Positions 1 to 40,000 of a stretch of DNA of 40,000 nucleotides are shown here, piece by piece. Numbering within the stretch: position 1 is the stretch's first letter; each line of letters opens with the position of its first letter. The stretch lies in the NCBI RefSeq assembly GCF_039523295.1, contig NZ_BAAAFA010000009.1, forward strand, positions 104,217-144,216, in the 5' to 3' direction. The stretch comes from Colwellia asteriadis. GTDB lineage: Bacteria > Pseudomonadota > Gammaproteobacteria > Enterobacterales > Alteromonadaceae. Made by a program: the position numbers and the translations under genes. Under the pieces are notes generated by a model. That model did no database searches. It was given only the letters and a program-made list of their open reading frames with translations, and was not told the DNA's origin.

Positions 1-1
1 A

Positions 2-505
2 GATGCACAATCGTTTAGCGATAGCGACTTTGAGTTTGCCCAACAGCACTTTAGAATTTTATCGGGGTTATACGGCTTACTTAAACCACTTGATTTAATT
101 CAAGCTTATCGCCTTGAAATGGGCTGTAAATTGGCTAATTGTCGAGGTGATAACTTATATCAATTTTGGGGTGATATTATTACCAATGAGTTAAATGAAG
201 CGCTTGCGGCTCAAGGGGATGATGTTTTAATTAACCTTGCTTCAACTGAGTATTTCAAGTCAGTAAAGAAAAAGTCGTTAAAAGGCACCATTATTACCCC
301 GAACTTTAAAGATTGGAAAAATGGTCAATATAAAATGATCAGCTTCTTTGCCAAAAAAGCGCGCGGTATGATGGCACGTTACATTATCCAAAATAAGTTG
401 ACCTCTGTTGAACAAATTAAAGGTTTTGACTTAGGCGGCTATCAATATGATGAAGCTTTATCTAAAGGTAATGATTGGGTGTTTACTCGCAAAGAAGTAG
501 AGTAA
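2..505 (+). CDS. yaaA: YaaA / UPF0246 peroxide-stress protein, 5' end cut by window edge
   Basis: Frame 2 is open from base 2. The translation ...[28 protein letters not shown]... carries the conserved YaaA core (LSGLYG..PLD..YRLEMG). The ORF track only shows the part from an internal Met at 119. Confidence 0.8.
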
Positions 506-562
506 TAGTGCGCAGAGTTATCTGAAGTAGCTAATCATCAAGAGTAATCGTTGCAACCAATA

Positions 563-595
563 AAAAGCCTGTCAACATTTGTTGTACAGGCTTTT
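563..595. terminator. Bidirectional hairpin between convergent yaaA and porin genes
   Basis: AAAAGCCTGT (563-572) pairs with ACAGGCTTTT (586-595). A-run on the left and T-run on the right. Confidence 0.5.
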
Positions 596-642
596 TAGTA
601 TAATATTTAAAGGGTTAGTTAATCTGAACTTAGGTTGGCTTA

Positions 643-1791
643 TTACCAGAAGCTGCGCATCGCTAAGGTTAAACCCCAGCCTGCATATTCGCCGCCATCG
701 TTAGCACTGTCTTGCATTTTTGCGTAATGTACACCGGCCTGAAATTTCAATTTATGGCCATTAACTAGATAGTTCATACCGCCATAAACCTCTTGGTATT
801 GATCGCCTCGGCCGCTGACAATGTCGCGATCATAACGACCAAGTCTTACGCCATTATTATCTTTACTGTTTAGATAAGTATAACGAGCAACCCAAATCAA
901 TTTTTCTGTTTGTTGCAAAGTTGGCATTAACACCATTCCAAATAGGTTACTTTGACCTAAGTCACCTTTGCCCCATGAAATATCAGTATCTAAGCCCCAT
1001 GCTTGTTGCTTTAATTTACTTGATACACTGACTATTTGAGAAAATTTTCGAGTATTACCATGTTCATGAGTATCGTTGTAAACATAATCTATACCCAGCT
1101 CGCCTTGCTCCCAAAGTGCATTTTTTTCGAGTTTTTTTGAGGTTGATAAAAGTGCGAAGTAACTTGCTTCTTTTACTGATAACTCATCAGAGCCATCACT
1201 TGAAAAGACACCTGTTTTATACTTCCAGCCATTGCTTAAACTGCTCTTAACGCTAACCCCTGTAAAATATTCAGCAGTAAACCATAAGTTATTACTAAGG
1301 TTATTACGTTGCGGCGTTAATAAACGATTTGACGAGGTTTTACCGTCTAAGGTAAAGCCGGTAGACTGCTTGAGAAATTTTAGCTCAGTATTTTTATTTA
1401 GCGCCCAAGCAACATTGGCATCGGTTAAACGACGATATGAGTCATCAAGACTAGTATTTAGGTTAAAATCACCTTCTAACGCGAACTTGAACTCGCCTTT
1501 TTTGGCTTTAAAACCAAAGCGAAAGCGTCGCCATTCGGTGTCATTAAATTCACCTTGCTCAGCATCAACCCAAGTTGAGTCAAGCTGTAGTCGACCAGAT
1601 AGCTTAAAATAATCACCTTGTTCATTCTGATAAAGCTCAGCCATTTTCCAAGCATCGTTGAAGCTAGTATCACTTGATTGATTTGAAGGTGCTGCATATG
1701 CATTTAACGCGCTAACGCTGCTTAATGCGCCAATCACCGATAAAGTTAATAGGTTTTTCTTAGATATCATTTTCACAGTAGTCTTTTTCAT
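643..1791 (-). CDS. Outer-membrane porin, probably phosphate-selective porin O/P family
   Basis: N-terminal signal peptide (..SALNAYA|AP) and C-terminal aromatic residue (..RSFW). Alternating beta-strand pattern; the RLQLD...RRFRFGFK segment resembles OprO/OprP-type porins. Family call is from memory, not a search. Confidence 0.55.
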   Translation of the reverse strand: MKKTTVKMISKKNLLTLSVIGALSSVSALNAYAAPSNQSSDTSFNDAWKMAELYQNEQGDYFKLSGRLQLDSTWVDAEQGEFNDTEWRRFRFGFKAKKGEFKFALEGDFNLNTSLDDSYRRLTDANVAWALNKNTELKFLKQSTGFTLDGKTSSNRLLTPQRNNLSNNLWFTAEYFTGVSVKSSLSNGWKYKTGVFSSDGSDELSVKEASYFALLSTSKKLEKNALWEQGELGIDYVYNDTHEHGNTRKFSQIVSVSSKLKQQAWGLDTDISWGKGDLGQSNLFGMVLMPTLQQTEKLIWVARYTYLNSKDNNGVRLGRYDRDIVSGRGDQYQEVYGGMNYLVNGHKLKFQAGVHYAKMQDSANDGGEYAGWGLTLAMRSFW

Positions 1792-1795
1792 TTTG

Positions 1796-1830
1796 AAGTT
1801 GAATGGTTAAGTTGAATGGTTAAGTTGAAA
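1796..1830. repeat. 13-bp tandem repeat AAGTTGAATGGTT x ~2.7
   Basis: Units at 1796-1808 and 1809-1821, partial unit at 1822-1830. Begins 5 bp upstream of the porin start codon (1791, minus strand). Confidence 0.8.
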
Positions 1831-2021
1831 TTTGCCAGCGTATTTATTACCCGAGCAGATAATGCCAACTTAATTCATTAATAGATGACGTTATGATTAC
1901 AATTACAACATTTTTATGTGACAAGTTTGTGACATGAGTGGATTATGACAAAAAAAAACACTCGCTATCAAGACAAAGCGAGTGTTTTTAGTGTTAGGCT
2001 ATTATGGTAACCGTCTTATTA

Positions 2022-4604
2022 TTAGAAACGGTATTCTGCACCAGCGTAGTAAAAGGCGCCATTAAAGCCAAAAGGAGCTGAGCGACGAGAGTAAGTAAAT
2101 ACGCCAGGGCTACTAACAATTACGTTACCGCTAGCATCAACAATAGTCCCTGTTCTCGAGTTACCTATTTCGTTTTTATCAGGCATGACATCAAATAAAT
2201 TATTACCACCAATGTTAAATGATAATTGCTCGTTAACCTGATAACTAACACGTAAATCGGTTAGTATTTCAGCACCATAGGTTTGTCTACCACCATCGGT
2301 AACTGTGTATTCGCCGTAACGGTTAAATGCTAGATTAACGGTAAAGTCATTAATACGATACAAACCTGATAAGCTAATTCTATCTTGGGGTTGCCACTCT
2401 TCAATAATAGAAATATCTTGCTCGGAGAAAATATCCTCAGGTGGAATATCACCTAAGCCGCTATCGGGTGGTGTGAATATATTAACCACATCGGTTTCAG
2501 TAAAATTGGCTGCAAAGGTTAAGTCTAAATCACCACCGAGCATTTCACCGTTCCAAGTAGCAATAATATCTACCCCTTGTGTTTCTGTATCTGCACCATT
2601 TAGGAAGAATTGACCACCACCTGCGCCTGAGGCTTGCAGTGCAGCATCTAAGGCTGGAGATAAACCTTCACCCAACGAGTTACTTAAGACAATACGATCA
2701 TCAATATCAATGGTATAAAAATCAACGGTTAAGTTAATACTATCGGCTATTCTAATCACGGTTCCTAAGCTAAAGTTGGTTGACTCCTCTTCTTTTAATT
2801 GTGGGATACCAATGGCTTGCGCTAAGTTACTATCGTTTCTAAATGTTCCCACTTGAACAGCAATTTGATCGCCATCAGGATCATTCGGGTTGGTCTTAAA
2901 CTGTGTACTAATATTATTAAAGTAGAGCTGCTGCATTGACGGAGCTCTAAAGCCGGTACTCATTGCACCACGTAATGCAATATCTTCGGTAATTGACCAA
3001 TTCGCGGCAAGTTTGAAATTAGTGCTATCACCAAAGCCGTCATAATCATCGTAACGCACAGCGCCACTAACAATTAAATCATCGGTAATTTCCGTTTCAG
3101 CATCCAGATAAAATGAAATAACATCACGGGTTTCATCAACAGCCGATACCGGGCCTATACCGCCAAAGCCTTGAGTACCAGCACTTCTATCGGTGGGAAA
3201 TAAGCTAACACCATTTACGGTGTCGTAATCTCTATATGAATATTCTGCGCCAGGGGTTACTTTGTAAGTATCAGTGCGAATTTCAGCGCCCATTGCCAAT
3301 GAAAATAAGTCAAAATCTTGAGTATAATCAAGATTCAAGGTTGATAAGCTTAGCTCCAACCCGTAGGCAGAAGCTTCGCTAGGTACTGCAGCGCGAATTT
3401 CATCAGGAGTAATACTCGCTAAGGAGCCATCGTCATTGTACTGTAGTGCATTGGCATACGATGAATTAATCGTGTTGCTGGTGGTGTAATCAATGGTGTT
3501 TTGACCATAAGTGTAAGAAAAATCTAAACTGGCACCATTGTCAAATTCAGTTAAGTAGCCAAAGTTGTATGACATATCTTTAATATCTGAATTTATTTTA
3601 GGTAGAAACCCCATAGGAACAGTCGCGTCACCATCTTGTAGTGGCGCATTACCACCGGTATTGTTGTTATGACGAAAGAATGCGGCAGACTCGTTATCGC
3701 GATTAGAGTAGGTAATAAAACCATAAAGCTCACCTTCACCAAGCTCATAACCGGTATTTACGGTTAAACCAAACTGTTCAGAGTCGGCATCACCAATTCG
3801 AAAGGTATTACGAGGTGCCGTTGCTTCTCTTGGATCGCCAAGTAGTGAAGTACCATTACCTAAATCAGTACATCCCGAGAACTGACAAGAGCCATGCAAA
3901 CCTGCGCGATTAGTAAAACCTCTATCTCTAAAGTTAAGGGTGGTATTTAAATAGCCTTTATCGCCAAGTGCAAAGCCTTTTGAAATATCTATGTTAGTGG
4001 TTTCTCCATCACCTTCTGAATATTCACCGTAAGAAAGTGCGACTTTACCGCCTTCATCAGCGTCATCAAGAATGATATTAATAACACCAGCAATAGCGTC
4101 AGAGCCATACTGAGCGGCAGCGCCATCACGTAACACTTCAATGCGTTTTATTGAGGCGGCAGGAATCGCATTCATATCTGTTCCCGCGGTGCCTCGACCA
4201 ACAGAGGTATTAATGTGAATAAGGCTGGCTTGATGACGACGCTTGCCGTTTACCAATACTAAGGTTTGATCTGGGCCTAAACCCCTTAACGTTGCTGGTC
4301 TGAGTGCATCAGTGCCGTCACTAATGGCAGAGCTTGAAAAGTTAAATGAAGGTGCAATTGCTTGCAGCATTCTACCAACTTCTGTTTGACCTGTGTTTGC
4401 TAGTGCTTCTGCTGAAAGAATATCAACCGGCACTGGTAACTCATCAACAGAGCGACCACTGACGCGGCTACCAATAACAGATATTTGTTCTACGTCTTCT
4501 AATGAGGCTTTTGAGGGCTCTTGGGCTAAAGCACTTTGGCTAGCTACACCAAGTAAAATAGGTATTAGTGTGGTATTTATTATTTGTTTTTTACGATTGT
4601 ACAT
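2022..4604 (-). CDS. TonB-dependent outer-membrane receptor (860 aa)
   Basis: Signal peptide, TonB-box-like EQISVIGSR, plug-domain motifs (RVEVLRGxxxxxYGSDAIAGVINI) and terminal ..AGAEYRF beta-barrel signature. Confidence 0.9.
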   Translation of the reverse strand: MYNRKKQIINTTLIPILLGVASQSALAQEPSKASLEDVEQISVIGSRVSGRSVDELPVPVDILSAEALANTGQTEVGRMLQAIAPSFNFSSSAISDGTDALRPATLRGLGPDQTLVLVNGKRRHQASLIHINTSVGRGTAGTDMNAIPAASIKRIEVLRDGAAAQYGSDAIAGVINIILDDADEGGKVALSYGEYSEGDGETTNIDISKGFALGDKGYLNTTLNFRDRGFTNRAGLHGSCQFSGCTDLGNGTSLLGDPREATAPRNTFRIGDADSEQFGLTVNTGYELGEGELYGFITYSNRDNESAAFFRHNNNTGGNAPLQDGDATVPMGFLPKINSDIKDMSYNFGYLTEFDNGASLDFSYTYGQNTIDYTTSNTINSSYANALQYNDDGSLASITPDEIRAAVPSEASAYGLELSLSTLNLDYTQDFDLFSLAMGAEIRTDTYKVTPGAEYSYRDYDTVNGVSLFPTDRSAGTQGFGGIGPVSAVDETRDVISFYLDAETEITDDLIVSGAVRYDDYDGFGDSTNFKLAANWSITEDIALRGAMSTGFRAPSMQQLYFNNISTQFKTNPNDPDGDQIAVQVGTFRNDSNLAQAIGIPQLKEEESTNFSLGTVIRIADSINLTVDFYTIDIDDRIVLSNSLGEGLSPALDAALQASGAGGGQFFLNGADTETQGVDIIATWNGEMLGGDLDLTFAANFTETDVVNIFTPPDSGLGDIPPEDIFSEQDISIIEEWQPQDRISLSGLYRINDFTVNLAFNRYGEYTVTDGGRQTYGAEILTDLRVSYQVNEQLSFNIGGNNLFDVMPDKNEIGNSRTGTIVDASGNVIVSSPGVFTYSRRSAPFGFNGAFYYAGAEYRF

Positions 4605-4898
4605 TGTGAATATTCCCTATCATGTTTAGTAACTTAACTGCGTAAGCTATTAACAACATCGATTAACGTCCGTATTATTATCATTTATCGGTTGTAATCG
4701 AATAATAACCTTTTAATTCATTTACTTGCTAAAGCGTAGTCGAATAAAGTTAAAATACAATGTTTTTAAATAACTTGAGGGAAGGAGAGTGCCTGATAAG
4801 AAGTAATGCGCTGAGTAAGTCGAACTCAGGTTGATCAATAAAGCAGCCATAAAAGCGCGCTATGCAAATAATAAAAAACCGCTGCTATGTTAGTAATT

Positions 4899-5092
4899 AA
4901 CCTGAGCTCGGCTTAACAAATGTTTCTCTAGCAGCTACTTTTCCTAACTTCTTCGTTAAATTTACTTGCAATAGGCTAGCTATTGACGCGAAATTTGCCT
5001 TGAATTAAGAAAAACTATCAAGCTAGAGACTCAGAAAAGTAATTTTTCTGATATTTCAATTTGTTAAATATCTCTTAAACCGAGTTCAGGTT
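4899..5092 (+). mobile_element. MITE-like non-autonomous element, copy 1 (194 bp; 13-bp internal deletion relative to copies 2 and 3)
   Basis: Left end AACCTGAGCTCGGCTTAACAAAT. Reverse complement of the right end is AACCTGAACTCGGTTTAAGAG (16/18 terminal identity). Flanked by direct TAATT (4894-4898) and TAATT (5092-5096). The last T is ambiguous between the TIR and the duplication, so the TSD is 4 or 5 bp. Confidence 0.75.
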
Positions 5093-5147
5093 AATTAAAC
5101 ATGTGAGCGGCTTATTTATTGTTATAAAAATTTATTGCTATAAAAAT

Positions 5148-6395
5148 TTATTTTTTAGCGCGTTTGGCTTGTTTTTTCGCTTGCTTTTTTGCCTTGGCTT
5201 TTTTCTGTGACGTGGTCAGTTTTACTTTCGCTTTTTTGTTAGCAACGCGGGACTCTTTATGCTTAGGGCGAAGCTCTTCAATAACACGGCGCGATAAGCG
5301 CTCGTCAACGTAACGCTCAATTTTACCCACAACAGGCATATCATGCGCTTCAACTAATGATATTGCCGTGCCTTTATTACCAGCACGGCCGGTTCTGCCA
5401 ATACGGTGCACGTAAATATCTGTTTTACGTGGCATATCAAAGTTAATAACGTGGCTAATATCGTCAATATCTAAACCACGGGCGGCAACATCGGTGGCAA
5501 CTAATACTTTGATTTCACCACTTTTAAAACGCTCAATGGCTTTGTTACGTTTATCTTGCGGCATTTTGCCTTCAAGCCACACACAAGGCAGCTCTTCGGC
5601 ATATAATTTACCTGAAAGATATTGTACTGTTTCGCGTTTATTAGCAAAAACGACGGTACGATTAACGCCTTCTTGTTTAAGAATATGCACTAAAAGCTTT
5701 AATTTATGATCGCTATTATCAGCTAAGTGCAACCACTGATGAATAACCGCCTTTTCTTTACGTGACGGATTAGACTCTAAAAAGACTGGCTCATTTAATA
5801 CTTCTTTAGAAAAGCGTAAAACCCCAGCACCTTCTAATGTTGCCGAAAATAACATGGTTTGCTTACGCCAGCGTGCTTCGCCAACAATACGATCAATAGT
5901 TTCTCTAAAGCCCATATCAAGCATTCGGTCTGCTTCATCTAATACGAGAATTTCAATTTCACGAGCATCAAATTGCTCATTCTCAATGTATTCTAATAAA
6001 CGACCAGGGGTTGCCACTAAAATATCAGTGGTGCTATTTAAGATATCACTGTGACTACCATAATTAACGCCACCGGTAATAACACCCGTTTTAATATTGG
6101 TTAGTTCAGCAATTTTTTCACTGTCTTCACCGATTTGAATCGCTAATTCACGGGTTGGCGTTAAAATTAATACGCGAGGAAAGCCCGGTTGTGTTCTTGG
6201 GTAATCAAGTAAGTGTTGAGCAATTGGCAGTAAAAAAGCGGCGGTTTTGCCGGTTCCTGTCGGCGCAGAAGCAAGAATGTCTTTACCTTGCATCGCCTCA
6301 GGAATAACTAACTCTTGAATAGATGTTGGTTTGGTATAACCCGCTTTTTTGACACTGGCTAATAACTCAGAGTCGAGATCAAATTGCTCAAACAT
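5148..6395 (-). CDS. srmB: DEAD-box ATP-dependent RNA helicase, SrmB-like
   Basis: Motifs APTGTGKT, PTRELA, DEAD, SAT and HRIGRTGR, with a basic K/A-rich C-terminal tail. The N-terminal half is collinear with E. coli SrmB as I recall it. Confidence 0.7.
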   Translation of the reverse strand: MFEQFDLDSELLASVKKAGYTKPTSIQELVIPEAMQGKDILASAPTGTGKTAAFLLPIAQHLLDYPRTQPGFPRVLILTPTRELAIQIGEDSEKIAELTNIKTGVITGGVNYGSHSDILNSTTDILVATPGRLLEYIENEQFDAREIEILVLDEADRMLDMGFRETIDRIVGEARWRKQTMLFSATLEGAGVLRFSKEVLNEPVFLESNPSRKEKAVIHQWLHLADNSDHKLKLLVHILKQEGVNRTVVFANKRETVQYLSGKLYAEELPCVWLEGKMPQDKRNKAIERFKSGEIKVLVATDVAARGLDIDDISHVINFDMPRKTDIYVHRIGRTGRAGNKGTAISLVEAHDMPVVGKIERYVDERLSRRVIEELRPKHKESRVANKKAKVKLTTSQKKAKAKKQAKKQAKRAKK

Positions 6396-6500
6396 AGGGA
6401 ATAATTCACTAACTGTTAAATAAATACAAATATGGCGGCAATTATAGTGACTTTCGTGCTTGCTGTAACCCTTTAATCGTTAATGCTGGTCAATTACGGG

Positions 6501-7019
6501 TTAGAGTAACTCGCTATATTCAAGTAAAATTTGCTCACACCACTGCTCGATACGTTCATCGGTTAAATTATATTGGGTATCTTCATCTAAAGATAAACCA
6601 ACAAAGTGGCTTTCATCGTCACTCAGTGCTTTTGATGCGGTAAACTCGTAACCTTCATTTGGCCAGTAACCAATAACGTTAGCCTGTTGAACAAGTACTT
6701 GCTCGTGGAGCATACCTAAAGCATCTTGAAACCATTCGGTGTAACCAATTTGATCGCCCATGCCATACAAAGCAACAATTTTATCTGATAAATCAAGCGA
6801 GTTAATATCTTGCCAAATAGACTCCCAGTCTTCTTGTAGCTCGCCATAATCCCAGGTAGAAATACCAAAAATAATGAAGTCATAATCAAGGCAGAGTGAA
6901 AGTGGCTGATCTTTTATATTAAATATATCAACTAAATCTTCACCTATTGCTGCTTGTATTTTTTCAGCAACTATTTCAGTGTAACAAGTGGTTGAACCAT
7001 AAAATAAGCCTATTTTCAT
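6501..7019 (-). CDS. fldB: Long-chain flavodoxin, FldB-like
   Basis: MKIGLFYGSTTCYTE...STWDYGELQEDW...YGMGDQIGY..WF is near-collinear with E. coli flavodoxin 2. The position next to dsbC-recJ matches enterobacterial synteny. Confidence 0.8.
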   Translation of the reverse strand: MKIGLFYGSTTCYTEIVAEKIQAAIGEDLVDIFNIKDQPLSLCLDYDFIIFGISTWDYGELQEDWESIWQDINSLDLSDKIVALYGMGDQIGYTEWFQDALGMLHEQVLVQQANVIGYWPNEGYEFTASKALSDDESHFVGLSLDEDTQYNLTDERIEQWCEQILLEYSELL

Positions 7020-7322
7020 TTGCGATCTCGTTCGTTGGATTTACATCAATAATAAAATGGTGTTGTGTAACTTTGTGCTCTAAGTGCTTAGTTACCTAGA
7101 TTTAGTTACTTAAATTTAGTTATCTAGCGTAGTAAGTCATCATACTTAGTAACACTTTCGCTGAGTTTATCAGAAGATATGCCTTTAGTTTTGCTATTTA
7201 TCCGATAAAATAACCGTTTTAGCTAAAAAAATTGCAATATGTTTAACTAGGCTGTAATTTCACACGCTAAAGTACGGTCTTTAATGAAAGCTTAATTTTA
7301 TTCGTATTAATACATCACCTTT

Positions 7323-8123
7323 ATGGAAGTTTCTATGCACAGCAAATTTATTACCTATGTCATCACCGCGATAGTATTTATTGTACCGACCACGTTAGCC
7401 CAAGTAGCTATTGCGAATGAAAATGTACCCGCTTTAATCGCAAGCTCTCCTAGTGACAAATTTGATGCGCAAATGCTAAAAGAAGTCGTTGGAAATAAAT
7501 TAGGGCTAAATGTAGTTAAAGTTGAAAAAACACCAATGAATGATTTAGCGGCTATTCATACCGAGCAAGGACTTTTCTATTCTAGTTATAACGGTGAATT
7601 TTTAATTCATGGCAAACTTTATAGCATTAAAAATGAACTGACTGATTTAACCGAGCAAAGCTTAGCTGCTATACGTCTTGAAGGGGTAAAGTCATTTGCT
7701 AATGATGTTATTACGTATCCAGCTAAAGATGAAAAATATGTAGTGACAGTTTTTACTGATATTACTTGTGGTTATTGTCGTAAAATGCACGCTGAAATGG
7801 CTGAGTATAATAAACTCGGTATTACCTTTCGCTATTTAGCTTATCCGCGCTCAGGTATTAACGATCGTTTAGGTAACTTTACCGATGGCTTTAAAGATTT
7901 ACGCTCAGTGTGGTGTAATGATGACTCTGCCGATGCGTTAACACGAGCAAAATCAGGTGCAGGTATTGCTTATAGAATTTGTGATAAGCCTATTGAAGCG
8001 CAATTTAACTTTGGTCGCCAAATTGGTGTTACAGGTACACCAGCAATTATTTTGCCTAACGGTATGATGGTGCCAGGTTACAAGCCGCCAGCACAACTTG
8101 AAGCAATATTAAAAGAAGTTTAA
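7323..8123 (+). CDS. dsbC: Thiol:disulfide interchange protein DsbC
   Basis: Signal peptide, then FTDITCGYCRKMH active site (CGYC) and a ..GVTGTPAIILPNGMMVPGY..P tail as in DsbC. An alternative start at ATG 7335 has a better GGAAG Shine-Dalgarno. Confidence 0.85.
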   Translation: MEVSMHSKFITYVITAIVFIVPTTLAQVAIANENVPALIASSPSDKFDAQMLKEVVGNKLGLNVVKVEKTPMNDLAAIHTEQGLFYSSYNGEFLIHGKLYSIKNELTDLTEQSLAAIRLEGVKSFANDVITYPAKDEKYVVTVFTDITCGYCRKMHAEMAEYNKLGITFRYLAYPRSGINDRLGNFTDGFKDLRSVWCNDDSADALTRAKSGAGIAYRICDKPIEAQFNFGRQIGVTGTPAIILPNGMMVPGYKPPAQLEAILKEV

Positions 8124-8265
8124 TGTAAGAACCTTAATGTAAAGCCTTACATTGAAGTGTCATATAAAAAGCAGTGATCACGATCACTGCTTTTTTGTAA
8201 CTGGCTATTGAGTAAGTTTTTTAAATTACAGTATTTTATAAAAAAGATAAGAAGATTAGTAACCT

Positions 8266-10074
8266 ATGAGTAAAAAAATAATTCGTCGCACACCAGTAGA
8301 CTATAGCCATTTACCTCCTCATCTTCCTGCAATTATTAAACAAGTTTATGCCGCGCGAGCCGTTAAATCAGCAAGCGAACTTGAACTTAAAGTGAATAAC
8401 TTACATGGTGTTACCGAACTTGCTTCATCATTAATGGGTATAAATACTGCCTGTGAATTGCTGTATCAAGCCTTAATCAACAAAACACATATTATTATTG
8501 TGGGTGACTTTGATGCCGATGGTGCTACGAGCACCGCTTTAATGATGACAGCGTTTAACTTATTTGGTAGCACACATCATAACTTTATTGTGCCAAATCG
8601 TTTTGAATACGGTTATGGCTTAACTCCTGAAATAGTTGATATTGCAGCAAGCCAAGGAGCGCAACTGTTAATTACCGTCGATAATGGTATTAGCTGTATT
8701 GCGGGAGTGAAGCGCGCTAAAGACTTGGGAATGCAAGTGATTGTTACCGACCACCATTTACCAGGACATAGCTTGCCTAATGCTGATGCTATTGTTAACC
8801 CTAATCAAGTCGGCTGTACCTTCCCAAGCAAATCGCTTGCTGGTGTCGGTGTCGCTTTTTATGTCATGCTGGCGCTAAGAAAATATTGTCGCGAGCAAAA
8901 TTATTTCAGTGAATATCACATCCCTGAGCCTAATATTGCGCAGTTACTTGATTTAGTTGCCTTAGGTACAGTAGCTGATGTGGTCTCACTTGATGGCAAT
9001 AACCGTATTTTAGTTGAGCAAGGCTTAAAGCGTATAAGAGCAGGGCAAACTCGTCCGGGTATTCAGGCATTGATTGAAATTGCTAATAAAAACCAACAAC
9101 GCTTAGTGGCGAGCGATTTTGGCTTTGCACTCGGCCCAAGAATTAACGCGGCTGGACGTTTAGATGATATGGCTTATGGTATTAACTGTTTACTAGCGAG
9201 TGATTTATCAAGCGCAAGGGTAATGGCGGCAGAGCTTGATGATTTAAATAAAGCACGTCGTGAAATAGAGCAGGGTATGCAAGGTGAGGCTGAACGGGTG
9301 TTAAGTTCACTTAACTTCGATGCGTTTAACTTTAATGAAACGAGCACAGCAAAAGACAATAAAGCTGACTTTCCAAGTGCCATTGCACTGTATCAAAAAG
9401 ATTGGCATCAAGGGGTTATTGGTATTGTTGCCGGGCGTTTAAAAGAAAAATTTCACCGTCCCTGTATTGTTTTTGCCAATGGCAGTGATGATGAAGTCAA
9501 TGATGAGCAGTCGAGAGAAATAAAAGGCTCAGCGCGCTCTATTCCAGGGTTACATATTCGAGATTTATTAGAACATATTGACAGTCAACACCCTGGGCTT
9601 ATTCTGAAATTTGGTGGCCATGCCATGGCGGCAGGTTTATCAATAAAACAGTGTGACTTTACTCGTTTTCAAACTTTATTTGACCAATTAGCTAGTCAAT
9701 GGCTTAAACCTGAAGACTTACAGAGTATTATTTTATCTGACGGCGCTTTGCCGGTTGAAAATTTGAACCTAGACTTTGCTGAATTACTCAGAGATTCAGG
9801 ACCATGGGGACAAAACTTTCCTGAGCCATTATTCGACGATACTTTTACTTTAATTCAGCAGCGCATTGTTGGCGAAAAACATTTGAAAGTTGTGGTGCAA
9901 AAGTCGTCTAACGGAGGGAATCAAGTGTTTGACGGTATTGCTTTTAATATTGATATTAACGCTTGGCCTAATACTCAAGCTACACAAGTGCACTTAGCTT
10001 ATCGACTTGATGTGAATGAATTTAGAGGTAAACGTAGCGTGCAATTAATGATTGAAAATATCACCGCGGTGTAA
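8266..10074 (+). CDS. recJ: Single-stranded-DNA-specific exonuclease RecJ
   Basis: DHH-family motifs GDFDADGATS, DNG, VTDHH and FGGHAMAAG. Length and position downstream of dsbC fit. Confidence 0.92.
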   Translation: MSKKIIRRTPVDYSHLPPHLPAIIKQVYAARAVKSASELELKVNNLHGVTELASSLMGINTACELLYQALINKTHIIIVGDFDADGATSTALMMTAFNLFGSTHHNFIVPNRFEYGYGLTPEIVDIAASQGAQLLITVDNGISCIAGVKRAKDLGMQVIVTDHHLPGHSLPNADAIVNPNQVGCTFPSKSLAGVGVAFYVMLALRKYCREQNYFSEYHIPEPNIAQLLDLVALGTVADVVSLDGNNRILVEQGLKRIRAGQTRPGIQALIEIANKNQQRLVASDFGFALGPRINAAGRLDDMAYGINCLLASDLSSARVMAAELDDLNKARREIEQGMQGEAERVLSSLNFDAFNFNETSTAKDNKADFPSAIALYQKDWHQGVIGIVAGRLKEKFHRPCIVFANGSDDEVNDEQSREIKGSARSIPGLHIRDLLEHIDSQHPGLILKFGGHAMAAGLSIKQCDFTRFQTLFDQLASQWLKPEDLQSIILSDGALPVENLNLDFAELLRDSGPWGQNFPEPLFDDTFTLIQQRIVGEKHLKVVVQKSSNGGNQVFDGIAFNIDINAWPNTQATQVHLAYRLDVNEFRGKRSVQLMIENITAV

Positions 10075-10137
10075 CATACGTTTATTATTATAAAGATAAT
10101 GTAAATTTAGATATTGCGACAACATCGTGAGAAAGTA

Positions 10138-10842
10138 ATGGAAAATTCACTCGCAGCTATACCGTTAGCCAACCTTGCTATTGCATTTTTACCTGTATTG
10201 TTAGTGCTTATTATTTTAGTGCAATGGTCACTGCCTACTAAAAATACCTTACATGCCTTAGTGCGTATGCTAGTGCAATTATTGTTAGTCGGTTATGTAC
10301 TCAGTTATATTTTTGAAAGCGATAATGCTTGGGTAATTGGCTTACTATTATTACTGATGATAGCTGTTTCAAGTTGGATCGCGCTTAATAATATTGAGCA
10401 ACCTAAAATAGTGTTATTTAAGCAAACCTTTATCGCAATTTTTATTAGCGGTGTTTTTATTCTAATTGTCATAACACAAGGTGTATTACATTTATCACCT
10501 TGGTACCAACCGAAGGTTATTATTCCATTAGCAGGAATGGTTTTTGCTAACTGTATGAACAGTGTCAGCTTATCAGGAGAGCGATTTTTTTCTGAACGTC
10601 AACGTGCACAAACCTATATTAATGCGCGTAATATTGCCTTTAAGGCCTCAATGATCCCTAATGTTAATGCGCTTTTTGCGGTGGGAATAGTATCACTGCC
10701 GGGGATGATGACGGGGCAAATACTCGCAGGGGTATCCCCATTTATTGCCGCACGTTATCAAGTTATGGTGATGTGTATGATTTTTGCGTCAGCTGGCTTA
10801 GCTTCAGCTATTTTTTTAAGGTTAAATAAAGGTTATAAGTAG
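10138..10842 (+). CDS. UPF0014 / FetB(YbbM)-like ABC-type permease, no adjacent ATPase
   Basis: Polytopic membrane protein. QLLLVGYVLSYIF, IIPLAGMVFANCMN and GIVSLPGMMTGQILAG are collinear with E. coli FetB as recalled. The ORF track starts at TTG 10114; ATG 10138 is preferred. Confidence 0.65.
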   Translation: MENSLAAIPLANLAIAFLPVLLVLIILVQWSLPTKNTLHALVRMLVQLLLVGYVLSYIFESDNAWVIGLLLLLMIAVSSWIALNNIEQPKIVLFKQTFIAIFISGVFILIVITQGVLHLSPWYQPKVIIPLAGMVFANCMNSVSLSGERFFSERQRAQTYINARNIAFKASMIPNVNALFAVGIVSLPGMMTGQILAGVSPFIAARYQVMVMCMIFASAGLASAIFLRLNKGYK

Positions 10843-10871
10843 TTAAACATGGCCTTCTAATTTATCTTTAT

Positions 10872-13490
10872 TTATTGCTGCCAAACTTCATTGCACTGCC
10901 AGCTATCTATCCATTGCGGTATTTCATTGGCGGGCATCGGCTTGGCAATACCGTAGCCTTGTGCTAAGTCACAACCAAGCTTTAATAATGCTTTACCATG
11001 TTCAATTGTTTCGACACCCTCGGCTATGACGTTACGCTTGAAAGATTTAGCTAAAGCAATAACCCCTTCGACAATTGCCGAATCATCAGGATCGCATAGC
11101 ATATCTCGTACAAAGCTTTGATCTATTTTAATCAGGCTTGCAGGAAGACGTCTCAGGTAAGTTAAAGATGAATACCCGGTACCAAAGTCATCTAACGCAA
11201 AGTTTACGCCTAATTTTATGCACGCATTCATTGTAGCTGAGACATGGCTTATGTCGTCTAGAGCACTTGTTTCAAGCACTTCTAGCTCTAAGAGGTGAGG
11301 CTCAACATCTGGATGGCTTTTCAGTAACTTTATAATGTTTTTAGTGAACTTAGGTTGCTGTAACTGTACAGCAGCAATATTTACACTGATATTGAGCGGG
11401 GGATGAAGCCCCTGTTTTTGCCATTGACTAATTTGTGTTAAAGCTGAATTAATAACCCATTCACCCATTTCAATATTCATAGGGTTGTTTTCAATAATGG
11501 GTAAAAACTCAGCTGGGCTTAATAGCCCTTTTTTCGGATGTTGCCAGCGGATAAGAGCTTCAAAACCAATTACAGTACCAGATCTCATATTCACTTTGGG
11601 CTGATAATGAAGTACAAATTCATTATGATCTAAAGCATGACGAATAGCATTGAGGCCCTCTCGTTGTACTTTTACAGCATCATCTTGAGCTATATCAAAT
11701 AGATGGTGGCGATTTTTACCCCTTTCTTTTGCAATATACATAGCTTGATCAGCATGACGCATGAGTTGATCGGCATCAACGTTATCTTGTGGATAAAGAG
11801 TTACTCCAATGCTAGCGGAAACATTTAAAATGGCACCATTAACCATAACGGGATCCGATGCAGCTAATAAAAGACGCTCTAATATAGGCACGTAATCCAT
11901 TGGGGTAATTTTTTCCGGCAAGTTTGTTAATACAGCTACAAATTCATCTCCGCCAATACGAGCTAAGCTATCACCTTCGCGTAATGATGCTTTCATCAAC
12001 CCCGAAAGAGAAATTAGCAGTTCATCACCGATGTCGTGACCGTAAGCATCATTAATCGCTTTAAAACCGTCTAAATCTAGAAAAACTACAGCAAGAGACT
12101 GCTTTTGACGATTACACTGTAATAGTGCTTGAGATAGGCGATCTGCAAGCAATACCCGGTTGGGTAAATTAGTAAGTACGTCGAAATGTGCTATATGCTC
12201 TAACTGTTTTTGGTATTCTTTCATTGAAGTAATATCATTAGCTAAAATAACATAATGGCTAATTTTATTATGCTCATCACGTACAGCACTAATAGTTTGC
12301 ATTTCTGTATATTTTTTTCCGCTTTTATGACGACTAACTACCTCGCCGATCCAGTAGCCGTTAGCATTAACCTCTTCCCACATCACATCATGAAATTCGG
12401 GCGAATGAACATCAGACATTAAGGACTGTGGTTTTTTTCCTAATACTTCCTCATGATAGTAACCTGATACTTCACTAAACCGAGCATTAACATTAATAAT
12501 ATGATTATTTTCATCAGTAATGATAATACTTTCTCGCGCATGAGAAAATACGCTAGCAGCGAGCTTTAGTTTGTCTTCAGTATGTTTTTTTTCTATAGCA
12601 ATACTAGCTAAACTTGCAGTTTGCTCAATTACGGTAAGGTCTGCTTTGGTTGGTGCATTAATTTCATTATGGTATATAGCAAAAGTACCTAAAACGTCTC
12701 CCTCTGTAGATCTTATTGGCTCTGACCAGCAAGAAGCTAGCCCAGCTTCTTTAGCTAATCCTTTATAAGGCTCCCAATAAGGGTGACTTTCAATATCGTC
12801 TACAATAATACGCTCATTCATGAAAGCTGCTGTACCGCAAGAGCCAACACCGATGCCTATTTCGACGCCATGAATAGCTTCACTATAAAATGTAGGAAGA
12901 CGAGGGGCAGAGCCACTTATTAGATGTTGTCCTGAATTATCTAATAGTAAGATACTACAAATCATCTCAGGGTTATCTTGCTCAACAAGGTGCAAAATTG
13001 CATCAAGAATAATAGCTAGTGGCTTACCACTAGTAATAAGCTCTAATACATGGCGATGAGACTTTTTACGTAATTCGTTTTTTTTACGCTCAGTAATATC
13101 GTGTATGACGCCAATCAGGTAGCGATTACCTAAATTATCGGTGAAGCGACTTTTTCTTGTACTAATTATCTTAACTTGCTCAGCACTAAGGGTAAGTGTT
13201 TCTTCGCATAGAATCTCCTTTCCTTCTTCAAGGACTTTTTTATCAATAGCAAGAAAGTGCTCTCTTTCCGATGGGGGGACTTTTTCAGCTAACGTTTTAC
13301 CTATGATGCCTTTTCTTGATAGCCCAAATAGTTGGCAAAAAGCGTTATTAACTAGTATTAATTTACACTCATTATCTTTTACAAAGATAGGATCTCTTGT
13401 ATTAGTGAGAATTGCATGAAGGTAAAGCTTCGTTTGTTCATTATTTATGAAGGTTAACGTTGACGTATCTTGGCTTTCTTTAAACGTCAT
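10872..13490 (-). CDS. PAS-GAF-PAS-GGDEF-EAL cyclic-di-GMP signalling protein
   Basis: Intact RIGGDEF, EALIRW, DDFGTGYSS, KIDQSF and EGVET motifs. GAF-like central region and two PAS-like segments. Confidence 0.9.
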   Translation of the reverse strand: MTFKESQDTSTLTFINNEQTKLYLHAILTNTRDPIFVKDNECKLILVNNAFCQLFGLSRKGIIGKTLAEKVPPSEREHFLAIDKKVLEEGKEILCEETLTLSAEQVKIISTRKSRFTDNLGNRYLIGVIHDITERKKNELRKKSHRHVLELITSGKPLAIILDAILHLVEQDNPEMICSILLLDNSGQHLISGSAPRLPTFYSEAIHGVEIGIGVGSCGTAAFMNERIIVDDIESHPYWEPYKGLAKEAGLASCWSEPIRSTEGDVLGTFAIYHNEINAPTKADLTVIEQTASLASIAIEKKHTEDKLKLAASVFSHARESIIITDENNHIINVNARFSEVSGYYHEEVLGKKPQSLMSDVHSPEFHDVMWEEVNANGYWIGEVVSRHKSGKKYTEMQTISAVRDEHNKISHYVILANDITSMKEYQKQLEHIAHFDVLTNLPNRVLLADRLSQALLQCNRQKQSLAVVFLDLDGFKAINDAYGHDIGDELLISLSGLMKASLREGDSLARIGGDEFVAVLTNLPEKITPMDYVPILERLLLAASDPVMVNGAILNVSASIGVTLYPQDNVDADQLMRHADQAMYIAKERGKNRHHLFDIAQDDAVKVQREGLNAIRHALDHNEFVLHYQPKVNMRSGTVIGFEALIRWQHPKKGLLSPAEFLPIIENNPMNIEMGEWVINSALTQISQWQKQGLHPPLNISVNIAAVQLQQPKFTKNIIKLLKSHPDVEPHLLELEVLETSALDDISHVSATMNACIKLGVNFALDDFGTGYSSLTYLRRLPASLIKIDQSFVRDMLCDPDDSAIVEGVIALAKSFKRNVIAEGVETIEHGKALLKLGCDLAQGYGIAKPMPANEIPQWIDSWQCNEVWQQ

Positions 13491-13545
13491 TTAGTCTCTT
13501 CCTTGTGAAATAAAATTATAATGTTAAAGCTATTGTTAGGTATAT

Positions 13546-13583
13546 AACCTGAACGCGGTTTAAGAGATATTTAATAAATTGAC
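13546..13583 (-). repeat. Solo right-end fragment of the MITE-like element, inverted orientation
   Basis: AACCTGAACGCGGTTTAAGAGATATTTAATAAATTGAC closely matches the reverse complement of the right end of the full copies. Lies 56 bp upstream of the GGDEF/EAL start codon. Confidence 0.65.
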
Positions 13584-13685
13584 TTAATTTGTTTTATAAA
13601 ACCTATCATTCGTTAGTTTTAAATATAGCAAAGAGATTATTTTATGAAAGTTATATAGCTTATTAGCCCGTATTACTTACTAAAT

Positions 13686-13892
13686 AACCTGAGCTCGGCT
13701 TAACAAATGTTTATCTAGCAGCTACTTTTCCTAACTTCTTCGTTAAATTTACTTGCAATAGGCCAGCTATTGACGCGAAATTTGCCTTGCTTATCATATG
13801 AAAAGAAGAAAAACTATCAAGCTAGAGACTCATAAAAGTAATTTTTACTGATATTTCAATTTGTTAAATATCTCTTAAGCTGAGTTCAGGTT
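13686..13892 (+). mobile_element. MITE-like element, copy 2 (207 bp)
   Basis: Same TIRs as copy 1. Flanked by direct TAAAT (13681-13685) and TAAAT (13892-13896). Internal TTGACG-N16-TATCAT (13770-13797) points rightward. Confidence 0.8.
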
Positions 13893-14194
13893 AAATAATA
13901 ACAGTAATCAGATTTGATGAATTTCGATTTTCATTAAGACGCCTATTTTTAAATCACCGATAATGTCACGATAAGTTTTACATTTACTATTTGATTTTTA
14001 ACGGTTTATTTTTATTTTCGTTCAGTAGTATAAAAATTATATTCTTGCAGAATAAAAGGTGCTACATTCTGCAAATCACGATACTTTCATCGATTATCAC
14101 GAACTCAAAATCCGTCCTACATCAACTGAAAAAATCCTAAAGACTACGTATCGCGATAATAACTTTGGTCTAATTTTTTTAAGGAATATCAAAC

Positions 14195-15640
14195 GTGTAT
14201 AAAACACTTATTGTAGTGGATGATGAATACGTTGCATTGGATAAAGATCGCAGCGATGTGATCAGTTTTGAAAAGTATTTACGTGAGTACCCAAAACTAA
14301 ATGAGCCGAAAACACGTATTATTAATTTATGTGACACCGAACAATACTTAAGCAAAGGTTACTATTGCTCACTATTGGCAGAGGCGCGCAACCATATTGT
14401 GTTACCTAGCGTAAAAACTATTAATGGTTTACGTAATTTAGCGCATGATAGCGATAACTTTGCGGTATTATCACATTTAACTATTGGCCTTAATACGGTT
14501 ACTAATAAACATGTGTTTTTTGGTAAAAGTGATAGCAGTGAGTTAGATAAATTAACAGCAAAAATTTTTGCATTATACCCAGCCCCGTTATTAAATTTAT
14601 CGGTACAACAGCTTAATGGTCAAGCAAATATTACCATTACTCGTATGTCATTTTGTGATCTTGATGAAGCGCAAAAGCAGTGCTTTTTAACACAACTTGA
14701 AGGCTTTAATAAAACCTTATGGCGAATTAATAACAGTCGTAAAAACTATCGTTGGGATATGGCTATATTAGTCGACCATCAAGATAAAGTGCCGCCAAGT
14801 AATAAAGAAGCTATTTCACGTTTTGTAAAAGCCGCGGCCAAATTTGGTATTAACGCCAACGTGGTAAGTATTGATCAAATTGATAATATCGCTCATTACG
14901 ATGCTTTATTTATTCGAGAAACCACTGCGATAGATCACCATACTTATCGTTTAGCACGAAAAGCTGAAGATTTAGGGTTAGTTGTAATAGACGACTCAAC
15001 CTCTATTTTACGCTGTTGTAATAAAGTGTATTTACACGATGCTTTTAATTATAAAAAGGTACGTAGTTTAAAAACTGAAGTGGTTAACAACCAAAGTGTA
15101 GAAACCATTACAGCACTAGAGCAAGCGTTTACTTACCCTGTGGTATTGAAATTGCCTGAAGGCTCTTTCTCTAATGGCGTATTTAAAGCGAAAAATAGGG
15201 AAGAGCTGTCAGCTAAATTAGACGAGCTATTAAAAGTGAGTGCATTGGTATTAGTACAAGAATACTTATATACCGAGTTTGACTGGCGCATTGGCGTATT
15301 AAACGGTAGAGCTATTTATGCTTGTAAATATTTAATGGCGCGCGGACATTGGCAAATTTATAACCACAGCGCTAAACGCTTTTTCTCAGGTGATTTTGAA
15401 ACGCTGCCAACGTTTGAAGTGCCTAAATATGTTTTAGATTCAGCATTACGCGCAGCAAGTGTCGTTGGCACAGGGCTTTATGGCGTAGATATTAAGGCTG
15501 TTGATAATAAAGCCTATGTACTTGAAGTGAATGATAACCCGAGCATAGATTACAAAGTTGAAGATGCCTACCTAAAAGATGAATTATACATGCAAGTTAT
15601 GGCAGAGTTTAATCGTCGCTTAGAAGAGCGTGGTCGATAA
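14195..15640 (+). CDS. RimK-type ATP-grasp amino-acid/peptide ligase with N-terminal RLAN-like domain
   Basis: GTG start with AAGGAA 8 nt upstream. The N-terminus (..YLSKGYYCSLLAEARNHIVLPS..) resembles the RimK-like ATP-grasp N-terminal domain. The C-terminal half has an ATP-grasp layout (..PVVLKLPEGSFSNGV..VLVQEY..DWRIGVLNG..YGVDIK..VLEVNDNPS). Confidence 0.75.
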   Translation: MYKTLIVVDDEYVALDKDRSDVISFEKYLREYPKLNEPKTRIINLCDTEQYLSKGYYCSLLAEARNHIVLPSVKTINGLRNLAHDSDNFAVLSHLTIGLNTVTNKHVFFGKSDSSELDKLTAKIFALYPAPLLNLSVQQLNGQANITITRMSFCDLDEAQKQCFLTQLEGFNKTLWRINNSRKNYRWDMAILVDHQDKVPPSNKEAISRFVKAAAKFGINANVVSIDQIDNIAHYDALFIRETTAIDHHTYRLARKAEDLGLVVIDDSTSILRCCNKVYLHDAFNYKKVRSLKTEVVNNQSVETITALEQAFTYPVVLKLPEGSFSNGVFKAKNREELSAKLDELLKVSALVLVQEYLYTEFDWRIGVLNGRAIYACKYLMARGHWQIYNHSAKRFFSGDFETLPTFEVPKYVLDSALRAASVVGTGLYGVDIKAVDNKAYVLEVNDNPSIDYKVEDAYLKDELYMQVMAEFNRRLEERGR

Positions 15641-15642
15641 TA

Positions 15643-16779
15643 ATGGCTAACACACGGGGCAATGTGCATTACCGTATCGCACAAAGTAGCGATTTAAATG
15701 CTTTAGTCGCTCTAGAGAATAACTGTTTCGAGCAAGACAAATTAAGTAAGCGTAGTTTACAGCATTGGATCAAAGCGCATCACGGTATTTTATTAATCGC
15801 CGAGCGTTATATTGACGCGAGCTCTGAGCTTCAACAGCTTATTGGTTATGGCTTAGTTTGGTGTCATAAAGGTACGCGTTTAGCACGTTTATATTCTTTA
15901 GCGGTAGCGCCAGCGTGTCGAGGACAGCATATTGCCAGCGGTCTTTTAGCGCAACTTGAACAAGAAACGCTAATACGTAACCATTATTTTTTACGCTTAG
16001 AAGTGGCTAAGAACAATGGCGCAGCCATTAAGTTATACCAGGGTTTAGGTTATCGTGTTTTTGGTGAATACAGTGATTATTATGAGGATCACAGTGATGC
16101 TTATCGTATGCAAAAACAGCTATTACGAAAAACACCATCAGACTTTCAAACCATAACACCTTGGTACCAACAAACCACTGAGTTTACCTGTGGTCCAGCC
16201 TCATTAATGATGGCAATGAACAGTTTACATGCTCCAATAGTGATGACGCAGCGTTTAGAATTAGACTTGTGGCGTGAAGCAACCACCATTTTTATGACCT
16301 CAGGTCATGGTGGTTGTCATCCTGTTGGCTTAGGTAACGCTGCTAAAAAGCGAGGTTTTGACGCTAAAGTTTTTATTAACCAGCAAACTCCTTTATTTGT
16401 CGATGGAGTAAGAGCCCCTCATAAAAAGCACATTATGCAAAGTGTCCATCAACAATTTATTGAAGACGCTCAAGCGCTGGCGGTTGATGTGAGGTTTGAT
16501 GATATTAATCAACACCAGCTGGCGAAATTACTCAGTGATGGCTATGCGGTTATTTTATTAATTAGCACCTACCGCTTAGATGGAAAAAAAGCACCGCACT
16601 GGGTTACCGTGACCGGTTTTGATGAATTATGCTTTTATGTGAACGATCCAGACTTAGACGATAAACAGCAGCTACCTATTGATTGCCAATATTTACCAAT
16701 ATCAGGTGATGACTTCGACAAAATGTCGATGTTTGGCGGTGGAAAACTACGTACTGCAGTGGCAATTAAACGATCGTAA
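15643..16779 (+). CDS. Fusion protein: N-terminal GNAT (RimI-like) acetyltransferase and C-terminal C39-like papain-fold cysteine peptidase
   Basis: GNAT acetyl-CoA motif region (..LAVAPACRGQHIASGLL..YQGLGYRV). The C-terminal part has TEFTCGPASLMMAM (candidate catalytic Cys), ..APHWVTVTG (His) and VNDPD (Asp). Start is 2 nt after the ATP-grasp stop. Confidence 0.7.
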   Translation: MANTRGNVHYRIAQSSDLNALVALENNCFEQDKLSKRSLQHWIKAHHGILLIAERYIDASSELQQLIGYGLVWCHKGTRLARLYSLAVAPACRGQHIASGLLAQLEQETLIRNHYFLRLEVAKNNGAAIKLYQGLGYRVFGEYSDYYEDHSDAYRMQKQLLRKTPSDFQTITPWYQQTTEFTCGPASLMMAMNSLHAPIVMTQRLELDLWREATTIFMTSGHGGCHPVGLGNAAKKRGFDAKVFINQQTPLFVDGVRAPHKKHIMQSVHQQFIEDAQALAVDVRFDDINQHQLAKLLSDGYAVILLISTYRLDGKKAPHWVTVTGFDELCFYVNDPDLDDKQQLPIDCQYLPISGDDFDKMSMFGGGKLRTAVAIKRS

Positions 16780-16961
16780 AAGCAGAACATTACCATCGTT
16801 TACATGGCAGCAGCTATTCAATTTATAGCCGTTTATTTACCCCCATATTTACGTTACAATGCGCGACTATTTGCGTTTTGTCGCTTGCCGTATTTTTTGC
16901 GTGGTAATTTAAGTCAGTCAATGGCGTTATTAAATTAGCGTTGACCACGCGCTAGCAACAA

Positions 16962-17007
16962 TCGCTAACATGCCATAACTATTAGGAATGTTAGCGGATA
17001 TTTTTTC
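16962..17007 (+). terminator. Rho-independent terminator candidate after the ATP-grasp/GNAT operon
   Basis: TCGCTAACAT (16962-16971) pairs with ATGTTAGCGA-like (16988-16998), followed by TATTTTTT. Confidence 0.45.
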
Positions 17008-17065
17008 AAAACGTCTATGTAATAAATTGATATAATTACAATAATTTAAAGTATTCAGAAGGCTT

Positions 17066-18164
17066 ATGTTCGAAACTAACCCAGTATTAAGTAAGTTAAA
17101 AGAAATTCGCGAGCGTGCAAACCTGCTTAGGGGGTACCTTTGACTACGATGTTAAAGCCGAGCGCTTAATTGAAGTTACCCGCGAATTAGAATTACCCGA
17201 TGTTTGGAATGAACCAGAAAGAGCGCAAGCGCTAGGAAAAGAGCGTAGCGCGCTTGAAGAAGTCGTAAAAACTATTGTTGAGCTTGAAACAGGCTGTGAA
17301 GATATTGAAGGCTTAGTGGAACTTGCTGTTGAAGAATCTGATCAAGATACTTTTGACGATGCAACAGCTGAAGCCGAAGCGCTTGATGCCGTTTTGGAAA
17401 AATTAGAGTTTCGTCGTATGTTTTCTGGCGAGCAAGACGCCAACAACTGTTATTTAGATATTCAATCAGGATCAGGCGGCACCGAAGCGCAAGACTGGGC
17501 AGAAATGCTGATGCGTATGTATTTACGCTGGGGTGAAGCACATGGTTATAAAACCGAAGCCATTGAAGTTACTGATGGCGATGTTGCTGGCATTAAAGGT
17601 TGTACGATAAAATACACCGGTGAATTTGCTTATGGCTGGTTACGTACTGAAACAGGGGTTCACCGTTTGGTTCGTAAATCACCGTTTGACTCATCTGGTC
17701 GTCGTCATACCTCATTTGCTTCAGCGTTTATTTACCCTGAAATAGATGACAATATTGATATTGACATTAACCCAGCTGATTTACGTACCGATACTTTCCG
17801 TGCTTCAGGTGCTGGTGGTCAGCATGTTAACAAAACAGACTCAGCAATTCGTATTACCCATATTCCAACGGGCGCTGTGGTTGCTTGTCAGGCTGACAGA
17901 TCACAACATAAAAACCGCGCGACTGCGATGAAGTTGCTTAAAGCCAAGCTTTATGAAATGGAAATACAAAAGCAAAACGAAGGCAAACAAGAATTAGAAG
18001 ATGGAAAATCAGATATTGGTTGGGGCAGTCAAATTCGCTCTTACGTACTTGATGATAGCCGTATTAAAGATTTAAGAACGGGTGTTGAAAACAGAAACAC
18101 TCAAGCCGTACTTGACGGTGATTTAGATAAATTTATTGAAGCGAGTTTAAAGTCTGGCTTGTAA
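17066..18164 (+). CDS. prfB: Peptide chain release factor 2, expressed by programmed +1 frameshift (17066..17140 joined to 17142..18164)
   Basis: Frame 0 reads [25 protein letters not shown] then in-frame TGA at 17141. The +1 frame continues DYDVKAERL... through the SPF and GGQ ([11 protein letters not shown]) motifs. Confidence 0.93.
17129..17144 (+). promoter_or_regulatory. prfB autoregulatory +1 frameshift site
   Basis: AGGGGGTACCTTTGAC is an internal Shine-Dalgarno-like AGGGGG, 3 nt, then slippery CTT followed by TGA C. E. coli has AGGGGGUAUCUUUGAC. Confidence 0.9.
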
Positions 18165-18221
18165 AATTACTGAATTACCTTTGAACCTATTGAACAAATT
18201 ACAGATAACTTTGGAAATAAA

Positions 18222-19814
18222 ATGACAGATAAAGCCAATAAAACCAGCCAAGAAAATAATGCATCCGCAGCGCAAGATGAAAACAAGCTAATTGCTGAGC
18301 GCCGCGTAAAACTTGAGAAAATTCGCTCAAATTCTACGGCGAATGGTTTTCCTAATGATTTCAATCGCGAACATTTAGCGGCAGACATTCAAGCGGAACA
18401 TGGTGAAAAAACCAAAGAAGAGCTTGAAACACTGCAACTCACTTATGCTATTGCTGGTCGTATTATGGCTAAACGTGGACCATTTTTAGTAATTCAAGAC
18501 TCATCGGGTCGTATTCAAGGTTACGCTGAAAAAACTGTACAAAAAGAAATTCGTGAAAAGTGGGGCTCGTTAGATATTGGCGATATCGTAGGTATTAAAG
18601 GTATTTTACATAAGTCAGGTAAAGGCGACCTTTACGTTAATATGGACGAATACTCATTACTAACTAAATCACTGCGTCCGTTACCAGAAAAATTCCACGG
18701 CTTGTCTGATCAAGAAATGAAGTATCGTCAGCGTTACGTTGATTTAATTATCAATGAAGACACACGTAACACCTTTAAAATCCGTTCAAAAATTGTTGCG
18801 GGTATTCGTAACTTTTTAACACAACGTGATTTTATGGAAGTTGAAACGCCAATGTTGCAAATCATACCTGGTGGCGCAACAGCCAAACCATTTATGACGC
18901 ACCACAACACGTTTGATCTTGATATGTATTTACGTATCGCGCCTGAATTAAACTTGAAGCGTTTAGTGGTAGGTGGCTTTGACCGTGTATTTGAAATCAA
19001 CAGAAGCTTTCGTAATGAAGGTATTTCAACACGTCACAATCCAGAATTTACGATGATCGAATTCTATCAAGCCTATGCTGATTACCATGACTTGATGAAC
19101 ACTACTGAAGACATGCTTCGTACTATTGCGCAAGATGTTTTAGGTACAACGACTATTCGTAATACCGTTAAAAATAGTGATGGCGAAGTAGTAGAAGAGA
19201 AATTCTATGACCTAGGTAAGCCGTTTGCACGTCTTTCAATGGTTGATGCTATTTTACAATACGGTAAAGATCACCGCGGTGCAGAGCAACTTGATGAAGC
19301 AGCATTACGTGATCCAGAAAACAACTTTGATGCGATTAAAGCGATGGCAAAAGCAGTTGGCGTAAAAGAAAGTGATGCGTCTAAAGTGTGGGGACCTGGT
19401 AAATACATCTGTGAAATTTTTGAAGAAGTAGCAGAGCATTTATTAGACCAGCCAACGTTCATTACAGAATACCCGTGGGAAGTTTCACCGCTTGCGCGTC
19501 GTAACGATGAAAACCCATTCATCACAGATCGTTTTGAATTCTTTGTTGGTGGTCGTGAGTTGGCTAACGGTTTCTCAGAGCTTAATGATGCAGAAGACCA
19601 AGCTGAACGTTTCCAAAAGCAAGTAACAGAAAAAGATGCGGGTGACGATGAGGCAATGCATTATGATGCTGATTATATCAATGCGCTTGAATACGGTTTA
19701 CCGCCAACTGCCGGTGAAGGTATTGGTATCGATCGTTTAGTAATGTTATTTACTGATTCACCAAGCATTAAAGACGTTATTTTGTTCCCACATATGCGCC
19801 CTGAAGCTGAGTAA
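18222..19814 (+). CDS. lysS: Lysine--tRNA ligase (class II)
   Basis: Class II motifs [20 protein letters not shown] and [12 protein letters not shown]. Immediately downstream of prfB as in E. coli. Confidence 0.93.
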
Positions 19815-19872
19815 ATCGTTTAGAAAGGGATTTTAGTTACCCTGAACTTTCTTTCTCAAGCGACACGTAATA

Positions 19873-19900
19873 AAAAGCCAAACATATGTTTGGCTTTTTA
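19873..19900 (+). terminator. lysS rho-independent terminator
   Basis: AAAAGCCAAACA (19873-19884) pairs with TGTTTGGCTTTT (19887-19898), followed by a T-run. Confidence 0.75.
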
Positions 19901-20246
19901 ATTTTAGAAAGTGCCTAAAGGTTTTAATTATTTTAGGTGCTTATCAAAAAATGCCAACATCTCCGTTAATGTTTGAATACGATGCTTTTGTACACTAAAA
20001 ATTGAATTTATATCTGAACTTGTAAGTTCAAAAGTAGGACTTTACTTAAACTAACCATTTAGTACGCTAAGATGATGTTAACTACTGGTTATTTTTTAGG
20101 TCAGTAATTAGCCAATTGCTGACATTAAGCCTTTGCAAATTCAGGAGCATATTTACTTAAATATTAATCAAGACTTTCTGCTCGTCTGTTAGACGGGTGT
20201 AAGCTCATTGCTGCCATTGATTGATCATATCCAATACTAGCTAGCA

Positions 20247-20281
20247 CAACAAAAGCCTTAGCCATTAACTAATAAGGCTGT
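20247..20281 (-). terminator. Terminator candidate for the RexAB-like operon
   Basis: On the minus strand AGCCTTA (20273-20279) pairs with TAAGGCT (20254-20260), followed by TTTGTTG. Lies 35 bp past the 159-aa ORF stop. Confidence 0.45.
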
Positions 20282-20313
20282 TGCAGCTTATTGATAACGC
20301 AAGTGTGGCCTAA

Positions 20314-20793
20314 TTAACTTTGTGTTGAATTCTTGGTCTGATTAATAGCTGATGTAGTTATTAATGCTATGTGTATAAAATTCACTACTATCAATGTAAG
20401 TATTATTTTTAGCCAAATAATTGTTTGGCCTGAAAGCAACATTAATATACATAAGCTAAAAGTGAATAATAAAAATGTGATTGCGGCAGCATATAAGTGA
20501 TAGAAAAGCTTAAGGTAACCAGCATTGCGCCATAATGTAAAGCTAGGGTTGTTTGATACTGAAAGAATATAAGCCCCTATTGCAGCTATGAAACCTGTCA
20601 TAGTCATACTGAATGACGTTAATATGCTAATCAATAAATCAGTATTTTTAGGAACTATGTGAGGAAAGAGTGATACACCAATACATTTAGTTATGATCCA
20701 ATAAATAAAAAGTAAAGCAGGGCTAAGTAATGCAGATATTAACCATATTCCTCTTGCAAATGATTTGATTTCATCATTGGAAAGCTGACGCAT
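20314..20793 (-). CDS. Four-TM small membrane protein, RexB-like (candidate membrane effector)
   Basis: 159 aa with four long hydrophobic segments. The segment ..NFIHIAL.. near the C-terminus and a central ..GY.. loop resemble lambda RexB (144 aa, 4 TM, ..SFIHICIL..) as recalled. ATG lies 2 nt after the upstream stop, with GAAGG upstream. Confidence 0.55.
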   Translation of the reverse strand: MRQLSNDEIKSFARGIWLISALLSPALLFIYWIITKCIGVSLFPHIVPKNTDLLISILTSFSMTMTGFIAAIGAYILSVSNNPSFTLWRNAGYLKLFYHLYAAAITFLLFTFSLCILMLLSGQTIIWLKIILTLIVVNFIHIALITTSAINQTKNSTQS

Positions 20794-20795
20794 GT

Positions 20796-21773
20796 TTAAC
20801 CTTCACTCTCATCAATTAAGTAAGTGTCTTTATTTGAAAGTTTAGACCAATTTGAGCAAGAATGGTCAGTCGTTATCCTGTCACTAACACCTTCAATATA
20901 TGCGTTATAGGCATCTACAATAGACTGATTGGCGTATCTTTTATCTTGAATTTGCATCTCTATAGAAGCTTTCAAATAAGGGTTGATGATGTCAAAAAGT
21001 ATCATCGAATGATCTAAGAAATAATCTTTAATGTTTTCCTGAAGGCTATTTTGTTTTGCCCTAAGGTGTACTTCTGCAAACTCTTTGCCATTAGTATCTG
21101 ATTGTATTAAATCAAGTAGTGGCTTAATGTCTTTTTCAATTCCATTTTTAATGCCAGTACGCTTTACACTGATACTAATTTCTACATTGTTATCAGGTGT
21201 GTTACTTGCTAATAAACCAGACAAAATTCCATTCATACTGGTTTTTCCATTTAGGATTACGTTAGCTTGCGATATTAGCTTCAACTTCCCTACAGATGAC
21301 TTACTAACTTCACTTTGAAGTGGTATTACTTTTAGTTGGTATTTTTTTATATCAGGGCCATATATTCCATTCAATATTTCATTTAAGTAGTATTCAAGAT
21401 CATCTACTGAAGCCCCGCCTAAAGATGAAGTAACACCAATTATAGGTTTACTCTTATCAAAATGGATGTATGTAACTTTTTCTAAACTATCACCGTCTTC
21501 TAAAACTTCATTTAAGTCCTTTATGACACCAGACCCTTTATTAAGAGTTCTATAATTGGCTAAGGACGCAGGTACCATCAAATAGTAAACATCGGGATAA
21601 ATTTCTGCTTTAGCAAAATATAGATTTTTAGATGACTTATCATGATACTTTTCAAGAATTGATTTTTTACTTTGGTGCTTACAATAGACTTCAACAATGT
21701 CAGATATACAAATATTGCAAATTTTGCCAGTGTCTTTAAAGGTTATAGTGTATGCGTAATAATTTAGTTTCAT
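20796..21773 (-). CDS. Soluble 325-aa protein, RexA-like (candidate phage-sensing partner)
   Basis: No TM segment or signal peptide. Several segments are collinear with lambda RexA as recalled: the N-terminus (MKLNYYAY vs MKNGFYAT), IKDLNEVLEDGDSLE vs VEDIKNSLADDESLG, IGV..GGASVDDLEYYL vs IGF..GPTTSDLTDFL, and VHLRAKQ vs ISLRAKD. The DNA is very AT-rich. Confidence 0.55.
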   Translation of the reverse strand: MKLNYYAYTITFKDTGKICNICISDIVEVYCKHQSKKSILEKYHDKSSKNLYFAKAEIYPDVYYLMVPASLANYRTLNKGSGVIKDLNEVLEDGDSLEKVTYIHFDKSKPIIGVTSSLGGASVDDLEYYLNEILNGIYGPDIKKYQLKVIPLQSEVSKSSVGKLKLISQANVILNGKTSMNGILSGLLASNTPDNNVEISISVKRTGIKNGIEKDIKPLLDLIQSDTNGKEFAEVHLRAKQNSLQENIKDYFLDHSMILFDIINPYLKASIEMQIQDKRYANQSIVDAYNAYIEGVSDRITTDHSCSNWSKLSNKDTYLIDESEG

Positions 21774-21812
21774 GGCCTTTTATTAATCCGTGGCAGGGAA
21801 TCCTATAAATCA

Positions 21813-21842
21813 ACTATACCTTTAAAAATGATGTTCAGTCAA
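21813..21842 (-). promoter_or_regulatory. Sigma70-type promoter candidate for the RexAB-like operon
   Basis: Minus strand reads TTGACT (21842-21837), 18-nt spacer, TATAGT (21818-21813). About 40 bp upstream of the start at 21773. Confidence 0.4.
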
Positions 21843-22060
21843 AAATATAATTGTCATAATTTTTGGTAACATAGGTGTAAATATTCATTAAAATGATTTA
21901 AAGATAACGCCTACTAGTTAAAAAGGAGCATTATCCATTAATTAGTAATTACTAATGACTGCAATGGTGGCAATTTTGCCAGTCAGGTTATTCAACTCAT
22001 TGGTAAAATTTATAGTCAAACAATACATTTTATATCTGTGGGGAACGTCCGGTTTCGTAT

Positions 22061-22279
22061 CTAAGTGAATATAAAATAGGATGATTTCAATCGATTGTAT
22101 GACCCTTCTTTTACTTCTGAGGGAAGACTATTGGCTAGCTTTTGTTTTGCTTTAATCTCCATCTCTTTAACAGAGCAAGCATCACATAATATATTGACAT
22201 CTTTTGCTAATAATTGATTAGACGTTGCTAATAGAAGCGTAGTTAAACCTATACCAGTTAGAACATTTATTTTTTTCAA
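22061..22279 (-). CDS. Small secreted hypothetical protein (72 aa)
   Basis: TTG start preceded by AGGAA at 5-6 nt. Signal-peptide-like N-terminus (..LLLATSNQLLA|KD). No recognisable family. Confidence 0.35.
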   Translation of the reverse strand: MKKINVLTGIGLTTLLLATSNQLLAKDVNILCDACSVKEMEIKAKQKLANSLPSEVKEGSYNRLKSSYFIFT

Positions 22280-22367
22280 TATGTTTCCTTGAGCTTAATT
22301 GAATCACCAAATGATAGCCTGAGTAGTTACAATAGGAGCAGTAAAAATAATGCTAGCAGTAGGCGTT

Positions 22368-22422
22368 CAGAAAAGAGAAAGCCTCGTGTAAAGCGCCATA
22401 AAAAAAACGATACACGAGGCTT
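22368..22422 (-). terminator. Terminator hairpin downstream of the TonB-dependent receptor
   Basis: AAGCCTCGTGTA (22379-22390) pairs with TACACGAGGCTT (22411-22422). On the minus strand it is followed by TTTCTCTTTTCT. Confidence 0.5.
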
Positions 22423-22480
22423 TATTATAACTTGAGCTAGGTTAATACTAATGCAGCTCGCATAGTATTTTGCTCGCTAA

Positions 22481-24526
22481 TTAATATTGATAATTCAACG
22501 TTAGCTTAAAGTTTCGACCAACTTCATTATCGTTGTACTTTTCATTACCCCAGTACATACCAAAACTATTATGATCTTGATAAGCTTTATCAAAGATATT
22601 ATCGACACCAAATTGCACCGATAATCCCGCGACTTCTACTGGGCTATAATTTAACCAAGCATTACTTACACCGTAGCCAGCTTTTAATACATCGTCATGC
22701 ACTAGGTCACCTTGGCGATTGAAATAAGTATCGGTTAACTCTGCATTATCAGCTAAAAATGTATCCCAACCGATAACTAAACTATCACCTAGGGCATAAT
22801 CAAAACTTAAATTTACACGTTGTGTGCCAGCAGTTAAAGCGTCGGTTACATAGCTTTGGTAATCTTTATCTCCTGTGTTGTAGCTATACTTTATAGATGC
22901 ATTTAAGCCCTGATATGAGAGGCTAACGCCAGCTTCCATACCTTGCATTTCTAAATCGTGGGTTTTATTTAAGCTAGTATTTTTAGTTGGATGATAAAAG
23001 TGATCAATATTATATTGATAGACATTGGCAAAAATATTAAAGGAATCAATATTTGTTAATGATTGTAGATCATAAAGTACATTGAATTCGTAATGGTTAC
23101 CTGTTTCTGGTTCAACATCAGGCGACTCTTCCATACCTTCTTGAATCATTAGGGTTTCAGGTAAACCCGGACCTTTAAAAATACGACCGTATGACAAGCC
23201 TAATTTTAAATCATCATTAGCCTGCCAATTAGCGATAAACTTAGGCGACGCTTCGCTAAAGCTAGTATCGTAGGTTCCACCTAAACTGTAGTCATCGTAA
23301 CGCAGCCCTGGGATAAGTTGTACACTACCGAAGTTAAGTTCAGCTTGTACATAACCACTAATTAAGGTTGCGGTCGGGCCGTCTTCAAAAGAAATATGCT
23401 CGCTAAATTGGCTACCATCGCTTAGCGTATAATGAGCTAACCCTTTTGCTGAAATACTCTGTTCAGATTTAAAACTCTCAATACCATAGGTCCATGCGAT
23501 ATCTGAAATGATTGAAGTATTACGAATATTTAAACCTGATGTTTTATAATGGTACATGCGCTTAGGAGTCGTAGATGTTCCGTCTTTGTGCCATTTACCT
23601 TGCGAGTCTCGGTACCAATTATCACCTGTTGCTCCTTCACGCTCCATTTGCTTATCGTTGTAATAAACATTAATGTTTAAATCGAGTAGTGGATTTTCAC
23701 TTACGTTATAATAATTTAGTGTATAAGTATCGCGGATATAACCGTTATAGCCTAAGTGCTCTTCTAATGTTTTTGCACCGGGCTTTTCACCTGAAAAGTT
23801 ACGATTACCACCGTCATCATAGCGCTGAGCACTAAAATCAAACTGTTGTGTTTCATCAAAGTCGTAAACGACTTTAATCAAACCACTTGTCAATTCACTA
23901 TGCTTACTAACAATAGGGTCATTATCTGGTGTTTCTATATCACCAGACTCATTCATATTAGCCATGGCTAACAGACTTAATTTCTCGGTTGCTCTGCCGT
24001 ATAACGCAAGGTTAAGCTGTCTAAATTCAGTTGCTGTATCTGCGCTAGCTCCAGCGGTAAAACCAAACTTTTGCTCAGGTAATAATAAATCAGCAGGGTC
24101 TTTAGTTTCATACTTAATTGCACCTACATTGGCGCCATAACCGCTTAGCACTGATGATGCGCCAAGCAGAACCTCTACGCGTTTAAGCATATTAGTATCA
24201 ACCATTTGGTTACCTGAGTGGTGAAACAGCTGGCCATCTTGGCGAGCGCCATCAATAGTCACATTGGCAGAATGTTCTTCAACGCCACGCACATAAACTT
24301 TTTGACTATATCTAACGCCATTGGCAACACTTACACCAGCAACTTTTTTTAAGGCACTTTTTATATCGTTAGCTTGAATGTTTTCGAGATCTTTCGCGCT
24401 AACTTCGGTGTTAGTACTTATTGCATCATCTGTAACTTTAGTTTCAGCTAAACGTTGTGCTTCAGCCGCTAAGGTTTGAGCGCTTAGAAATGAAGCGATA
24501 ACAAAAGATAAATATTTTTTTTTCAT
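22481..24526 (-). CDS. TonB-dependent receptor (681 aa), probably iron-complex (siderophore/haem-type)
   Basis: Signal peptide, plug-domain motifs (VEVLLGASSVLSGYGA.GAIKYETK) and terminal ..LTLNYQY. A Fur-box-like operator lies in its promoter. Confidence 0.88.
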   Translation of the reverse strand: MKKKYLSFVIASFLSAQTLAAEAQRLAETKVTDDAISTNTEVSAKDLENIQANDIKSALKKVAGVSVANGVRYSQKVYVRGVEEHSANVTIDGARQDGQLFHHSGNQMVDTNMLKRVEVLLGASSVLSGYGANVGAIKYETKDPADLLLPEQKFGFTAGASADTATEFRQLNLALYGRATEKLSLLAMANMNESGDIETPDNDPIVSKHSELTSGLIKVVYDFDETQQFDFSAQRYDDGGNRNFSGEKPGAKTLEEHLGYNGYIRDTYTLNYYNVSENPLLDLNINVYYNDKQMEREGATGDNWYRDSQGKWHKDGTSTTPKRMYHYKTSGLNIRNTSIISDIAWTYGIESFKSEQSISAKGLAHYTLSDGSQFSEHISFEDGPTATLISGYVQAELNFGSVQLIPGLRYDDYSLGGTYDTSFSEASPKFIANWQANDDLKLGLSYGRIFKGPGLPETLMIQEGMEESPDVEPETGNHYEFNVLYDLQSLTNIDSFNIFANVYQYNIDHFYHPTKNTSLNKTHDLEMQGMEAGVSLSYQGLNASIKYSYNTGDKDYQSYVTDALTAGTQRVNLSFDYALGDSLVIGWDTFLADNAELTDTYFNRQGDLVHDDVLKAGYGVSNAWLNYSPVEVAGLSVQFGVDNIFDKAYQDHNSFGMYWGNEKYNDNEVGRNFKLTLNYQY

Positions 24527-24582
24527 GTTGTTCCTACAAAAATATATCCCATAACAGGAGTAGGTAAAAAAGAAACTAGATC

Positions 24583-24604
24583 CTAAATGATAATGATTAT
24601 CATG
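24583..24604. promoter_or_regulatory. Fur box candidate
   Basis: CTAAATGATAATGATTATC (24583-24601) matches GATAATGATAATCATTATC at 15/19. It contains the near-palindrome ATGATAAT/GATTATCAT and sits in the spacer of a TTTACA-N17-TAGGAT promoter on the minus strand, 57-75 bp upstream of the receptor ATG. Confidence 0.65.
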
Positions 24605-24948
24605 TAAAGTCGTATTTAGGGCTTTAACTCTAAATAAAGTTCATTGATAAAAAATATAAATAACAACTTGTTAAGGGAGAAAGCGCTAATGGAACAGGTT
24701 TAATATGTTAATAACTTGTAAGTGATACTTTGCTTAAAGCGCTGTACACAGAGTGATACACAGTGCTTTTTACTTTTTTTAACAGTTAAAGCTATTTTTC
24801 TTGAGCGTAATTGCGTAAATTAGTGCGCTAATAAAAGTATGGTCACTTAAAACAGTAACCATGATAAAAATAGCCTTGTACTTGAGACCTTATTATAAAA
24901 ATAACTCAATAAGTTATAGGCAATAAAACGCAAAAAATGGGGAAGTAA

Positions 24949-26301
24949 ATGGGTGTTTCAAGAGGCGGCTTTAGCTCGCGATTAGGCTTTATTATGGCCG
25001 CTGCAGGCTCTGCGGTAGGGTTAGGTAATATTTGGGGCTTTCCAACTCAAACTGCTAGTAATGGTGGTGCCGCATTTGTATTGGTTTATTTAGTGTTAGC
25101 ATTTTGTTTAGCTTACCCAGCATTTATGGCGGAGTTACTTATTGGTCGTTACGGTCAAGCTAACGCGGTGACCTCAATGCAAAAAATAGCGCGCAATACT
25201 AGAGAAAAACGTTTTGGTTTTGTCGTCGGTTTTGGCGGTATTATTTGTGCGGCACTTATTTTAAGTTTTTATGGCATTATTGCTGGTTGGATGATTTCCT
25301 ATGCGGTAGAGCCTCTGGCTTTGTTAGCTGGTTTTAACGAATCGGCGAATTGGCTCACCAATCATTCATTGACACGTAATATTCTTTTCACAACATGCTT
25401 TATGGCGTTAACCATTTTTATTATTCGTCGTGGTGTTGAACAGGGGATCGAAAAGTGGTCGAAACGTTTAATGCCAATGCTCATTGGTTTGTTGATTTTA
25501 TTAATTATTTACGTTTTCACTTTAGATGGTTCTAGAGCAGGCTTTGAAGCCTATTTAAACCCCGATATTTCTCGAGTATTAGAGCCTGATTTATTAATTA
25601 GTGCCTTAGGGCAGGCATTTTTCTCACTCTCACTGGGTACCAGTGTGATGATTATTTACGGCTCTTATATCGCGAAAAAAGAGAATTTAGTCACGTTAGG
25701 GGCACAAGTAACACTTATTGATGTGTCTATAGCCTTTTTAGCAGGCTTACTGATTATTCCTGCAATGTATGTTGCTCAAGCTCAAGGCGTTGCTATATTC
25801 GCTGAAGATGGTAGCTTAATATCAGGCTCTAACTTAGTGTTTACGGTACTACCCGCGTTATTTTCAGGTATGGGCTATGTGGGATTGTTTGTCGCTTTTG
25901 GCTTCTTTGTTTTAATGTCGATAGCTGCATTAACCTCTAGTATTTCAATGCTTGAAGGGCCTGTATCATTTGCTGTTGAGCGCCATGATATACCGCGTGA
26001 AAAAGCGACTACTATGATTGGGCTAGGTATTTTACTTTTAAGTACGATCATTGTTGTTAACTTAGATTGGATGTTAGATTTTGTTGCGATTTTATCAACA
26101 CAATACGGCCAGCCAATTATTGCTATGTTATGTTGTATTTTTGCTGGCTGGGTTTGGCAGCGCAGCGGTATTCTCGCTGAAATAAAGCAAGGTAATGCGG
26201 AAGTAGAGCACAGTGTTTTTTGGAAAATTTGGCCTTGGTACACTAAGTTTGTTTGCCCTACGGCAATTGCATTAGTCTTTTGGCACTCGTTAGCAAGTTA
26301 A
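24949..26301 (+). CDS. Sodium-dependent transporter, NSS/SNF family
   Basis: N-terminal SRLGFIMAAAGSAVGLGNIWGFP signature, about 12 TM segments, good GGGGAAG RBS. Confidence 0.9.
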   Translation: MGVSRGGFSSRLGFIMAAAGSAVGLGNIWGFPTQTASNGGAAFVLVYLVLAFCLAYPAFMAELLIGRYGQANAVTSMQKIARNTREKRFGFVVGFGGIICAALILSFYGIIAGWMISYAVEPLALLAGFNESANWLTNHSLTRNILFTTCFMALTIFIIRRGVEQGIEKWSKRLMPMLIGLLILLIIYVFTLDGSRAGFEAYLNPDISRVLEPDLLISALGQAFFSLSLGTSVMIIYGSYIAKKENLVTLGAQVTLIDVSIAFLAGLLIIPAMYVAQAQGVAIFAEDGSLISGSNLVFTVLPALFSGMGYVGLFVAFGFFVLMSIAALTSSISMLEGPVSFAVERHDIPREKATTMIGLGILLLSTIIVVNLDWMLDFVAILSTQYGQPIIAMLCCIFAGWVWQRSGILAEIKQGNAEVEHSVFWKIWPWYTKFVCPTAIALVFWHSLAS

Positions 26302-26329
26302 ATGTAGTCTAATTAAGCCTTAATTTTAA

Positions 26330-26360
26330 AAAAGCAAGTGACTAAGCACTTGCTTTTTGC
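26330..26360 (+). terminator. Rho-independent terminator after the NSS transporter
   Basis: AAGCAAGTG (26332-26340) pairs with CACTTGCTT (26348-26356), then TTTGC. Confidence 0.65.
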
Positions 26361-26391
26361 TTATTAGGGAATGGAAAAACGATTATTGTAT

Positions 26392-26760
26392 TTAGTCACT
26401 CGCTACATTGCTATTTATATTACTAGCTACACTGTTATTGACATCGACATCGACATCGACATCCGTATTTACATCCATAAAGTGCCCATAAAATACTTTC
26501 GCAGTTACCAAGGCCTCGATTGGTTTTGCACTGGGGTAATTTGACCATTTCGCTTTAGATTTGGCGACAGCTGCTTCATCTTTCCATACTAAATACCAAC
26601 ATAACTGTGTTGGGTTATCAGTTTTTCGTAATATTTGATGTGAAATTAATAACTCTTGCTCAGCATTCATCTCTTTAAATAACGATAAACTTAATGAAAT
26701 TATTTTTGCTTGATTGGCTGGCGGCACATCAAATACTGCTAATTCATTACAGTAGGGCAT
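26392..26760 (-). CDS. Hypothetical 122-aa protein, possibly dimeric alpha/beta-barrel (ABM-like) fold, with a repetitive acidic tail
   Basis: Core ..LCWYLVWKDEAAV.. is reminiscent of ABM-type domains (weak). The C-terminal DVDVDVDV is encoded by a hexanucleotide repeat. Confidence 0.4.
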   Translation of the reverse strand: MPYCNELAVFDVPPANQAKIISLSLSLFKEMNAEQELLISHQILRKTDNPTQLCWYLVWKDEAAVAKSKAKWSNYPSAKPIEALVTAKVFYGHFMDVNTDVDVDVDVNNSVASNINSNVASD

Positions 26761-26785
26761 AGTTTTTCTCGTTTTTTGATTAGTT

Positions 26786-26992
26786 AACCTGAGCTCGGCT
26801 TAACAAATGTTTCTCTAGCAGCTATTTTTCCTAACTTCTTCGTTAAATTTACTTGCAATAGGCCAGCTATTGACGCGAAATTTACCTTGCTTATCATATG
26901 AAAAGAAGAAAAACTATCAAGCTAGAGATTCTGAAGAGTAATTTTTTCTTATATTTCAATTTGTTAAGCACTTCTTAAACCGAGTTCAGGTT
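26786..26992 (+). mobile_element. MITE-like element, copy 3 (207 bp)
   Basis: Same TIRs as the other copies. Flanked by direct TAGTT (26781-26785) and TAGTT (26992-26996). Roughly 90% identical to copy 2 by eye. Confidence 0.8.
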
Positions 26993-27025
26993 AGTTAGGG
27001 CACATATATGCCACTACATGGTTAT

Positions 27026-27718
27026 TTATAGTTTTGGCCAATTAAGTAGCCAAGGTTCATTTAATAAGGCTAACGCTTGAGTGGTAGAGTCAGCTAAAAA
27101 TAACTCGCCAGTACTTGGCTTAGCCAGAAAAGTATAAGGCGTATTAGCATAAGTAAATTTAAGGCAATAGGCATGTAAATAACCTCTATCGGCAACTGAA
27201 TTGCTATTATAGAGAGGGTCACCAATTATTGGGGCGCTAATACTACTTAATGCCACTCGTAATTGATGAGTTTTCCCCGAGTGCGGTTTTAATAAATAAA
27301 GTCGCTGTTTATTCGCAACACTGTAAGAGAAAAACTGAGTAATTGCTGGGTTTTCCATAGTGCGCATTAATTTGAACATTCCACGGCGGCTTTTCGCCAT
27401 ATCGCCTTTGATTAGCCCTTGTTTTTTGGTCGGTTTTTTATCGCTAATGGCAAGGTAATATTTTTCAATATCATGCTTAGCAAAAAGCTCTCCAAAACGT
27501 TGAGCGCTGTGTTGATTTTTTGCAAACATAACAAGCCCTGAAGTCATTTTATCAAGGCGGTGCACAGGATAAAGTTCATTGTGACTATGCTGCTGTTGCA
27601 AATACGCTTTGACTTGAGAAAACAACCCAGCGCCAAGATCTCCTTCATCATGAAAATTAACGCCGATATTTTTATCAACCACAATAAAATCGGGCTGCTC
27701 TGAAATAATTTTAAACAT
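27026..27718 (-). CDS. RluA-family pseudouridine synthase
   Basis: Catalytic HRLDKMTSGLVMFAK motif and ..GKTHQLRV.. motif. Specific paralogue not assignable. Confidence 0.8.
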   Translation of the reverse strand: MFKIISEQPDFIVVDKNIGVNFHDEGDLGAGLFSQVKAYLQQQHSHNELYPVHRLDKMTSGLVMFAKNQHSAQRFGELFAKHDIEKYYLAISDKKPTKKQGLIKGDMAKSRRGMFKLMRTMENPAITQFFSYSVANKQRLYLLKPHSGKTHQLRVALSSISAPIIGDPLYNSNSVADRGYLHAYCLKFTYANTPYTFLAKPSTGELFLADSTTQALALLNEPWLLNWPKL

Positions 27719-27796
27719 ATTAATAGGATGTTAAAAGGCTATGTTTGCTATGATAATTTAAATCTCACCTTTTTACTCTTTTTACAGGACACTATT

Positions 27797-30688
27797 TTGT
27801 CTAAATTTTCTCATTTTTCACTAGCTAGTGGTACAGCGTTTAAAAAACTATTTAACGTTACCGCTGTTGCTGCCAGTGTTGCCGTTATTGCCTCATGTAC
27901 TAACTATCAACAGCCATCCGTTGAGCTACCACAGGGCGTTAGTTTAGTTGAGAGCGTTAAGGCGCAAGAAGGCGTTGTTAATATTCCTTTTAAGAAATAT
28001 ACCTTAGCGAATGGGTTAACGGTTATTCTTCATCAAGATAACTCCGATCCATTAGTGCATGTAGATGTTACTTATCATGTTGGCTCGGCGCGTGAGCAGT
28101 TAGGTAAGTCGGGTTTTGCTCACTTTTTTGAGCATATGATGTTTCAAGGCTCTAATAACGTGGCTGATGAGCAGCACTTTAAAGTGGTAACGCAAAGTGG
28201 TGGTAACTTAAACGGCACAACCAACTCAGATCGTACCAATTACTTTGAAACAGTACCTAAAAATCAGTTAGAAAAAATGTTGTGGTTAGAGTCTGACCGT
28301 ATGGGTTTTTTACTTGAGGCTATTACCGCTGAAAAATTTGAAGTACAGCGAGCAACAGTAAAAAATGAACGAGGACAAAACGTTGATAATCGTCCTTATG
28401 GTCGTTTAAATGAAACCGTTAACCAAATGATATTTCCACGAGAACATCCATATTCTTGGCCGGTTATTGGTTATATGAGTGATTTAGATCGTGGTACCGT
28501 TACCGACTTAAAAGAGTTTTTCTCACGCTGGTACGGCCCTAACAATGCAGTATTAACTATCGGTGGTGATATTGACGAAGCTCAAACACTTGCCTGGGTT
28601 AACCAGTATTTTGGTGAACTTAAAGCAGGACCTGCAGTTGAGCCATTAGCGAAAACGCCAGTGAGCTTAGCAGATAACCGTTATTACTCCTTTAGCGACA
28701 ACGTATCATTACCACTGCTTTATATCAGTTTTCCAACGGTTTATGGTATGCATGACGATGAGCCTGCTCTTGATGTGCTTGCGAATATTCTAGGTGGCGG
28801 TCCAACCTCTCTACTTTATAAAAATTTAGTCAAATCAGGTGTTGCAGTGCAAGCAGGTACCAGTCACCCATGTCGTGAGTTGGTTTGCCAAATGAATTTT
28901 TACGCCTTGCCTAATCCTCAACAAGGTTTAGCATTAGCTAATATTGAGCAAGTGATTAACGACACGTTGGTTGAGTTTGAAAACCGTGGCGTTAACGATG
29001 ACGATTTGTTAAAAACTAAAGTCAGTATTGAAACTGATACTATTTATGGTTTACAGAGTGTTTCGGGTAAAGTCTCTAACTTGGCGCATTACCAAACTAT
29101 GCTCGATGATGCTAATTATACTGAGCAGCAAGTGGCACGTTATAACCAGGTGACTAAAGCCGATGTCATGCGTGTTTTTAATCAATACATTAAAGGTAAA
29201 GGCGCTGCGGTTTTATCGATAGTGCCGCACGGACAAGAAGCGCTAGTGGCTAAAGCTGATAACTTTACCTTGCCTGATGTCAGTAACCCGCCAGCCGTAG
29301 TAGAGTTAGACACGCCTATTATGAAAAATATTAGTGATTTTGACCGTAGCGTTATGCCAAGTGCGGGTGAAAATCCACAAGTGAAAGTTCCTGAGTTATG
29401 GCGTGAAAGTTTTGCGAATGGCATGGAGGTTATTGCCAGCGAAAATAATGAAACACCGACGGTAAGTTTATTATTAAGCCTTGAAGGCGGTCCATTATTA
29501 GACCCTATTGATAAAGCTGGCTTAGCGCAATTAACTGCAAGTTTAATGAATGAAGGTACTTTAGCACGTTCTAAAGAGGCACTCTCGAATGAGCTTGCTA
29601 AATTAGGCAGTGACATATCTTTTGGCGCATCAGGACGTAATACCTTTATTAGTGTCAGTAGTTTAGTAAAAAACCTAGATGCTACTTTGGTGCTATTACA
29701 TGAAATGATGTTTAATCCACTGTTTGCACAAGCAGACTTTGACCGCGTTAAAAATCAAACCATTCAAGGATTAGAGCAAGGAAATAAAGATGCTCGTACC
29801 TTAGCCCGTAATGCTTTTAAACAAGTTACTTACGGTAAAGGTAATCGTGTTGGTTTAGCCGATAGCGGTACAATCACGACCGTAAATACCATTACCTTGG
29901 CTGATGTTAAGGGCTTTTATAAGCAATACTTCTCGCCAAGTAAATCAAGCTTAGTCGTCGTTGGCGATGTTAGTAGGGGCGATTTATTACCTAAACTTAA
30001 ACGCCTTAAATCATGGCAAGGACAAAGTTATACCATAAACACTGATTTTACCTTACCTGAAGTAACACCAAACAAGGTGTACTTTGTTGATTTACCTAAT
30101 GCCAGTCAGTCGTCAATTAAGCTATCTCGCCGTGCTATGACCTATGATGCAACCTCAGAATACTTTAAAGCTAGCTTAATGAACTATCCACTTGGTCGTG
30201 CTTTTAATAGCCGTATTAATCTAAATTTACGTGAAGATAAAGGTTATACCTATGGTGCATCGAGTTATTTTTCTGGTGGTAAAACGCAAGGAAGCTTCAG
30301 CGCAGGCGCAAGTGTGAAAAAAGAGCACACTTATGATGCTATGGTTGAAATTGAAAATGAAATTAAAAACTATCAAGAAAAAGGGCTAACTGATGATGAA
30401 GTTACTTTTATGCGCCAAGCTATTTCACAAAGTGAAGCGTTAAGTTTTGAAACGCCTAGTCAAAAGAGTGGCTTTTTAAGACAGTTGCTACAATTTAATT
30501 TACCCACTAATTATGGTGAGCAGCAAACTGAAATTATTCAAAATATTACGCTAGCACAATTAAATGCTATTGCGGCTGAAGAATTAGCTAAGCCGATGCA
30601 ATGGATTGTGGTTGGGGACGGTCAAATAGTTAGACCACAACTTGAAAAATTAAATGTTGATGTTGTCGATTTAACATTAGCGCAATAA
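27797..30688 (+). CDS. Insulinase-family (M16) zinc metallopeptidase, double-module, probable lipoprotein
   Basis: Inverted zinc motif HFFEHMMFQGS and downstream ..NGTTN.DRTNYFE.. The second half is an inactive M16 module. TTG 27797 has AGGA 7 nt upstream and yields a signal peptide ending in the lipobox VIASC. The ORF track start ATG 27728 lies only 9 bp from the divergent gene. Confidence 0.85.
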   Translation: MSKFSHFSLASGTAFKKLFNVTAVAASVAVIASCTNYQQPSVELPQGVSLVESVKAQEGVVNIPFKKYTLANGLTVILHQDNSDPLVHVDVTYHVGSAREQLGKSGFAHFFEHMMFQGSNNVADEQHFKVVTQSGGNLNGTTNSDRTNYFETVPKNQLEKMLWLESDRMGFLLEAITAEKFEVQRATVKNERGQNVDNRPYGRLNETVNQMIFPREHPYSWPVIGYMSDLDRGTVTDLKEFFSRWYGPNNAVLTIGGDIDEAQTLAWVNQYFGELKAGPAVEPLAKTPVSLADNRYYSFSDNVSLPLLYISFPTVYGMHDDEPALDVLANILGGGPTSLLYKNLVKSGVAVQAGTSHPCRELVCQMNFYALPNPQQGLALANIEQVINDTLVEFENRGVNDDDLLKTKVSIETDTIYGLQSVSGKVSNLAHYQTMLDDANYTEQQVARYNQVTKADVMRVFNQYIKGKGAAVLSIVPHGQEALVAKADNFTLPDVSNPPAVVELDTPIMKNISDFDRSVMPSAGENPQVKVPELWRESFANGMEVIASENNETPTVSLLLSLEGGPLLDPIDKAGLAQLTASLMNEGTLARSKEALSNELAKLGSDISFGASGRNTFISVSSLVKNLDATLVLLHEMMFNPLFAQADFDRVKNQTIQGLEQGNKDARTLARNAFKQVTYGKGNRVGLADSGTITTVNTITLADVKGFYKQYFSPSKSSLVVVGDVSRGDLLPKLKRLKSWQGQSYTINTDFTLPEVTPNKVYFVDLPNASQSSIKLSRRAMTYDATSEYFKASLMNYPLGRAFNSRINLNLREDKGYTYGASSYFSGGKTQGSFSAGASVKKEHTYDAMVEIENEIKNYQEKGLTDDEVTFMRQAISQSEALSFETPSQKSGFLRQLLQFNLPTNYGEQQTEIIQNITLAQLNAIAAEELAKPMQWIVVGDGQIVRPQLEKLNVDVVDLTLAQ

Positions 30689-30871
30689 TAAAGTTGTTCT
30701 GAACTATTGAAATCACAACGTTAACCCTCATTTAGTTGATATCTAATTGAGGGTTATCTTTTTCATAACGTAAATTACGTTAATATGTTTTAGTGCATAT
30801 CTTTTGGTAGCCTTTTGCTGTTAACGTAGCAACTATAAATAACGTCTCAAGTTAATGAAACAGGAACGATT

Positions 30872-32452
30872 TTGACATTATCATTAAACGATTATATCGG
30901 TGCTTTTAGCCAACACGACAACTTATCTGCTTTAACAGGTATTGGTCGAGGCATAGAGCGAGAAGCATTACGAGTGTTGCCCGAGGGGAAGCTCTCTACT
31001 CATGGTCATTATCACCAACTTGGCTCGGCACTCACTCATGAGCAGATCACCACTGATTATGCCGAATCATTATTAGAGTTTATTACGCCTGTTAGTCACT
31101 CACCAGAGCAAACTATTGCTCAGCTGCAAGATATTCAAAAGTTTACTTTCGAGAATATTGAAGGTGAATGGTTATGGCCGATGAGTATGCCTTGCTTTGT
31201 GAGCGATGCTGATACCATTGAGCTGGCACAATATGGTAGTTCTAATATAGGAACGATGAAAACGGTTTATCGACAAGGCTTGAAAAACCGCTACGGCTCT
31301 ATGATGCAAGTGATTGCTGGAATTCATTTTAACTTTTCTTTTTCACATGATTTTTGGACGTTACAACAAAGCTTACATGAAAATACTCAGCCACTTGATG
31401 AGTTTATCTCAGAAGGTTATTTTTCAATTTTACGTAATTACAAACGCTTTTGCTGGTTAATACCTTATTTATACGGTAGTTCACCGGTAATATGTCGCTC
31501 ATTCTTGCAAGGTAGAGAAACCTCGCTACCTTTTAAACAAACACCATTTGGCGCTTTGTATTTAGAGCATGCGACTTCTTTACGTATGAGTGATTTAGGC
31601 TATACCAGCAGCGAGCAATCATCATTAAAAATTTGTTATAACAATTTAGCTGACTATGTTGAGGCCGTGCAACAGGCGATTAAATTAAAATCAAATGATT
31701 TTGCCGAAATTGGCGTGAAGGTTGACGGTAAATATCAGCAACTTAACGACAACGTATTACAAATTGAAAATGAGCTATATGCTCCTATTCGTCCTAAGCG
31801 TGTTGCTAAGTCGGGTGAAAAACCTTCTCAAGCACTAGGCAAACGTGGTGTTGAATATATTGAAGTGCGTGCTCTTGATGTGAACCCTTTTGTTGAAACA
31901 GGGATCAGTATTGAGCAAGTTTACTTTTTAGATGTGTTTTTAACCTTTTGTGCCTTTGCAGGAGATCACGAGCTTGACTGTGAAAGCCAGCGTGTTAATG
32001 AAAAAAATATGCATGAGGTGGTATTACGTGGTCGTGATCCCGCATTGTTACTCGCTGATATAAATACTGACGGCGTTTCTACAGAAAAGTCAGTAAAACA
32101 GTGGGGTAATGAATTATTTGAGCAAATGCAGCAAGTGGCAACTTTACTTGATCAGGCTTACCACAGCACAAAATACACTGAAGCGGTTACACGTGAGTGG
32201 GCCAAAATTACCGACAGTAATTTAACGCCATCAGCACAAATATTAGCGATAGTGCAAGAGCAAAAGCTAACAGATTATTCGTTAGCTCAAGCGAAAAAAT
32301 ATCAAGAGCAAGCAATACAGCGCGATTATCAGTTTTATTCACAAGAGCACTTTATTGAGAGTGCTAAGCAGTCGCACATAGAGAGACAAGCGATTGAAAA
32401 TGAAGATACGCTTAATTTTGATGATTTTTTAGAGCATTATTTTAATAAGTAA
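30872..32452 (+). CDS. gshA: Glutamate--cysteine ligase
   Basis: GIEREALRV..LGSALTHEQITTDYAESLLEFITPV..WPMSMPC..IELAQYGSSNIG..YRQGLKNRYG is collinear with E. coli GshA. TTG start. Confidence 0.9.
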   Translation: MTLSLNDYIGAFSQHDNLSALTGIGRGIEREALRVLPEGKLSTHGHYHQLGSALTHEQITTDYAESLLEFITPVSHSPEQTIAQLQDIQKFTFENIEGEWLWPMSMPCFVSDADTIELAQYGSSNIGTMKTVYRQGLKNRYGSMMQVIAGIHFNFSFSHDFWTLQQSLHENTQPLDEFISEGYFSILRNYKRFCWLIPYLYGSSPVICRSFLQGRETSLPFKQTPFGALYLEHATSLRMSDLGYTSSEQSSLKICYNNLADYVEAVQQAIKLKSNDFAEIGVKVDGKYQQLNDNVLQIENELYAPIRPKRVAKSGEKPSQALGKRGVEYIEVRALDVNPFVETGISIEQVYFLDVFLTFCAFAGDHELDCESQRVNEKNMHEVVLRGRDPALLLADINTDGVSTEKSVKQWGNELFEQMQQVATLLDQAYHSTKYTEAVTREWAKITDSNLTPSAQILAIVQEQKLTDYSLAQAKKYQEQAIQRDYQFYSQEHFIESAKQSHIERQAIENEDTLNFDDFLEHYFNK

Positions 32453-32500
32453 TGTAAGGGAGTAATGACTAACGCTGTCATTGCTTTATTAATGCATATA

Positions 32501-32548
32501 AAGGCTAACCCAATGTACATTTTATGTATGGGGTTAGCTTTTTTTTAT
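32501..32548 (+). terminator. gshA rho-independent terminator
   Basis: GCTAACCC (32504-32511) pairs with GGGTTAGC (32531-32538), with inner TACAT/ATGTA pairing, followed by T9. Confidence 0.7.
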
Positions 32549-32594
32549 GCGTTTTTTCACTGTAATATTAACTACTATGGCATGAGATGAGGGC

Positions 32595-32687
32595 AAAAAA
32601 ATACGCCCACTAAGGAGCGTATAAAACATGAAACACTAGGGAGTACATTACTCCTAATATAAGAGTGCTTATATTCTAATTAGTTCA
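32595..32687 (-). ncRNA. Candidate sRNA, array unit A (divergent paralogue)
   Basis: Minus-strand hairpin TACGCTC/GGGCGTA followed by T7. Its stem substitution gives G-U on the minus-strand transcript but C-A on the plus. Upstream TTTACA-N18-AATATT. The 5' end is a guess. Confidence 0.3.
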
Positions 32688-32745
32688 AAAAATATTCAAT
32701 CTTTTTATTTTAAGTGTAAATAGTAGGTTTTGGCCAATTTTAGAC

Positions 32746-32834
32746 AAAAAAATACGCTCACAATGGAGCGTATAAAAACATGATAAGGGAATAACATTAC
32801 TGTTAAGTAAGAGTGTAGTCTTGCTAGTTAGTTC
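32746..32834 (-). ncRNA. Candidate ~89-nt sRNA, array unit B
   Basis: Minus strand reads TTAGCT-N17-TAAAAT (32869-32841). The predicted start is near 32834. The body carries the hairpin UAACA-GUAA-UGUUA and a U/C-rich UUAUUCCCUUAUCAUGUUUUU stretch. The terminator is ATACGCTC-CATTGT-GAGCGTAT followed by T7. Confidence 0.4.
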
Positions 32835-32915
32835 AATTTAATTTTACTTTTCTTGAGTAAATTAGCTAAATTTTAATTTTTATTCAGCTTAAACACGACA
32901 TACTGAATTTTAGGC

Positions 32916-33004
32916 AAAAAAATACGCTCACAACGGAGCGTATAAAAACATGATAAGGGAATAACATTACTGTTAAGTAAGAGTGTAGTCTTGCTAGTTA
33001 GTTC
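32916..33004 (-). ncRNA. Candidate ~89-nt sRNA, array unit C
   Basis: Same architecture as unit B. Promoter-like TTAGCT-N17-TAAAAT is conserved and the terminator is intact, with only a loop substitution. Confidence 0.4.
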
Positions 33005-33085
33005 AATTTAATTTTACTTTTATTGAGTAAATAAGCTAAATTTTTAATTTTATTCAGTTTAAACACGACATACTGAATTTTAGAC

Positions 33086-33173
33086 AAAAAAATACGCTCA
33101 CAATGGAGCGTATAAAAAACATTAAGGGAATAACATTACTGTTAAGTAAGAGTGTAGTCTTGCTAGTTAGTTC
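33086..33173 (-). ncRNA. Candidate ~88-nt sRNA, array unit D
   Basis: Same architecture as unit B, with a 1-nt net deletion just upstream of the terminator. Promoter-like element conserved. Confidence 0.4.
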
Positions 33174-33254
33174 AATTTAATTTTACTTTTATTGAGTAAA
33201 ATAGCTAAATTTTTAATTTTATTCAGTTTAAATACGACATACTGAATTTTAGGC

Positions 33255-33343
33255 AAAAAAATACGCTCACAACGGAGCGTATAAAAACATGATAAGGGAA
33301 TAACATTACTGTTAAGTAAGAGTATGGTATTTTCATTTAGTTC
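33255..33343 (-). ncRNA. Candidate sRNA, array unit E (divergent 5' and promoter region)
   Basis: The terminator and 3' two-thirds are identical to units B-D. The region upstream of about 33325 diverges and the -10 is not conserved. Confidence 0.25.
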
Positions 33344-33434
33344 CATTTCATTTGTTTTTTCCTTAAATTATTTTTATGCAATGTGTCATGAGTTCTGGCA
33401 TTATCTTAACTACCTGTAAGTTAGTTGATTTTTT

Positions 33435-34055
33435 ATGTTTAAATTTAAAACCATTACGGCAAGTACGTTAAGCGTAATATTACTCTCAAGTTGCGCAACG
33501 CCTCCTCCTAAAAACCCTGAAAATATCTGTGAAATATTTAGAGAGCACAGAGATTGGTATGATGCTGCTAAAGCAACTCAAGAGCGCTGGGGTGTTCCGA
33601 TTCATGTGCCTATCAGTATGATGTACCAAGAAAGCTCGTTTCGCCATAACGCCTTACCTCCTAGAGATTATCTTTTAGGGTTTATTCCATGGGGAAGAGT
33701 GAGTACTGCTTATGGTTACTCTCAAGCGAAAACCATGACCTGGGATGACTATACGCGTGAAACAGGCAATAACTGGGCAAGCAGGGAAGATTTTGATGAT
33801 GCAATTGATTTTATGGGTTGGTTTATTTATAAAACCCAAAAAGTAAATGGTGTTTCTAAGTGGGATGCTTACAATCAATATTTAAATTACCACGAAGGCT
33901 GGGGTGGCTTTAAACGTAAAAGTTACAAAAAGAAGCCTTGGTTGATGAAAGTTTCACGCAAAGTAGATGATCGTGCGCGTCGTTATAGTAGTCAGTTAAA
34001 AAGTTGTGAGAAAGAGTTTCAGCATGGCTGGTTATGGAGATTATTTTTTGGTTAG
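33435..34055 (+). CDS. Lipoprotein with lytic-transglycosylase (SLT)-like catalytic motif
   Basis: Lipobox LLSSC. The MMYQESSFRHNA motif resembles the SLT catalytic E-S motif, and ..AYGYSQ.. follows. Confidence 0.6.
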   Translation: MFKFKTITASTLSVILLSSCATPPPKNPENICEIFREHRDWYDAAKATQERWGVPIHVPISMMYQESSFRHNALPPRDYLLGFIPWGRVSTAYGYSQAKTMTWDDYTRETGNNWASREDFDDAIDFMGWFIYKTQKVNGVSKWDAYNQYLNYHEGWGGFKRKSYKKKPWLMKVSRKVDDRARRYSSQLKSCEKEFQHGWLWRLFFG

Positions 34056-34290
34056 CTGTAAATATAGCCAAAATGTAAAAATTGCCTGAAAGCCTTATAG
34101 ATTAGTAACTGTACAACGCATAAATCTTGCCAATTTAGTTTTTTTAGCACGAAAATCCTCTTAAGCGAGCAGGAATAGTAGCTGTAGAAATAGCTACTTA
34201 TTTAAGAGAAAAATAACAAAATAAAGTTATTATTTTTGTTAAATAAATGTTGAAAATGCTAAAGGCTGTAATTTATAGGGGTAGGATATG

Positions 34291-34362
34291 TTATCCACAG
34301 AAATTGTGGAAAGCTAATAAGTTAAAAATATTAGCTATGCCTGTGGATAACTTTTTGGATAA
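34291..34362. promoter_or_regulatory. Cluster of four DnaA-box-like 9-mers
   Basis: TTATCCACA at 34291-34299 (+, 9/9). TGTGGAAAG at 34305-34313 (-, 7/9). TGTGGATAA at 34342-34350 (-, 9/9). TTTGGATAA at 34354-34362 (-, 8/9). Confidence 0.55.
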
Positions 34363-34394
34363 CTTTATGTCGGTATTTATATCTGTTATTTTTT

Positions 34395-34457
34395 GAGCAG
34401 AAAATAATTTTGCTAATATTTAAATTTGTTAAATATCTTTTAAACCGAGTTCAGGTT
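34395..34457 (+). repeat. Solo right-end fragment (~63 bp) of the MITE-like element
   Basis: GAGCAGAAAATAATTTTGCTAATATTTAAATTTGTTAAATATCTTTTAAACCGAGTTCAGGTT aligns with the right third of the full copies. No left end nearby. Confidence 0.7.
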
Positions 34458-34487
34458 AAGTACATTAGTGTTGAGTTAGTAAAGTTA

Positions 34488-35768
34488 TTAATCATTTGTC
34501 TGACTAATAAAATGTTCAGGCATAACTCGCACCGTTTTAATTTTATTGTCGGCAACATCAATTATCTCAACAGGGTAGCCAGCTATACGTAGGCTAATAT
34601 TACTTTCAGGGATGTCTTCTAAGTATTCAACAATTAAACCGTTTAATGTTTTAGGTCCGTCGGTAGGTAACTTCCAAGACATTTCTTTATTAATATCGCG
34701 AATACTCGCACCACCATCAACTAAGTAGCTGCTATCTGGCTGTAAGGTAACAGCATCGCTTGGTGTGGGGGTCATTGTTGTTGTAAAATCACCCACTATT
34801 TCTTCAAGTATATCTTCAAGCGTTACTAAGCCTTGTATATCGCCATATTCATCTACAACTAAGCCTAAGCGCTCTTTCGCATGTTGAAATTTTAATAGTT
34901 GGATGTTGAGCGTTGTTCCTTCAGGAATAAAGTAAAGCTCACGTACTGCTCTAAGTAGTGTAGTTTTGTTAAATTGGTTTTTTGATAAAAGTTTTAAGGC
35001 ATCGCGAGCATGGATATAACCGACTACGTTATCAATTTTATCTCGATATAATAAAACACGGGTATGGGTTGCTTGCGTTAATTGTTTTTGAATTTTTTTC
35101 CAGTTGCCATTAACGTCAATACCCACTAACTCACTACGCGGTATCATAATATCTTCAACGGAAACTTTTTCTAAGTCTAAAATACTCACCAACATATCTT
35201 GGTCGCGTTTATGTAATAAAGCACCAGACTCATTTACTACCGTCCGTAACTCTTCACTACTTAAACTATGTTGCTCACGTTGCTCTGAGCTAACACCAAT
35301 AAGCATAAGTAAGCCGTTAGTTATCCAATTCAACATAATAACAAACGGGAAAAGTACCTTTAATAAAATAGATAAAATAACTGAACTTGGGAAGGCAACT
35401 TTTTCTGGGTAAAGGGCAGCGAGTGTTTTAGGGGTAACTTCAGCAAAAATTAAAATGATTAGTGTTAGGGCTATTGTGGCAACCAGCACACCCATATCAC
35501 CAAATAAACGCAAACCTATAATAGTGGCAATAGCAGAGGCAGCAATATTAACTAAGTTGTTACCAATTAAGATTAAACCTATAAGTCGATCAGGGCGGTT
35601 AAGTAGCTTACTAACGCGCTTGGCCCCTTTGTGTTTTTGCTTTTCAAGATGGCGAAGTCGATAGCGGTTGAGCGACATCATACCGGTTTCAGAACTTGAA
35701 AAATAAGCTGACATTAATACCAACATGCCTAGAATGATAAATAGTACTTCGGTGGATATACTGTCCAA
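34488..35768 (-). CDS. yfjD: HlyC/CorC-family transporter (DUF21-CBS pair-CorC_HlyC), YfjD-like
   Basis: N-terminus ..SAYFSSSETGMMSLNRYRLRHL.. and overall layout are collinear with E. coli YfjD. Sits next to ypjD/ffh as in E. coli. Confidence 0.8.
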   Translation of the reverse strand: MDSISTEVLFIILGMLVLMSAYFSSSETGMMSLNRYRLRHLEKQKHKGAKRVSKLLNRPDRLIGLILIGNNLVNIAASAIATIIGLRLFGDMGVLVATIALTLIILIFAEVTPKTLAALYPEKVAFPSSVILSILLKVLFPFVIMLNWITNGLLMLIGVSSEQREQHSLSSEELRTVVNESGALLHKRDQDMLVSILDLEKVSVEDIMIPRSELVGIDVNGNWKKIQKQLTQATHTRVLLYRDKIDNVVGYIHARDALKLLSKNQFNKTTLLRAVRELYFIPEGTTLNIQLLKFQHAKERLGLVVDEYGDIQGLVTLEDILEEIVGDFTTTMTPTPSDAVTLQPDSSYLVDGGASIRDINKEMSWKLPTDGPKTLNGLIVEYLEDIPESNISLRIAGYPVEIIDVADNKIKTVRVMPEHFISQTND

Positions 35769-35890
35769 GAAGGGGAATTCCTCTGTTTATATAAAGTTAA
35801 GCTAACGGAATATTCAACGTTAGCCCGCTATTTTAGCTTTTATTTAATGATGTCGCTACTGATGTTATGTAAAGGCGTATCTTAATAGAC

Positions 35891-36691
35891 TTATCTTAAG
35901 ATGAACTCTTTAACAAATCGGCTACCGAAGTAAGCTAAAGTAAGTAAACTACTTGCTGAAATCATCAATACTAATACGCGATGTCCGCGCCAACCTTTTC
36001 TAAAGTGACCCCAAACAATAACGCAGTATAAAGCAAAAGCCATTAACGATAACACGGTTTTATGGGCGTTTTCTTTAGCTAAGAAACCATCTAAAAAGAA
36101 AAAGCCAATTAACTCGCTAACAAATAATATGGCAGTACCTAAAGATAAAATATTAAACAGCTGACGTTCTACCTGCATTAAAGGCGGTAAATGAGCAACA
36201 GCCGTTAAGTTTTTACTTTTTAATTTTAGGTTAATGTAAGTCACTTGAAAGGTATATAAGGTTGCAATAATTAAAATACAATAGGCAATGAGAGCTAAAC
36301 CTATGTGGCTTAGCAATACAATTTTACCAACAACTAGCGGTATTGACTCAATCGGAGGAATAAAAATAACCGCTAATTGCCATAAACCAGTAAAGCCATA
36401 TATAACGGGTAATAATAAGTTCACTTTAAAGCGCAAGGCCACTAAGGTTACCGTAGTGGTTATAACCAAACTCACCAAAGAAATAACATTAGGTAGGCTG
36501 AAATTAATTGTGTCTTGAGCAAAAAGCAATTGCATATCATTTATTGCGTGAACAATAATAGCAACGGTTGCTAAGCCAAGCACTAAGGGGATATTTGGCC
36601 CTTTAGGGTGAAATAAACGCGATACTACCGCAAGCGTAGCAAGCATATAAGCAATAAAAGCGATGCTAGAGCCAATAACCAAAAAATTCAC
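35891..36691 (-). CDS. ypjD: Inner-membrane protein of the cytochrome c assembly (CcsA/YpjD-like) family
   Basis: About 8 TM segments, 266 aa, divergent from ffh exactly as E. coli ypjD. Confidence 0.7.
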   Translation of the reverse strand: MNFLVIGSSIAFIAYMLATLAVVSRLFHPKGPNIPLVLGLATVAIIVHAINDMQLLFAQDTINFSLPNVISLVSLVITTTVTLVALRFKVNLLLPVIYGFTGLWQLAVIFIPPIESIPLVVGKIVLLSHIGLALIAYCILIIATLYTFQVTYINLKLKSKNLTAVAHLPPLMQVERQLFNILSLGTAILFVSELIGFFFLDGFLAKENAHKTVLSLMAFALYCVIVWGHFRKGWRGHRVLVLMISASSLLTLAYFGSRFVKEFILR

Positions 36692-37052
36692 AAACAGTTC
36701 CTACAATATGAAATTTAAGTAAAAATATTCTATCAGATAATGATATTAGCGCCATGCCATTAAGCAATATCATTGACCTAGAATAATAAAGGTACCTTAG
36801 AGATTACGTATAAATAATGTGTATTAATAAGCTAAAACAGTATTAATTATCAATATCGTTTGATATTTGATGAGCATGCTGCATTTGCCTCGTAATATCA
36901 ATAGCGTATTGCGCTAAAATCAAATTAGTGGGTAAGTAAATGTATCGACCTCTATTACTCGTAGTGTAACCATGGCAGATGCTCGCATTTCAAGTTTAGT
37001 TGGGTATAATAGCGCTATAAATTTCGTCAATATTTCGTTGTTAGAGTAATTC

Positions 37053-38438
37053 ATGTTTGAGAATCTTTCCGATCGTTTAAGTAAATCGCTTAAAAATATT
37101 AGTGGCCGTGGCCGTTTAACCGAAGATAATATTAAAGATACCCTGCGTGAAGTACGTATGGCGTTACTTGAAGCTGACGTTGCTCTGCCGGTTATTCGTG
37201 AATTTGTTAAACAAGTTAAAGAAAAAGCTGTTGGTACCGATGTTTCTAAAAGCCTTACTCCAGGTCAAGTGTTTGTCAAAATAGTACAAAAAGAGCTTGA
37301 ATCTGCAATGGGTGAAGTTAACGAAGCACTTGATTTACGTGCAGCGCCACCAGCCGTTGTATTAATGGCTGGTTTACAAGGTGCTGGTAAAACTACCTCT
37401 GTTGCTAAGTTAGCTAAATTTTTAACTGAGCGTGAAAAGAAAAAAGTCTTAGTTGTGAGTGCCGATGTATATCGTCCTGCAGCTATTAAGCAGTTAGAAA
37501 CTCTAGCGAATGAAATTGACGTTGCTTTTTTCCCAAGTGATATTAAACAAAAGCCGATTGATATTGCTAATGCCGCTATAGATCACGCTAAGAAAAACTT
37601 CTTTGATGTATTAATTGTTGATACCGCCGGTCGCTTACATATTGACGAAGATATGATGGGGGAAATTCAAGAGCTGCACAGCGCCATTAACCCAATTGAG
37701 ACTTTGTTTACCGTTGATGCAATGACAGGTCAAGATGCTGCTAATACAGCTAAAGCATTTAATGATGCCTTGCCATTAACTGGGGTTATTTTAACAAAAA
37801 CTGATGGTGACGCTCGCGGTGGTGCTGCATTATCAATTCGTCATATTACTGGCAAGCCTATTAAGTTTATGGGTGTTGGTGAAAAAATTGAAGCATTAGA
37901 GCCATTTCACCCTGACCGTATTGCCTCTCGTATTTTAGGTATGGGCGATGTTTTATCGCTAGTTGAAGAAATTGAACAAAAAGTTGATCGCAAGCAAGCT
38001 GAAAAGTTAGCGAAAAAAGTTAAAAGTGGTAAAGGCTTTAGCTTAGAGGACTTTCGTGATCAACTCGTGCAAATGAAAAGCATGGGCGGCATGATGGGAC
38101 TTATGGACAAGTTACCAGGTATGGGGAATATGTCTGCGCAAGTAAAAGATCAAATGGATGATAAAATTACCGTACAAATGGAAGCTATTATTAATTCAAT
38201 GACACCAGGGGAACGAGAAAACCCTGATGTTATTAAAGGTTCGCGTAAGCGCCGTATTGCTGCTGGTTCAGGCACACAAATTCAAGATGTGAATAAGTTG
38301 CTAAAACAATTTAGTCAAATGCAAAAAATGATGAAGAAAATGTCTGGCAAAGGCGGTATGAAAAAAATGATGCGCTCTATGCAAGGTATGATGCCACCAG
38401 GCGGTATGGGCGGTGGTGGTGGCATGTTTGGCCGTTAA
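37053..38438 (+). CDS. ffh: Signal recognition particle protein Ffh
   Basis: GLQGAGKTT, DTAGR and TKTDGDARGG GTPase motifs, with a Met-rich M domain and GGMGGGGG tail. Confidence 0.95.
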   Translation: MFENLSDRLSKSLKNISGRGRLTEDNIKDTLREVRMALLEADVALPVIREFVKQVKEKAVGTDVSKSLTPGQVFVKIVQKELESAMGEVNEALDLRAAPPAVVLMAGLQGAGKTTSVAKLAKFLTEREKKKVLVVSADVYRPAAIKQLETLANEIDVAFFPSDIKQKPIDIANAAIDHAKKNFFDVLIVDTAGRLHIDEDMMGEIQELHSAINPIETLFTVDAMTGQDAANTAKAFNDALPLTGVILTKTDGDARGGAALSIRHITGKPIKFMGVGEKIEALEPFHPDRIASRILGMGDVLSLVEEIEQKVDRKQAEKLAKKVKSGKGFSLEDFRDQLVQMKSMGGMMGLMDKLPGMGNMSAQVKDQMDDKITVQMEAIINSMTPGERENPDVIKGSRKRRIAAGSGTQIQDVNKLLKQFSQMQKMMKKMSGKGGMKKMMRSMQGMMPPGGMGGGGGMFGR

Positions 38439-38508
38439 GACAATCGATGAAGTAGCTGTTAGTGTTGTCGGTTGTTCATCAATAAATCAGTACTTAGAAT
38501 TATAATAG

Positions 38509-38533
38509 AAAGTGGCTTAGGCCACTTTTTTTG
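38509..38533 (+). terminator. ffh rho-independent terminator
   Basis: AGTGGC (38511-38516), loop TTAG, GCCACT (38521-38526), then T6. Confidence 0.7.
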
Positions 38534-38910
38534 TCGGTAAAATATGGGTGACGATGCAATTGAATAAGACTCTATAGTTAGTGCTTTCTAGTTTGTTATG
38601 TCAGCATTATAAAGCTGAAGCACTAACAGTATTTACATGTGAACACTAAAAATTAATATAATCAGTGTTTTATGCGGTTTTTTTGGTTGGTGCAACTTTT
38701 GTGCTTCGTTCAGTATAACGTATATTATTAAACGTTATCTTTATGAGAATTATTTGCGTTTGTAATTAATTGTTACATCTTTATGATATCTATTCGTATT
38801 TGTGTTTAAGTTTGTGTAGTATGTGCATAATTAAAATTAACAAGAAAGGCTAAGCAATAAAGTCTTAATTAAATAACTACTTTATTTGTATAAGCAGAAC
38901 GGAGTAATAC

Positions 38911-40000
38911 ATGGAATTCAAAAGAAAAGCATTAGCTATTGCCGTAATGGTAGCCAGCTCAACATTAACAGCTTGTGGCGGTTCAAGCAGTGGTTCAAAA
39001 GACGACACTAGCACAACTCCAACTAATAGCGCGCCTACAGCAGTAACACTGTCAGCAAACACTGTTGATGAAAACGTAACCGGTGTTGAAGTCGGTACTT
39101 TAAGCGCGACCGATGCTAACGCAGGCGATACATTTACCTTCACTACAGATAACGAGTTATTCGCTATTGCTGGCGATAAGCTTAGCTTAAAAGATAGCAC
39201 TAGCTTTGATTTTGAAGCAACTGAAACTGTGGCTTTAAATGTAACAGTTACCGATAACGGTGGTTTAAGTCATACTCAAGCATTAACCATTACTGTAAAT
39301 GATTTATTAGACTTTTATGAATTTAAAAGCAAAGTTGATGACGCTACTATGTCAAGTGTTGCTTACGGCGGTCAAACTACACGTCATGCACTCATCGCTG
39401 AATTGAAACATTACATTGGCGCAAAGAGCTCATCAGGTGCTGGTTTAGCGTTTGACCTTGAACAAGGCATTTCTACTAAAGATGAAGTTATTGCTAAGTT
39501 GAACGGTTTTTATCATCGCGATCAAAATGCATGGGATAATTTTCCAATTACCTTTACCGATGCGAAGCAGGAATCATTTGCAGATCTTGGTAGCTACAAA
39601 TCACTTAAAGATAAAGTTGCAGGTAATGATGTTAAAGGCCAACACAAGTTTTGGAACGGTCAGGAAGATGAAGCGGGCCAGCTTATTGCTGGTTCTATTG
39701 AATTCTCAGGTTGGTCTAACTGGAAAAATGTTCCATCGGAAGAGCAAACACCTCATGGCTTAGTTCAATATTATTTTGAACAAATAGCTAACAATGCTAT
39801 GGAAAACCCAGGGGGGAAACGTTACGTACCAGGTGCAGAGCAAACCACAGAAAATGAAATTCCTGTTTATGTAAACTATGACGGTACTGATTTAAATCAA
39901 TTAATTCAAAAATTCTTATTAATGTCGATAGCATACTCGCAATCAGCTGATGATTATTTTGGTCATGAGACTGAAGGTAAAGGTTTTCTTACTGATAACG
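38911..40000 (+). CDS. Lipoprotein with N-terminal cadherin-like repeat and a C-terminal region resembling DUF4856-type proteins; 3' end beyond window
   Basis: ATG 38911 has GGAG 6 nt upstream. I translated the frame by hand and it stays open to base 40000. Lipobox LTAC. A cadherin-like repeat is present (..VDENVTGVEVGTLSATDANAGDTFTF...VTVTDNGGLSHTQALTITVND). The gene is absent from the ORF track because no stop codon falls in the window. Confidence 0.75.
   Translation, partial: MEFKRKALAIAVMVASSTLTACGGSSSGSKDDTSTTPTNSAPTAVTLSANTVDENVTGVEVGTLSATDANAGDTFTFTTDNELFAIAGDKLSLKDSTSFDFEATETVALNVTVTDNGGLSHTQALTITVNDLLDFYEFKSKVDDATMSSVAYGGQTTRHALIAELKHYIGAKSSSGAGLAFDLEQGISTKDEVIAKLNGFYHRDQNAWDNFPITFTDAKQESFADLGSYKSLKDKVAGNDVKGQHKFWNGQEDEAGQLIAGSIEFSGWSNWKNVPSEEQTPHGLVQYYFEQIANNAMENPGGKRYVPGAEQTTENEIPVYVNYDGTDLNQLIQKFLLMSIAYSQSADDYFGHETEGKGFLTDN

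Follow-up and report, generated by a model that had tools for sequence, protein, structure and literature searches.

A MITE (a non-autonomous transposable element) derived from an IS982-family insertion sequence (IS) has already been published: MITECca01 (with ISCca4), from the Cardinium endosymbiont of Oedothorax gibbosus (PMC9769881). The repeat family described here from Colwellia asteriadis resembles it in being gene-less and of ~200 to 240 nt, in having inverted repeats that match an IS982-family IS, in its many copies, and in being thought to be moved in trans. It differs in host phylum and sequence, in spanning genera and families with a core of separate origin, and in that the intact parent IS resides in the same Cardinium genome, whereas the Colwellia asteriadis assembly has none. 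The ISs of the IS982 family (IS982, IS1187, ISAba4, ISAba825, and the 991- to 1013-nt elements of Colwellia maritima and other congeners) share with the MITE the features of their 18-nt ends, the asymmetry of those ends, their subterminal motifs, and their flanks; they differ from it in that the MITE has no transposase gene and a central 110 nt that is unrelated to the IS interior. The Correia elements of Neisseria are likewise short intergenic repeats bounded by terminal inverted repeats (TIRs) that occupy A/T-rich, TA-containing targets, form hairpins in transcripts, and come in length variants produced by internal indels, some of which carry promoter elements; however, their sequence is unrelated, their duplication is TA, and their mobilising transposase is unknown, whereas a cognate IS family can be named for the Colwellia MITE. 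RUP of Streptococcus pneumoniae, related to IS630-Spn1, is another non-autonomous repeat whose ends and target rule link it to one particular IS, but with a different IS family, a TA target, and a length of 107 nt.

Our analysis starts from a window of 40,000 nt (contig C9, positions 104217 to 144216) in a draft assembly of 4.10 Mb, 45 contigs, and 38% G+C. A preliminary description of this window had reported an element with inverted-repeat ends at 4899-5092, 13686-13892, and 26786-26992, and all three copies are indeed present, all on the plus strand, with 18-nt TIRs as described and genuine flanking direct repeats (TAATT, TAAAT, and TAGTT). Copy 1 (4899-5092, 194 nt) has its left TIR, AACCTGAGCTCGGCTTAA, at 4899-4916 on the plus strand and its right TIR at 5075-5092 on the minus strand (reverse complement AACCTGAACTCGGTTTAA), the latter accompanied by a subterminal AAATTGAA motif; their counterparts in IS982-type ISs are the transposase-distal (IRR) and transposase-proximal (IRL) ends, respectively. 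The element is flanked by AATT at 4895-4898, preceded by an invariant T at 4894, and by AATT at 5093-5096, with an invariant A next at 5097. Its interior holds, on the plus strand, the two arms of an 8-bp inverted repeat (5′ arm TCTCTAGC at 4925-4932; 3′ arm GCTAGAGA at 5022-5029) and between them a conserved core hairpin, CAATAG-N5-CTATTG, at 4969-4988, which overlaps a conserved TTGACG. Copy 2 is flanked by AAAT at 13682-13685 and 13893-13896, and copy 3 by AGTT at 26782-26785 and 26993-26996.

Searching the window with the TIR pattern AACCTGARCTCGGYTTAA and allowing up to 3 mismatches returned 10 matches, versus 0.1 expected from shuffled sequence. Apart from the ends of the three copies, these include a solo IRL-type end in inverted orientation at 13546-13582 (minus strand; TIR with 1 mismatch), a solo IRL-type end at 34401-34457 (plus strand), a truncated copy that lacks a left end in its vicinity, and a degraded TIR-like 18-mer at 4815-4832 (minus strand; 3 mismatches), possibly a remnant of an older copy. 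An older copy at 4640-4832 was considered and rejected: a longer alignment with the element scores 42, which does not stand out from shuffles (mean 36 and maximum 57).

Across the genome, BLAST with copy 2 as the query identified 58 full-length copies and ~45 fragments on 13 contigs. The elements measure 194 to 209 nt and have no open reading frame longer than 28 aa (longest, 24 to 28 aa). The uniform orientation seen in the window does not extend beyond it, as both orientations are present genome-wide. The copies form two subfamilies: one of 195 nt, with 17 members that include copy 1 (mean pairwise identity, 95%; the nearest relatives of copy 1 are 99% identical to it), and one of 207 nt, with 41 members that include copies 2 and 3 (mean identity, 90%). 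The two are separated by a 12-nt indel, and the inserted stretch, CTTATCATATGA (13790-13801, plus strand, in copy 2), varies hardly at all among the 41 long copies. What had been taken for a private 13-bp deletion in copy 1 is thus this 12-nt subfamily marker, and its polarity is the reverse: the short form occurs across the genus and the order, and because the elements of other species and genera are of this form, it is the long form that carries an insertion and the form of copy 1 that is ancestral.

All 58 copies conform to a common flank anatomy, T-ANNT-[AACCTGA…TCAGGTT]-ANNT-A, with a T at −5 in 57 copies and an A at +5 in 55. The direct repeats first noticed at three sites hold genome-wide: 45 of the 58 copies have a perfect 4-nt duplication and 12 more have one with a single mismatch, whereas random re-pairing of left and right flanks yields 8 identical pairs on average and never more than 17. 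Eight distinct tetranucleotides serve as the duplication, and the insertion target is a near-palindrome, TA-R-Y-TA. The invariance of the outer T and A leaves 2, 4, and 6 nt as possible true lengths of the duplication, and its length can vary by one, as shown by ANNN or 5-nt ANNNT duplications at copies in other genera. Facing TIR pairs only 42 to 55 nt apart also occur genome-wide, and in two other genomes (G013:C1:407073-407127 and G017:C1:1586142-1586183), as do deletion derivatives of 80 to 180 nt; such short forms resemble minimal, “TIR-only” members of the MITE family.

Direct evidence for movement comes from contigs of four public sequencing runs (two from isolates of one organism, one from another sample, and one from an oyster metagenome), which we compared with positions 4300-24299 of the window and whose flanks differ from it by ~0.5 to 1%. 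All four contain a joint of 4893 to 5092 that leaves out 198 nt and in which 7 letters (TAATTAA) are ambiguous. In run X2, a contig of 6068 nt bridges the site of copy 1, continuing straight from 4300-4893 into 5092-6402. The empty allele reads …gttag-TAATTA-aacatg…, with the target present once. Copy 1 is a strain-specific insertion, with an exact empty site in each of these four near-identical strains or samples. Precise deletion in an ancestor of the four other samples, in place of a recent insertion, could in principle produce the same polymorphism. The left junction of copy 2 is also found in runs X2 and X3, which makes copy 2 older than copy 1. No orthologous empty sites were recovered in other species, in which the flanking gene has ~72% amino acid identity at best and the neighboring genes differ. 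The same comparison revealed a second difference between strains, at 20308-21641, which has zero depth in all four runs; for this reason, two minus-strand ORFs (20314-20793, 159 aa; 20796-21773, 325 aa) look strain-specific and possibly mark an indel or a small island.

A second, internal proof of mobility is provided by a long-form copy at positions 143624-143830 of contig C5 (L047, 1125-1331), which lies within the degenerate gene of an IS3-family transposase: once the MITE and one AAAT are taken out, the C-terminal reading frame again runs through the junction without a break (…SLKKEWLLNIYHLTRSDMKEDVEVYIRYYNQIRLH…). The family has been recently mobile in Colwellia asteriadis. Small non-coding size, TIRs, duplications that vary from copy to copy, many dispersed copies, and occupied and empty sites together identify it as a MITE.

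Beyond this genome, BLAST detected the element in 18 of 24 sampled Colwellia congeners; at the level of the order, it was present in 20 of 251 genomes, belonging to four families and to 8 of the 87 genera sampled. Exact matching of the core (TGCAATAG-N5-CTATTGACG-N9-10-CCTTG) in one genome per species returned at least 115 stretches; among the matches listed are Colwellia, Pseudocolwellia, Litorilituus, Thalassotalea, Pseudoalteromonas, Shewanella, Catenovulum, and an Alteromonadaceae MAG. When 80 loci were read, 77 of 82 core matches lay inside a TIR-bounded element, of which 72 measure 194 to 199 nt and 50 have a perfect 4-nt duplication. The family is widespread in marine Alteromonadales. 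The matches in Pseudoalteromonas chromosome-II records have no annotation under them, and literature searches found no published description of the family; it appears to be undescribed, although elements of this kind are well known.

The interior of the element is structured as well as conserved. The element folds into a long imperfect hairpin (−50.8 kcal/mol, versus −36.5 ± 3.8 for shuffles; z = −3.8), and its internal 8-bp inverted repeat is 89% paired when 94 distinct elements of several genera are compared. This helix, which may be a second protein site or a DNA or RNA structure, has 74 compensatory cells, versus an average of 19 and never more than 31 in column shuffles and at most 17 in slid registers, although the sequences are related and these counts overstate their independence; a single pair can appear as T-A, A-T, or C-G. 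The TIRs are at least 87% paired at 16 of 18 positions over the same 94 elements, and this helix covaries too, as would be predicted for two ends that have to be recognized by a single protein. In the CAATAG-N5-CTATTG hairpin, the stem is invariant and the loop is free to vary across genera. The RNAalifold consensus of the 94 elements contains a small hairpin only, the long-range helices having been assessed by explicit pair counts. Element positions ~135 to 165 are unconserved and scrambled, whereas the core is conserved across families. In the long subfamily, the 12-nt insertion creates promoter-like −10 boxes on both strands, giving the pairs TTGACG-16-TATCAT (plus) and TTGATA-16-TATGAT (minus), each with 10 of 12 matches.

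These features raise the possibility, compatible with a MITE and, in our assessment, an unlikely one, that the core is also a functional module for the host, which would supply outward promoters in both directions (in the long subfamily) and, upon read-through, a hairpin affecting mRNA stability or termination. The near invariance of the insertion in 41 copies, its two promoter-like box pairs, and the conservation of the core beside a scrambled segment are consistent with such a role, and IS982-family ends are known to supply promoters (PMC9330008). Against it, a promoter scan of the region yielded 2 sites versus 4.0 in shuffles, i.e., no excess; the −10 boxes are lacking in the ancestral short form; sister strains do without copy 1, which is therefore dispensable; and the conservation equally fits selection for transposition competence or recent horizontal spread. 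Similarly doubtful is the broader proposal that the ~110-nt core (CAATAG hairpin, TTGACG…GCCTTG block, and an 8-bp helix that covaries across Colwellia, Pseudoalteromonas, Shewanella, and relatives) might be a functional nucleic acid module (a transposition enhancer, host-factor site, regulatory RNA, or promoter cassette) that IS982 transposases would have spread through marine Alteromonadales, with the element still active in a genome without the cognate transposase.

With respect to genes, all 58 copies are intergenic. Fifty-six of them are flanked by two called genes, which are convergent in 22 cases (39%, versus 16% of all intergenic spacers), divergent in 5, and co-directional in 29 (with the copy antisense to them in 20 and sense in 9). 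Copy 1 has srmB/TonB-receptor genes as its neighbors. Stop codons adjoin many copies, the stop being supplied either by the TAR of the target or by a T plus the AA of the element, such that insertion there is harmless. Elsewhere in intergenic space of the window, 32605-33360 holds four tandem copies of a ~170-nt unit (66 to 91% identical), upstream of the ORF at 33435-34055. Another repeated class in this genome consists of small contigs (C25, C26, C27, and C34; L008 to L010 and L014) with polymorphic-toxin immunity-type genes (PoNi, Tdi1/GAD-like, and ankyrin), which suggests duplicated T6SS or toxin-immunity cassettes.

Which enzyme moves the family is a separate question, approached through the ends. 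In ISfinder, the IS982 family is characterized by “AC” ends and duplications of 3 to 9 nt, and we therefore searched the genus for IS982 transposases, applying model NF033520 at a cut-off of 130 bits to 55 congener genomes. Matches above the cut-off were present in 13 of the 55 (up to 284 bits; 273 to 284 bits for the transposases of the elements whose ends match those of the MITE). These congener ISs, of 991 to 1013 nt, have ends such as AACCTGAGATCTGCTTAA, AACCTCAGCTCGGGATAA, and AACCTGAATCTTGTTTAA, conforming to the pattern AACCT[GC]AG.TC.G..TAA, and are thus the ISs with matching AACCTGA termini that the preliminary description had suggested looking for. Their TIRs are identical to those of the MITE at 14 to 16 of 18 positions (16 of 18 between the left TIR of copy 1 and the left end of congener IS L049), and the same left/right asymmetry is common to both: the left end of the MITE, GAG…GCTTAA followed by TTTCTCTAGC, resembles the transposase-distal IS end (GAG…GCTTAAG followed by TTTTCTAGA), and its right end, GAA…GTTTAAGA followed by the subterminal motif, resembles the transposase-proximal IS end. 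Flanks agree as well, since 13 of the 15 delimited IS copies (from two to three genomes) are bounded by T-ANNT…ANNT-A with a perfect 4-nt duplication, as in the MITE. TIR variants of the MITE by taxon (…CTCTGGATAA, …CTCGGGATAA, and …CTCGGCTTAA) resemble the IS982 TIR variants seen in Colwellia. No similarity to IS interiors was found for the central 110 nt.

From this agreement, we consider it highly probable that the repeat is a non-autonomous transposable element of an IS982-family IS, and the early reading of a MITE mobilised in trans by a transposase absent from the window has gained support. The element is composed of two 18-nt TIRs plus ~35 to 45 nt of subterminal sequence from each IS end, with no gene and with a ~110-nt core of separate origin in between. 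An IS982-type DDE transposase, supplied in trans, would bind both ends and insert the element into A/T-rich palindromic T-A-R-Y-T-A sites, and repair of the staggered cut would leave the 4-nt, occasionally 5-nt, duplication. The assignment of the IS982 transposase as the mobilising enzyme is inferred from these likenesses in sequence.

Such an enzyme is missing from the organism’s own 45-contig assembly: there were zero matches to NF033520, not even a remnant, and tblastn with five congener IS982 transposases returned nothing below E = 1. No IS with TIRs identical to those of the Colwellia asteriadis MITE has been found so far. The absence of the enzyme contrasts with the polymorphism of copy 1 among ~99%-identical strains; the transposase may have disappeared, may lie in sequence that was not assembled, or may have come on a replicon that was only transiently present. 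Other candidate parents were rejected. Pairs of TIRs 0.3 to 8 kb apart in the genome enclosed only housekeeping genes or were unrelated solo ends, and the TIR matches listed for genomes G013 and G017 likewise yielded no parent element. The IS4-family element on contig C24 has unrelated ends (CAATGCCAGTCAGTTAAG), as does the IS3-family element on contig C29 (TGAAGTGGCATAG/TGAAGTGG…), and the IS4 remnant on contig C5 and the IS481 remnant on contig C8 are unrelated to the MITE. DDE_3 (IS630) and IS1595 transposases are absent from the assembly, whose ISs, apart from these IS4- and IS3-family elements, consist only of remnants (IS4, IS3, and IS481). Contig C24 (L007) is a complete IS4-family element of 1428 nt with a 447-aa transposase, bounded by the TIRs given above. 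The IS3-family element, of ~1.26 kb, is multicopy (contig C29, both ends of C7, the start of C8, and the end of C11), breaks the assembly at these places, and has interrupted the IS481-family remnant on contig C8.

That one of these two elements, on contig C24 or at the contig ends, supplies the transposase that moves the MITE in Colwellia asteriadis is very improbable. The assembly yielded no intact transposases other than theirs, and IS3-family elements make 3- to 5-nt duplications according to ISfinder, but their TIRs (CAATGCCAGTCAGTTAAG and TGAAGTGGCATAG) are unlike that of the MITE (AACCTGAGCTCGG), with which IS982-type ISs agree in ends, asymmetry, and target. Least probable of all is a conserved structured regulatory repeat (REP, ERIC, or sRNA gene-like) spread by recombination or duplication, its inverted ends being merely a hairpin: the stable fold, the conserved core with its compensatory changes, and the enrichment of copies downstream of genes would suit such a repeat, but it is largely refuted by a site-specific 4-nt duplication at each copy, an exact empty site in sister strains, copies that are not at orthologous positions, ends equal to those of a transposase-bearing IS (REP and ERIC repeats show neither duplications nor kinship to an IS with a DDE transposase), and Rfam searches that gave no match in the window and only chance-level ones (E ≥ 0.9) on the element.

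Recognition of this MITE family adds an unannotated repeat class of ~100 sites, ~0.4% of the genome, that recurs in many marine gammaproteobacterial genera. Its copies are presence/absence markers at the level of strains, and in the long subfamily, the promoter-like insertion and the hairpin could alter the expression of neighboring genes, such as the ATP-grasp operon adjacent to copy 2. IS982-type elements are the likely engine of the family, which in Colwellia asteriadis presents a clear case of a MITE family outliving, or uncoupled from, its transposase.

Follow-up and report, generated by a model that had tools for sequence, protein, structure and literature searches.

A conserved ligase and acetyltransferase-peptidase gene pair of marine bacteria with a probable role in making, capping and trimming a short peptide or a protein tail

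In the genome of Colwellia asteriadis, a gene for an amidoligase lies next to a gene in which an acetyltransferase is fused to a cysteine peptidase-like domain, and this raises the question of what the two proteins do together. The initial annotation suggested that the pair makes, caps and trims a peptide or protein tail, and we infer much the same, with either a short peptide or a protein tail as the probable product. Our preferred answer, held tentatively (at a probability of about 0.42), is that the pair is a cytoplasmic module for the ribosome-independent production and turnover of a small, N-capped and probably acidic oligopeptide. In the window (the whole 40,000-nucleotide stretch of DNA that was analyzed) the gene order is dsbC-recJ (7323-10074), UPF0014, a gene for a PAS-GAF-GGDEF-EAL protein on the minus strand, the pair, prfB and lysS; the prfB gene, which is 3' of the pair, carries a +1 frameshift site. 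The pair is laid out as follows.

14195..15640, + strand: gene 1, RLAN plus RimK/LysX-type ATP-grasp amidoligase (ORF of 481 aa, GTG start)
15643..16779, + strand: gene 2, GNAT-DUF3335 fusion (ORF of 378 aa, ATG start)
15638..15645, + strand: gene junction TAA-TA-ATG (read from the sequence)
14178..14197, + strand: Shine-Dalgarno AAGGA and GTG start of gene 1 (matching layout in the closest relative, L084)

Both ORFs are intact. At the junction (...CGA TAA TA ATG...) the stop codon of the ligase gene is followed after 2 nt by the start codon of the fusion gene, so that the coordinates and the junction itself confirm the earlier description of two tightly coupled genes; translational coupling at this site is likely. 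The GTG start of the ligase gene is supported by the AAGGA Shine-Dalgarno sequence 8 nt 5' of it, by the N-terminus MYKTLIVVD, which is the common start in 35 ligase homologues, and by an identical 481-aa protein in NCBI (WP_343818036.1, 'RimK family protein', Colwellia asteriadis). The fusion protein is an exact match of WP_343818037.1 ('GNAT family N-acetyltransferase/peptidase C39 family protein', Colwellia asteriadis). The pair is thus not new, as its proteins are annotated in NCBI, its families are in Pfam and its association has been noted in the literature. In particular, the GNAT fusion of DUF3335 was noted, with earlier work cited, in a 2023 classification of papain-like peptidases (PMC10318531), and our literature searches for an experimental study of the pair found none, in agreement with the earlier statement that the association had been predicted and never characterized.

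The initial annotation also placed the pair between recJ and prfB, some 300 bp downstream of a MITE, which is what the gene order shows; the last nucleotide of the MITE-like element is 13898, which places it 297 nt upstream of the start of the ligase gene, and more copies occur elsewhere in the window. Because this element is missing in the closest relative, and because the pair is found at other genomic sites in Colwellia echini and Thalassotalea, we regard both the MITE and the recJ-prfB position as incidental. (PADLOC-DB models compared with both proteins at E up to 0.01 matched no defence family.)

The product of gene 1 has two parts.

14270..14689, + strand: RLAN domain, residues 26-165 (PF14401, E 5.7e-33, 114.1 bits against a cut-off of 25)
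14741..15637, + strand: ATP-grasp module, approximately residues 183-481 (RimK PF08443, E 1.6e-10, 41.3 bits against a cut-off of 21)

These scores, which exceed both Pfam cut-offs, bear out the earlier reading of gene 1 as RLAN plus RimK-type ATP-grasp and place its product, at the level of sequence, in the RLAN-RimK-like ATP-grasp family; the same order of PF14401 and PF08443 is precomputed for all 120 homologues listed. In a 36-sequence ligase alignment (mean column identity 66%) the RLAN domain contains the invariant stretch RxINLC...YLSxGYYCSLLAEARxH..P.VK. The residues K319 (VLK), Q355, R365 (DWR) and E444/N446 (EVN) of the ATP-grasp module are invariant in alignment and, together with the fold of an AF2 model (pLDDT 80.1), identify the protein as a predicted member of the ATP-grasp superfamily. 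By sequence, its best solved relatives are the RimK structures 5zct/4iwx (7e-9). By Foldseek they are ArgX 3vpb (the top match), RimK 5zct/5zk6/7qyr and LysX 3vpd (E ~1e-16, TM(target) 0.74-0.80), with Ddl structures also ranking high by fold. The Foldseek matches align only the ~300 ATP-grasp columns, and among them there is no co-aligned solved analogue for RLAN. The NCBIfam matches of the ligase also include MptN and CofF, both of them glutamate ligases that work on small-molecule tails.

More specific identities for the ligase were considered and rejected. It scores far below the curated cut-offs for the RimK S6-glutamate ligase (NF007764, 38.9 bits against 331; TIGR00768, 75.6 against 143.4), for LysX (TIGR02144, 60.6 against 275.6) and for the NAGGN synthetase (TIGR03103, 'N-acetylglutaminylglutamine synthetase', 18 against 569). 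No rpsF gene was found in the window or in 80 loci that encode the fusion, and neither an S6 nor an S18 gene lies near the pair in these 80 loci. The GDFRSNLH stretch of RimK contributes to substrate binding. In the alignment, GDFRSNLHRGG of RimK falls on GHWQIYNHS...SG of the ligase with a 6-residue insertion, ARxHWQIY being invariant in the ligase family in place of GDFRSNLH; the loop formed by residues 383-400 has a pLDDT below 50 in the predicted structure. Because the invariant GHWQIYNH replaces GDFRSNLH, glutamate as the substrate is a guess, and we set this replacement against an N-capped peptide as well.

The fusion protein (AF2 model with pLDDT 86.9 and pTM 0.81) is organized as follows.

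15667..16122, + strand: RimI-like N-alpha-acetyltransferase (GNAT) domain, residues 9-160 (Pfam, NCBIfam, Foldseek)
16000-16002, + strand: E120, invariant in 47 homologues
16036-16038, + strand: Y132, invariant in 47 homologues
16156..16770, + strand: DUF3335 / C39-like clan-CA cysteine peptidase domain, residues 172-376 (PF11814, E 5.7e-88)
16171-16173, + strand: Q177, six residues before the Cys, invariant in 47 homologues
16189-16191, + strand: C183 (TCGPASL), invariant in 47 homologues
16597-16599, + strand: H319 (PHWVTV), invariant in 47 homologues
16645-16647, + strand: D335 (NDPD), invariant in 47 homologues

That gene 2 joins a GNAT to a C39-like domain, as first proposed, is supported by matches to Acetyltransf_1 (residues 26-137, E 1.6e-11, 45 bits against a cut-off of 20.7), DUF3335 and Peptidase_C39_2 (PF13529, 36.1 bits against a cut-off of 24). 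The Pfam E-values and the thousands of homologues (more than 6,900 homologues of the fusion were scored) exclude chance as the source of the domain assignments.

The best relatives of the GNAT domain by structure and sequence are RimI, Ard1 and Naa10/20. The leading Foldseek match is E. coli RimI 5isv (1.2e-12, TM(target) 0.85), followed by Ard1/Naa10, and the rimI model TIGR01575 matches at 9.6e-17. In sequence and model, then, the domain is closest to peptide or protein N-alpha-acetyltransferases and not to amino-acid acetyltransferases. Closeness to peptide N-alpha-acetyltransferases speaks for an N-capped peptide. We note that the likeness to protein N-terminal acetyltransferases fits a protein target equally well, and we count it against an N-capped peptide. 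A BLASTP comparison with a RimI sequence gave 37% identity over 67 aa and aligned E120/Y132 with E103/Y115 of E. coli RimI, 12 residues apart, which reportedly are its catalytic Glu and Tyr (Vetting et al. 2008). An identity as the RimI S18 acetyltransferase was nevertheless rejected (TIGR01575, 61.4 bits against 86.4; NF007025, 30.1 against 173). Thus, of the RimK and RimI likeness proposed at the outset, the folds and the invariant E120/Y132 hold up, but orthology does not, both proteins falling below the curated NCBIfam cut-offs: E. coli RimK and RimI have folds in common with the ligase and the GNAT, respectively, and are not orthologues. The E. coli genes rimK and rimI lie apart from each other, and no peptidase is fused to either. 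The parallel with S6 and S18 is only an analogy.

Note that the CoA-binding motif A of the GNAT (superfamily pattern used, Q/R-x-x-G-x-G/A) reads RGQHIA here and RGKNIA/RGQNIA in Thalassotalea, against a family consensus of RGxGxA, so that the central Gly is His or Asn in the Colwellia/Thalassotalea clade. CoA binding in GNAT proteins occurs via backbone amides. The replacement of this Gly is a further observation that we set against an N-capped peptide.

The candidate Cys/His/Asp triad of the peptidase domain was correctly picked out from the motifs TCGPASL, PHWVTV and NDPD, all of which are present. With both HMM cut-offs exceeded and Gln, Cys, His and Asp in papain order, DUF3335 is by its sequence a C39-like clan CA domain; a GHGGxHP loop (H222-P227) is also invariant in it. 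A search by sequence for a solved relative of the domain found none. The Gln-6-Cys and His-16-Asp spacings presumably match those of Q11/C17/H96/D112 in the ComA peptidase, and the clan-CA fold is held in common with the C39 domains of bacteriocin ABC exporters. Unlike the latter, the DUF3335 domain is cytoplasmic and GNAT-fused, and is found without an ABC transporter, a leader-peptide gene or PF03412. An assignment to Peptidase C39 proper was rejected, since there is no PF03412 match, transporter neighbour or conserved small ORF.

These differences bear on whether the pair could be a RiPP or bacteriocin maturation cassette, in which the C39-like domain would cut a double-glycine leader, the GNAT would acylate the new N-terminus and the ATP-grasp enzyme would make linkages. 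Leader peptidases are the classic role of C39 peptidases, GNAT and C39 proteins are found together in ribosomal lipopeptide clusters, and graspetides are made by ATP-grasp ligases, all of which count for such a cassette. However, when small ORFs up to 2 kb from the pair were clustered across the 80 loci, no cluster extended beyond 3 closely related genomes, which does not amount to a conserved precursor; an ABC exporter is neither fused nor adjacent, PF03412 proper is not matched, and the ATP-grasp enzyme is of the RimK/LysX clade rather than the graspetide clade. We consider the chance of this reading to be very slight.

We surveyed 80 genomes with the fusion and counted a ligase gene as linked if it lay within 8 kb. 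A ligase gene was linked in 62 of the 80, and in 44 of the 57 loci for which 3.5 kb or more of flanking sequence was available on each side, in keeping with the claim that the two genes co-occur in other genomes. None of the three refuting outcomes named in the initial annotation (unsupported domains, lack of co-occurrence, variable catalytic residues) was seen. Linkage spans the Alteromonadales, Oceanospirillales, Cellvibrionales, Methylococcales and Verrucomicrobiota, and the pair also occurs in methanotrophs and Azospirillum chromids. Since linkage is kept in four different arrangements (co-directional, divergent, convergent and gene-interrupted), the ligase and the fusion are likely to be functionally linked. 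The alternative, that they are neighbours with no common function, draws on the 18 of 80 loci with no ligase gene within 8 kb (13 of 57 among the well-flanked loci, a fraction that we also set against an N-capped peptide). Against it stand the persistence of linkage in four gene orders and across the taxa named above, the 2-nt spacing here, the movement of the pair as a unit between genomic contexts, and a single metagenomic ORF that joins DUF3335 and, after it, RLAN; we find this alternative scarcely credible. Iyer, Abhiman, Burroughs and Aravind reportedly predicted the RLAN-ATP-grasp / GNAT-papain-like association (PF14401, PF11814) by comparative genomics in 2009; families and architecture match, and the pair is another member. 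The pair is a true two-gene operon and is widely conserved in marine bacteria.

Other genes accompany the pair in some genomes. In 17 loci the gene next upstream of the fusion encodes DUF2817 (PF10994, 2.5e-71), and in 7 an M42-like gene is upstream of the ligase. DUF2817 has weak matches to M14, AstE_AspA and MpaA, its sole NCBIfam match being MpaA, a murein tripeptide amidase (3.9e-8, well short of the cut-off). These accessory genes point to small peptides or acyl-peptides, but they are absent from this window and from most of the surveyed loci, which tells against an N-capped peptide. Where DUF3335 genes stand alone, they are the last genes of ABC operons, of the peptide-importer type in Sinorhizobium and for iron-siderophore in Streptomyces. 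We count this association with importers in favour of an N-capped peptide, as we do the finding that the 80 loci have no gene conserved in cis for a target, a carrier or a precursor.

Might the pair instead salvage or remodel cell-wall-derived or imported peptides (murein-type or other D/L-peptides), with the ligase re-extending them and the peptidase/acetyltransferase processing them? The second-best Pfam match of the ligase is the D-Ala-D-Ala ligase C-terminal domain (1.8e-9); Ddl ranks high by fold; MpaA is the one NCBIfam match of DUF2817; standalone DUF3335 genes adjoin peptide importers; and gamma-D-Glu bonds are often cut by papain-fold enzymes. Yet Ddl does not outrank RimK, LysX and ArgX in the ligase comparisons, mur, mpl, amp and ldc genes were not found linked, the MpaA match is weak and belongs to a gene missing from this window, and the GNAT is of the N-alpha protein/peptide type. 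We therefore view salvage as highly unlikely.

In the N-capped peptide reading that we prefer, the ligase would use ATP to phosphorylate a terminal carboxylate and add amino acids singly (most likely glutamate or another acidic residue), in the manner of all characterized members of its clade. The GNAT would acetylate the free alpha-amino end of the chain, or its first residue, and so block aminopeptidases. Cleavage of the product would fall to the cysteine peptidase domain, which shares a polypeptide with the GNAT and is packed against it. Such cleavage would control the length of the chain, return the product for reuse or stimulate the ligase in the way that RimB acts on RimK. Where DUF2817 (M14-like, distantly MpaA-like) and M42/M20-like hydrolases are present, as in some genomes, they could complete turnover. 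This scheme predicts an N-acetyl oligo-acidic peptide and follows a logic like that of N-acetylaspartylglutamate (NAAG) and NAGGN. The NAGGN trio consists of Ngg (a bifunctional GNAT/ATP-grasp enzyme), AsnO and an M42-family hydrolase; that pathway thus likewise combines a GNAT, an ATP-grasp ligase and an M42-like hydrolase, and its product is an N-acetyl dipeptide osmolyte. The pair differs from this trio (TIGR03103/03104/03106) in its peptidase domain and in having no linked amidotransferase, no asparagine-synthase-like gene being among its conserved neighbours in the 80 loci. A GNAT, a RimK-like ligase and a deacylase also provide precedent for the making of N-acetyl dipeptides (PMC3872778): in NAAG metabolism the GNAT NAT8L yields an N-acetyl amino acid, RIMKLA/RIMKLB add glutamate and an M14-related aspartoacylase degrades the product. 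The likeness to this mammalian system is in logic only, the GNAT here being of the RimI/Naa type. RimK itself makes free poly-alpha-glutamate (PDB title 5zct; PMC11957791), and we count this in favour of an N-capped peptide along with the domains and their invariant residues, the ATP-grasp relatives of the ligase and the linkage in 62 of 80 loci.

The main alternative, which we find somewhat doubtful, is that the pair writes, caps and erases a protein tail. Here RLAN would dock while the ligase extends one specific protein with amino acids (Glu) at its C-terminus, the C39-like domain would trim the tail and the GNAT would acetylate the N-terminus of the target or of a partner, in parallel with RimK on S6, trimming by RimB and RimI on S18. 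In support of it, the nearest solved relatives of the ligase (RimK, LysX and ArgX) without exception modify a protein (S6, LysW) at its C-terminal Glu, the nearest relatives of the GNAT are RimI, Ard1 and Naa10/20, and the extra N-terminal domain of the ligase is a plausible target-recognition module. Polyglutamate tails in eukaryotes are removed by M14-type enzymes. Conservation of the ligase across bacterial orders is very high, at 62-66% identity, a level also typical of macromolecule-docking enzymes and in that respect a point against an N-capped peptide. The closest tested analogue is the RimABK system of Pseudomonas (RimK, a glutamate ligase; RimB, a retropepsin-like peptidase; RimA, an EAL protein), in which the pairing of a ligase with a dedicated peptidase was demonstrated experimentally (PMC11957791), and the divergent GGDEF-EAL neighbour of the pair recalls RimA.

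The pair resembles RimABK in having a RimK-type ATP-grasp ligase that is co-transcribed with a peptidase of its own, but its peptidase is a clan-CA Cys/His/Asp enzyme fused to a GNAT rather than an aspartic retropepsin, and its ligase has an extra 180-aa RLAN, lacks GDFRSNLH and falls below the RimK cut-offs. The GGDEF-EAL gene, moreover, stands next to the pair in divergent orientation in this Colwellia clade alone and forms no conserved cluster in the other 80 loci. Assignment to a RimABK-type system was rejected on the basis of the cysteine peptidase and of this restricted neighbour. Comparison with LysX/ArgX-LysW, in which a carrier protein is the substrate of the ligases through its C-terminal Glu, is invited by ArgX 3vpb as the top structural match; unlike that system, no small acidic LysW-like protein was found near the pair. 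The failure of the RimK and RimI equivalog cut-offs (38.9 against 331, 75.6 against 143.4 and 61.4 against 86.4 bits), the loss of GDFRSNLH, the lack of a candidate target linked in cis in 80 loci, the restriction of the GGDEF-EAL neighbour to the closest relatives and the company of standalone DUF3335 genes with peptide and siderophore importers all count against a protein tail. In a bolder form, which we hold to be unlikely, the pair would be a second, RimK-independent, reversible protein-tailing system of marine bacteria: RLAN would dock on a conserved cellular protein, which might belong to the translation apparatus, the ATP-grasp module would write a C-terminal tail, and the fusion would erase it (through the Cys peptidase) and N-acetylate the target. 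Bacteria would then have their own equivalent of the TTLL/CCP tubulin code, with an acetyl mark built in.

Among uncharacterized enzyme cassettes of marine Gammaproteobacteria, the pair is one of the more strongly conserved. If it makes an N-acetyl acidic peptide, the product would be a bacterial NAAG/NAGGN-like metabolite, which marine bacteria could use for osmotic balance, storage or signalling; if it acts on a protein tail, it would follow RimK/RimB as a second bacterial system for reversible polyamino-acid modification. With its candidate catalytic residues and its minimal two-gene unit defined, the pair is directly testable in vitro under either reading.

Upstream of the pair lies one further conserved feature.

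14070..14123, + strand: 54-nt upstream block, ATCACGA..ATCGAT..ATCACGA (100% identical in the closest relative, L084, where the flanks diverge)

A search of Rfam with this block gave no match, and the block is a candidate promoter, operator or leader.

Two adjacent genes of the window specify a linked trio of predicted activities, namely an ATP-grasp amidoligase, a RimI/Naa-type N-alpha-acetyltransferase and a clan-CA cysteine peptidase, the latter two being domains of one polypeptide.

14195..15640, + strand: ligase ORF, 481 aa, GTG start
15643..16779, + strand: fusion ORF (GNAT plus DUF3335 peptidase domain), 378 aa, ATG start

The ORF listing places both genes where the initial annotation had put them, and reading of the junction (CGA TAA TA ATG) confirmed its spacing of stop, 2 nt and start. 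The GTG start of the ligase is supported by an AAGGA Shine-Dalgarno sequence 8 nt 5' of it, by an N-terminus (MYKTLIVVD) common to the ligase and 35 homologues, and by an identical 481-aa NCBI entry from Colwellia asteriadis (WP_343818036.1, 'RimK family protein'). The fusion is identical to WP_343818037.1 ('GNAT family N-acetyltransferase/peptidase C39 family protein'). The G+C content of the pair is unremarkable when compared to its flanks, and no intrinsic terminator-like site was found inside or after it.

HMM searches upheld the RimK-type, RLAN, GNAT and C39-like assignments that had been made from the sequence. In particular, the ligase matched the Pfam families RLAN (PF14401, E 5.7e-33, residues 26-165) and RimK ATP-grasp (PF08443, E 1.6e-10), and the fusion matched Acetyltransf_1 (E 1.6e-11), DUF3335 (PF11814, 'Peptidase_C39 like family', E 5.7e-88, residues 172-376) and Peptidase_C39_2 (36.1 bits, cut-off 24). 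The NCBIfam neighbours of the ligase (rimK_fam, LysX, MptN and S6-glutamate ligase) and of the GNAT domain (rimI) all scored under their curated cut-offs, so that these proteins are relatives of RimK and RimI and not orthologues. By sequence, the best PDB matches were RimK 5zct/4iwx for the ligase (7e-9) and Naa20, Naa10, Ard1 and RimI for the GNAT domain; the same comparison returned no solved relative of the DUF3335 domain. The model of the fusion (mean pLDDT 86.9, pTM 0.81) suggests that its two domains are packed in a defined way, and that of the ligase (pLDDT 80.1) has a disordered loop at residues 383-400. When the models were compared to the PDB with Foldseek, E. coli RimI (5isv) ranked first for the fusion (E 1.2e-12, TM(target) 0.85), and ArgX 3vpb, RimK 5zct/5zk6/7qyr and LysX 3vpd led for the ligase (E ~1e-16, ~300 aligned columns), with nothing in these leading matches aligned to ligase residues 1-180, which include RLAN. 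We rejected the idea that RLAN is a degenerate duplicate of the ATP-grasp/pre-ATP-grasp module, because the RLAN half, when aligned by hhalign with the ATP-grasp half (ligase alignment A3), gave only 7.7% probability over 40 columns. We found no support for the idea that it is a polymer-anchoring N domain like that of cyanophycin synthetase, as the 50 Foldseek PDB matches listed contained no CphA and none of more than 357 columns.

The candidate Cys/His/Asp triad of the initial annotation is present in the peptidase domain: C183 (FTCGP), H319 (PHWV) and D335 (DPD), together with Q177, were invariant in 47 fusion homologues spanning 56-79% identity to the query, and their codons in the window were checked. 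The Gln-6-Cys and His-16-Asp spacings are those of the ComA C39 domain. In the GNAT domain, E120 and Y132 are invariant among fusion homologues and align with E103 and Y115 of E. coli RimI (BLASTP, 37% identity in a 67-residue alignment), and ATP-grasp residues K319, Q355, R365, E444 and N446 are invariant in the ligase alignment. There are two departures, both of which matter for function. The GDFRSNLHRGG stretch of RimK is replaced in the ligase by an invariant, family-specific ARxHWQIYNH and an insertion, and thus the amino acid added need not be glutamate. In addition, CoA motif A of the fusion (residues 93-98, window 15919-15936) reads RGQHIA when compared to a family consensus of RGxGxA, and the Thalassotalea fusion carries N in place of the H; the acetyl-CoA site may be altered in the Colwellia/Thalassotalea clade. 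Note that a GHGGxHP loop outside the Q/C/H/D set (fusion residues 222-227, H222-P227; window 16306-16323) is also invariant in the DUF3335 domain, as is C330; the loop, which was modelled with lower confidence, is a possible metal site or substrate-binding loop.

Scanning a single genome from each species identified 80 loci encoding the fusion. An RLAN ligase was found within 8 kb of it at 62 of these 80 loci, and at 44/57 of those flanked by 3.5 kb or more on each side, so that the co-occurrence of the two genes elsewhere was borne out. Arrangements could be assigned for 60 loci:

33/60: ligase immediately upstream of fusion, co-directional
5/60: one gene between ligase and fusion
12/60: divergent
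6/60: convergent
4/60: other arrangements

The linkage spans Alteromonadales, Oceanospirillales, Cellvibrionales, Methylococcales and Verrucomicrobiota, and its retention across these orders despite rearrangement is good evidence that ligase and fusion share a function; we consider chance adjacency much less likely. The pair also moves between contexts in one piece. In the closest relative (L084), at 91% and 80% identity, the gene order dsbC-recJ-UPF0014-(GGDEF-EAL)-ligase-fusion is kept, and in C. echini and Thalassotalea profundi the pair sits in unrelated contexts. Plasmid mobility was rejected, as full-length homologues outside chromosomes occur only on megaplasmids or chromids (Azospirillum, Tistrella). 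A metagenomic 409-aa protein (P0311) carries a partial DUF3335 followed by the start of RLAN in a single ORF, and could be either a Rosetta-stone fusion with the gene order reversed or an artefact of gene calling or of a frameshift.

The ligase belongs to the ATP-grasp clade of RimK, LysX/ArgX, MptN and CofF, in which the enzymes characterised so far extend a terminal carboxylate of Glu type. In the scheme that we propose, the ligase would add amino acids stepwise in an ATP-dependent manner, the GNAT domain would cap the N-terminus by acetylation, and cleavage by the cysteine peptidase would limit or recycle the product. We tentatively favour a free N-acetyl oligopeptide as that product (probability roughly 0.4) on the basis of accessory genes of exopeptidase and deacylase types, standalone DUF3335 genes beside importers, and the lack of a target encoded in cis. 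As to the first, a DUF2817 gene (PF10994, 2.5e-71) with weak matches to M14, AstE_AspA and MpaA immediately precedes the fusion in 17/80 loci, often between ligase and fusion (loci include L002, L003, L008, L021, L026, L027, L055, L061, L075 and L080), and an M42-like gene lies 5' of the ligase in 7/80. MgtC is found 3' of the fusion in 12/80 loci, mainly in Pseudoalteromonas, and a DUF155 gene at 9/80; the window holds no homologue of DUF2817, M42-like, MgtC, DUF155 or GreA-like genes. As to the second, most of the 587 representative DUF3335 relatives (50% clustering) measure 355-430 aa and carry the domain in their C-terminal half, so that fusion to a GNAT is the predominant architecture. 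Standalone DUF3335 genes stand last in an operon of five genes for a peptide-type ABC importer on the S. meliloti plasmid pSINME02 and close an iron-siderophore ABC importer operon on a Streptomyces plasmid, which hints at imported small peptides as substrates of the domain. Peptidoglycan-peptide salvage is a much less likely role for the pair. These two standalone genes, annotated 'peptidase C39 family protein', are located as follows:

L081, 6004-6672: standalone DUF3335 gene, S. meliloti pSINME02
L082, 5545-6663: standalone DUF3335 gene, Streptomyces plasmid

Tandem DUF3335 stretches without a GNAT domain were seen in four relatives (P0321, P0330, P0350 and P0357; 411-471 aa).

As to the third, small ORFs (25-95 aa) lying up to 2 kb from the pair at the 80 loci formed no cluster present in more than three closely related genomes, and no S6 or S18 genes lie near the pair, so that a cis-encoded precursor, carrier or target was rejected; RiPP maturation is much less likely. 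The main rival is a system that writes, caps and erases a protein tail, and we regard it as somewhat less likely than the free oligopeptide. In its favour, RimK, LysX, RimI and Naa are directed at proteins, the ligase has RLAN as an additional domain, and conservation is very high. For the free N-acetyl oligopeptide, NAA/NAAG metabolism is a tested precedent for the logic of GNAT, RimK-like ligase and deacylase (PMC3872778), and RimK itself makes free poly-alpha-glutamate, with synthesis stimulated by RimB (PMC11957791).

The closest tested system is Pseudomonas RimABK (RimK glutamate ligase, RimB peptidase and RimA EAL protein), in which a ligase is likewise paired with a dedicated peptidase, whereas our pair has another peptidase fold, GNAT and RLAN domains, and a ligase that fails RimK membership. 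RLAN and DUF3335 are existing Pfam families, and DUF3335 is described as related to Guanylate_cyc_2 and often fused to GNATs (PMC10318531, with citation of earlier work). A literature search found no experimental study of the RLAN ligase/GNAT-DUF3335 pair, and the closest description of the system itself is computational. We believe the earlier work cited in PMC10318531 for the GNAT fusion to be that of Iyer et al. 2009. The idea of the initial annotation that the operon makes, caps and trims a peptide or protein tail, the underlying observation being confirmed, withstood examination of domain support, co-occurrence and catalytic-residue conservation. It does, however, repeat a prediction made before, for a family that is annotated and very widespread, and the pair adds one more member to a kind known from computational description.

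The following features surround the pair in the window:

10872-13490, - strand: PAS-GAF-PAS-GGDEF-EAL gene, 872 aa, divergent from the ligase operon
13541-13898: composite MITE-like copy upstream of the ligase
4890-5098, 26785-26993, 34401-34462: other MITE-like copies, two near-full (90% and 93% identity) and one partial
14070-14123: 54-nt block upstream of the ligase, containing ATCACGA..ATCGAT..ATCACGA
17067-18164, + strand: prfB, whose canonical site of programmed +1 frameshifting (CTTAGGGGGTACCTTTGAC) lies around 17122-17145 (the ORF listing shows only the downstream frame, from 17115)
20314-21773, - strand: RexA/RexB-like abortive-infection gene pair, immediately downstream of lysS

The adjacency of GGDEF-EAL gene and ligase is retained in L084 and not in other genomes, and the resemblance of this neighbour to RimA is probably coincidental. 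The pair does lie near a MITE at recJ-prfB, as first described, but both are incidental to the system, the MITE being missing upstream of the ligase in L084. Units of this MITE-like family are ~215 bp long with terminal inverted repeats of roughly 38-42 nt; the composite copy has an extra left terminal repeat (13541-13582), and its 42-nt arms are 88% complementary. The 54-nt block is 100% identical in L084, where its flanks diverge, had no Rfam match and is a possible promoter, operator or leader. For 13400-17200 Rfam gave no match with E of 1 or below, and a riboswitch or leader RNA of known type was rejected. A 9-bp inverted repeat, TTGCAGAAT/ATTCTGCAA (14045-14074), was rejected as an operator, for it is not conserved in L084. 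Membership of the pair in a defence system was rejected for lack of a PADLOC match. At the Rex-like locus, the RexA-like protein matched PF15969 (1.7e-16) and PADLOC RexA (5.4e-15), and its 159-aa partner matched PADLOC RexB (5e-11).

Follow-up and report, generated by a model that had tools for sequence, protein, structure and literature searches.

Colwellia asteriadis carries, in the slot between lysS and a TonB-dependent receptor gene, a two-gene cassette of the RexAB family, which we identified in a 40-kb stretch of its DNA (hereafter the window) whose remaining genes are housekeeping genes. We consider it probable, at roughly 70%, that this is a chromosomal, self-promoted RexAB-family cassette that was acquired horizontally into a strain-variable position and most likely serves as an abortive-infection (phage-exclusion) system. 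The cassette comprises a promoter, a rexA-like gene and a rexB-like gene in about 1.54 kb on the minus strand (20309-21851), as delimited by blastn against its closest relatives. The rexA-like gene (20796-21773, minus strand) encodes a 325-aa protein, predicted to be a soluble two-domain DNA-binding sensor, and the rexB-like gene (20314-20793, minus strand) a 159-aa four-helix membrane protein, the putative effector. Both are annotated as 'hypothetical protein' in Colwellia, in Paraglaciecola (RexA) and in E. coli. A preliminary description made from the sequence alone had proposed a Rex-like pair here, and its three open reading frames (325 aa, 159 aa and 72 aa) were all recovered as it gave them.

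The larger gene encodes a RexA homologue

The RexA assignment of the preliminary description was borne out by both profile and structure. The 325-aa protein matched the Pfam RexA family PF15969 with 60.9 bits (E=1.7e-16; gathering score 25 bits), its residues 1-242 covering model positions 1-230 of 235, and the PADLOC RexA model with E=5.4e-15 (positions 1-260 of 267). All of the homologues with precomputed Pfam results (49 of 51) carried PF15969. When a profile of the clade was searched against PDB, the sole sequence matched was 8TWQ, 'Protein rexA' (E=1.4e-5), and its alignment to lambda RexA by hhalign extended over 208 columns at about 23% identity with 91% probability. Single-sequence phmmer searching against PDB gave no match, and PHROGs and NCBIfam gave none either.

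The AF2 model of the protein (pLDDT 83) found lambda RexA 8TWQ as its top Foldseek match (E=9.8e-12, probability 1.00) and RdgC 2OWL as the second (E=3e-4), a ranking in agreement with the published relation of RexA to RdgC (PMC11077077). Global TM-scores of the model to 8TWQ were low (0.31-0.43), which is likely caused by the inter-domain hinge. As modelled, the 325-aa protein has a fold of the lambda RexA type, in which a dimerisation domain accompanies a split globular domain and which is related to RdgC. It resembles RdgC in having the same two-domain scaffold as lambda RexA, whereas RdgC is a stand-alone core gene with no membrane partner and the Colwellia protein scores as RexA in Pfam; neither Pfam nor the clade profile detected a relation to RdgC at the sequence level.

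The RexA motifs listed in the preliminary description were present in both proteins (lambda/Colwellia: MKLNYYAY/MKNGFYAT, DGDSL/DDESL, IIGV/TIGF, DLEYYL/DLTDFL and LRAK/LRAK). Except for the N-terminal one they sit in profile-aligned columns; the N-terminal motif lies outside the direct alignments to lambda, although the alignment to the Pfam RexA model does begin at residue 1. Lambda L218-R219-A220-K221 aligned to L237-R238-A239-K240, with DISLRAKD (lambda 215-222) opposite EVHLRAKQ, and both R238 and K240 were invariant in 26 clade members. The corresponding R219A/K221A substitution abolishes DNA binding of lambda RexA (PMC11077077). In that work purified lambda RexA and mycobacteriophage homologues were analysed by SEC-MALS and EMSA; RexA proteins form homodimers and bind DNA non-specifically. 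These results show the homology of the 325-aa protein to RexA, and both basic residues on which DNA binding by lambda RexA depends are present in it.

Its 159-aa partner is a divergent RexB homologue

The case for RexB is weaker than that for RexA but adequate. In Pfam the 159-aa protein reached 13.2 bits against RexB (PF15968; E=0.13), collinear from residues 38-155 on model positions 16-137 of 139. This is below the gathering score of 27 bits, and the protein is therefore not filed in PF15968 as Pfam delimits the family. Homology to RexB was supported in three other ways. The PADLOC RexB model aligned over residues 33-155 (model positions 24-140 of 141) with 41.1 bits and E=5e-11. The hhalign comparison of the RexB clade profile with lambda RexB gave E=1.4e-4 at 52% probability, with 29% identity over 104 columns that take in the R..GY and FIHI motifs, the latter (in both proteins) having been named in the preliminary description. 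A transitive search completed the chain: the clade profile, which retrieved just 80 representatives among 1.84 billion proteins, found P0216 (E=9.5e-9) and P0262 (E=7.7e-4), each of which lies above the Pfam RexB cut-off (40.3 and 32.1 bits, respectively) and also matches lambda RexB itself (41 and 35 bits). The four hydrophobic helices proposed earlier were supported by hydropathy, with four hydrophobic blocks in the 159-aa protein as in lambda RexB, and by the AF2 model (pLDDT 84), with long helices at 6-38, 48-79, 93-120 and 125-157 and one short helix. This fits the RexB family, whose members are polytopic proteins of the inner membrane, about 140-160 aa long. On the evidence of PADLOC, hhalign, the transitive search and the four transmembrane helices, we regard the protein as a divergent homologue of RexB.

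That the similarity is spurious, and the pair an unrelated soluble and membrane protein, is hardly credible. The sub-threshold Pfam RexB score and the empty searches with phmmer (PDB), PHROGs, NCBIfam and tblastn (phages) would fit such a view. They are opposed by the agreement of Pfam, PADLOC and our own profile on RexA and of PADLOC and our own profile on RexB, by lambda RexA as the top structural match, by the conserved functional residues, and by gene order and coupling as in lambda. For RexA, profiles, fold and conserved residues effectively refute it.

The cassette is a conserved unit under purifying selection

Closest to the Colwellia cassette were those of Paraglaciecola aquimarina (L091), 80% identical across window positions 21843-20314, and a metagenomic locus (L090), 78% identical across 21851-20309; in these blastn alignments the homology ends at the rexB stop codon. 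The promoter-like element noted earlier (TTGACT-N18-TATAGT) was found at 21842-21813 on the minus strand, some 40 nt ahead of the ATG start codon of rexA. It is a predicted sigma-70-like promoter that scores 10/12 in a consensus scan whose yield overall was not above chance (12 sites against 15.2 expected). Its -35 and -10 hexamers are both kept in L090, L091 and L092; L087 and L088 keep the -10.

Only 2 nt separate the rexA stop from the rexB start (TAA-AC-ATG), and the order rexA then rexB, on the same strand and tightly spaced, is kept at every locus examined. Compared with all relatives, both reading frames are intact and of full length, and dN/dS is about 0.07 for rexA and about 0.13 for rexB. 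The promoter-rexA-rexB cassette is under purifying selection.

A terminator had been proposed directly after rexB. The hairpin there (AGCCUUA...UAAGGCU followed by UUUGUUG; 20247-20285, minus strand) lies in the variable segment 30 nt after the rexB stop; its fold was no better than that of shuffled sequences (z +1.1) and the terminator scan missed it. It is possibly a weak terminator. The strong terminators flanking the locus, at 19871-19900 and 22378-22423, did stand, as backbone features.

We also considered an integron gene cassette, which would have an attC site (an inverted repeat of the type RYYYAAC ... GTTRRRY) downstream of its cargo. No pair of attC core sites was found within 300 nt downstream of rexB on either strand, in the window or at eight related loci, and this candidate was rejected.

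The cassette occupies a strain-variable chromosomal slot

Comparison with the near-identical Colwellia sp. D2M02 (L095) defined the limits of the islet. By BLAST, window positions 13830-20127 are 97.2% identical to D2M02 and positions 22044-26796 are 98.8% identical, with nothing aligned between them; in this place D2M02 has 2386 bp with genes for a LysR regulator and for an MFS transporter. We therefore restrict the islet to the 1916-bp segment 20128-22043 (GC 0.322), which contains the cassette with about 190 nt of unique AT-rich DNA on either side. The pair is absent from the lysS-receptor locus in both D2M02 and C. psychrerythraea ND2E, and is thus not a core feature of this position. The alternative cargo in D2M02 is not defensive, so the slot after lysS is a general hotspot rather than a defence island.

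The islet had been described as AT-rich, and as to base composition it is: windowed GC was 0.30-0.34 in 20001-22500 against 0.37-0.42 in the flanks, and rexA (0.319) and rexB (0.315) had the lowest GC of the open reading frames (z -3.4 and -3.6 against 24 others). The variable segment is narrower than proposed. Codon usage of rexA falls inside the host range, though at its edge, and the GC3 of the two genes only reaches the lower end of that range (z about -2.4). Other intergenic regions of the window are just as AT-rich (GC 0.275-0.296).

The earlier statement that the pair lies outside any prophage is true for the 40-kb window, in which no integrase, repressor, tRNA, cI/cro, operator or phage gene was found; nor did it contain any recognisable defence gene besides the pair. 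We also weighed whether the two genes are a functionless remnant, the only cargo left from a satellite, integrase islet or prophage that has decayed at the position after lysS, and are now drifting. Close relatives do sit beside integrases or in P4-like satellites while no mobility gene is left here, and the unique DNA on both sides of the cassette could be read in the same way. Decay of this kind is nevertheless quite improbable: the frames are intact and constrained, the promoter is conserved in relatives, tblastn of the window revealed no integrase or HTH pseudogene fragments, and neither a scan for inverted and direct repeats nor base-by-base reading of the junctions revealed att-like direct repeats at the ends of the variable segment.

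Relatives travel on satellites and integrase islets

Members of the clade in E. coli and Klebsiella are carried by P4-like satellites, in the cargo slot between psu and int; the RexA of one of them (Klebsiella P0041) is 41% identical to the Colwellia protein. In Vibrio and Paraglaciecola the relatives lie in integrase islets, and one locus adjoins Zorya type I and a type I restriction-modification system. Searched by tblastn, sequenced phages gave no match to the clade, and within IMG/VR it occurs only on P4-like satellites. The cassette has a GC of 31-38% whatever its host, even in E. coli and Klebsiella, where the flanks have 53-57%, and its distribution is patchy and strain-specific. These comparisons show a mobile unit of about 1.5 kb whose locations include satellites, integrase islets, a defence island and the Colwellia chromosomal slot.

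Abortive infection is the most probable function

On the analogy of lambda, a DNA or DNA-protein intermediate that arises from the phage would activate a RexA-like dimer, and the dimer would trigger the RexB-like membrane protein, which would dissipate the membrane potential and so stop the infected cell and the phage together. An abortive-infection function of the Colwellia pair is inferred from this analogy. No CI/Cro switch is nearby, so biasing a lysogeny-lysis switch cannot be the reason why the Colwellia copy is kept.

A genuine RexAB homologue might instead be retained for a role other than defence. The RexA-like protein would then act on DNA as RdgC does, in recombination, replication restart or gene expression, with its partner serving energy metabolism, proteolysis or stationary-phase survival, or the two would form an addiction module, toxin-antitoxin-like, that merely stabilises the DNA of its host. 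In favour of this, lambda RexA acts on the lambda switch independently of RexB, and the authors of the RexA structure suggest that exclusion is perhaps a by-product and not the true Rex function (PMC11077077); RdgC is the second-best fold match here, the alternative cargo of the slot is metabolic or regulatory, and the window has no other defence gene. We nevertheless regard it as unlikely. The CI/Cro or operator context for a switch is missing, the strict pairing and coupling of RexA and RexB at all loci argues for a sensor-effector unit, and the places that the clade prefers are classical sites of anti-phage cargo (in P4 the psu-int hotspot, with Zorya and restriction-modification neighbours elsewhere). 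The patchy distribution is likewise unlike that of RdgC, a core housekeeping gene. Phage exclusion thus stays the preferred function of the cassette.

Comparison with known Rex systems

The Colwellia pair shares with lambda RexA/RexB the gene order and the tight spacing (15 nt in lambda, 2 nt here). Its RexA-like protein has the same fold, profile membership and LRAK motif with the DNA-binding Arg and Lys, and its RexB is about as large as that of lambda, likewise has four hydrophobic helices and shares the R..GY and FIHI motifs. It differs in that the RexA-like protein is 46 aa longer (325 against 279), that the pair has its own predicted sigma-70-type promoter whereas the lambda pair is co-transcribed with cI from PRM, and that it lies in a strain-variable chromosomal slot with no prophage and no cI/cro or operators. 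RexAB has been reported as mostly prophage-encoded (10.1101/2021.09.02.458658). Detection of RexAB by PADLOC or DefenseFinder does not require a location in an immunity region with a repressor; the position found here lowers the likeness to lambda in regulation, not membership of the RexAB family.

In the preprint of Rousset et al. (10.1101/2021.01.21.427644), a 'distant analog of RexAB' from the P4 hotspot protected moderately against P1vir. A text search of the published version of that paper did not find 'Rex', and seven robustly validated systems are listed there, so this result appears to have been dropped on publication. The psu-int slot of that analogue is likewise occupied by Colwellia-clade members in E. 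coli and Klebsiella satellites, and it may belong to the same clade, the Colwellia copy differing in having no satellite around it.

Sucellos (SclAB) is a RexAB-like system on cassettes of the Vibrio cholerae chromosomal integron, both genes of which are needed for anti-phage activity; it occurs in marine Gammaproteobacteria, frequently on mobile elements (10.1101/2024.07.02.601686). By description it resembles the Colwellia pair in comprising two RexAB-like genes that are not part of a lambdoid immunity region. It is described as unmatched by Pfam Rex domains, whereas the Colwellia RexA-like protein passes Pfam RexA, and the cassettes of the Colwellia clade have no flanking attC-like sites.

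[quoted passage not shown] Like the Colwellia protein they are divergent and longer than lambda RexA, but no sequenced phage yielded a member of the Colwellia clade.

Non-prophage RexA homologues (PMC11077077), a satellite-borne RexAB analogue (10.1101/2021.01.21.427644) and an integron-borne RexAB-like system (10.1101/2024.07.02.601686) have all been reported before. The Colwellia pair is a credible but unsurprising addition to a known defence family, and the picture of that family is unchanged. DefenseFinder RexAB models derive from the Pfam threshold, which the RexB partner does not reach, so the clade may be under-counted in censuses of defence systems.

RexAB is the oldest abortive-infection system known. 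Recent structural work questions exclusion as its real function because lambda RexAB is entangled with the CI/Cro switch (PMC11077077). A conserved, phage-free RexAB cassette that differs between two near-identical strains supports defence as the selected role, and the difference between C. asteriadis and D2M02 gives a simple comparative system for this question. A wider reading, which we offer tentatively and hold to be somewhat doubtful, is that a RexAB lineage (RexA of 313-326 aa, RexB sub-threshold in Pfam) has left temperate phages altogether and circulates as a self-promoted 1.5-kb cassette through P4-like satellites, integrase islets, defence islands and core-genome hotspots of Alteromonadales, Vibrionales and Enterobacterales. 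If so, the CI/Cro-free copies would be a natural experiment showing exclusion, not switch modulation, to be the selected function of Rex, and the near-isogenic strains would be a clean system for finding the trigger of RexA.

Backbone features beside the islet

The terminator after lysS (19871-19900) is a perfect 15+15 nt palindrome, an inverted repeat of 100% complementarity, that folds at -16 kcal/mol (z -4.6) and lies in the flank common to D2M02. It has A/T runs on both sides and could therefore also halt read-through from rexAB. A 24-nt imperfect palindrome, GTCAGTAATTAGCCAATTGCTGAC (20100-20123), occurs once in the window and abuts the left breakpoint; it too belongs to the backbone, as an ungapped comparison of the junctions found it in D2M02 with 5 mismatches. 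The strong terminator at 22378-22423 lies beyond the variable segment.

The 72-aa open reading frame (22061-22279, minus strand, TTG start), with a signal-peptide-like N-terminus, had been assigned to the islet. It lies instead outside both the cassette and the variable segment, in the flank 98.8% identical to D2M02, where a stop codon shortens it to 57 aa. It matched no family in Pfam, PADLOC, PHROGs or NCBIfam, and the small reading frames upstream of rexA in relatives are unrelated to it. The TonB-dependent receptor gene is preceded by a Fur box (24583-24607; 15/19), in keeping with its earlier description as Fur-regulated.

A divergent RexA-RexB pair

The rexA-like gene (20796-21773, minus strand; 325 aa) and the rexB-like gene (20314-20793, minus strand; 159 aa), which begins 2 nt past the rexA stop codon (TAA-AC-ATG), were recovered in the ORF listing exactly as placed in the preliminary description, and a consensus scan likewise returned the promoter-like element TTGACT-N18-TATAGT at 21842-21813 (minus strand). 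Such sites were not above chance in the window overall (12 observed vs 15.2 expected); this one is kept in the closest relatives.

The proposed likeness to lambda RexA was borne out by profile and structure searches. The 325-aa protein, identical (100%) to a "hypothetical protein" of C. asteriadis in the database, scored 60.9 bits on Pfam RexA (PF15969; cut-off 25), aligned along the entire model, and matched the PADLOC RexA model with E = 5.4e-15. Its homologues form a clade of 313-326 aa proteins from Paraglaciecola, Idiomarina, Vibrio, Klebsiella, Lelliottia, Pectobacterium, Salmonella and Serratia, none of which carries a functional name in the database. A single-sequence phmmer search of the protein against the PDB gave no match and a clade profile was required: the profile of 26 members had lambda RexA (8TWQ, "Protein rexA") as its sole PDB match (E = 1.4e-5), and hhalign paired it with lambda RexA at 91% probability. 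A Foldseek search of the PDB with the AlphaFold model (pLDDT 83) placed lambda RexA first and second (probability 1.00; E about 1e-11 and 4e-10), ahead of E. coli RdgC, an order that mirrors the published relationship of the two proteins, lambda RexA being an RdgC-like two-domain protein (PMC11077077). Neither member of the pair matched PHROGs or NCBIfam.

The short lambda motifs cited in the preliminary description are all present in the fetched lambda proteins, and all except the N-terminal one fall in profile-aligned columns; in the region of the N-terminal motif, the Pfam RexA model aligns from residue 1. Among them, "LRAK" contains R219 and K221 of lambda RexA, whose double alanine mutant is abolished in DNA binding (PMC11077077). 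Their Colwellia counterparts, R238 and K240, are invariant across the clade.

The assignment of the 159-aa protein as RexB was not upheld by Pfam, whose RexB model gave 13.2 bits, under the cut-off of 27. The PADLOC RexB model matched with 41 bits (E = 5e-11), and a profile of 12 clade members aligned collinearly to lambda RexB (104 columns, 29% identity, E = 1.4e-4), with just 52% hhalign probability. Searched against 1.84 billion representative proteins, this profile retrieved just 80 proteins, many of which are matched by lambda RexB; P0216 and P0262, both among the 80, pass the Pfam RexB threshold, and so a transitive chain of homology links the Colwellia protein to RexB. Hydropathy and the AlphaFold model (pLDDT 84) predict four long helices, as in lambda RexB. 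A fold search of the model against viral models gave nothing better than E = 0.059, to an unnamed phage protein. The PADLOC match, the profile alignment, the transitive chain and the four helices, set beside the sub-threshold Pfam score, argue that this is a divergent RexB homologue outside the present delimitation of the Pfam family.

Catalogues of defence systems include RexAB, which is reported to be confined to Proteobacteria and carried mostly by prophages (10.1101/2021.09.02.458658), RexA homologues outside prophages have been noted before (PMC11077077), and the PADLOC models recognise both proteins; the Colwellia pair is thus a divergent addition to an already known family, to which it very probably belongs. 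Its additions are modest: precise limits for a minimal cassette with its own promoter, two near-isogenic strains distinguished by that cassette, and a clade that appears to live entirely outside bona fide phages. Since the DefenseFinder RexAB models derive from Pfam (10.1101/2021.09.02.458658) and the RexB-like protein is sub-threshold there, this clade may be under-called by DefenseFinder.

A strain-variable slot downstream of lysS

The pair had been placed in an AT-rich islet at 19901-22380. The AT-richness was evident in windowed GC (0.30-0.34 in the rex region vs 0.37-0.42 in the flanks), and rexA and rexB have the lowest GC of the ORFs in the window (0.319, z -3.4, and 0.315, z -3.6). Other measures of composition set the genes less apart: GC3 (0.258 and 0.256) lies just at the lower margin of host values, and codon usage of rexA falls within the host range.

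Comparison with relatives confirmed a strain-variable insert but narrowed its limits. Colwellia sp. D2M02, a near-isogenic sister strain with a 100% identical receptor protein, has the prfB-lysS ... receptor-SNF framework in common with the window, and nucleotide identity is 97.2% over 13830-20127 and 98.8% over 22044-26796. Between these blocks lie 1916 bp with the rex cassette in the window; D2M02 has 2386 bp there, with genes for a LysR regulator and an MFS transporter. Because flank identity runs up to 20127 and resumes from 22044, the true islet is 20128-22043, and both terminators, that of lysS (19871-19900, z -4.6) and that of the receptor (22378-22423, z -6.8), belong to the backbone, as does the 72-aa ORF. 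In C. psychrerythraea ND2E, whose LysS is 96% identical, similarity resumes about 65 bp after lysS with a match to 24742 onward, and nothing corresponds to 19815-24741, the stretch that holds the receptor and the 72-aa ORF as well as the rex pair. The pair is therefore not a core feature of this locus conserved in all relatives, being absent from ND2E and replaced by the LysR and MFS genes in D2M02.

The 72-aa ORF (22061-22279, minus strand; TTG start, signal-peptide-like) had been said to share the islet. We considered it as a third cassette gene and rejected this: it sits in the D2M02-shared backbone, and the small ORFs upstream of the cassette in relatives are unrelated to it. It has no family match and may not be a functional gene, as a stop codon 15 codons earlier shortens the D2M02 copy (L095 4504-4677) to 57 aa, ending in SEMK-stop rather than SEVKEGSYNRLKSSYFIFT-stop.

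A search for att-like direct repeats at the islet ends yielded short two-copy families at chance level, with none at the true breakpoints. Four nucleotides from the left breakpoint lies a 24-nt imperfect palindrome unique in the window (20100-20123, GTCAGTAATTAGCCAATTGCTGAC), which is kept in D2M02 with 5 mismatches in an ungapped comparison and is followed by no T-run on either strand; it is a possible protein-binding or recombination site.

The slot 3' of lysS is a general hotspot of variation, and its contents are consistent with swapping by recombination within conserved flanks. A more distant relative shows a different arrangement again. Variation is multi-layered when 19815-24741 is set against four relatives' loci (L007, L008, L095, L096); Pseudocolwellia HL-MZ7 has wholly different genes there, and in a metagenomic relative an S9 peptidase and the receptor in inverted orientation are followed by ABC-transporter genes. 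As for the TonB-dependent receptor, earlier called Fur-regulated, a predicted Fur-box-like palindrome (AAATGATAATGATTATCATGTAA region, 24583-24607) matches the consensus at 15/19 positions on both strands about 60-80 nt upstream of its start, and JGI names its homologues "hemoglobin/transferrin/lactoferrin receptor", in support of that label.

A portable cassette with many addresses

DNA homology to the closest relatives (80% in Paraglaciecola aquimarina, 78% in a metagenomic relative) begins some 75 nt ahead of the rexA start codon, spans the promoter and stops at the rexB stop codon. From these limits, the portable unit is a 1.54-kb promoter-rexA-rexB cassette (20309-21851, minus strand). 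Purifying selection acts on rexA (dN/dS about 0.07) and on rexB (about 0.13), and the cassette is AT-rich in every host, with 31-32% GC in E. coli and Klebsiella vs 53-57% in the flanks.

Its settings differ widely. P. aquimarina has an integrase directly upstream; Vibrio loci (L001-L003, 9093-12608) hold a minimal integrase islet adjoining alaE, in the order HTH_36 protein, rexA, rexB and tyrosine recombinase; and in Klebsiella and E. coli (21/5426 complete genomes) the cassette occupies the psu-int cargo slot of P4-like satellites at tRNA-Leu. On a marine metagenomic contig (L087, 3468-12522) it directly adjoins Zorya type I and a type I restriction-modification system, a typical defence island, and on other marine contigs it lies amid unannotated small genes. 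The clade had no tblastn match in 50,697 phage genomes; tblastn found only relatives of 22-24% identity, on nine small Acinetobacter plasmids. At least three IMG/VR contigs carry the clade, and all among the matches listed are P4-like satellites.

Several details accompany these loci. The Zorya genes comprise ZorA-like, OmpA/ZorB, EH_Signature/ZorC and SNF2-Mrr/ZorD genes, with a type I restriction enzyme gene alongside. In one Vibrio strain, accessory genes are stacked beside the rex islet, a HipA/HipB toxin-antitoxin pair among them. The Acinetobacter RexA-like proteins (H1-H9) align at about 95% coverage and are annotated as hypothetical; on A. pittii plasmid p2_100004 (L097, 4001-6647), an ISAba26 transposase gene stands directly downstream, in the expected place of RexB, with a 97-aa ORF after it. 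On two metagenomic contigs (L092 4782-5141 and L093 1418-1624), small ORFs upstream of the cassette resemble IS110-family transposase fragments by eye (MSVAKVIGIDLGKSTFHL..., ...CCGAHWLARH...), which, if true, would mean past IS activity adjoining the cassette. An integron-cassette reading was rejected, as no attC-like sites were found.

In the window itself, the claim that the pair lies outside any prophage proved correct. The 24 other tabulated ORFs of at least 100 aa (three more, inside larger genes on the opposite strand, were excluded from the scan) are housekeeping genes or have no family match, and include yaaA, porins, receptors, a DEAD-box helicase, flavodoxin, dsbC, recJ, a GGDEF-EAL protein, a RimK-like protein, prfB, lysS, an SNF transporter, a pseudouridine synthase, an M16 peptidase, gshA, an SLT transglycosylase, corC and ffh. 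No tRNA genes were found. A tblastn screen of the whole window, with integrases, the Vibrio HTH_36 protein and neighbours of related cassettes as queries, gave noise only (E > 0.2), and the non-coding DNA flanking the cassette gave only sub-threshold Rfam noise for ncRNA.

Proposed mode of action

The analysis shows homology and architecture, the coupling of the two genes, purifying selection on them, their mobility and the types of context; the mode of action would follow the lambda model of the literature (PMC11077077, 10.1101/2024.07.02.601686). A dimer of the RexA-like protein would sense phage-derived DNA or a DNA-protein intermediate and activate the RexB-like membrane protein, whereupon the membrane potential would collapse and infection abort. 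The other documented role of lambda RexA, in the CI/Cro switch, cannot explain retention of the Colwellia copy because that switch is absent; with this role ruled out, defence is favoured as the reason for retention. In related systems, a "distant analog of RexAB" from a P4 hotspot gave moderate protection against P1vir (preprint, 10.1101/2021.01.21.427644), the published version of which returned no "Rex" in a text search, and Sucellos, which is RexAB-like, needs both genes for defence (10.1101/2024.07.02.601686). For the full reading, including an anti-phage abortive-infection role of the Colwellia pair, we estimate a probability of roughly 70%.

Other features of the region

The prfB gene carries a classical RF2 programmed +1 frameshift site (17067-17145; ATG at 17067, CTT AGG GGG TAC CTT TGA C at 17126-17144), which is why mechanical ORF calling lists it from 17115. 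The AT-rich gap between gshA and the SLT transglycosylase gene holds a tandem array of a 170-nt unit (32592-33353), for which TRF reports 3.5 copies at 95% match (32736-33323) and BLAST suggests about 4.5; similar repeats occur at the syntenic position in ND2E (L007 19224-20128). Finally, at least four intergenic copies of a dispersed element, each about 65 nt long and sharing the invariant core TTAAACCG(A/C)GTTCAGGTTA, lie in the window (5031-5098; 13531-13582, minus strand; 26934-26993; 34401-34462), and one lies in D2M02 (L095 13348-13416). The element may be a REP- or MITE-like sequence, or a conserved one with a regulatory or terminator role; the D2M02 contig ends within a copy, as expected of a genome-wide repeat.

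Follow-up and report, generated by a model that had tools for sequence, protein, structure and literature searches.

Five head-to-tail units on the minus strand between gshA and an SLT_4-domain protein gene of Colwellia asteriadis are probably five independently transcribed regulatory RNA genes, each specifying an RNA of about 56 to 59 nt. We interpret them as multicopy, sigma-E-dependent base-pairing small RNAs (sRNAs) and positional analogues of MicA. The units were analysed within a 40,000-nt stretch of the genome, referred to here as the window, and their counterparts were followed through related loci. The family is conserved across Colwelliaceae and is undescribed: it is not in Rfam 15, and no description was found in the searchable literature.

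In the proposed anatomy, each unit would begin with an A/T-rich tract resembling an UP element, followed by an RpoE-type promoter (GAACT-N17-TCTTA), with transcription predicted to begin at a purine 6 nt further on. In the transcript, some 27 nt of 5′ sequence with little structure would bear the conserved seed UUAUUCCCUUA..CAUGUUUU, and a putative terminator would follow, an 8-bp hairpin that contains G+C and ends in U7.

Array layout, terminators, and predicted RNAs

The units occupy window positions 32594 to 33350 with periods of 151, 170, 170, and 169 bp. Five tandem units with these periods had been proposed in a sequence-only reading of the window, and identical periods were obtained here from the spacing of the terminators. 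Tandem Repeats Finder reported a repeat at 32736 to 33323 (period 170, 3.5 copies, 95% matches), and a separate repeat search of the window returned spacings of 170, 170, and 169. The flank upstream of unit E is unique sequence rather than repeat. Coordinates of the units and neighboring features are collected in Table 1. The hairpin that probably terminates gshA was missed by a simple terminator scan because its loop is long. On the right, the SLT_4 gene is a conserved neighbor of the array and was found after gshA in 53 loci by tblastn.

The gap between gshA and the SLT_4 gene holds open reading frames (ORFs) of 59 and 41 amino acids only. A small-protein reading of the units was rejected. 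The 59-amino-acid ORF (33167 to 33346, minus strand) spans unit E and its spacer, and its ATG is absent from the other units; the AUG at RNA position 5 of the Colwellia consensus opens a 4-codon frame, and indels in the seed disrupt any reading frame.

Five terminator-like sites were found on the minus strand, against 0.4 expected from shuffled sequence. As the earlier reading had argued, the signal is strand specific: the same hairpin on the plus strand is followed by A's, and the unit A stem, ATACGCTC/GGGCGTAT, contains a U-G pair in the minus-strand transcript that becomes a C-A mismatch in the plus-strand one. A covariation check in relatives, which that reading had suggested, gave a strong signal for this helix. 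In the family alignment, 97.3% of cells in the terminator helix were paired, double changes occurred in 6 of 6 pairs with 177 compensatory cells, and 0 of 500 shuffles reached the observed score, although this alignment (A3) was fitted to the model and so favors the modelled helix. About 50 G-U cells in the family helix would be C-A mismatches if the opposite strand were read. These data support, at the level of sequence, the view of the array as a head-to-tail series of independent sRNA genes on the minus strand, each with a predicted intrinsic terminator.

When folded, the predicted RNA leaves its 5′ region exposed ahead of the terminator. The C/U-rich, single-stranded stretch that had been noticed around CCCUU is present in the units and conserved.

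Table 1. Coordinates of the array units and associated features in the window
Feature	Position	Strand	Basis or remark
gshA (glutamate-cysteine ligase)	30872..32452	+	Pfam Glu_cys_ligase, E 5e-161; ORF list; convergent with the sRNA array
Probable gshA terminator, long hairpin GGCTAACCC...GGGTTAGC then T run	32503..32547	+	Read from the sequence
Unit A predicted sRNA, seed variant GUACUCCCUAGUGUUUCAUGUUUU	32595..32653	-	Covariance-model match 32595-32652, 55.8 bits; terminator 32601-32622 plus U7
Unit A sigma-E-like promoter GAACT-N17-TCTTA	32660..32686	-	Pattern match; kept in five-unit alignment
Unit B predicted sRNA, AGUAAUGUUAUUCCCUUAUCAUGUUUUUAU	32746..32801	-	Covariance-model match, 55.6 bits; terminator 32752-32773
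Unit B sigma-E-like promoter	32808..32834	-	Pattern match
Unit C predicted sRNA	32916..32971	-	Covariance-model match, 54.5 bits; terminator 32922-32943; fold
Unit C sigma-E-like promoter	32978..33004	-	Pattern match
Unit D predicted sRNA, seed variant UUCCCUUAAUGUUUUUU	33086..33140	-	Covariance-model match, 51.4 bits; terminator 33092-33113; fold
Unit D sigma-E-like promoter	33147..33173	-	Pattern match
Unit E predicted sRNA	33255..33310	-	Covariance-model match, 54.5 bits; terminator 33261-33282
Unit E sigma-E-like promoter	33317..33343	-	Pattern match; five-unit alignment
SLT_4-domain protein gene	33435..34055	+	Pfam SLT_4, E 2.8e-82; divergent from unit E
Candidate target site AAACAUGAUAGGGAAUA, 5′ UTR of TonB-dependent receptor gene 2022-4604	4611..4627	-	duplexfold

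Promoter and predicted start of the units

The motif GAACT-N17-TCTTA lies upstream of all five units. It has five matches in the window, all within the array, versus 0.10 expected, and tGAACTAA-N-TCTTA is common to the five units in their alignment even though units A and E differ from B to D upstream and in the spacer. The boxes and their spacing are identical to those of the E. coli rybB promoter, which reads GAACT-N17-TCTTA-N6-+1; the E. coli micA promoter reads GAACT-N17-TCTGA-N6-+1. The array units also agree with the sigma-E consensus that we took as the standard (GGAACTT, about 16 nt, and TCnAA, correctly spaced from the 5′ end of the RNA). With micA and rybB as the guide, transcription would start 6 nt after TCTTA and yield RNAs of about 56 to 59 nt.

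The same geometry recurs in related loci. Spacing was exactly 17 in 143 of 143 related units, while the spacer itself carried ~0.1 to 0.6 bits per position, and the predicted +1 was a purine in 138 of 141. A strict sigma-E-like motif occurred 98 times in gshA-downstream segments and nowhere in the remaining 1.09 Mb of these loci. Among the best matches to the RNA body alone, 74 of 75 were preceded by sigma-E-like boxes (GAACT-N17-TCNNA) ending 6 to 7 nt before the match. Bodies that lack sigma-E boxes exist in related Colwellia, indicating that not every family member uses such a promoter.

The sequence-only reading had placed a different promoter, TTAGCT-N17-TAAAAT, in front of each unit. Sigma-70-like transcription from it would produce an sRNA of ~85 to 95 nt with a 5′ UAACA-GUAA-UGUUA hairpin, an alternative that we consider unlikely. 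Units B, C, and D are preceded by identical copies of both hexamers, TAAAAT matches five of the six positions of the -10 consensus, and the hairpin does form when an 87-nt version is folded. Units A and E, however, retain the body and the terminator but lack the hexamers. TTAGCT matches three of the six -35 consensus positions and was not called by a promoter scan, and the region where it would lie showed no conservation across 93 related units (≤0.5 bits per position), where TAAAAT sits within a generally A/T-rich, UP-like tract. The hairpin is not conserved outside Colwellia proper and is missing from the Thalassotalea and Cognaticolwellia members. Because a start at the sigma-E-like promoter would leave the 5′ arm of the hairpin mostly untranscribed, this element lies largely outside the predicted RNA, and the longer transcript was given up together with its promoter.

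A Qrr-like sigma-54 promoter was likewise rejected, as no sigma-54 box (TGGCA-N7-TGC) was seen on reading the sequence.

Known sRNAs, candidate targets, and proposed function

MicA (SraD; RF00078) of E. coli and Salmonella is found at the same site as the array, downstream of and convergent with gshA (PMC2956633, PMC4618604). E. coli micA ends 9 bp from the gshA 3′ end; in the window, gshA occupies the plus strand and the array the minus strand. The two share promoter geometry (GAACT-N17-TCNNA-N6-+1), and MicA is likewise short with an intrinsic terminator. In contrast to the five copies of the array with their different seed, MicA is single copy and has been reported only in Enterobacteriaceae; it pairs with ompA via a different 5′ sequence, and its CCCUG lies within a stem-loop in the E. 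coli sequence as read here. The MicA covariance model had no match in the window or related loci, either at the gathering score or at an E value of ≤10. Local alignment with MicA remained at background (z of 0.2 to 1.6). A gshA-proximal sRNA of relatives, which we call type 1, is absent from the window, and an nhmmer profile of it found no match in the E. coli micA locus.

RybB, MicV, and VrrA, sigma-E-dependent repressors of mRNAs for outer-membrane proteins, resemble the array RNAs in having a seed at the 5′ end followed by a terminator within about 60 to 80 nt (MicV is 68 nt [PMC6694218]). They differ in being single copy and at other loci, and their conserved seed is missing from the window RNAs (z of about -1.4). 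For RybB (RF00110), no Rfam match was obtained, the seed GCCACUGCUUUUCUUU was not found, and the window RNAs scored below shuffles. Only the type-1 RNA of relatives slightly resembles the RybB/MicV/VrrA seed (ACUGCUUUCUU, z of about 2.1), and this likeness is marginal.

As multicopy siblings, LhrC1 to LhrC5 of Listeria monocytogenes are comparable to the array: four of the genes share an intergenic region, the RNAs are induced by stress, and CU-rich motifs in them base pair with mRNAs for surface proteins at the ribosome-binding site (PMC13350326). They differ in their Gram-positive host, in unrelated sequence and structure with the CU motifs in loops, and in their regulator, and their known functions are Hfq independent. 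The duplicated homologous genes OmrA/OmrB, PrrF1/2, and Qrr1 to Qrr5, with which the units had earlier been compared, resemble the array in that each copy has its own promoter and terminator. Omr and PrrF comprise two tandem copies and the Qrr genes are dispersed, whereas the array has five tandem copies and relatives have up to eight sRNA units. The Qrr RNAs are regulated by sigma-54 and LuxO; the Omr and PrrF regulators are OmpR and Fur, unlike the sigma-E-type promoter of the array. No Rfam model for Qrr (RF00378), Omr, or PrrF matched the window. That comparison holds for copy number only; by promoter type and genomic position, MicA and RybB are the nearest analogues. The tandem OmrA/B RNAs repress the TonB-dependent receptors cirA, fecA, and fepA (PMC4211561).

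Sigma-E-dependent sRNAs are known from work on E. coli and Salmonella (MicA, RybB, and MicL) and on Vibrio (MicV and VrrA). By analogy, envelope stress would release sigma-E, and all copies of the array would fire together, so that output may scale with copy number. The RNAs, probably with Hfq, would then pair through the anti-Shine-Dalgarno-like UUCCCUU/CAUG seed with translation-initiation regions. The paired envelope-protein mRNAs would be repressed, and the array would thus act as a repressing arm of the envelope-stress response, as MicA, RybB, MicV, and VrrA do. We take rpoE, rseA, and hfq to be present in this genome, as is general among gammaproteobacteria.

A TonB-dependent receptor mRNA encoded in the window is one candidate target of the array RNAs. 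The predicted site spans -24 to -8, a segment that includes the Shine-Dalgarno sequence AGGGAA. Nucleotides 9 to 26 of units B, C, and E are complementary to it in a predicted duplex of 17 bp with a single bulge (-22.0 kcal/mol). Among the distinct sites on both strands of the entire window it ranks second, an equally good site lying inside ffh. Of four orthologous receptor leaders, predicted pairing to the consensus seed was moderate for one (-17.6 kcal/mol) and weak for the other three; with this partial conservation, the receptor stays a candidate.

The receptor also bears on a further alternative, in which another extracytoplasmic function (ECF) sigma factor or stress regulator reads the promoter and the array serves another regulon, for example, iron/TonB-receptor signalling via a FecI-type sigma factor. 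An AAC-containing -35 box is general among ECF promoters, and orthologues of the candidate target adjoin fecR. FecI-type promoters have different -10 boxes, however, and the boxes and spacing of the array are those of E. coli rybB, down to TCTTA and the 6 nt to +1, which makes this alternative improbable.

We give still less weight to the idea that the RNAs are mainly sponges, decoys, or protein-titrating molecules or mainly cis-acting regulators of the divergent SLT_4 gene. Titrating RNAs are typically high in copy number, relatives carry promoter-less sub-repeats, and the anti-Shine-Dalgarno-like CCCU could bind many leaders nonspecifically, as in the predicted pairing of unit A with the prfB frameshift site (-25.5 kcal/mol). 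The RNAs nevertheless lack repeated GGA (CsrA-type) motifs, and their one exposed seed with a terminator behind it repeats the arrangement of MicA and RybB in E. coli; for the SLT_4 leader, predicted pairing did not rise above background (-11 kcal/mol).

Conservation, copy number, and origin of the family

A covariance model of the RNA body only, with the promoter left out (model R1), was searched against 921 kb at an E value of ≤0.1. It matched 174 times, in every case downstream of gshA within a Colwelliaceae locus, and 172 of these matches were oriented opposite to gshA. Loci from Alteromonas, Pseudidiomarina, Pseudomonas, and E. coli gave no match; no sRNA was found in the gap in Shewanella or Catenovulum, and Psychromonas gave a weak match only. 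Between genomes, conservation was highest in the seed (79%), followed by the terminator (73.5%) and the promoter spacer (61%).

The sequence-only reading had recognized no known family, and an Rfam scan of the window agrees: no family reached its gathering score, and nothing convincing appeared at an E value of ≤10. Gathering and permissive scans of 12 related loci likewise returned nothing usable.

Copy number differs between relatives, a comparison that the earlier reading had also proposed. There are five copies here versus four in a 98.9%-identical genome, and related genomes carry one to eight sRNA units, all types counted, downstream of gshA. Since short-read assemblies break in the array, with contigs ending inside it in 8 of roughly 58 related loci, copy numbers from draft genomes are lower bounds; the same property is of practical concern for assembly. 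The copies of a given genome are similar to one another, a likeness suggestive of recent duplication or gene conversion. A search with SLT_4 for closer relatives found nothing between 82% and 100% identity.

That the array is a neutral minisatellite, which the earlier reading had named as what would overturn its proposal, or a REP/MITE-like repeat or a stack of terminators insulating gshA from SLT_4, is very unlikely: close strains differ in copy number, eight related contigs stop within the array, and copies within a genome are alike, but the seed and promoter boxes persist from genus to genus as the spacers drift, substitutions in the stem compensate one another, the strand bias is strict, and, both neighbors being on the plus strand, no minus-strand gene reads into the terminators.

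For the origin of the sigma-E-dependent sRNA array, the synteny with micA raises the possibility that a gshA-linked envelope-stress sRNA is much older than Enterobacteriaceae. More tentatively, and with less than even confidence, the gshA 3′ region might be an ancient sigma-E sRNA site shared by Enterobacterales (micA) and Alteromonadales, at which a MicA-like ancestor diversified in Colwelliaceae. The diversified types may include the gshA-proximal single RNA, the tandem array, the Thalassotalea RNAs, and the promoter-less sub-repeats, with the array type amplified in tandem to at most five or six copies. TonB-dependent receptors dominate the outer membrane of marine heterotrophs, and in this speculative scheme, copy number and seed divergence would make the array a dosage-tunable, fast-evolving repressing arm against them.

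If expressed as predicted, the RNAs would form a new sequence family beyond Rfam 15 in the cold-marine lineage Colwelliaceae. With one to eight units per genome and differences between near-identical genomes, the family offers a natural series for the study of sRNA gene dosage. As a separate observation, the Psychromonas locus has the order gshA-gap-SLT_4-luxS, which links the array and micA arrangements.

Promoter and predicted RNAs of the array

The five head-to-tail units (A to E) lie on the minus strand between gshA (Pfam Glu_cys_ligase, E 5e-161) and the gene for an SLT_4-domain protein, in a gap whose only ORFs are one of 59 and one of 41 amino acids. Minus-strand alignment of the units revealed tGAACTAA, 15 to 16 variable bases, and TCTTA just before the RNA body in 5/5 units. 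The 40-kb window contains five matches to GAACT-N17-TCTTA (0.10 expected), each of them within the array. The micA and rybB promoters are the textbook sigma-E sRNA promoters; in E. coli K-12 they read GAACT-N17-TCTGA-N6-G(+1) and GAACT-N17-TCTTA-N6-G(+1), respectively, boxes and spacing that the Colwellia units share. Transcription would, by analogy, begin 6 nt past TCTTA, at the A/G of AGUAAUG, giving RNAs of 56 to 59 nt with the U run included (see table). Across related units, found with the looser pattern GAACT-N17-19-TCNNA, the spacing was exactly 17 in 143/143 units, the spacer carried 0.1 to 0.6 bits per position, and a purine occupied the predicted +1 in 138/141. The 20 nt 5′ of GAACT are A/T rich, moderately conserved, and UP-element-like.

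These boxes may be read by another ECF sigma factor. The units may also serve in a sponge or titration role, although their layout matches that of MicA and RybB in E. coli. The sequence-only reading had instead given each unit a sigma-70-like promoter, TTAGCT-N17-TAAAAT. Units A and E, which diverge from B to D upstream and in the spacer, lack it, and the expected position of its −35 box is unconserved in related units (≤0.5 bits per position), leaving transcription from this promoter a weak alternative to the sigma-E-type start. From the latter start, the RNA is predicted to fold into a weakly structured 5′ region of ~27 nt, followed by a terminator stem of 8 bp and its U7 tail; the 5′ hairpin proposed earlier (UAACA/UGUUA) requires bases 5′ of this start and forms only when an 87-nt version is folded.

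Other parts of that reading held. Tandem Repeats Finder reported a 170-bp period at 32736-33323 (3.5 copies, 95% identity), a repeat search of the window gave spacings of 170, 170, and 169, and five minus-strand terminator-like hairpins with T runs were found where shuffles predict 0.4. Terminator spacing reproduces the periods of 151, 170, 170, and 169 bp, with the divergent fifth unit, A, included. Termination is predicted to be minus-strand specific, as A's rather than T's follow the hairpin on the plus strand, and the stem substitution in unit A still allows a U-G pair in the minus transcript but sets C against A in the plus one. Across the whole window, no Rfam 15 family scored at its gathering threshold or above, and none was convincing at an E value of ≤10, in line with the view that the sequence belongs to no known family. 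The seed, UUCCCUU plus an adjoining CAUG-containing stretch, has three variants in the window, one common to B, C, and E, a second in D, and a third in A. Spacers after terminators carry a 7-bp inverted repeat whose first half, GCCTAAAATTCAGTATGTC, also precedes promoter-less sub-repeats in other Colwellia.

Coordinates of the array features and of other elements in the window and in related gshA loci (L numbers)
Feature	Position	Strand	Basis or remark
Unit A predicted RNA	32595-32653	-	+1 by analogy, to U-run end
Unit B predicted RNA	32746-32801	-	+1 by analogy, to U-run end
Unit C predicted RNA	32916-32971	-	+1 by analogy, to U-run end
Unit D predicted RNA	33086-33140	-	+1 by analogy, to U-run end
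Unit E predicted RNA	33255-33310	-	+1 by analogy, to U-run end
Terminator-like hairpin, unit A	32601-22	-	hairpin and T-run scan
Terminator-like hairpin, unit B	32752-73	-	hairpin and T-run scan
Terminator-like hairpin, unit C	32922-43	-	hairpin and T-run scan
Terminator-like hairpin, unit D	33092-113	-	hairpin and T-run scan
Terminator-like hairpin, unit E	33261-82	-	hairpin and T-run scan
Spacer inverted repeat	32880-32910, 33050-33080, 33220-33250	-	ATTCAGT-N13-ACTGAAT
Candidate target leader AAACAUGAUAGGGAAUA	-24 to -8 of TonB-dependent receptor 2022-4604	-	covers Shine-Dalgarno
TonB-dependent receptor, short form	2022-5147	-	860 aa
prfB RF2 frameshift site CUUAGGGGGUACCUUUGAC	17115-17200	+	complementary to unit A seed
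RexA-like protein and 159-aa ORF	20314-21773	-
~209-nt repeat, full copies	4898-5106, 13685-13893, 26785-26993
~209-nt repeat, 62-nt piece	34401-34462
~209-nt repeat, contig of four-copy strain	L001 1-88		contig end, directly beside unit A
Unit with -10 box deletion, four-copy strain	L001 433-520
Type 1 sRNA, example	L024 6626-6689
Promoter-less sub-repeats (4-6)	L057 6954-7329; L006 7182-8020; also L003, L004, L053, L055, L064
Psychromonas sp. psych-6C06 gap	L089 3334-3500

Distribution in the Colwelliaceae and selection on the RNA

Two proteins encoded in the window match proteins of Colwellia sp. D2M02 at 100% identity, which assigns the window to that strain or a nearly identical one. A gshA-based scan with one genome per species yielded 58 Colwelliaceae loci together with loci from Alteromonas, Pseudidiomarina, and Pseudomonas. 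On the strand opposite gshA, within 2.5 kb past the gene, GAACT-N17-19-TCNNA had 1 to 9 matches in most Colwelliaceae loci, a few of them falling within the downstream gene and not representing sRNA units; the same search found none in the other three genera. The strict GAACT-N17-TCTTA occurred 98 times in gshA-downstream segments and 0 times in the other 1.09 Mb of these loci. To remove the ascertainment bias of a promoter pattern, we restricted a covariance model to the RNA body (80 sequences spanning predicted +1 to U run; 6 base pairs). Searching 921 kb gave 174 matches at an E value of ≤0.1. Of these, 172 are oriented against gshA, and all of them lie in Colwelliaceae loci, in the interval separating gshA from its downstream neighbor. 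Exactly five fell in the window (51 to 56 bits), and none fell in the Alteromonas, Pseudidiomarina, Pseudomonas, or E. coli loci. Sigma-E-like boxes end 6 to 7 nt before 74 of the 75 best matches; the sole exception carries GAACC. A wide range of Colwelliaceae carry this sRNA family downstream of gshA.

In a model-guided alignment of 150 matches, 97.3% of terminator helix cells were paired, and 6/6 pairs showed changes on both sides (177 compensatory cells); this alignment was fitted to the covariance model, which favors the helix. The observed covariation score was reached by 0/500 column shuffles, the signal was lost when the pairing partner was slid, and differing stems are plain in the raw unit list (ATACGCUC, GCGCUCUC, GCGCAUACC, GCACCUAU, GCCCUUAU, and GACGCGUUAC). 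Read on the opposite strand, ~50 G-U cells would become C-A mismatches, which confirms the functional strand. Identity between genomes was highest in the seed (79%), followed by the terminator (73.5%) and the promoter spacer (61%); within genomes, the terminator varied least (93%), the seed being less uniform (88%). These values point to copies recently duplicated or homogenized by gene conversion, with the seed held by purifying selection between species and sibling units diverging to some extent. The pattern of conservation, the covariation, and the strand bias are all at odds with a neutral repeat or a stack of terminators; in addition, no minus-strand gene reads into the array. Judged from these comparisons, selection acts on the array at the RNA level; the feature is real and constitutes a new sequence family of predicted sigma-E-type envelope-stress sRNAs in multicopy tandem.

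Copy number, unit types, and the micA position

Four units, not five, are present in the contig of a genome with 98.9% identity (GCA_018860755.1). One of them lacks 1 nt of the −10 box (ACTCTACTTAAC versus ACTCTTACTTAAC), and this copy may be inactive. Across species, 0 to 8 sRNA units of all types follow gshA; draft genomes undercount them, because eight related contigs break off within the array. In most Colwelliaceae, one type 1 sRNA lies near gshA, followed by one or more type 2 units of the kind in the window. Type 1 (GAAAGC..CCUCCCUGGACUGCUUUC.. with terminator GCGCGUUGCCCUAACGCGC) combines a promoter of the same sigma-E type with a strong 5′ hairpin and is found in ~38 loci (L002-L064), ~100 to 250 bp past gshA. 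It is absent from the window, which is unusual in having five type 2 units without type 1. Some Thalassotalea carry a third type (UAUGUUUCCCUUGAAC). Genomes resembling Colwellia psychrerythraea contain sub-repeats of 100 to 110 bp with a type-2-like body (..AUGUUAUUCC[A/G]C..UUAGUGACGUUUCAUGUUUU plus terminator) and no sigma-E boxes, each beginning ~27 nt past the preceding terminator.

The order gshA then SLT_4 is kept in 53 loci; the two genes nearly abut in Alteromonas, Pseudidiomarina, and Catenovulum and lie as much as 3.1 kb apart in Colwelliaceae. In E. coli, the order is gshA, micA, luxS, with micA convergent on gshA (PMC2956633, PMC4618604), as also seen in the locus we fetched. Locus order, orientation, and promoter together place the array in the position and orientation of micA, with a micA-type promoter. 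The Rfam MicA model had no match in the window or related loci, a type 1 profile had no hit on the E. coli locus, and shuffled alignments put MicA homology at background; MicA is reported only in Enterobacteriaceae (PMC4618604). Because sequence homology was not found, we file the array RNAs as a putative new family of the sigma-E sRNA class, positional analogues of MicA rather than MicA itself. In related genomes, ACUGCUUUCUU of type 1 slightly resembles the RybB seed. Psychromonas has the order gshA, 165-bp gap, SLT_4, luxS, corC; in Psychromonas sp. psych-6C06 this gap contains a minus-strand terminator with TTGAACT..TAATA upstream and a weak body-model match (24.5 bits, E 0.009), and it may hold a diverged single-copy relative.

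Full-text literature searches found no description of Colwellia sRNAs or of the array. Tandem sibling sRNAs have two members in OmrAB, PrrF, and AbcR and four in LhrC1-4, and csRNAs have 2 to 6, mixed distal and tandem (PMC4211561, PMC13350326). With those tandem sets at two or four, five tandem sigma-E-type genes stand at the upper end of these examples.

Proposed regulation and neighboring elements

We infer that envelope stress would free sigma-E and that all units would then fire simultaneously, with output scaling with copy number. The RNAs, probably with Hfq, would pair with mRNA leaders through the seed; a U-rich stretch beside a long-U-tail terminator is typical of Hfq-dependent sRNAs. 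When the B/C/E seed was compared with 26 translation initiation regions of the window, the leader of a TonB-dependent receptor ranked first, with 17 predicted bp and one bulge (−22.0 kcal/mol; background, −8.1, standard deviation, 2.8); one site within ffh scores slightly better. Of four orthologous leaders paired with the consensus seed, one was moderate (−17.6) and three were weak, and the receptor mRNA is a candidate target only. There is precedent in the repression of TonB-dependent receptors by the envelope-linked OmrA/B (PMC4211561) and of outer-membrane proteins by the sigma-E sRNAs MicA, RybB, MicV, and VrrA (PMC1804206, PMC6694218). The receptor in the window has an in-frame TAG 15 nt before its ATG; most orthologues reach ~950 aa, carry an STN domain at the N terminus, and have FecR as a neighbor. 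The unit A seed (GUACUCCCUAG) is complementary to the prfB frameshift site (−25.5 kcal/mol), probably a side effect of its anti-Shine-Dalgarno-like sequence.

Elsewhere in the window, a RexA-like protein (Pfam RexA, E 2.5e-15) adjoins a 159-aa ORF without a Pfam match, and the two may form a RexAB-like abortive-infection pair. An intergenic repeat of ~209 nt, present in three full copies and one piece, looks like a MITE-type element; the related four-copy strain's contig ends in a further copy.
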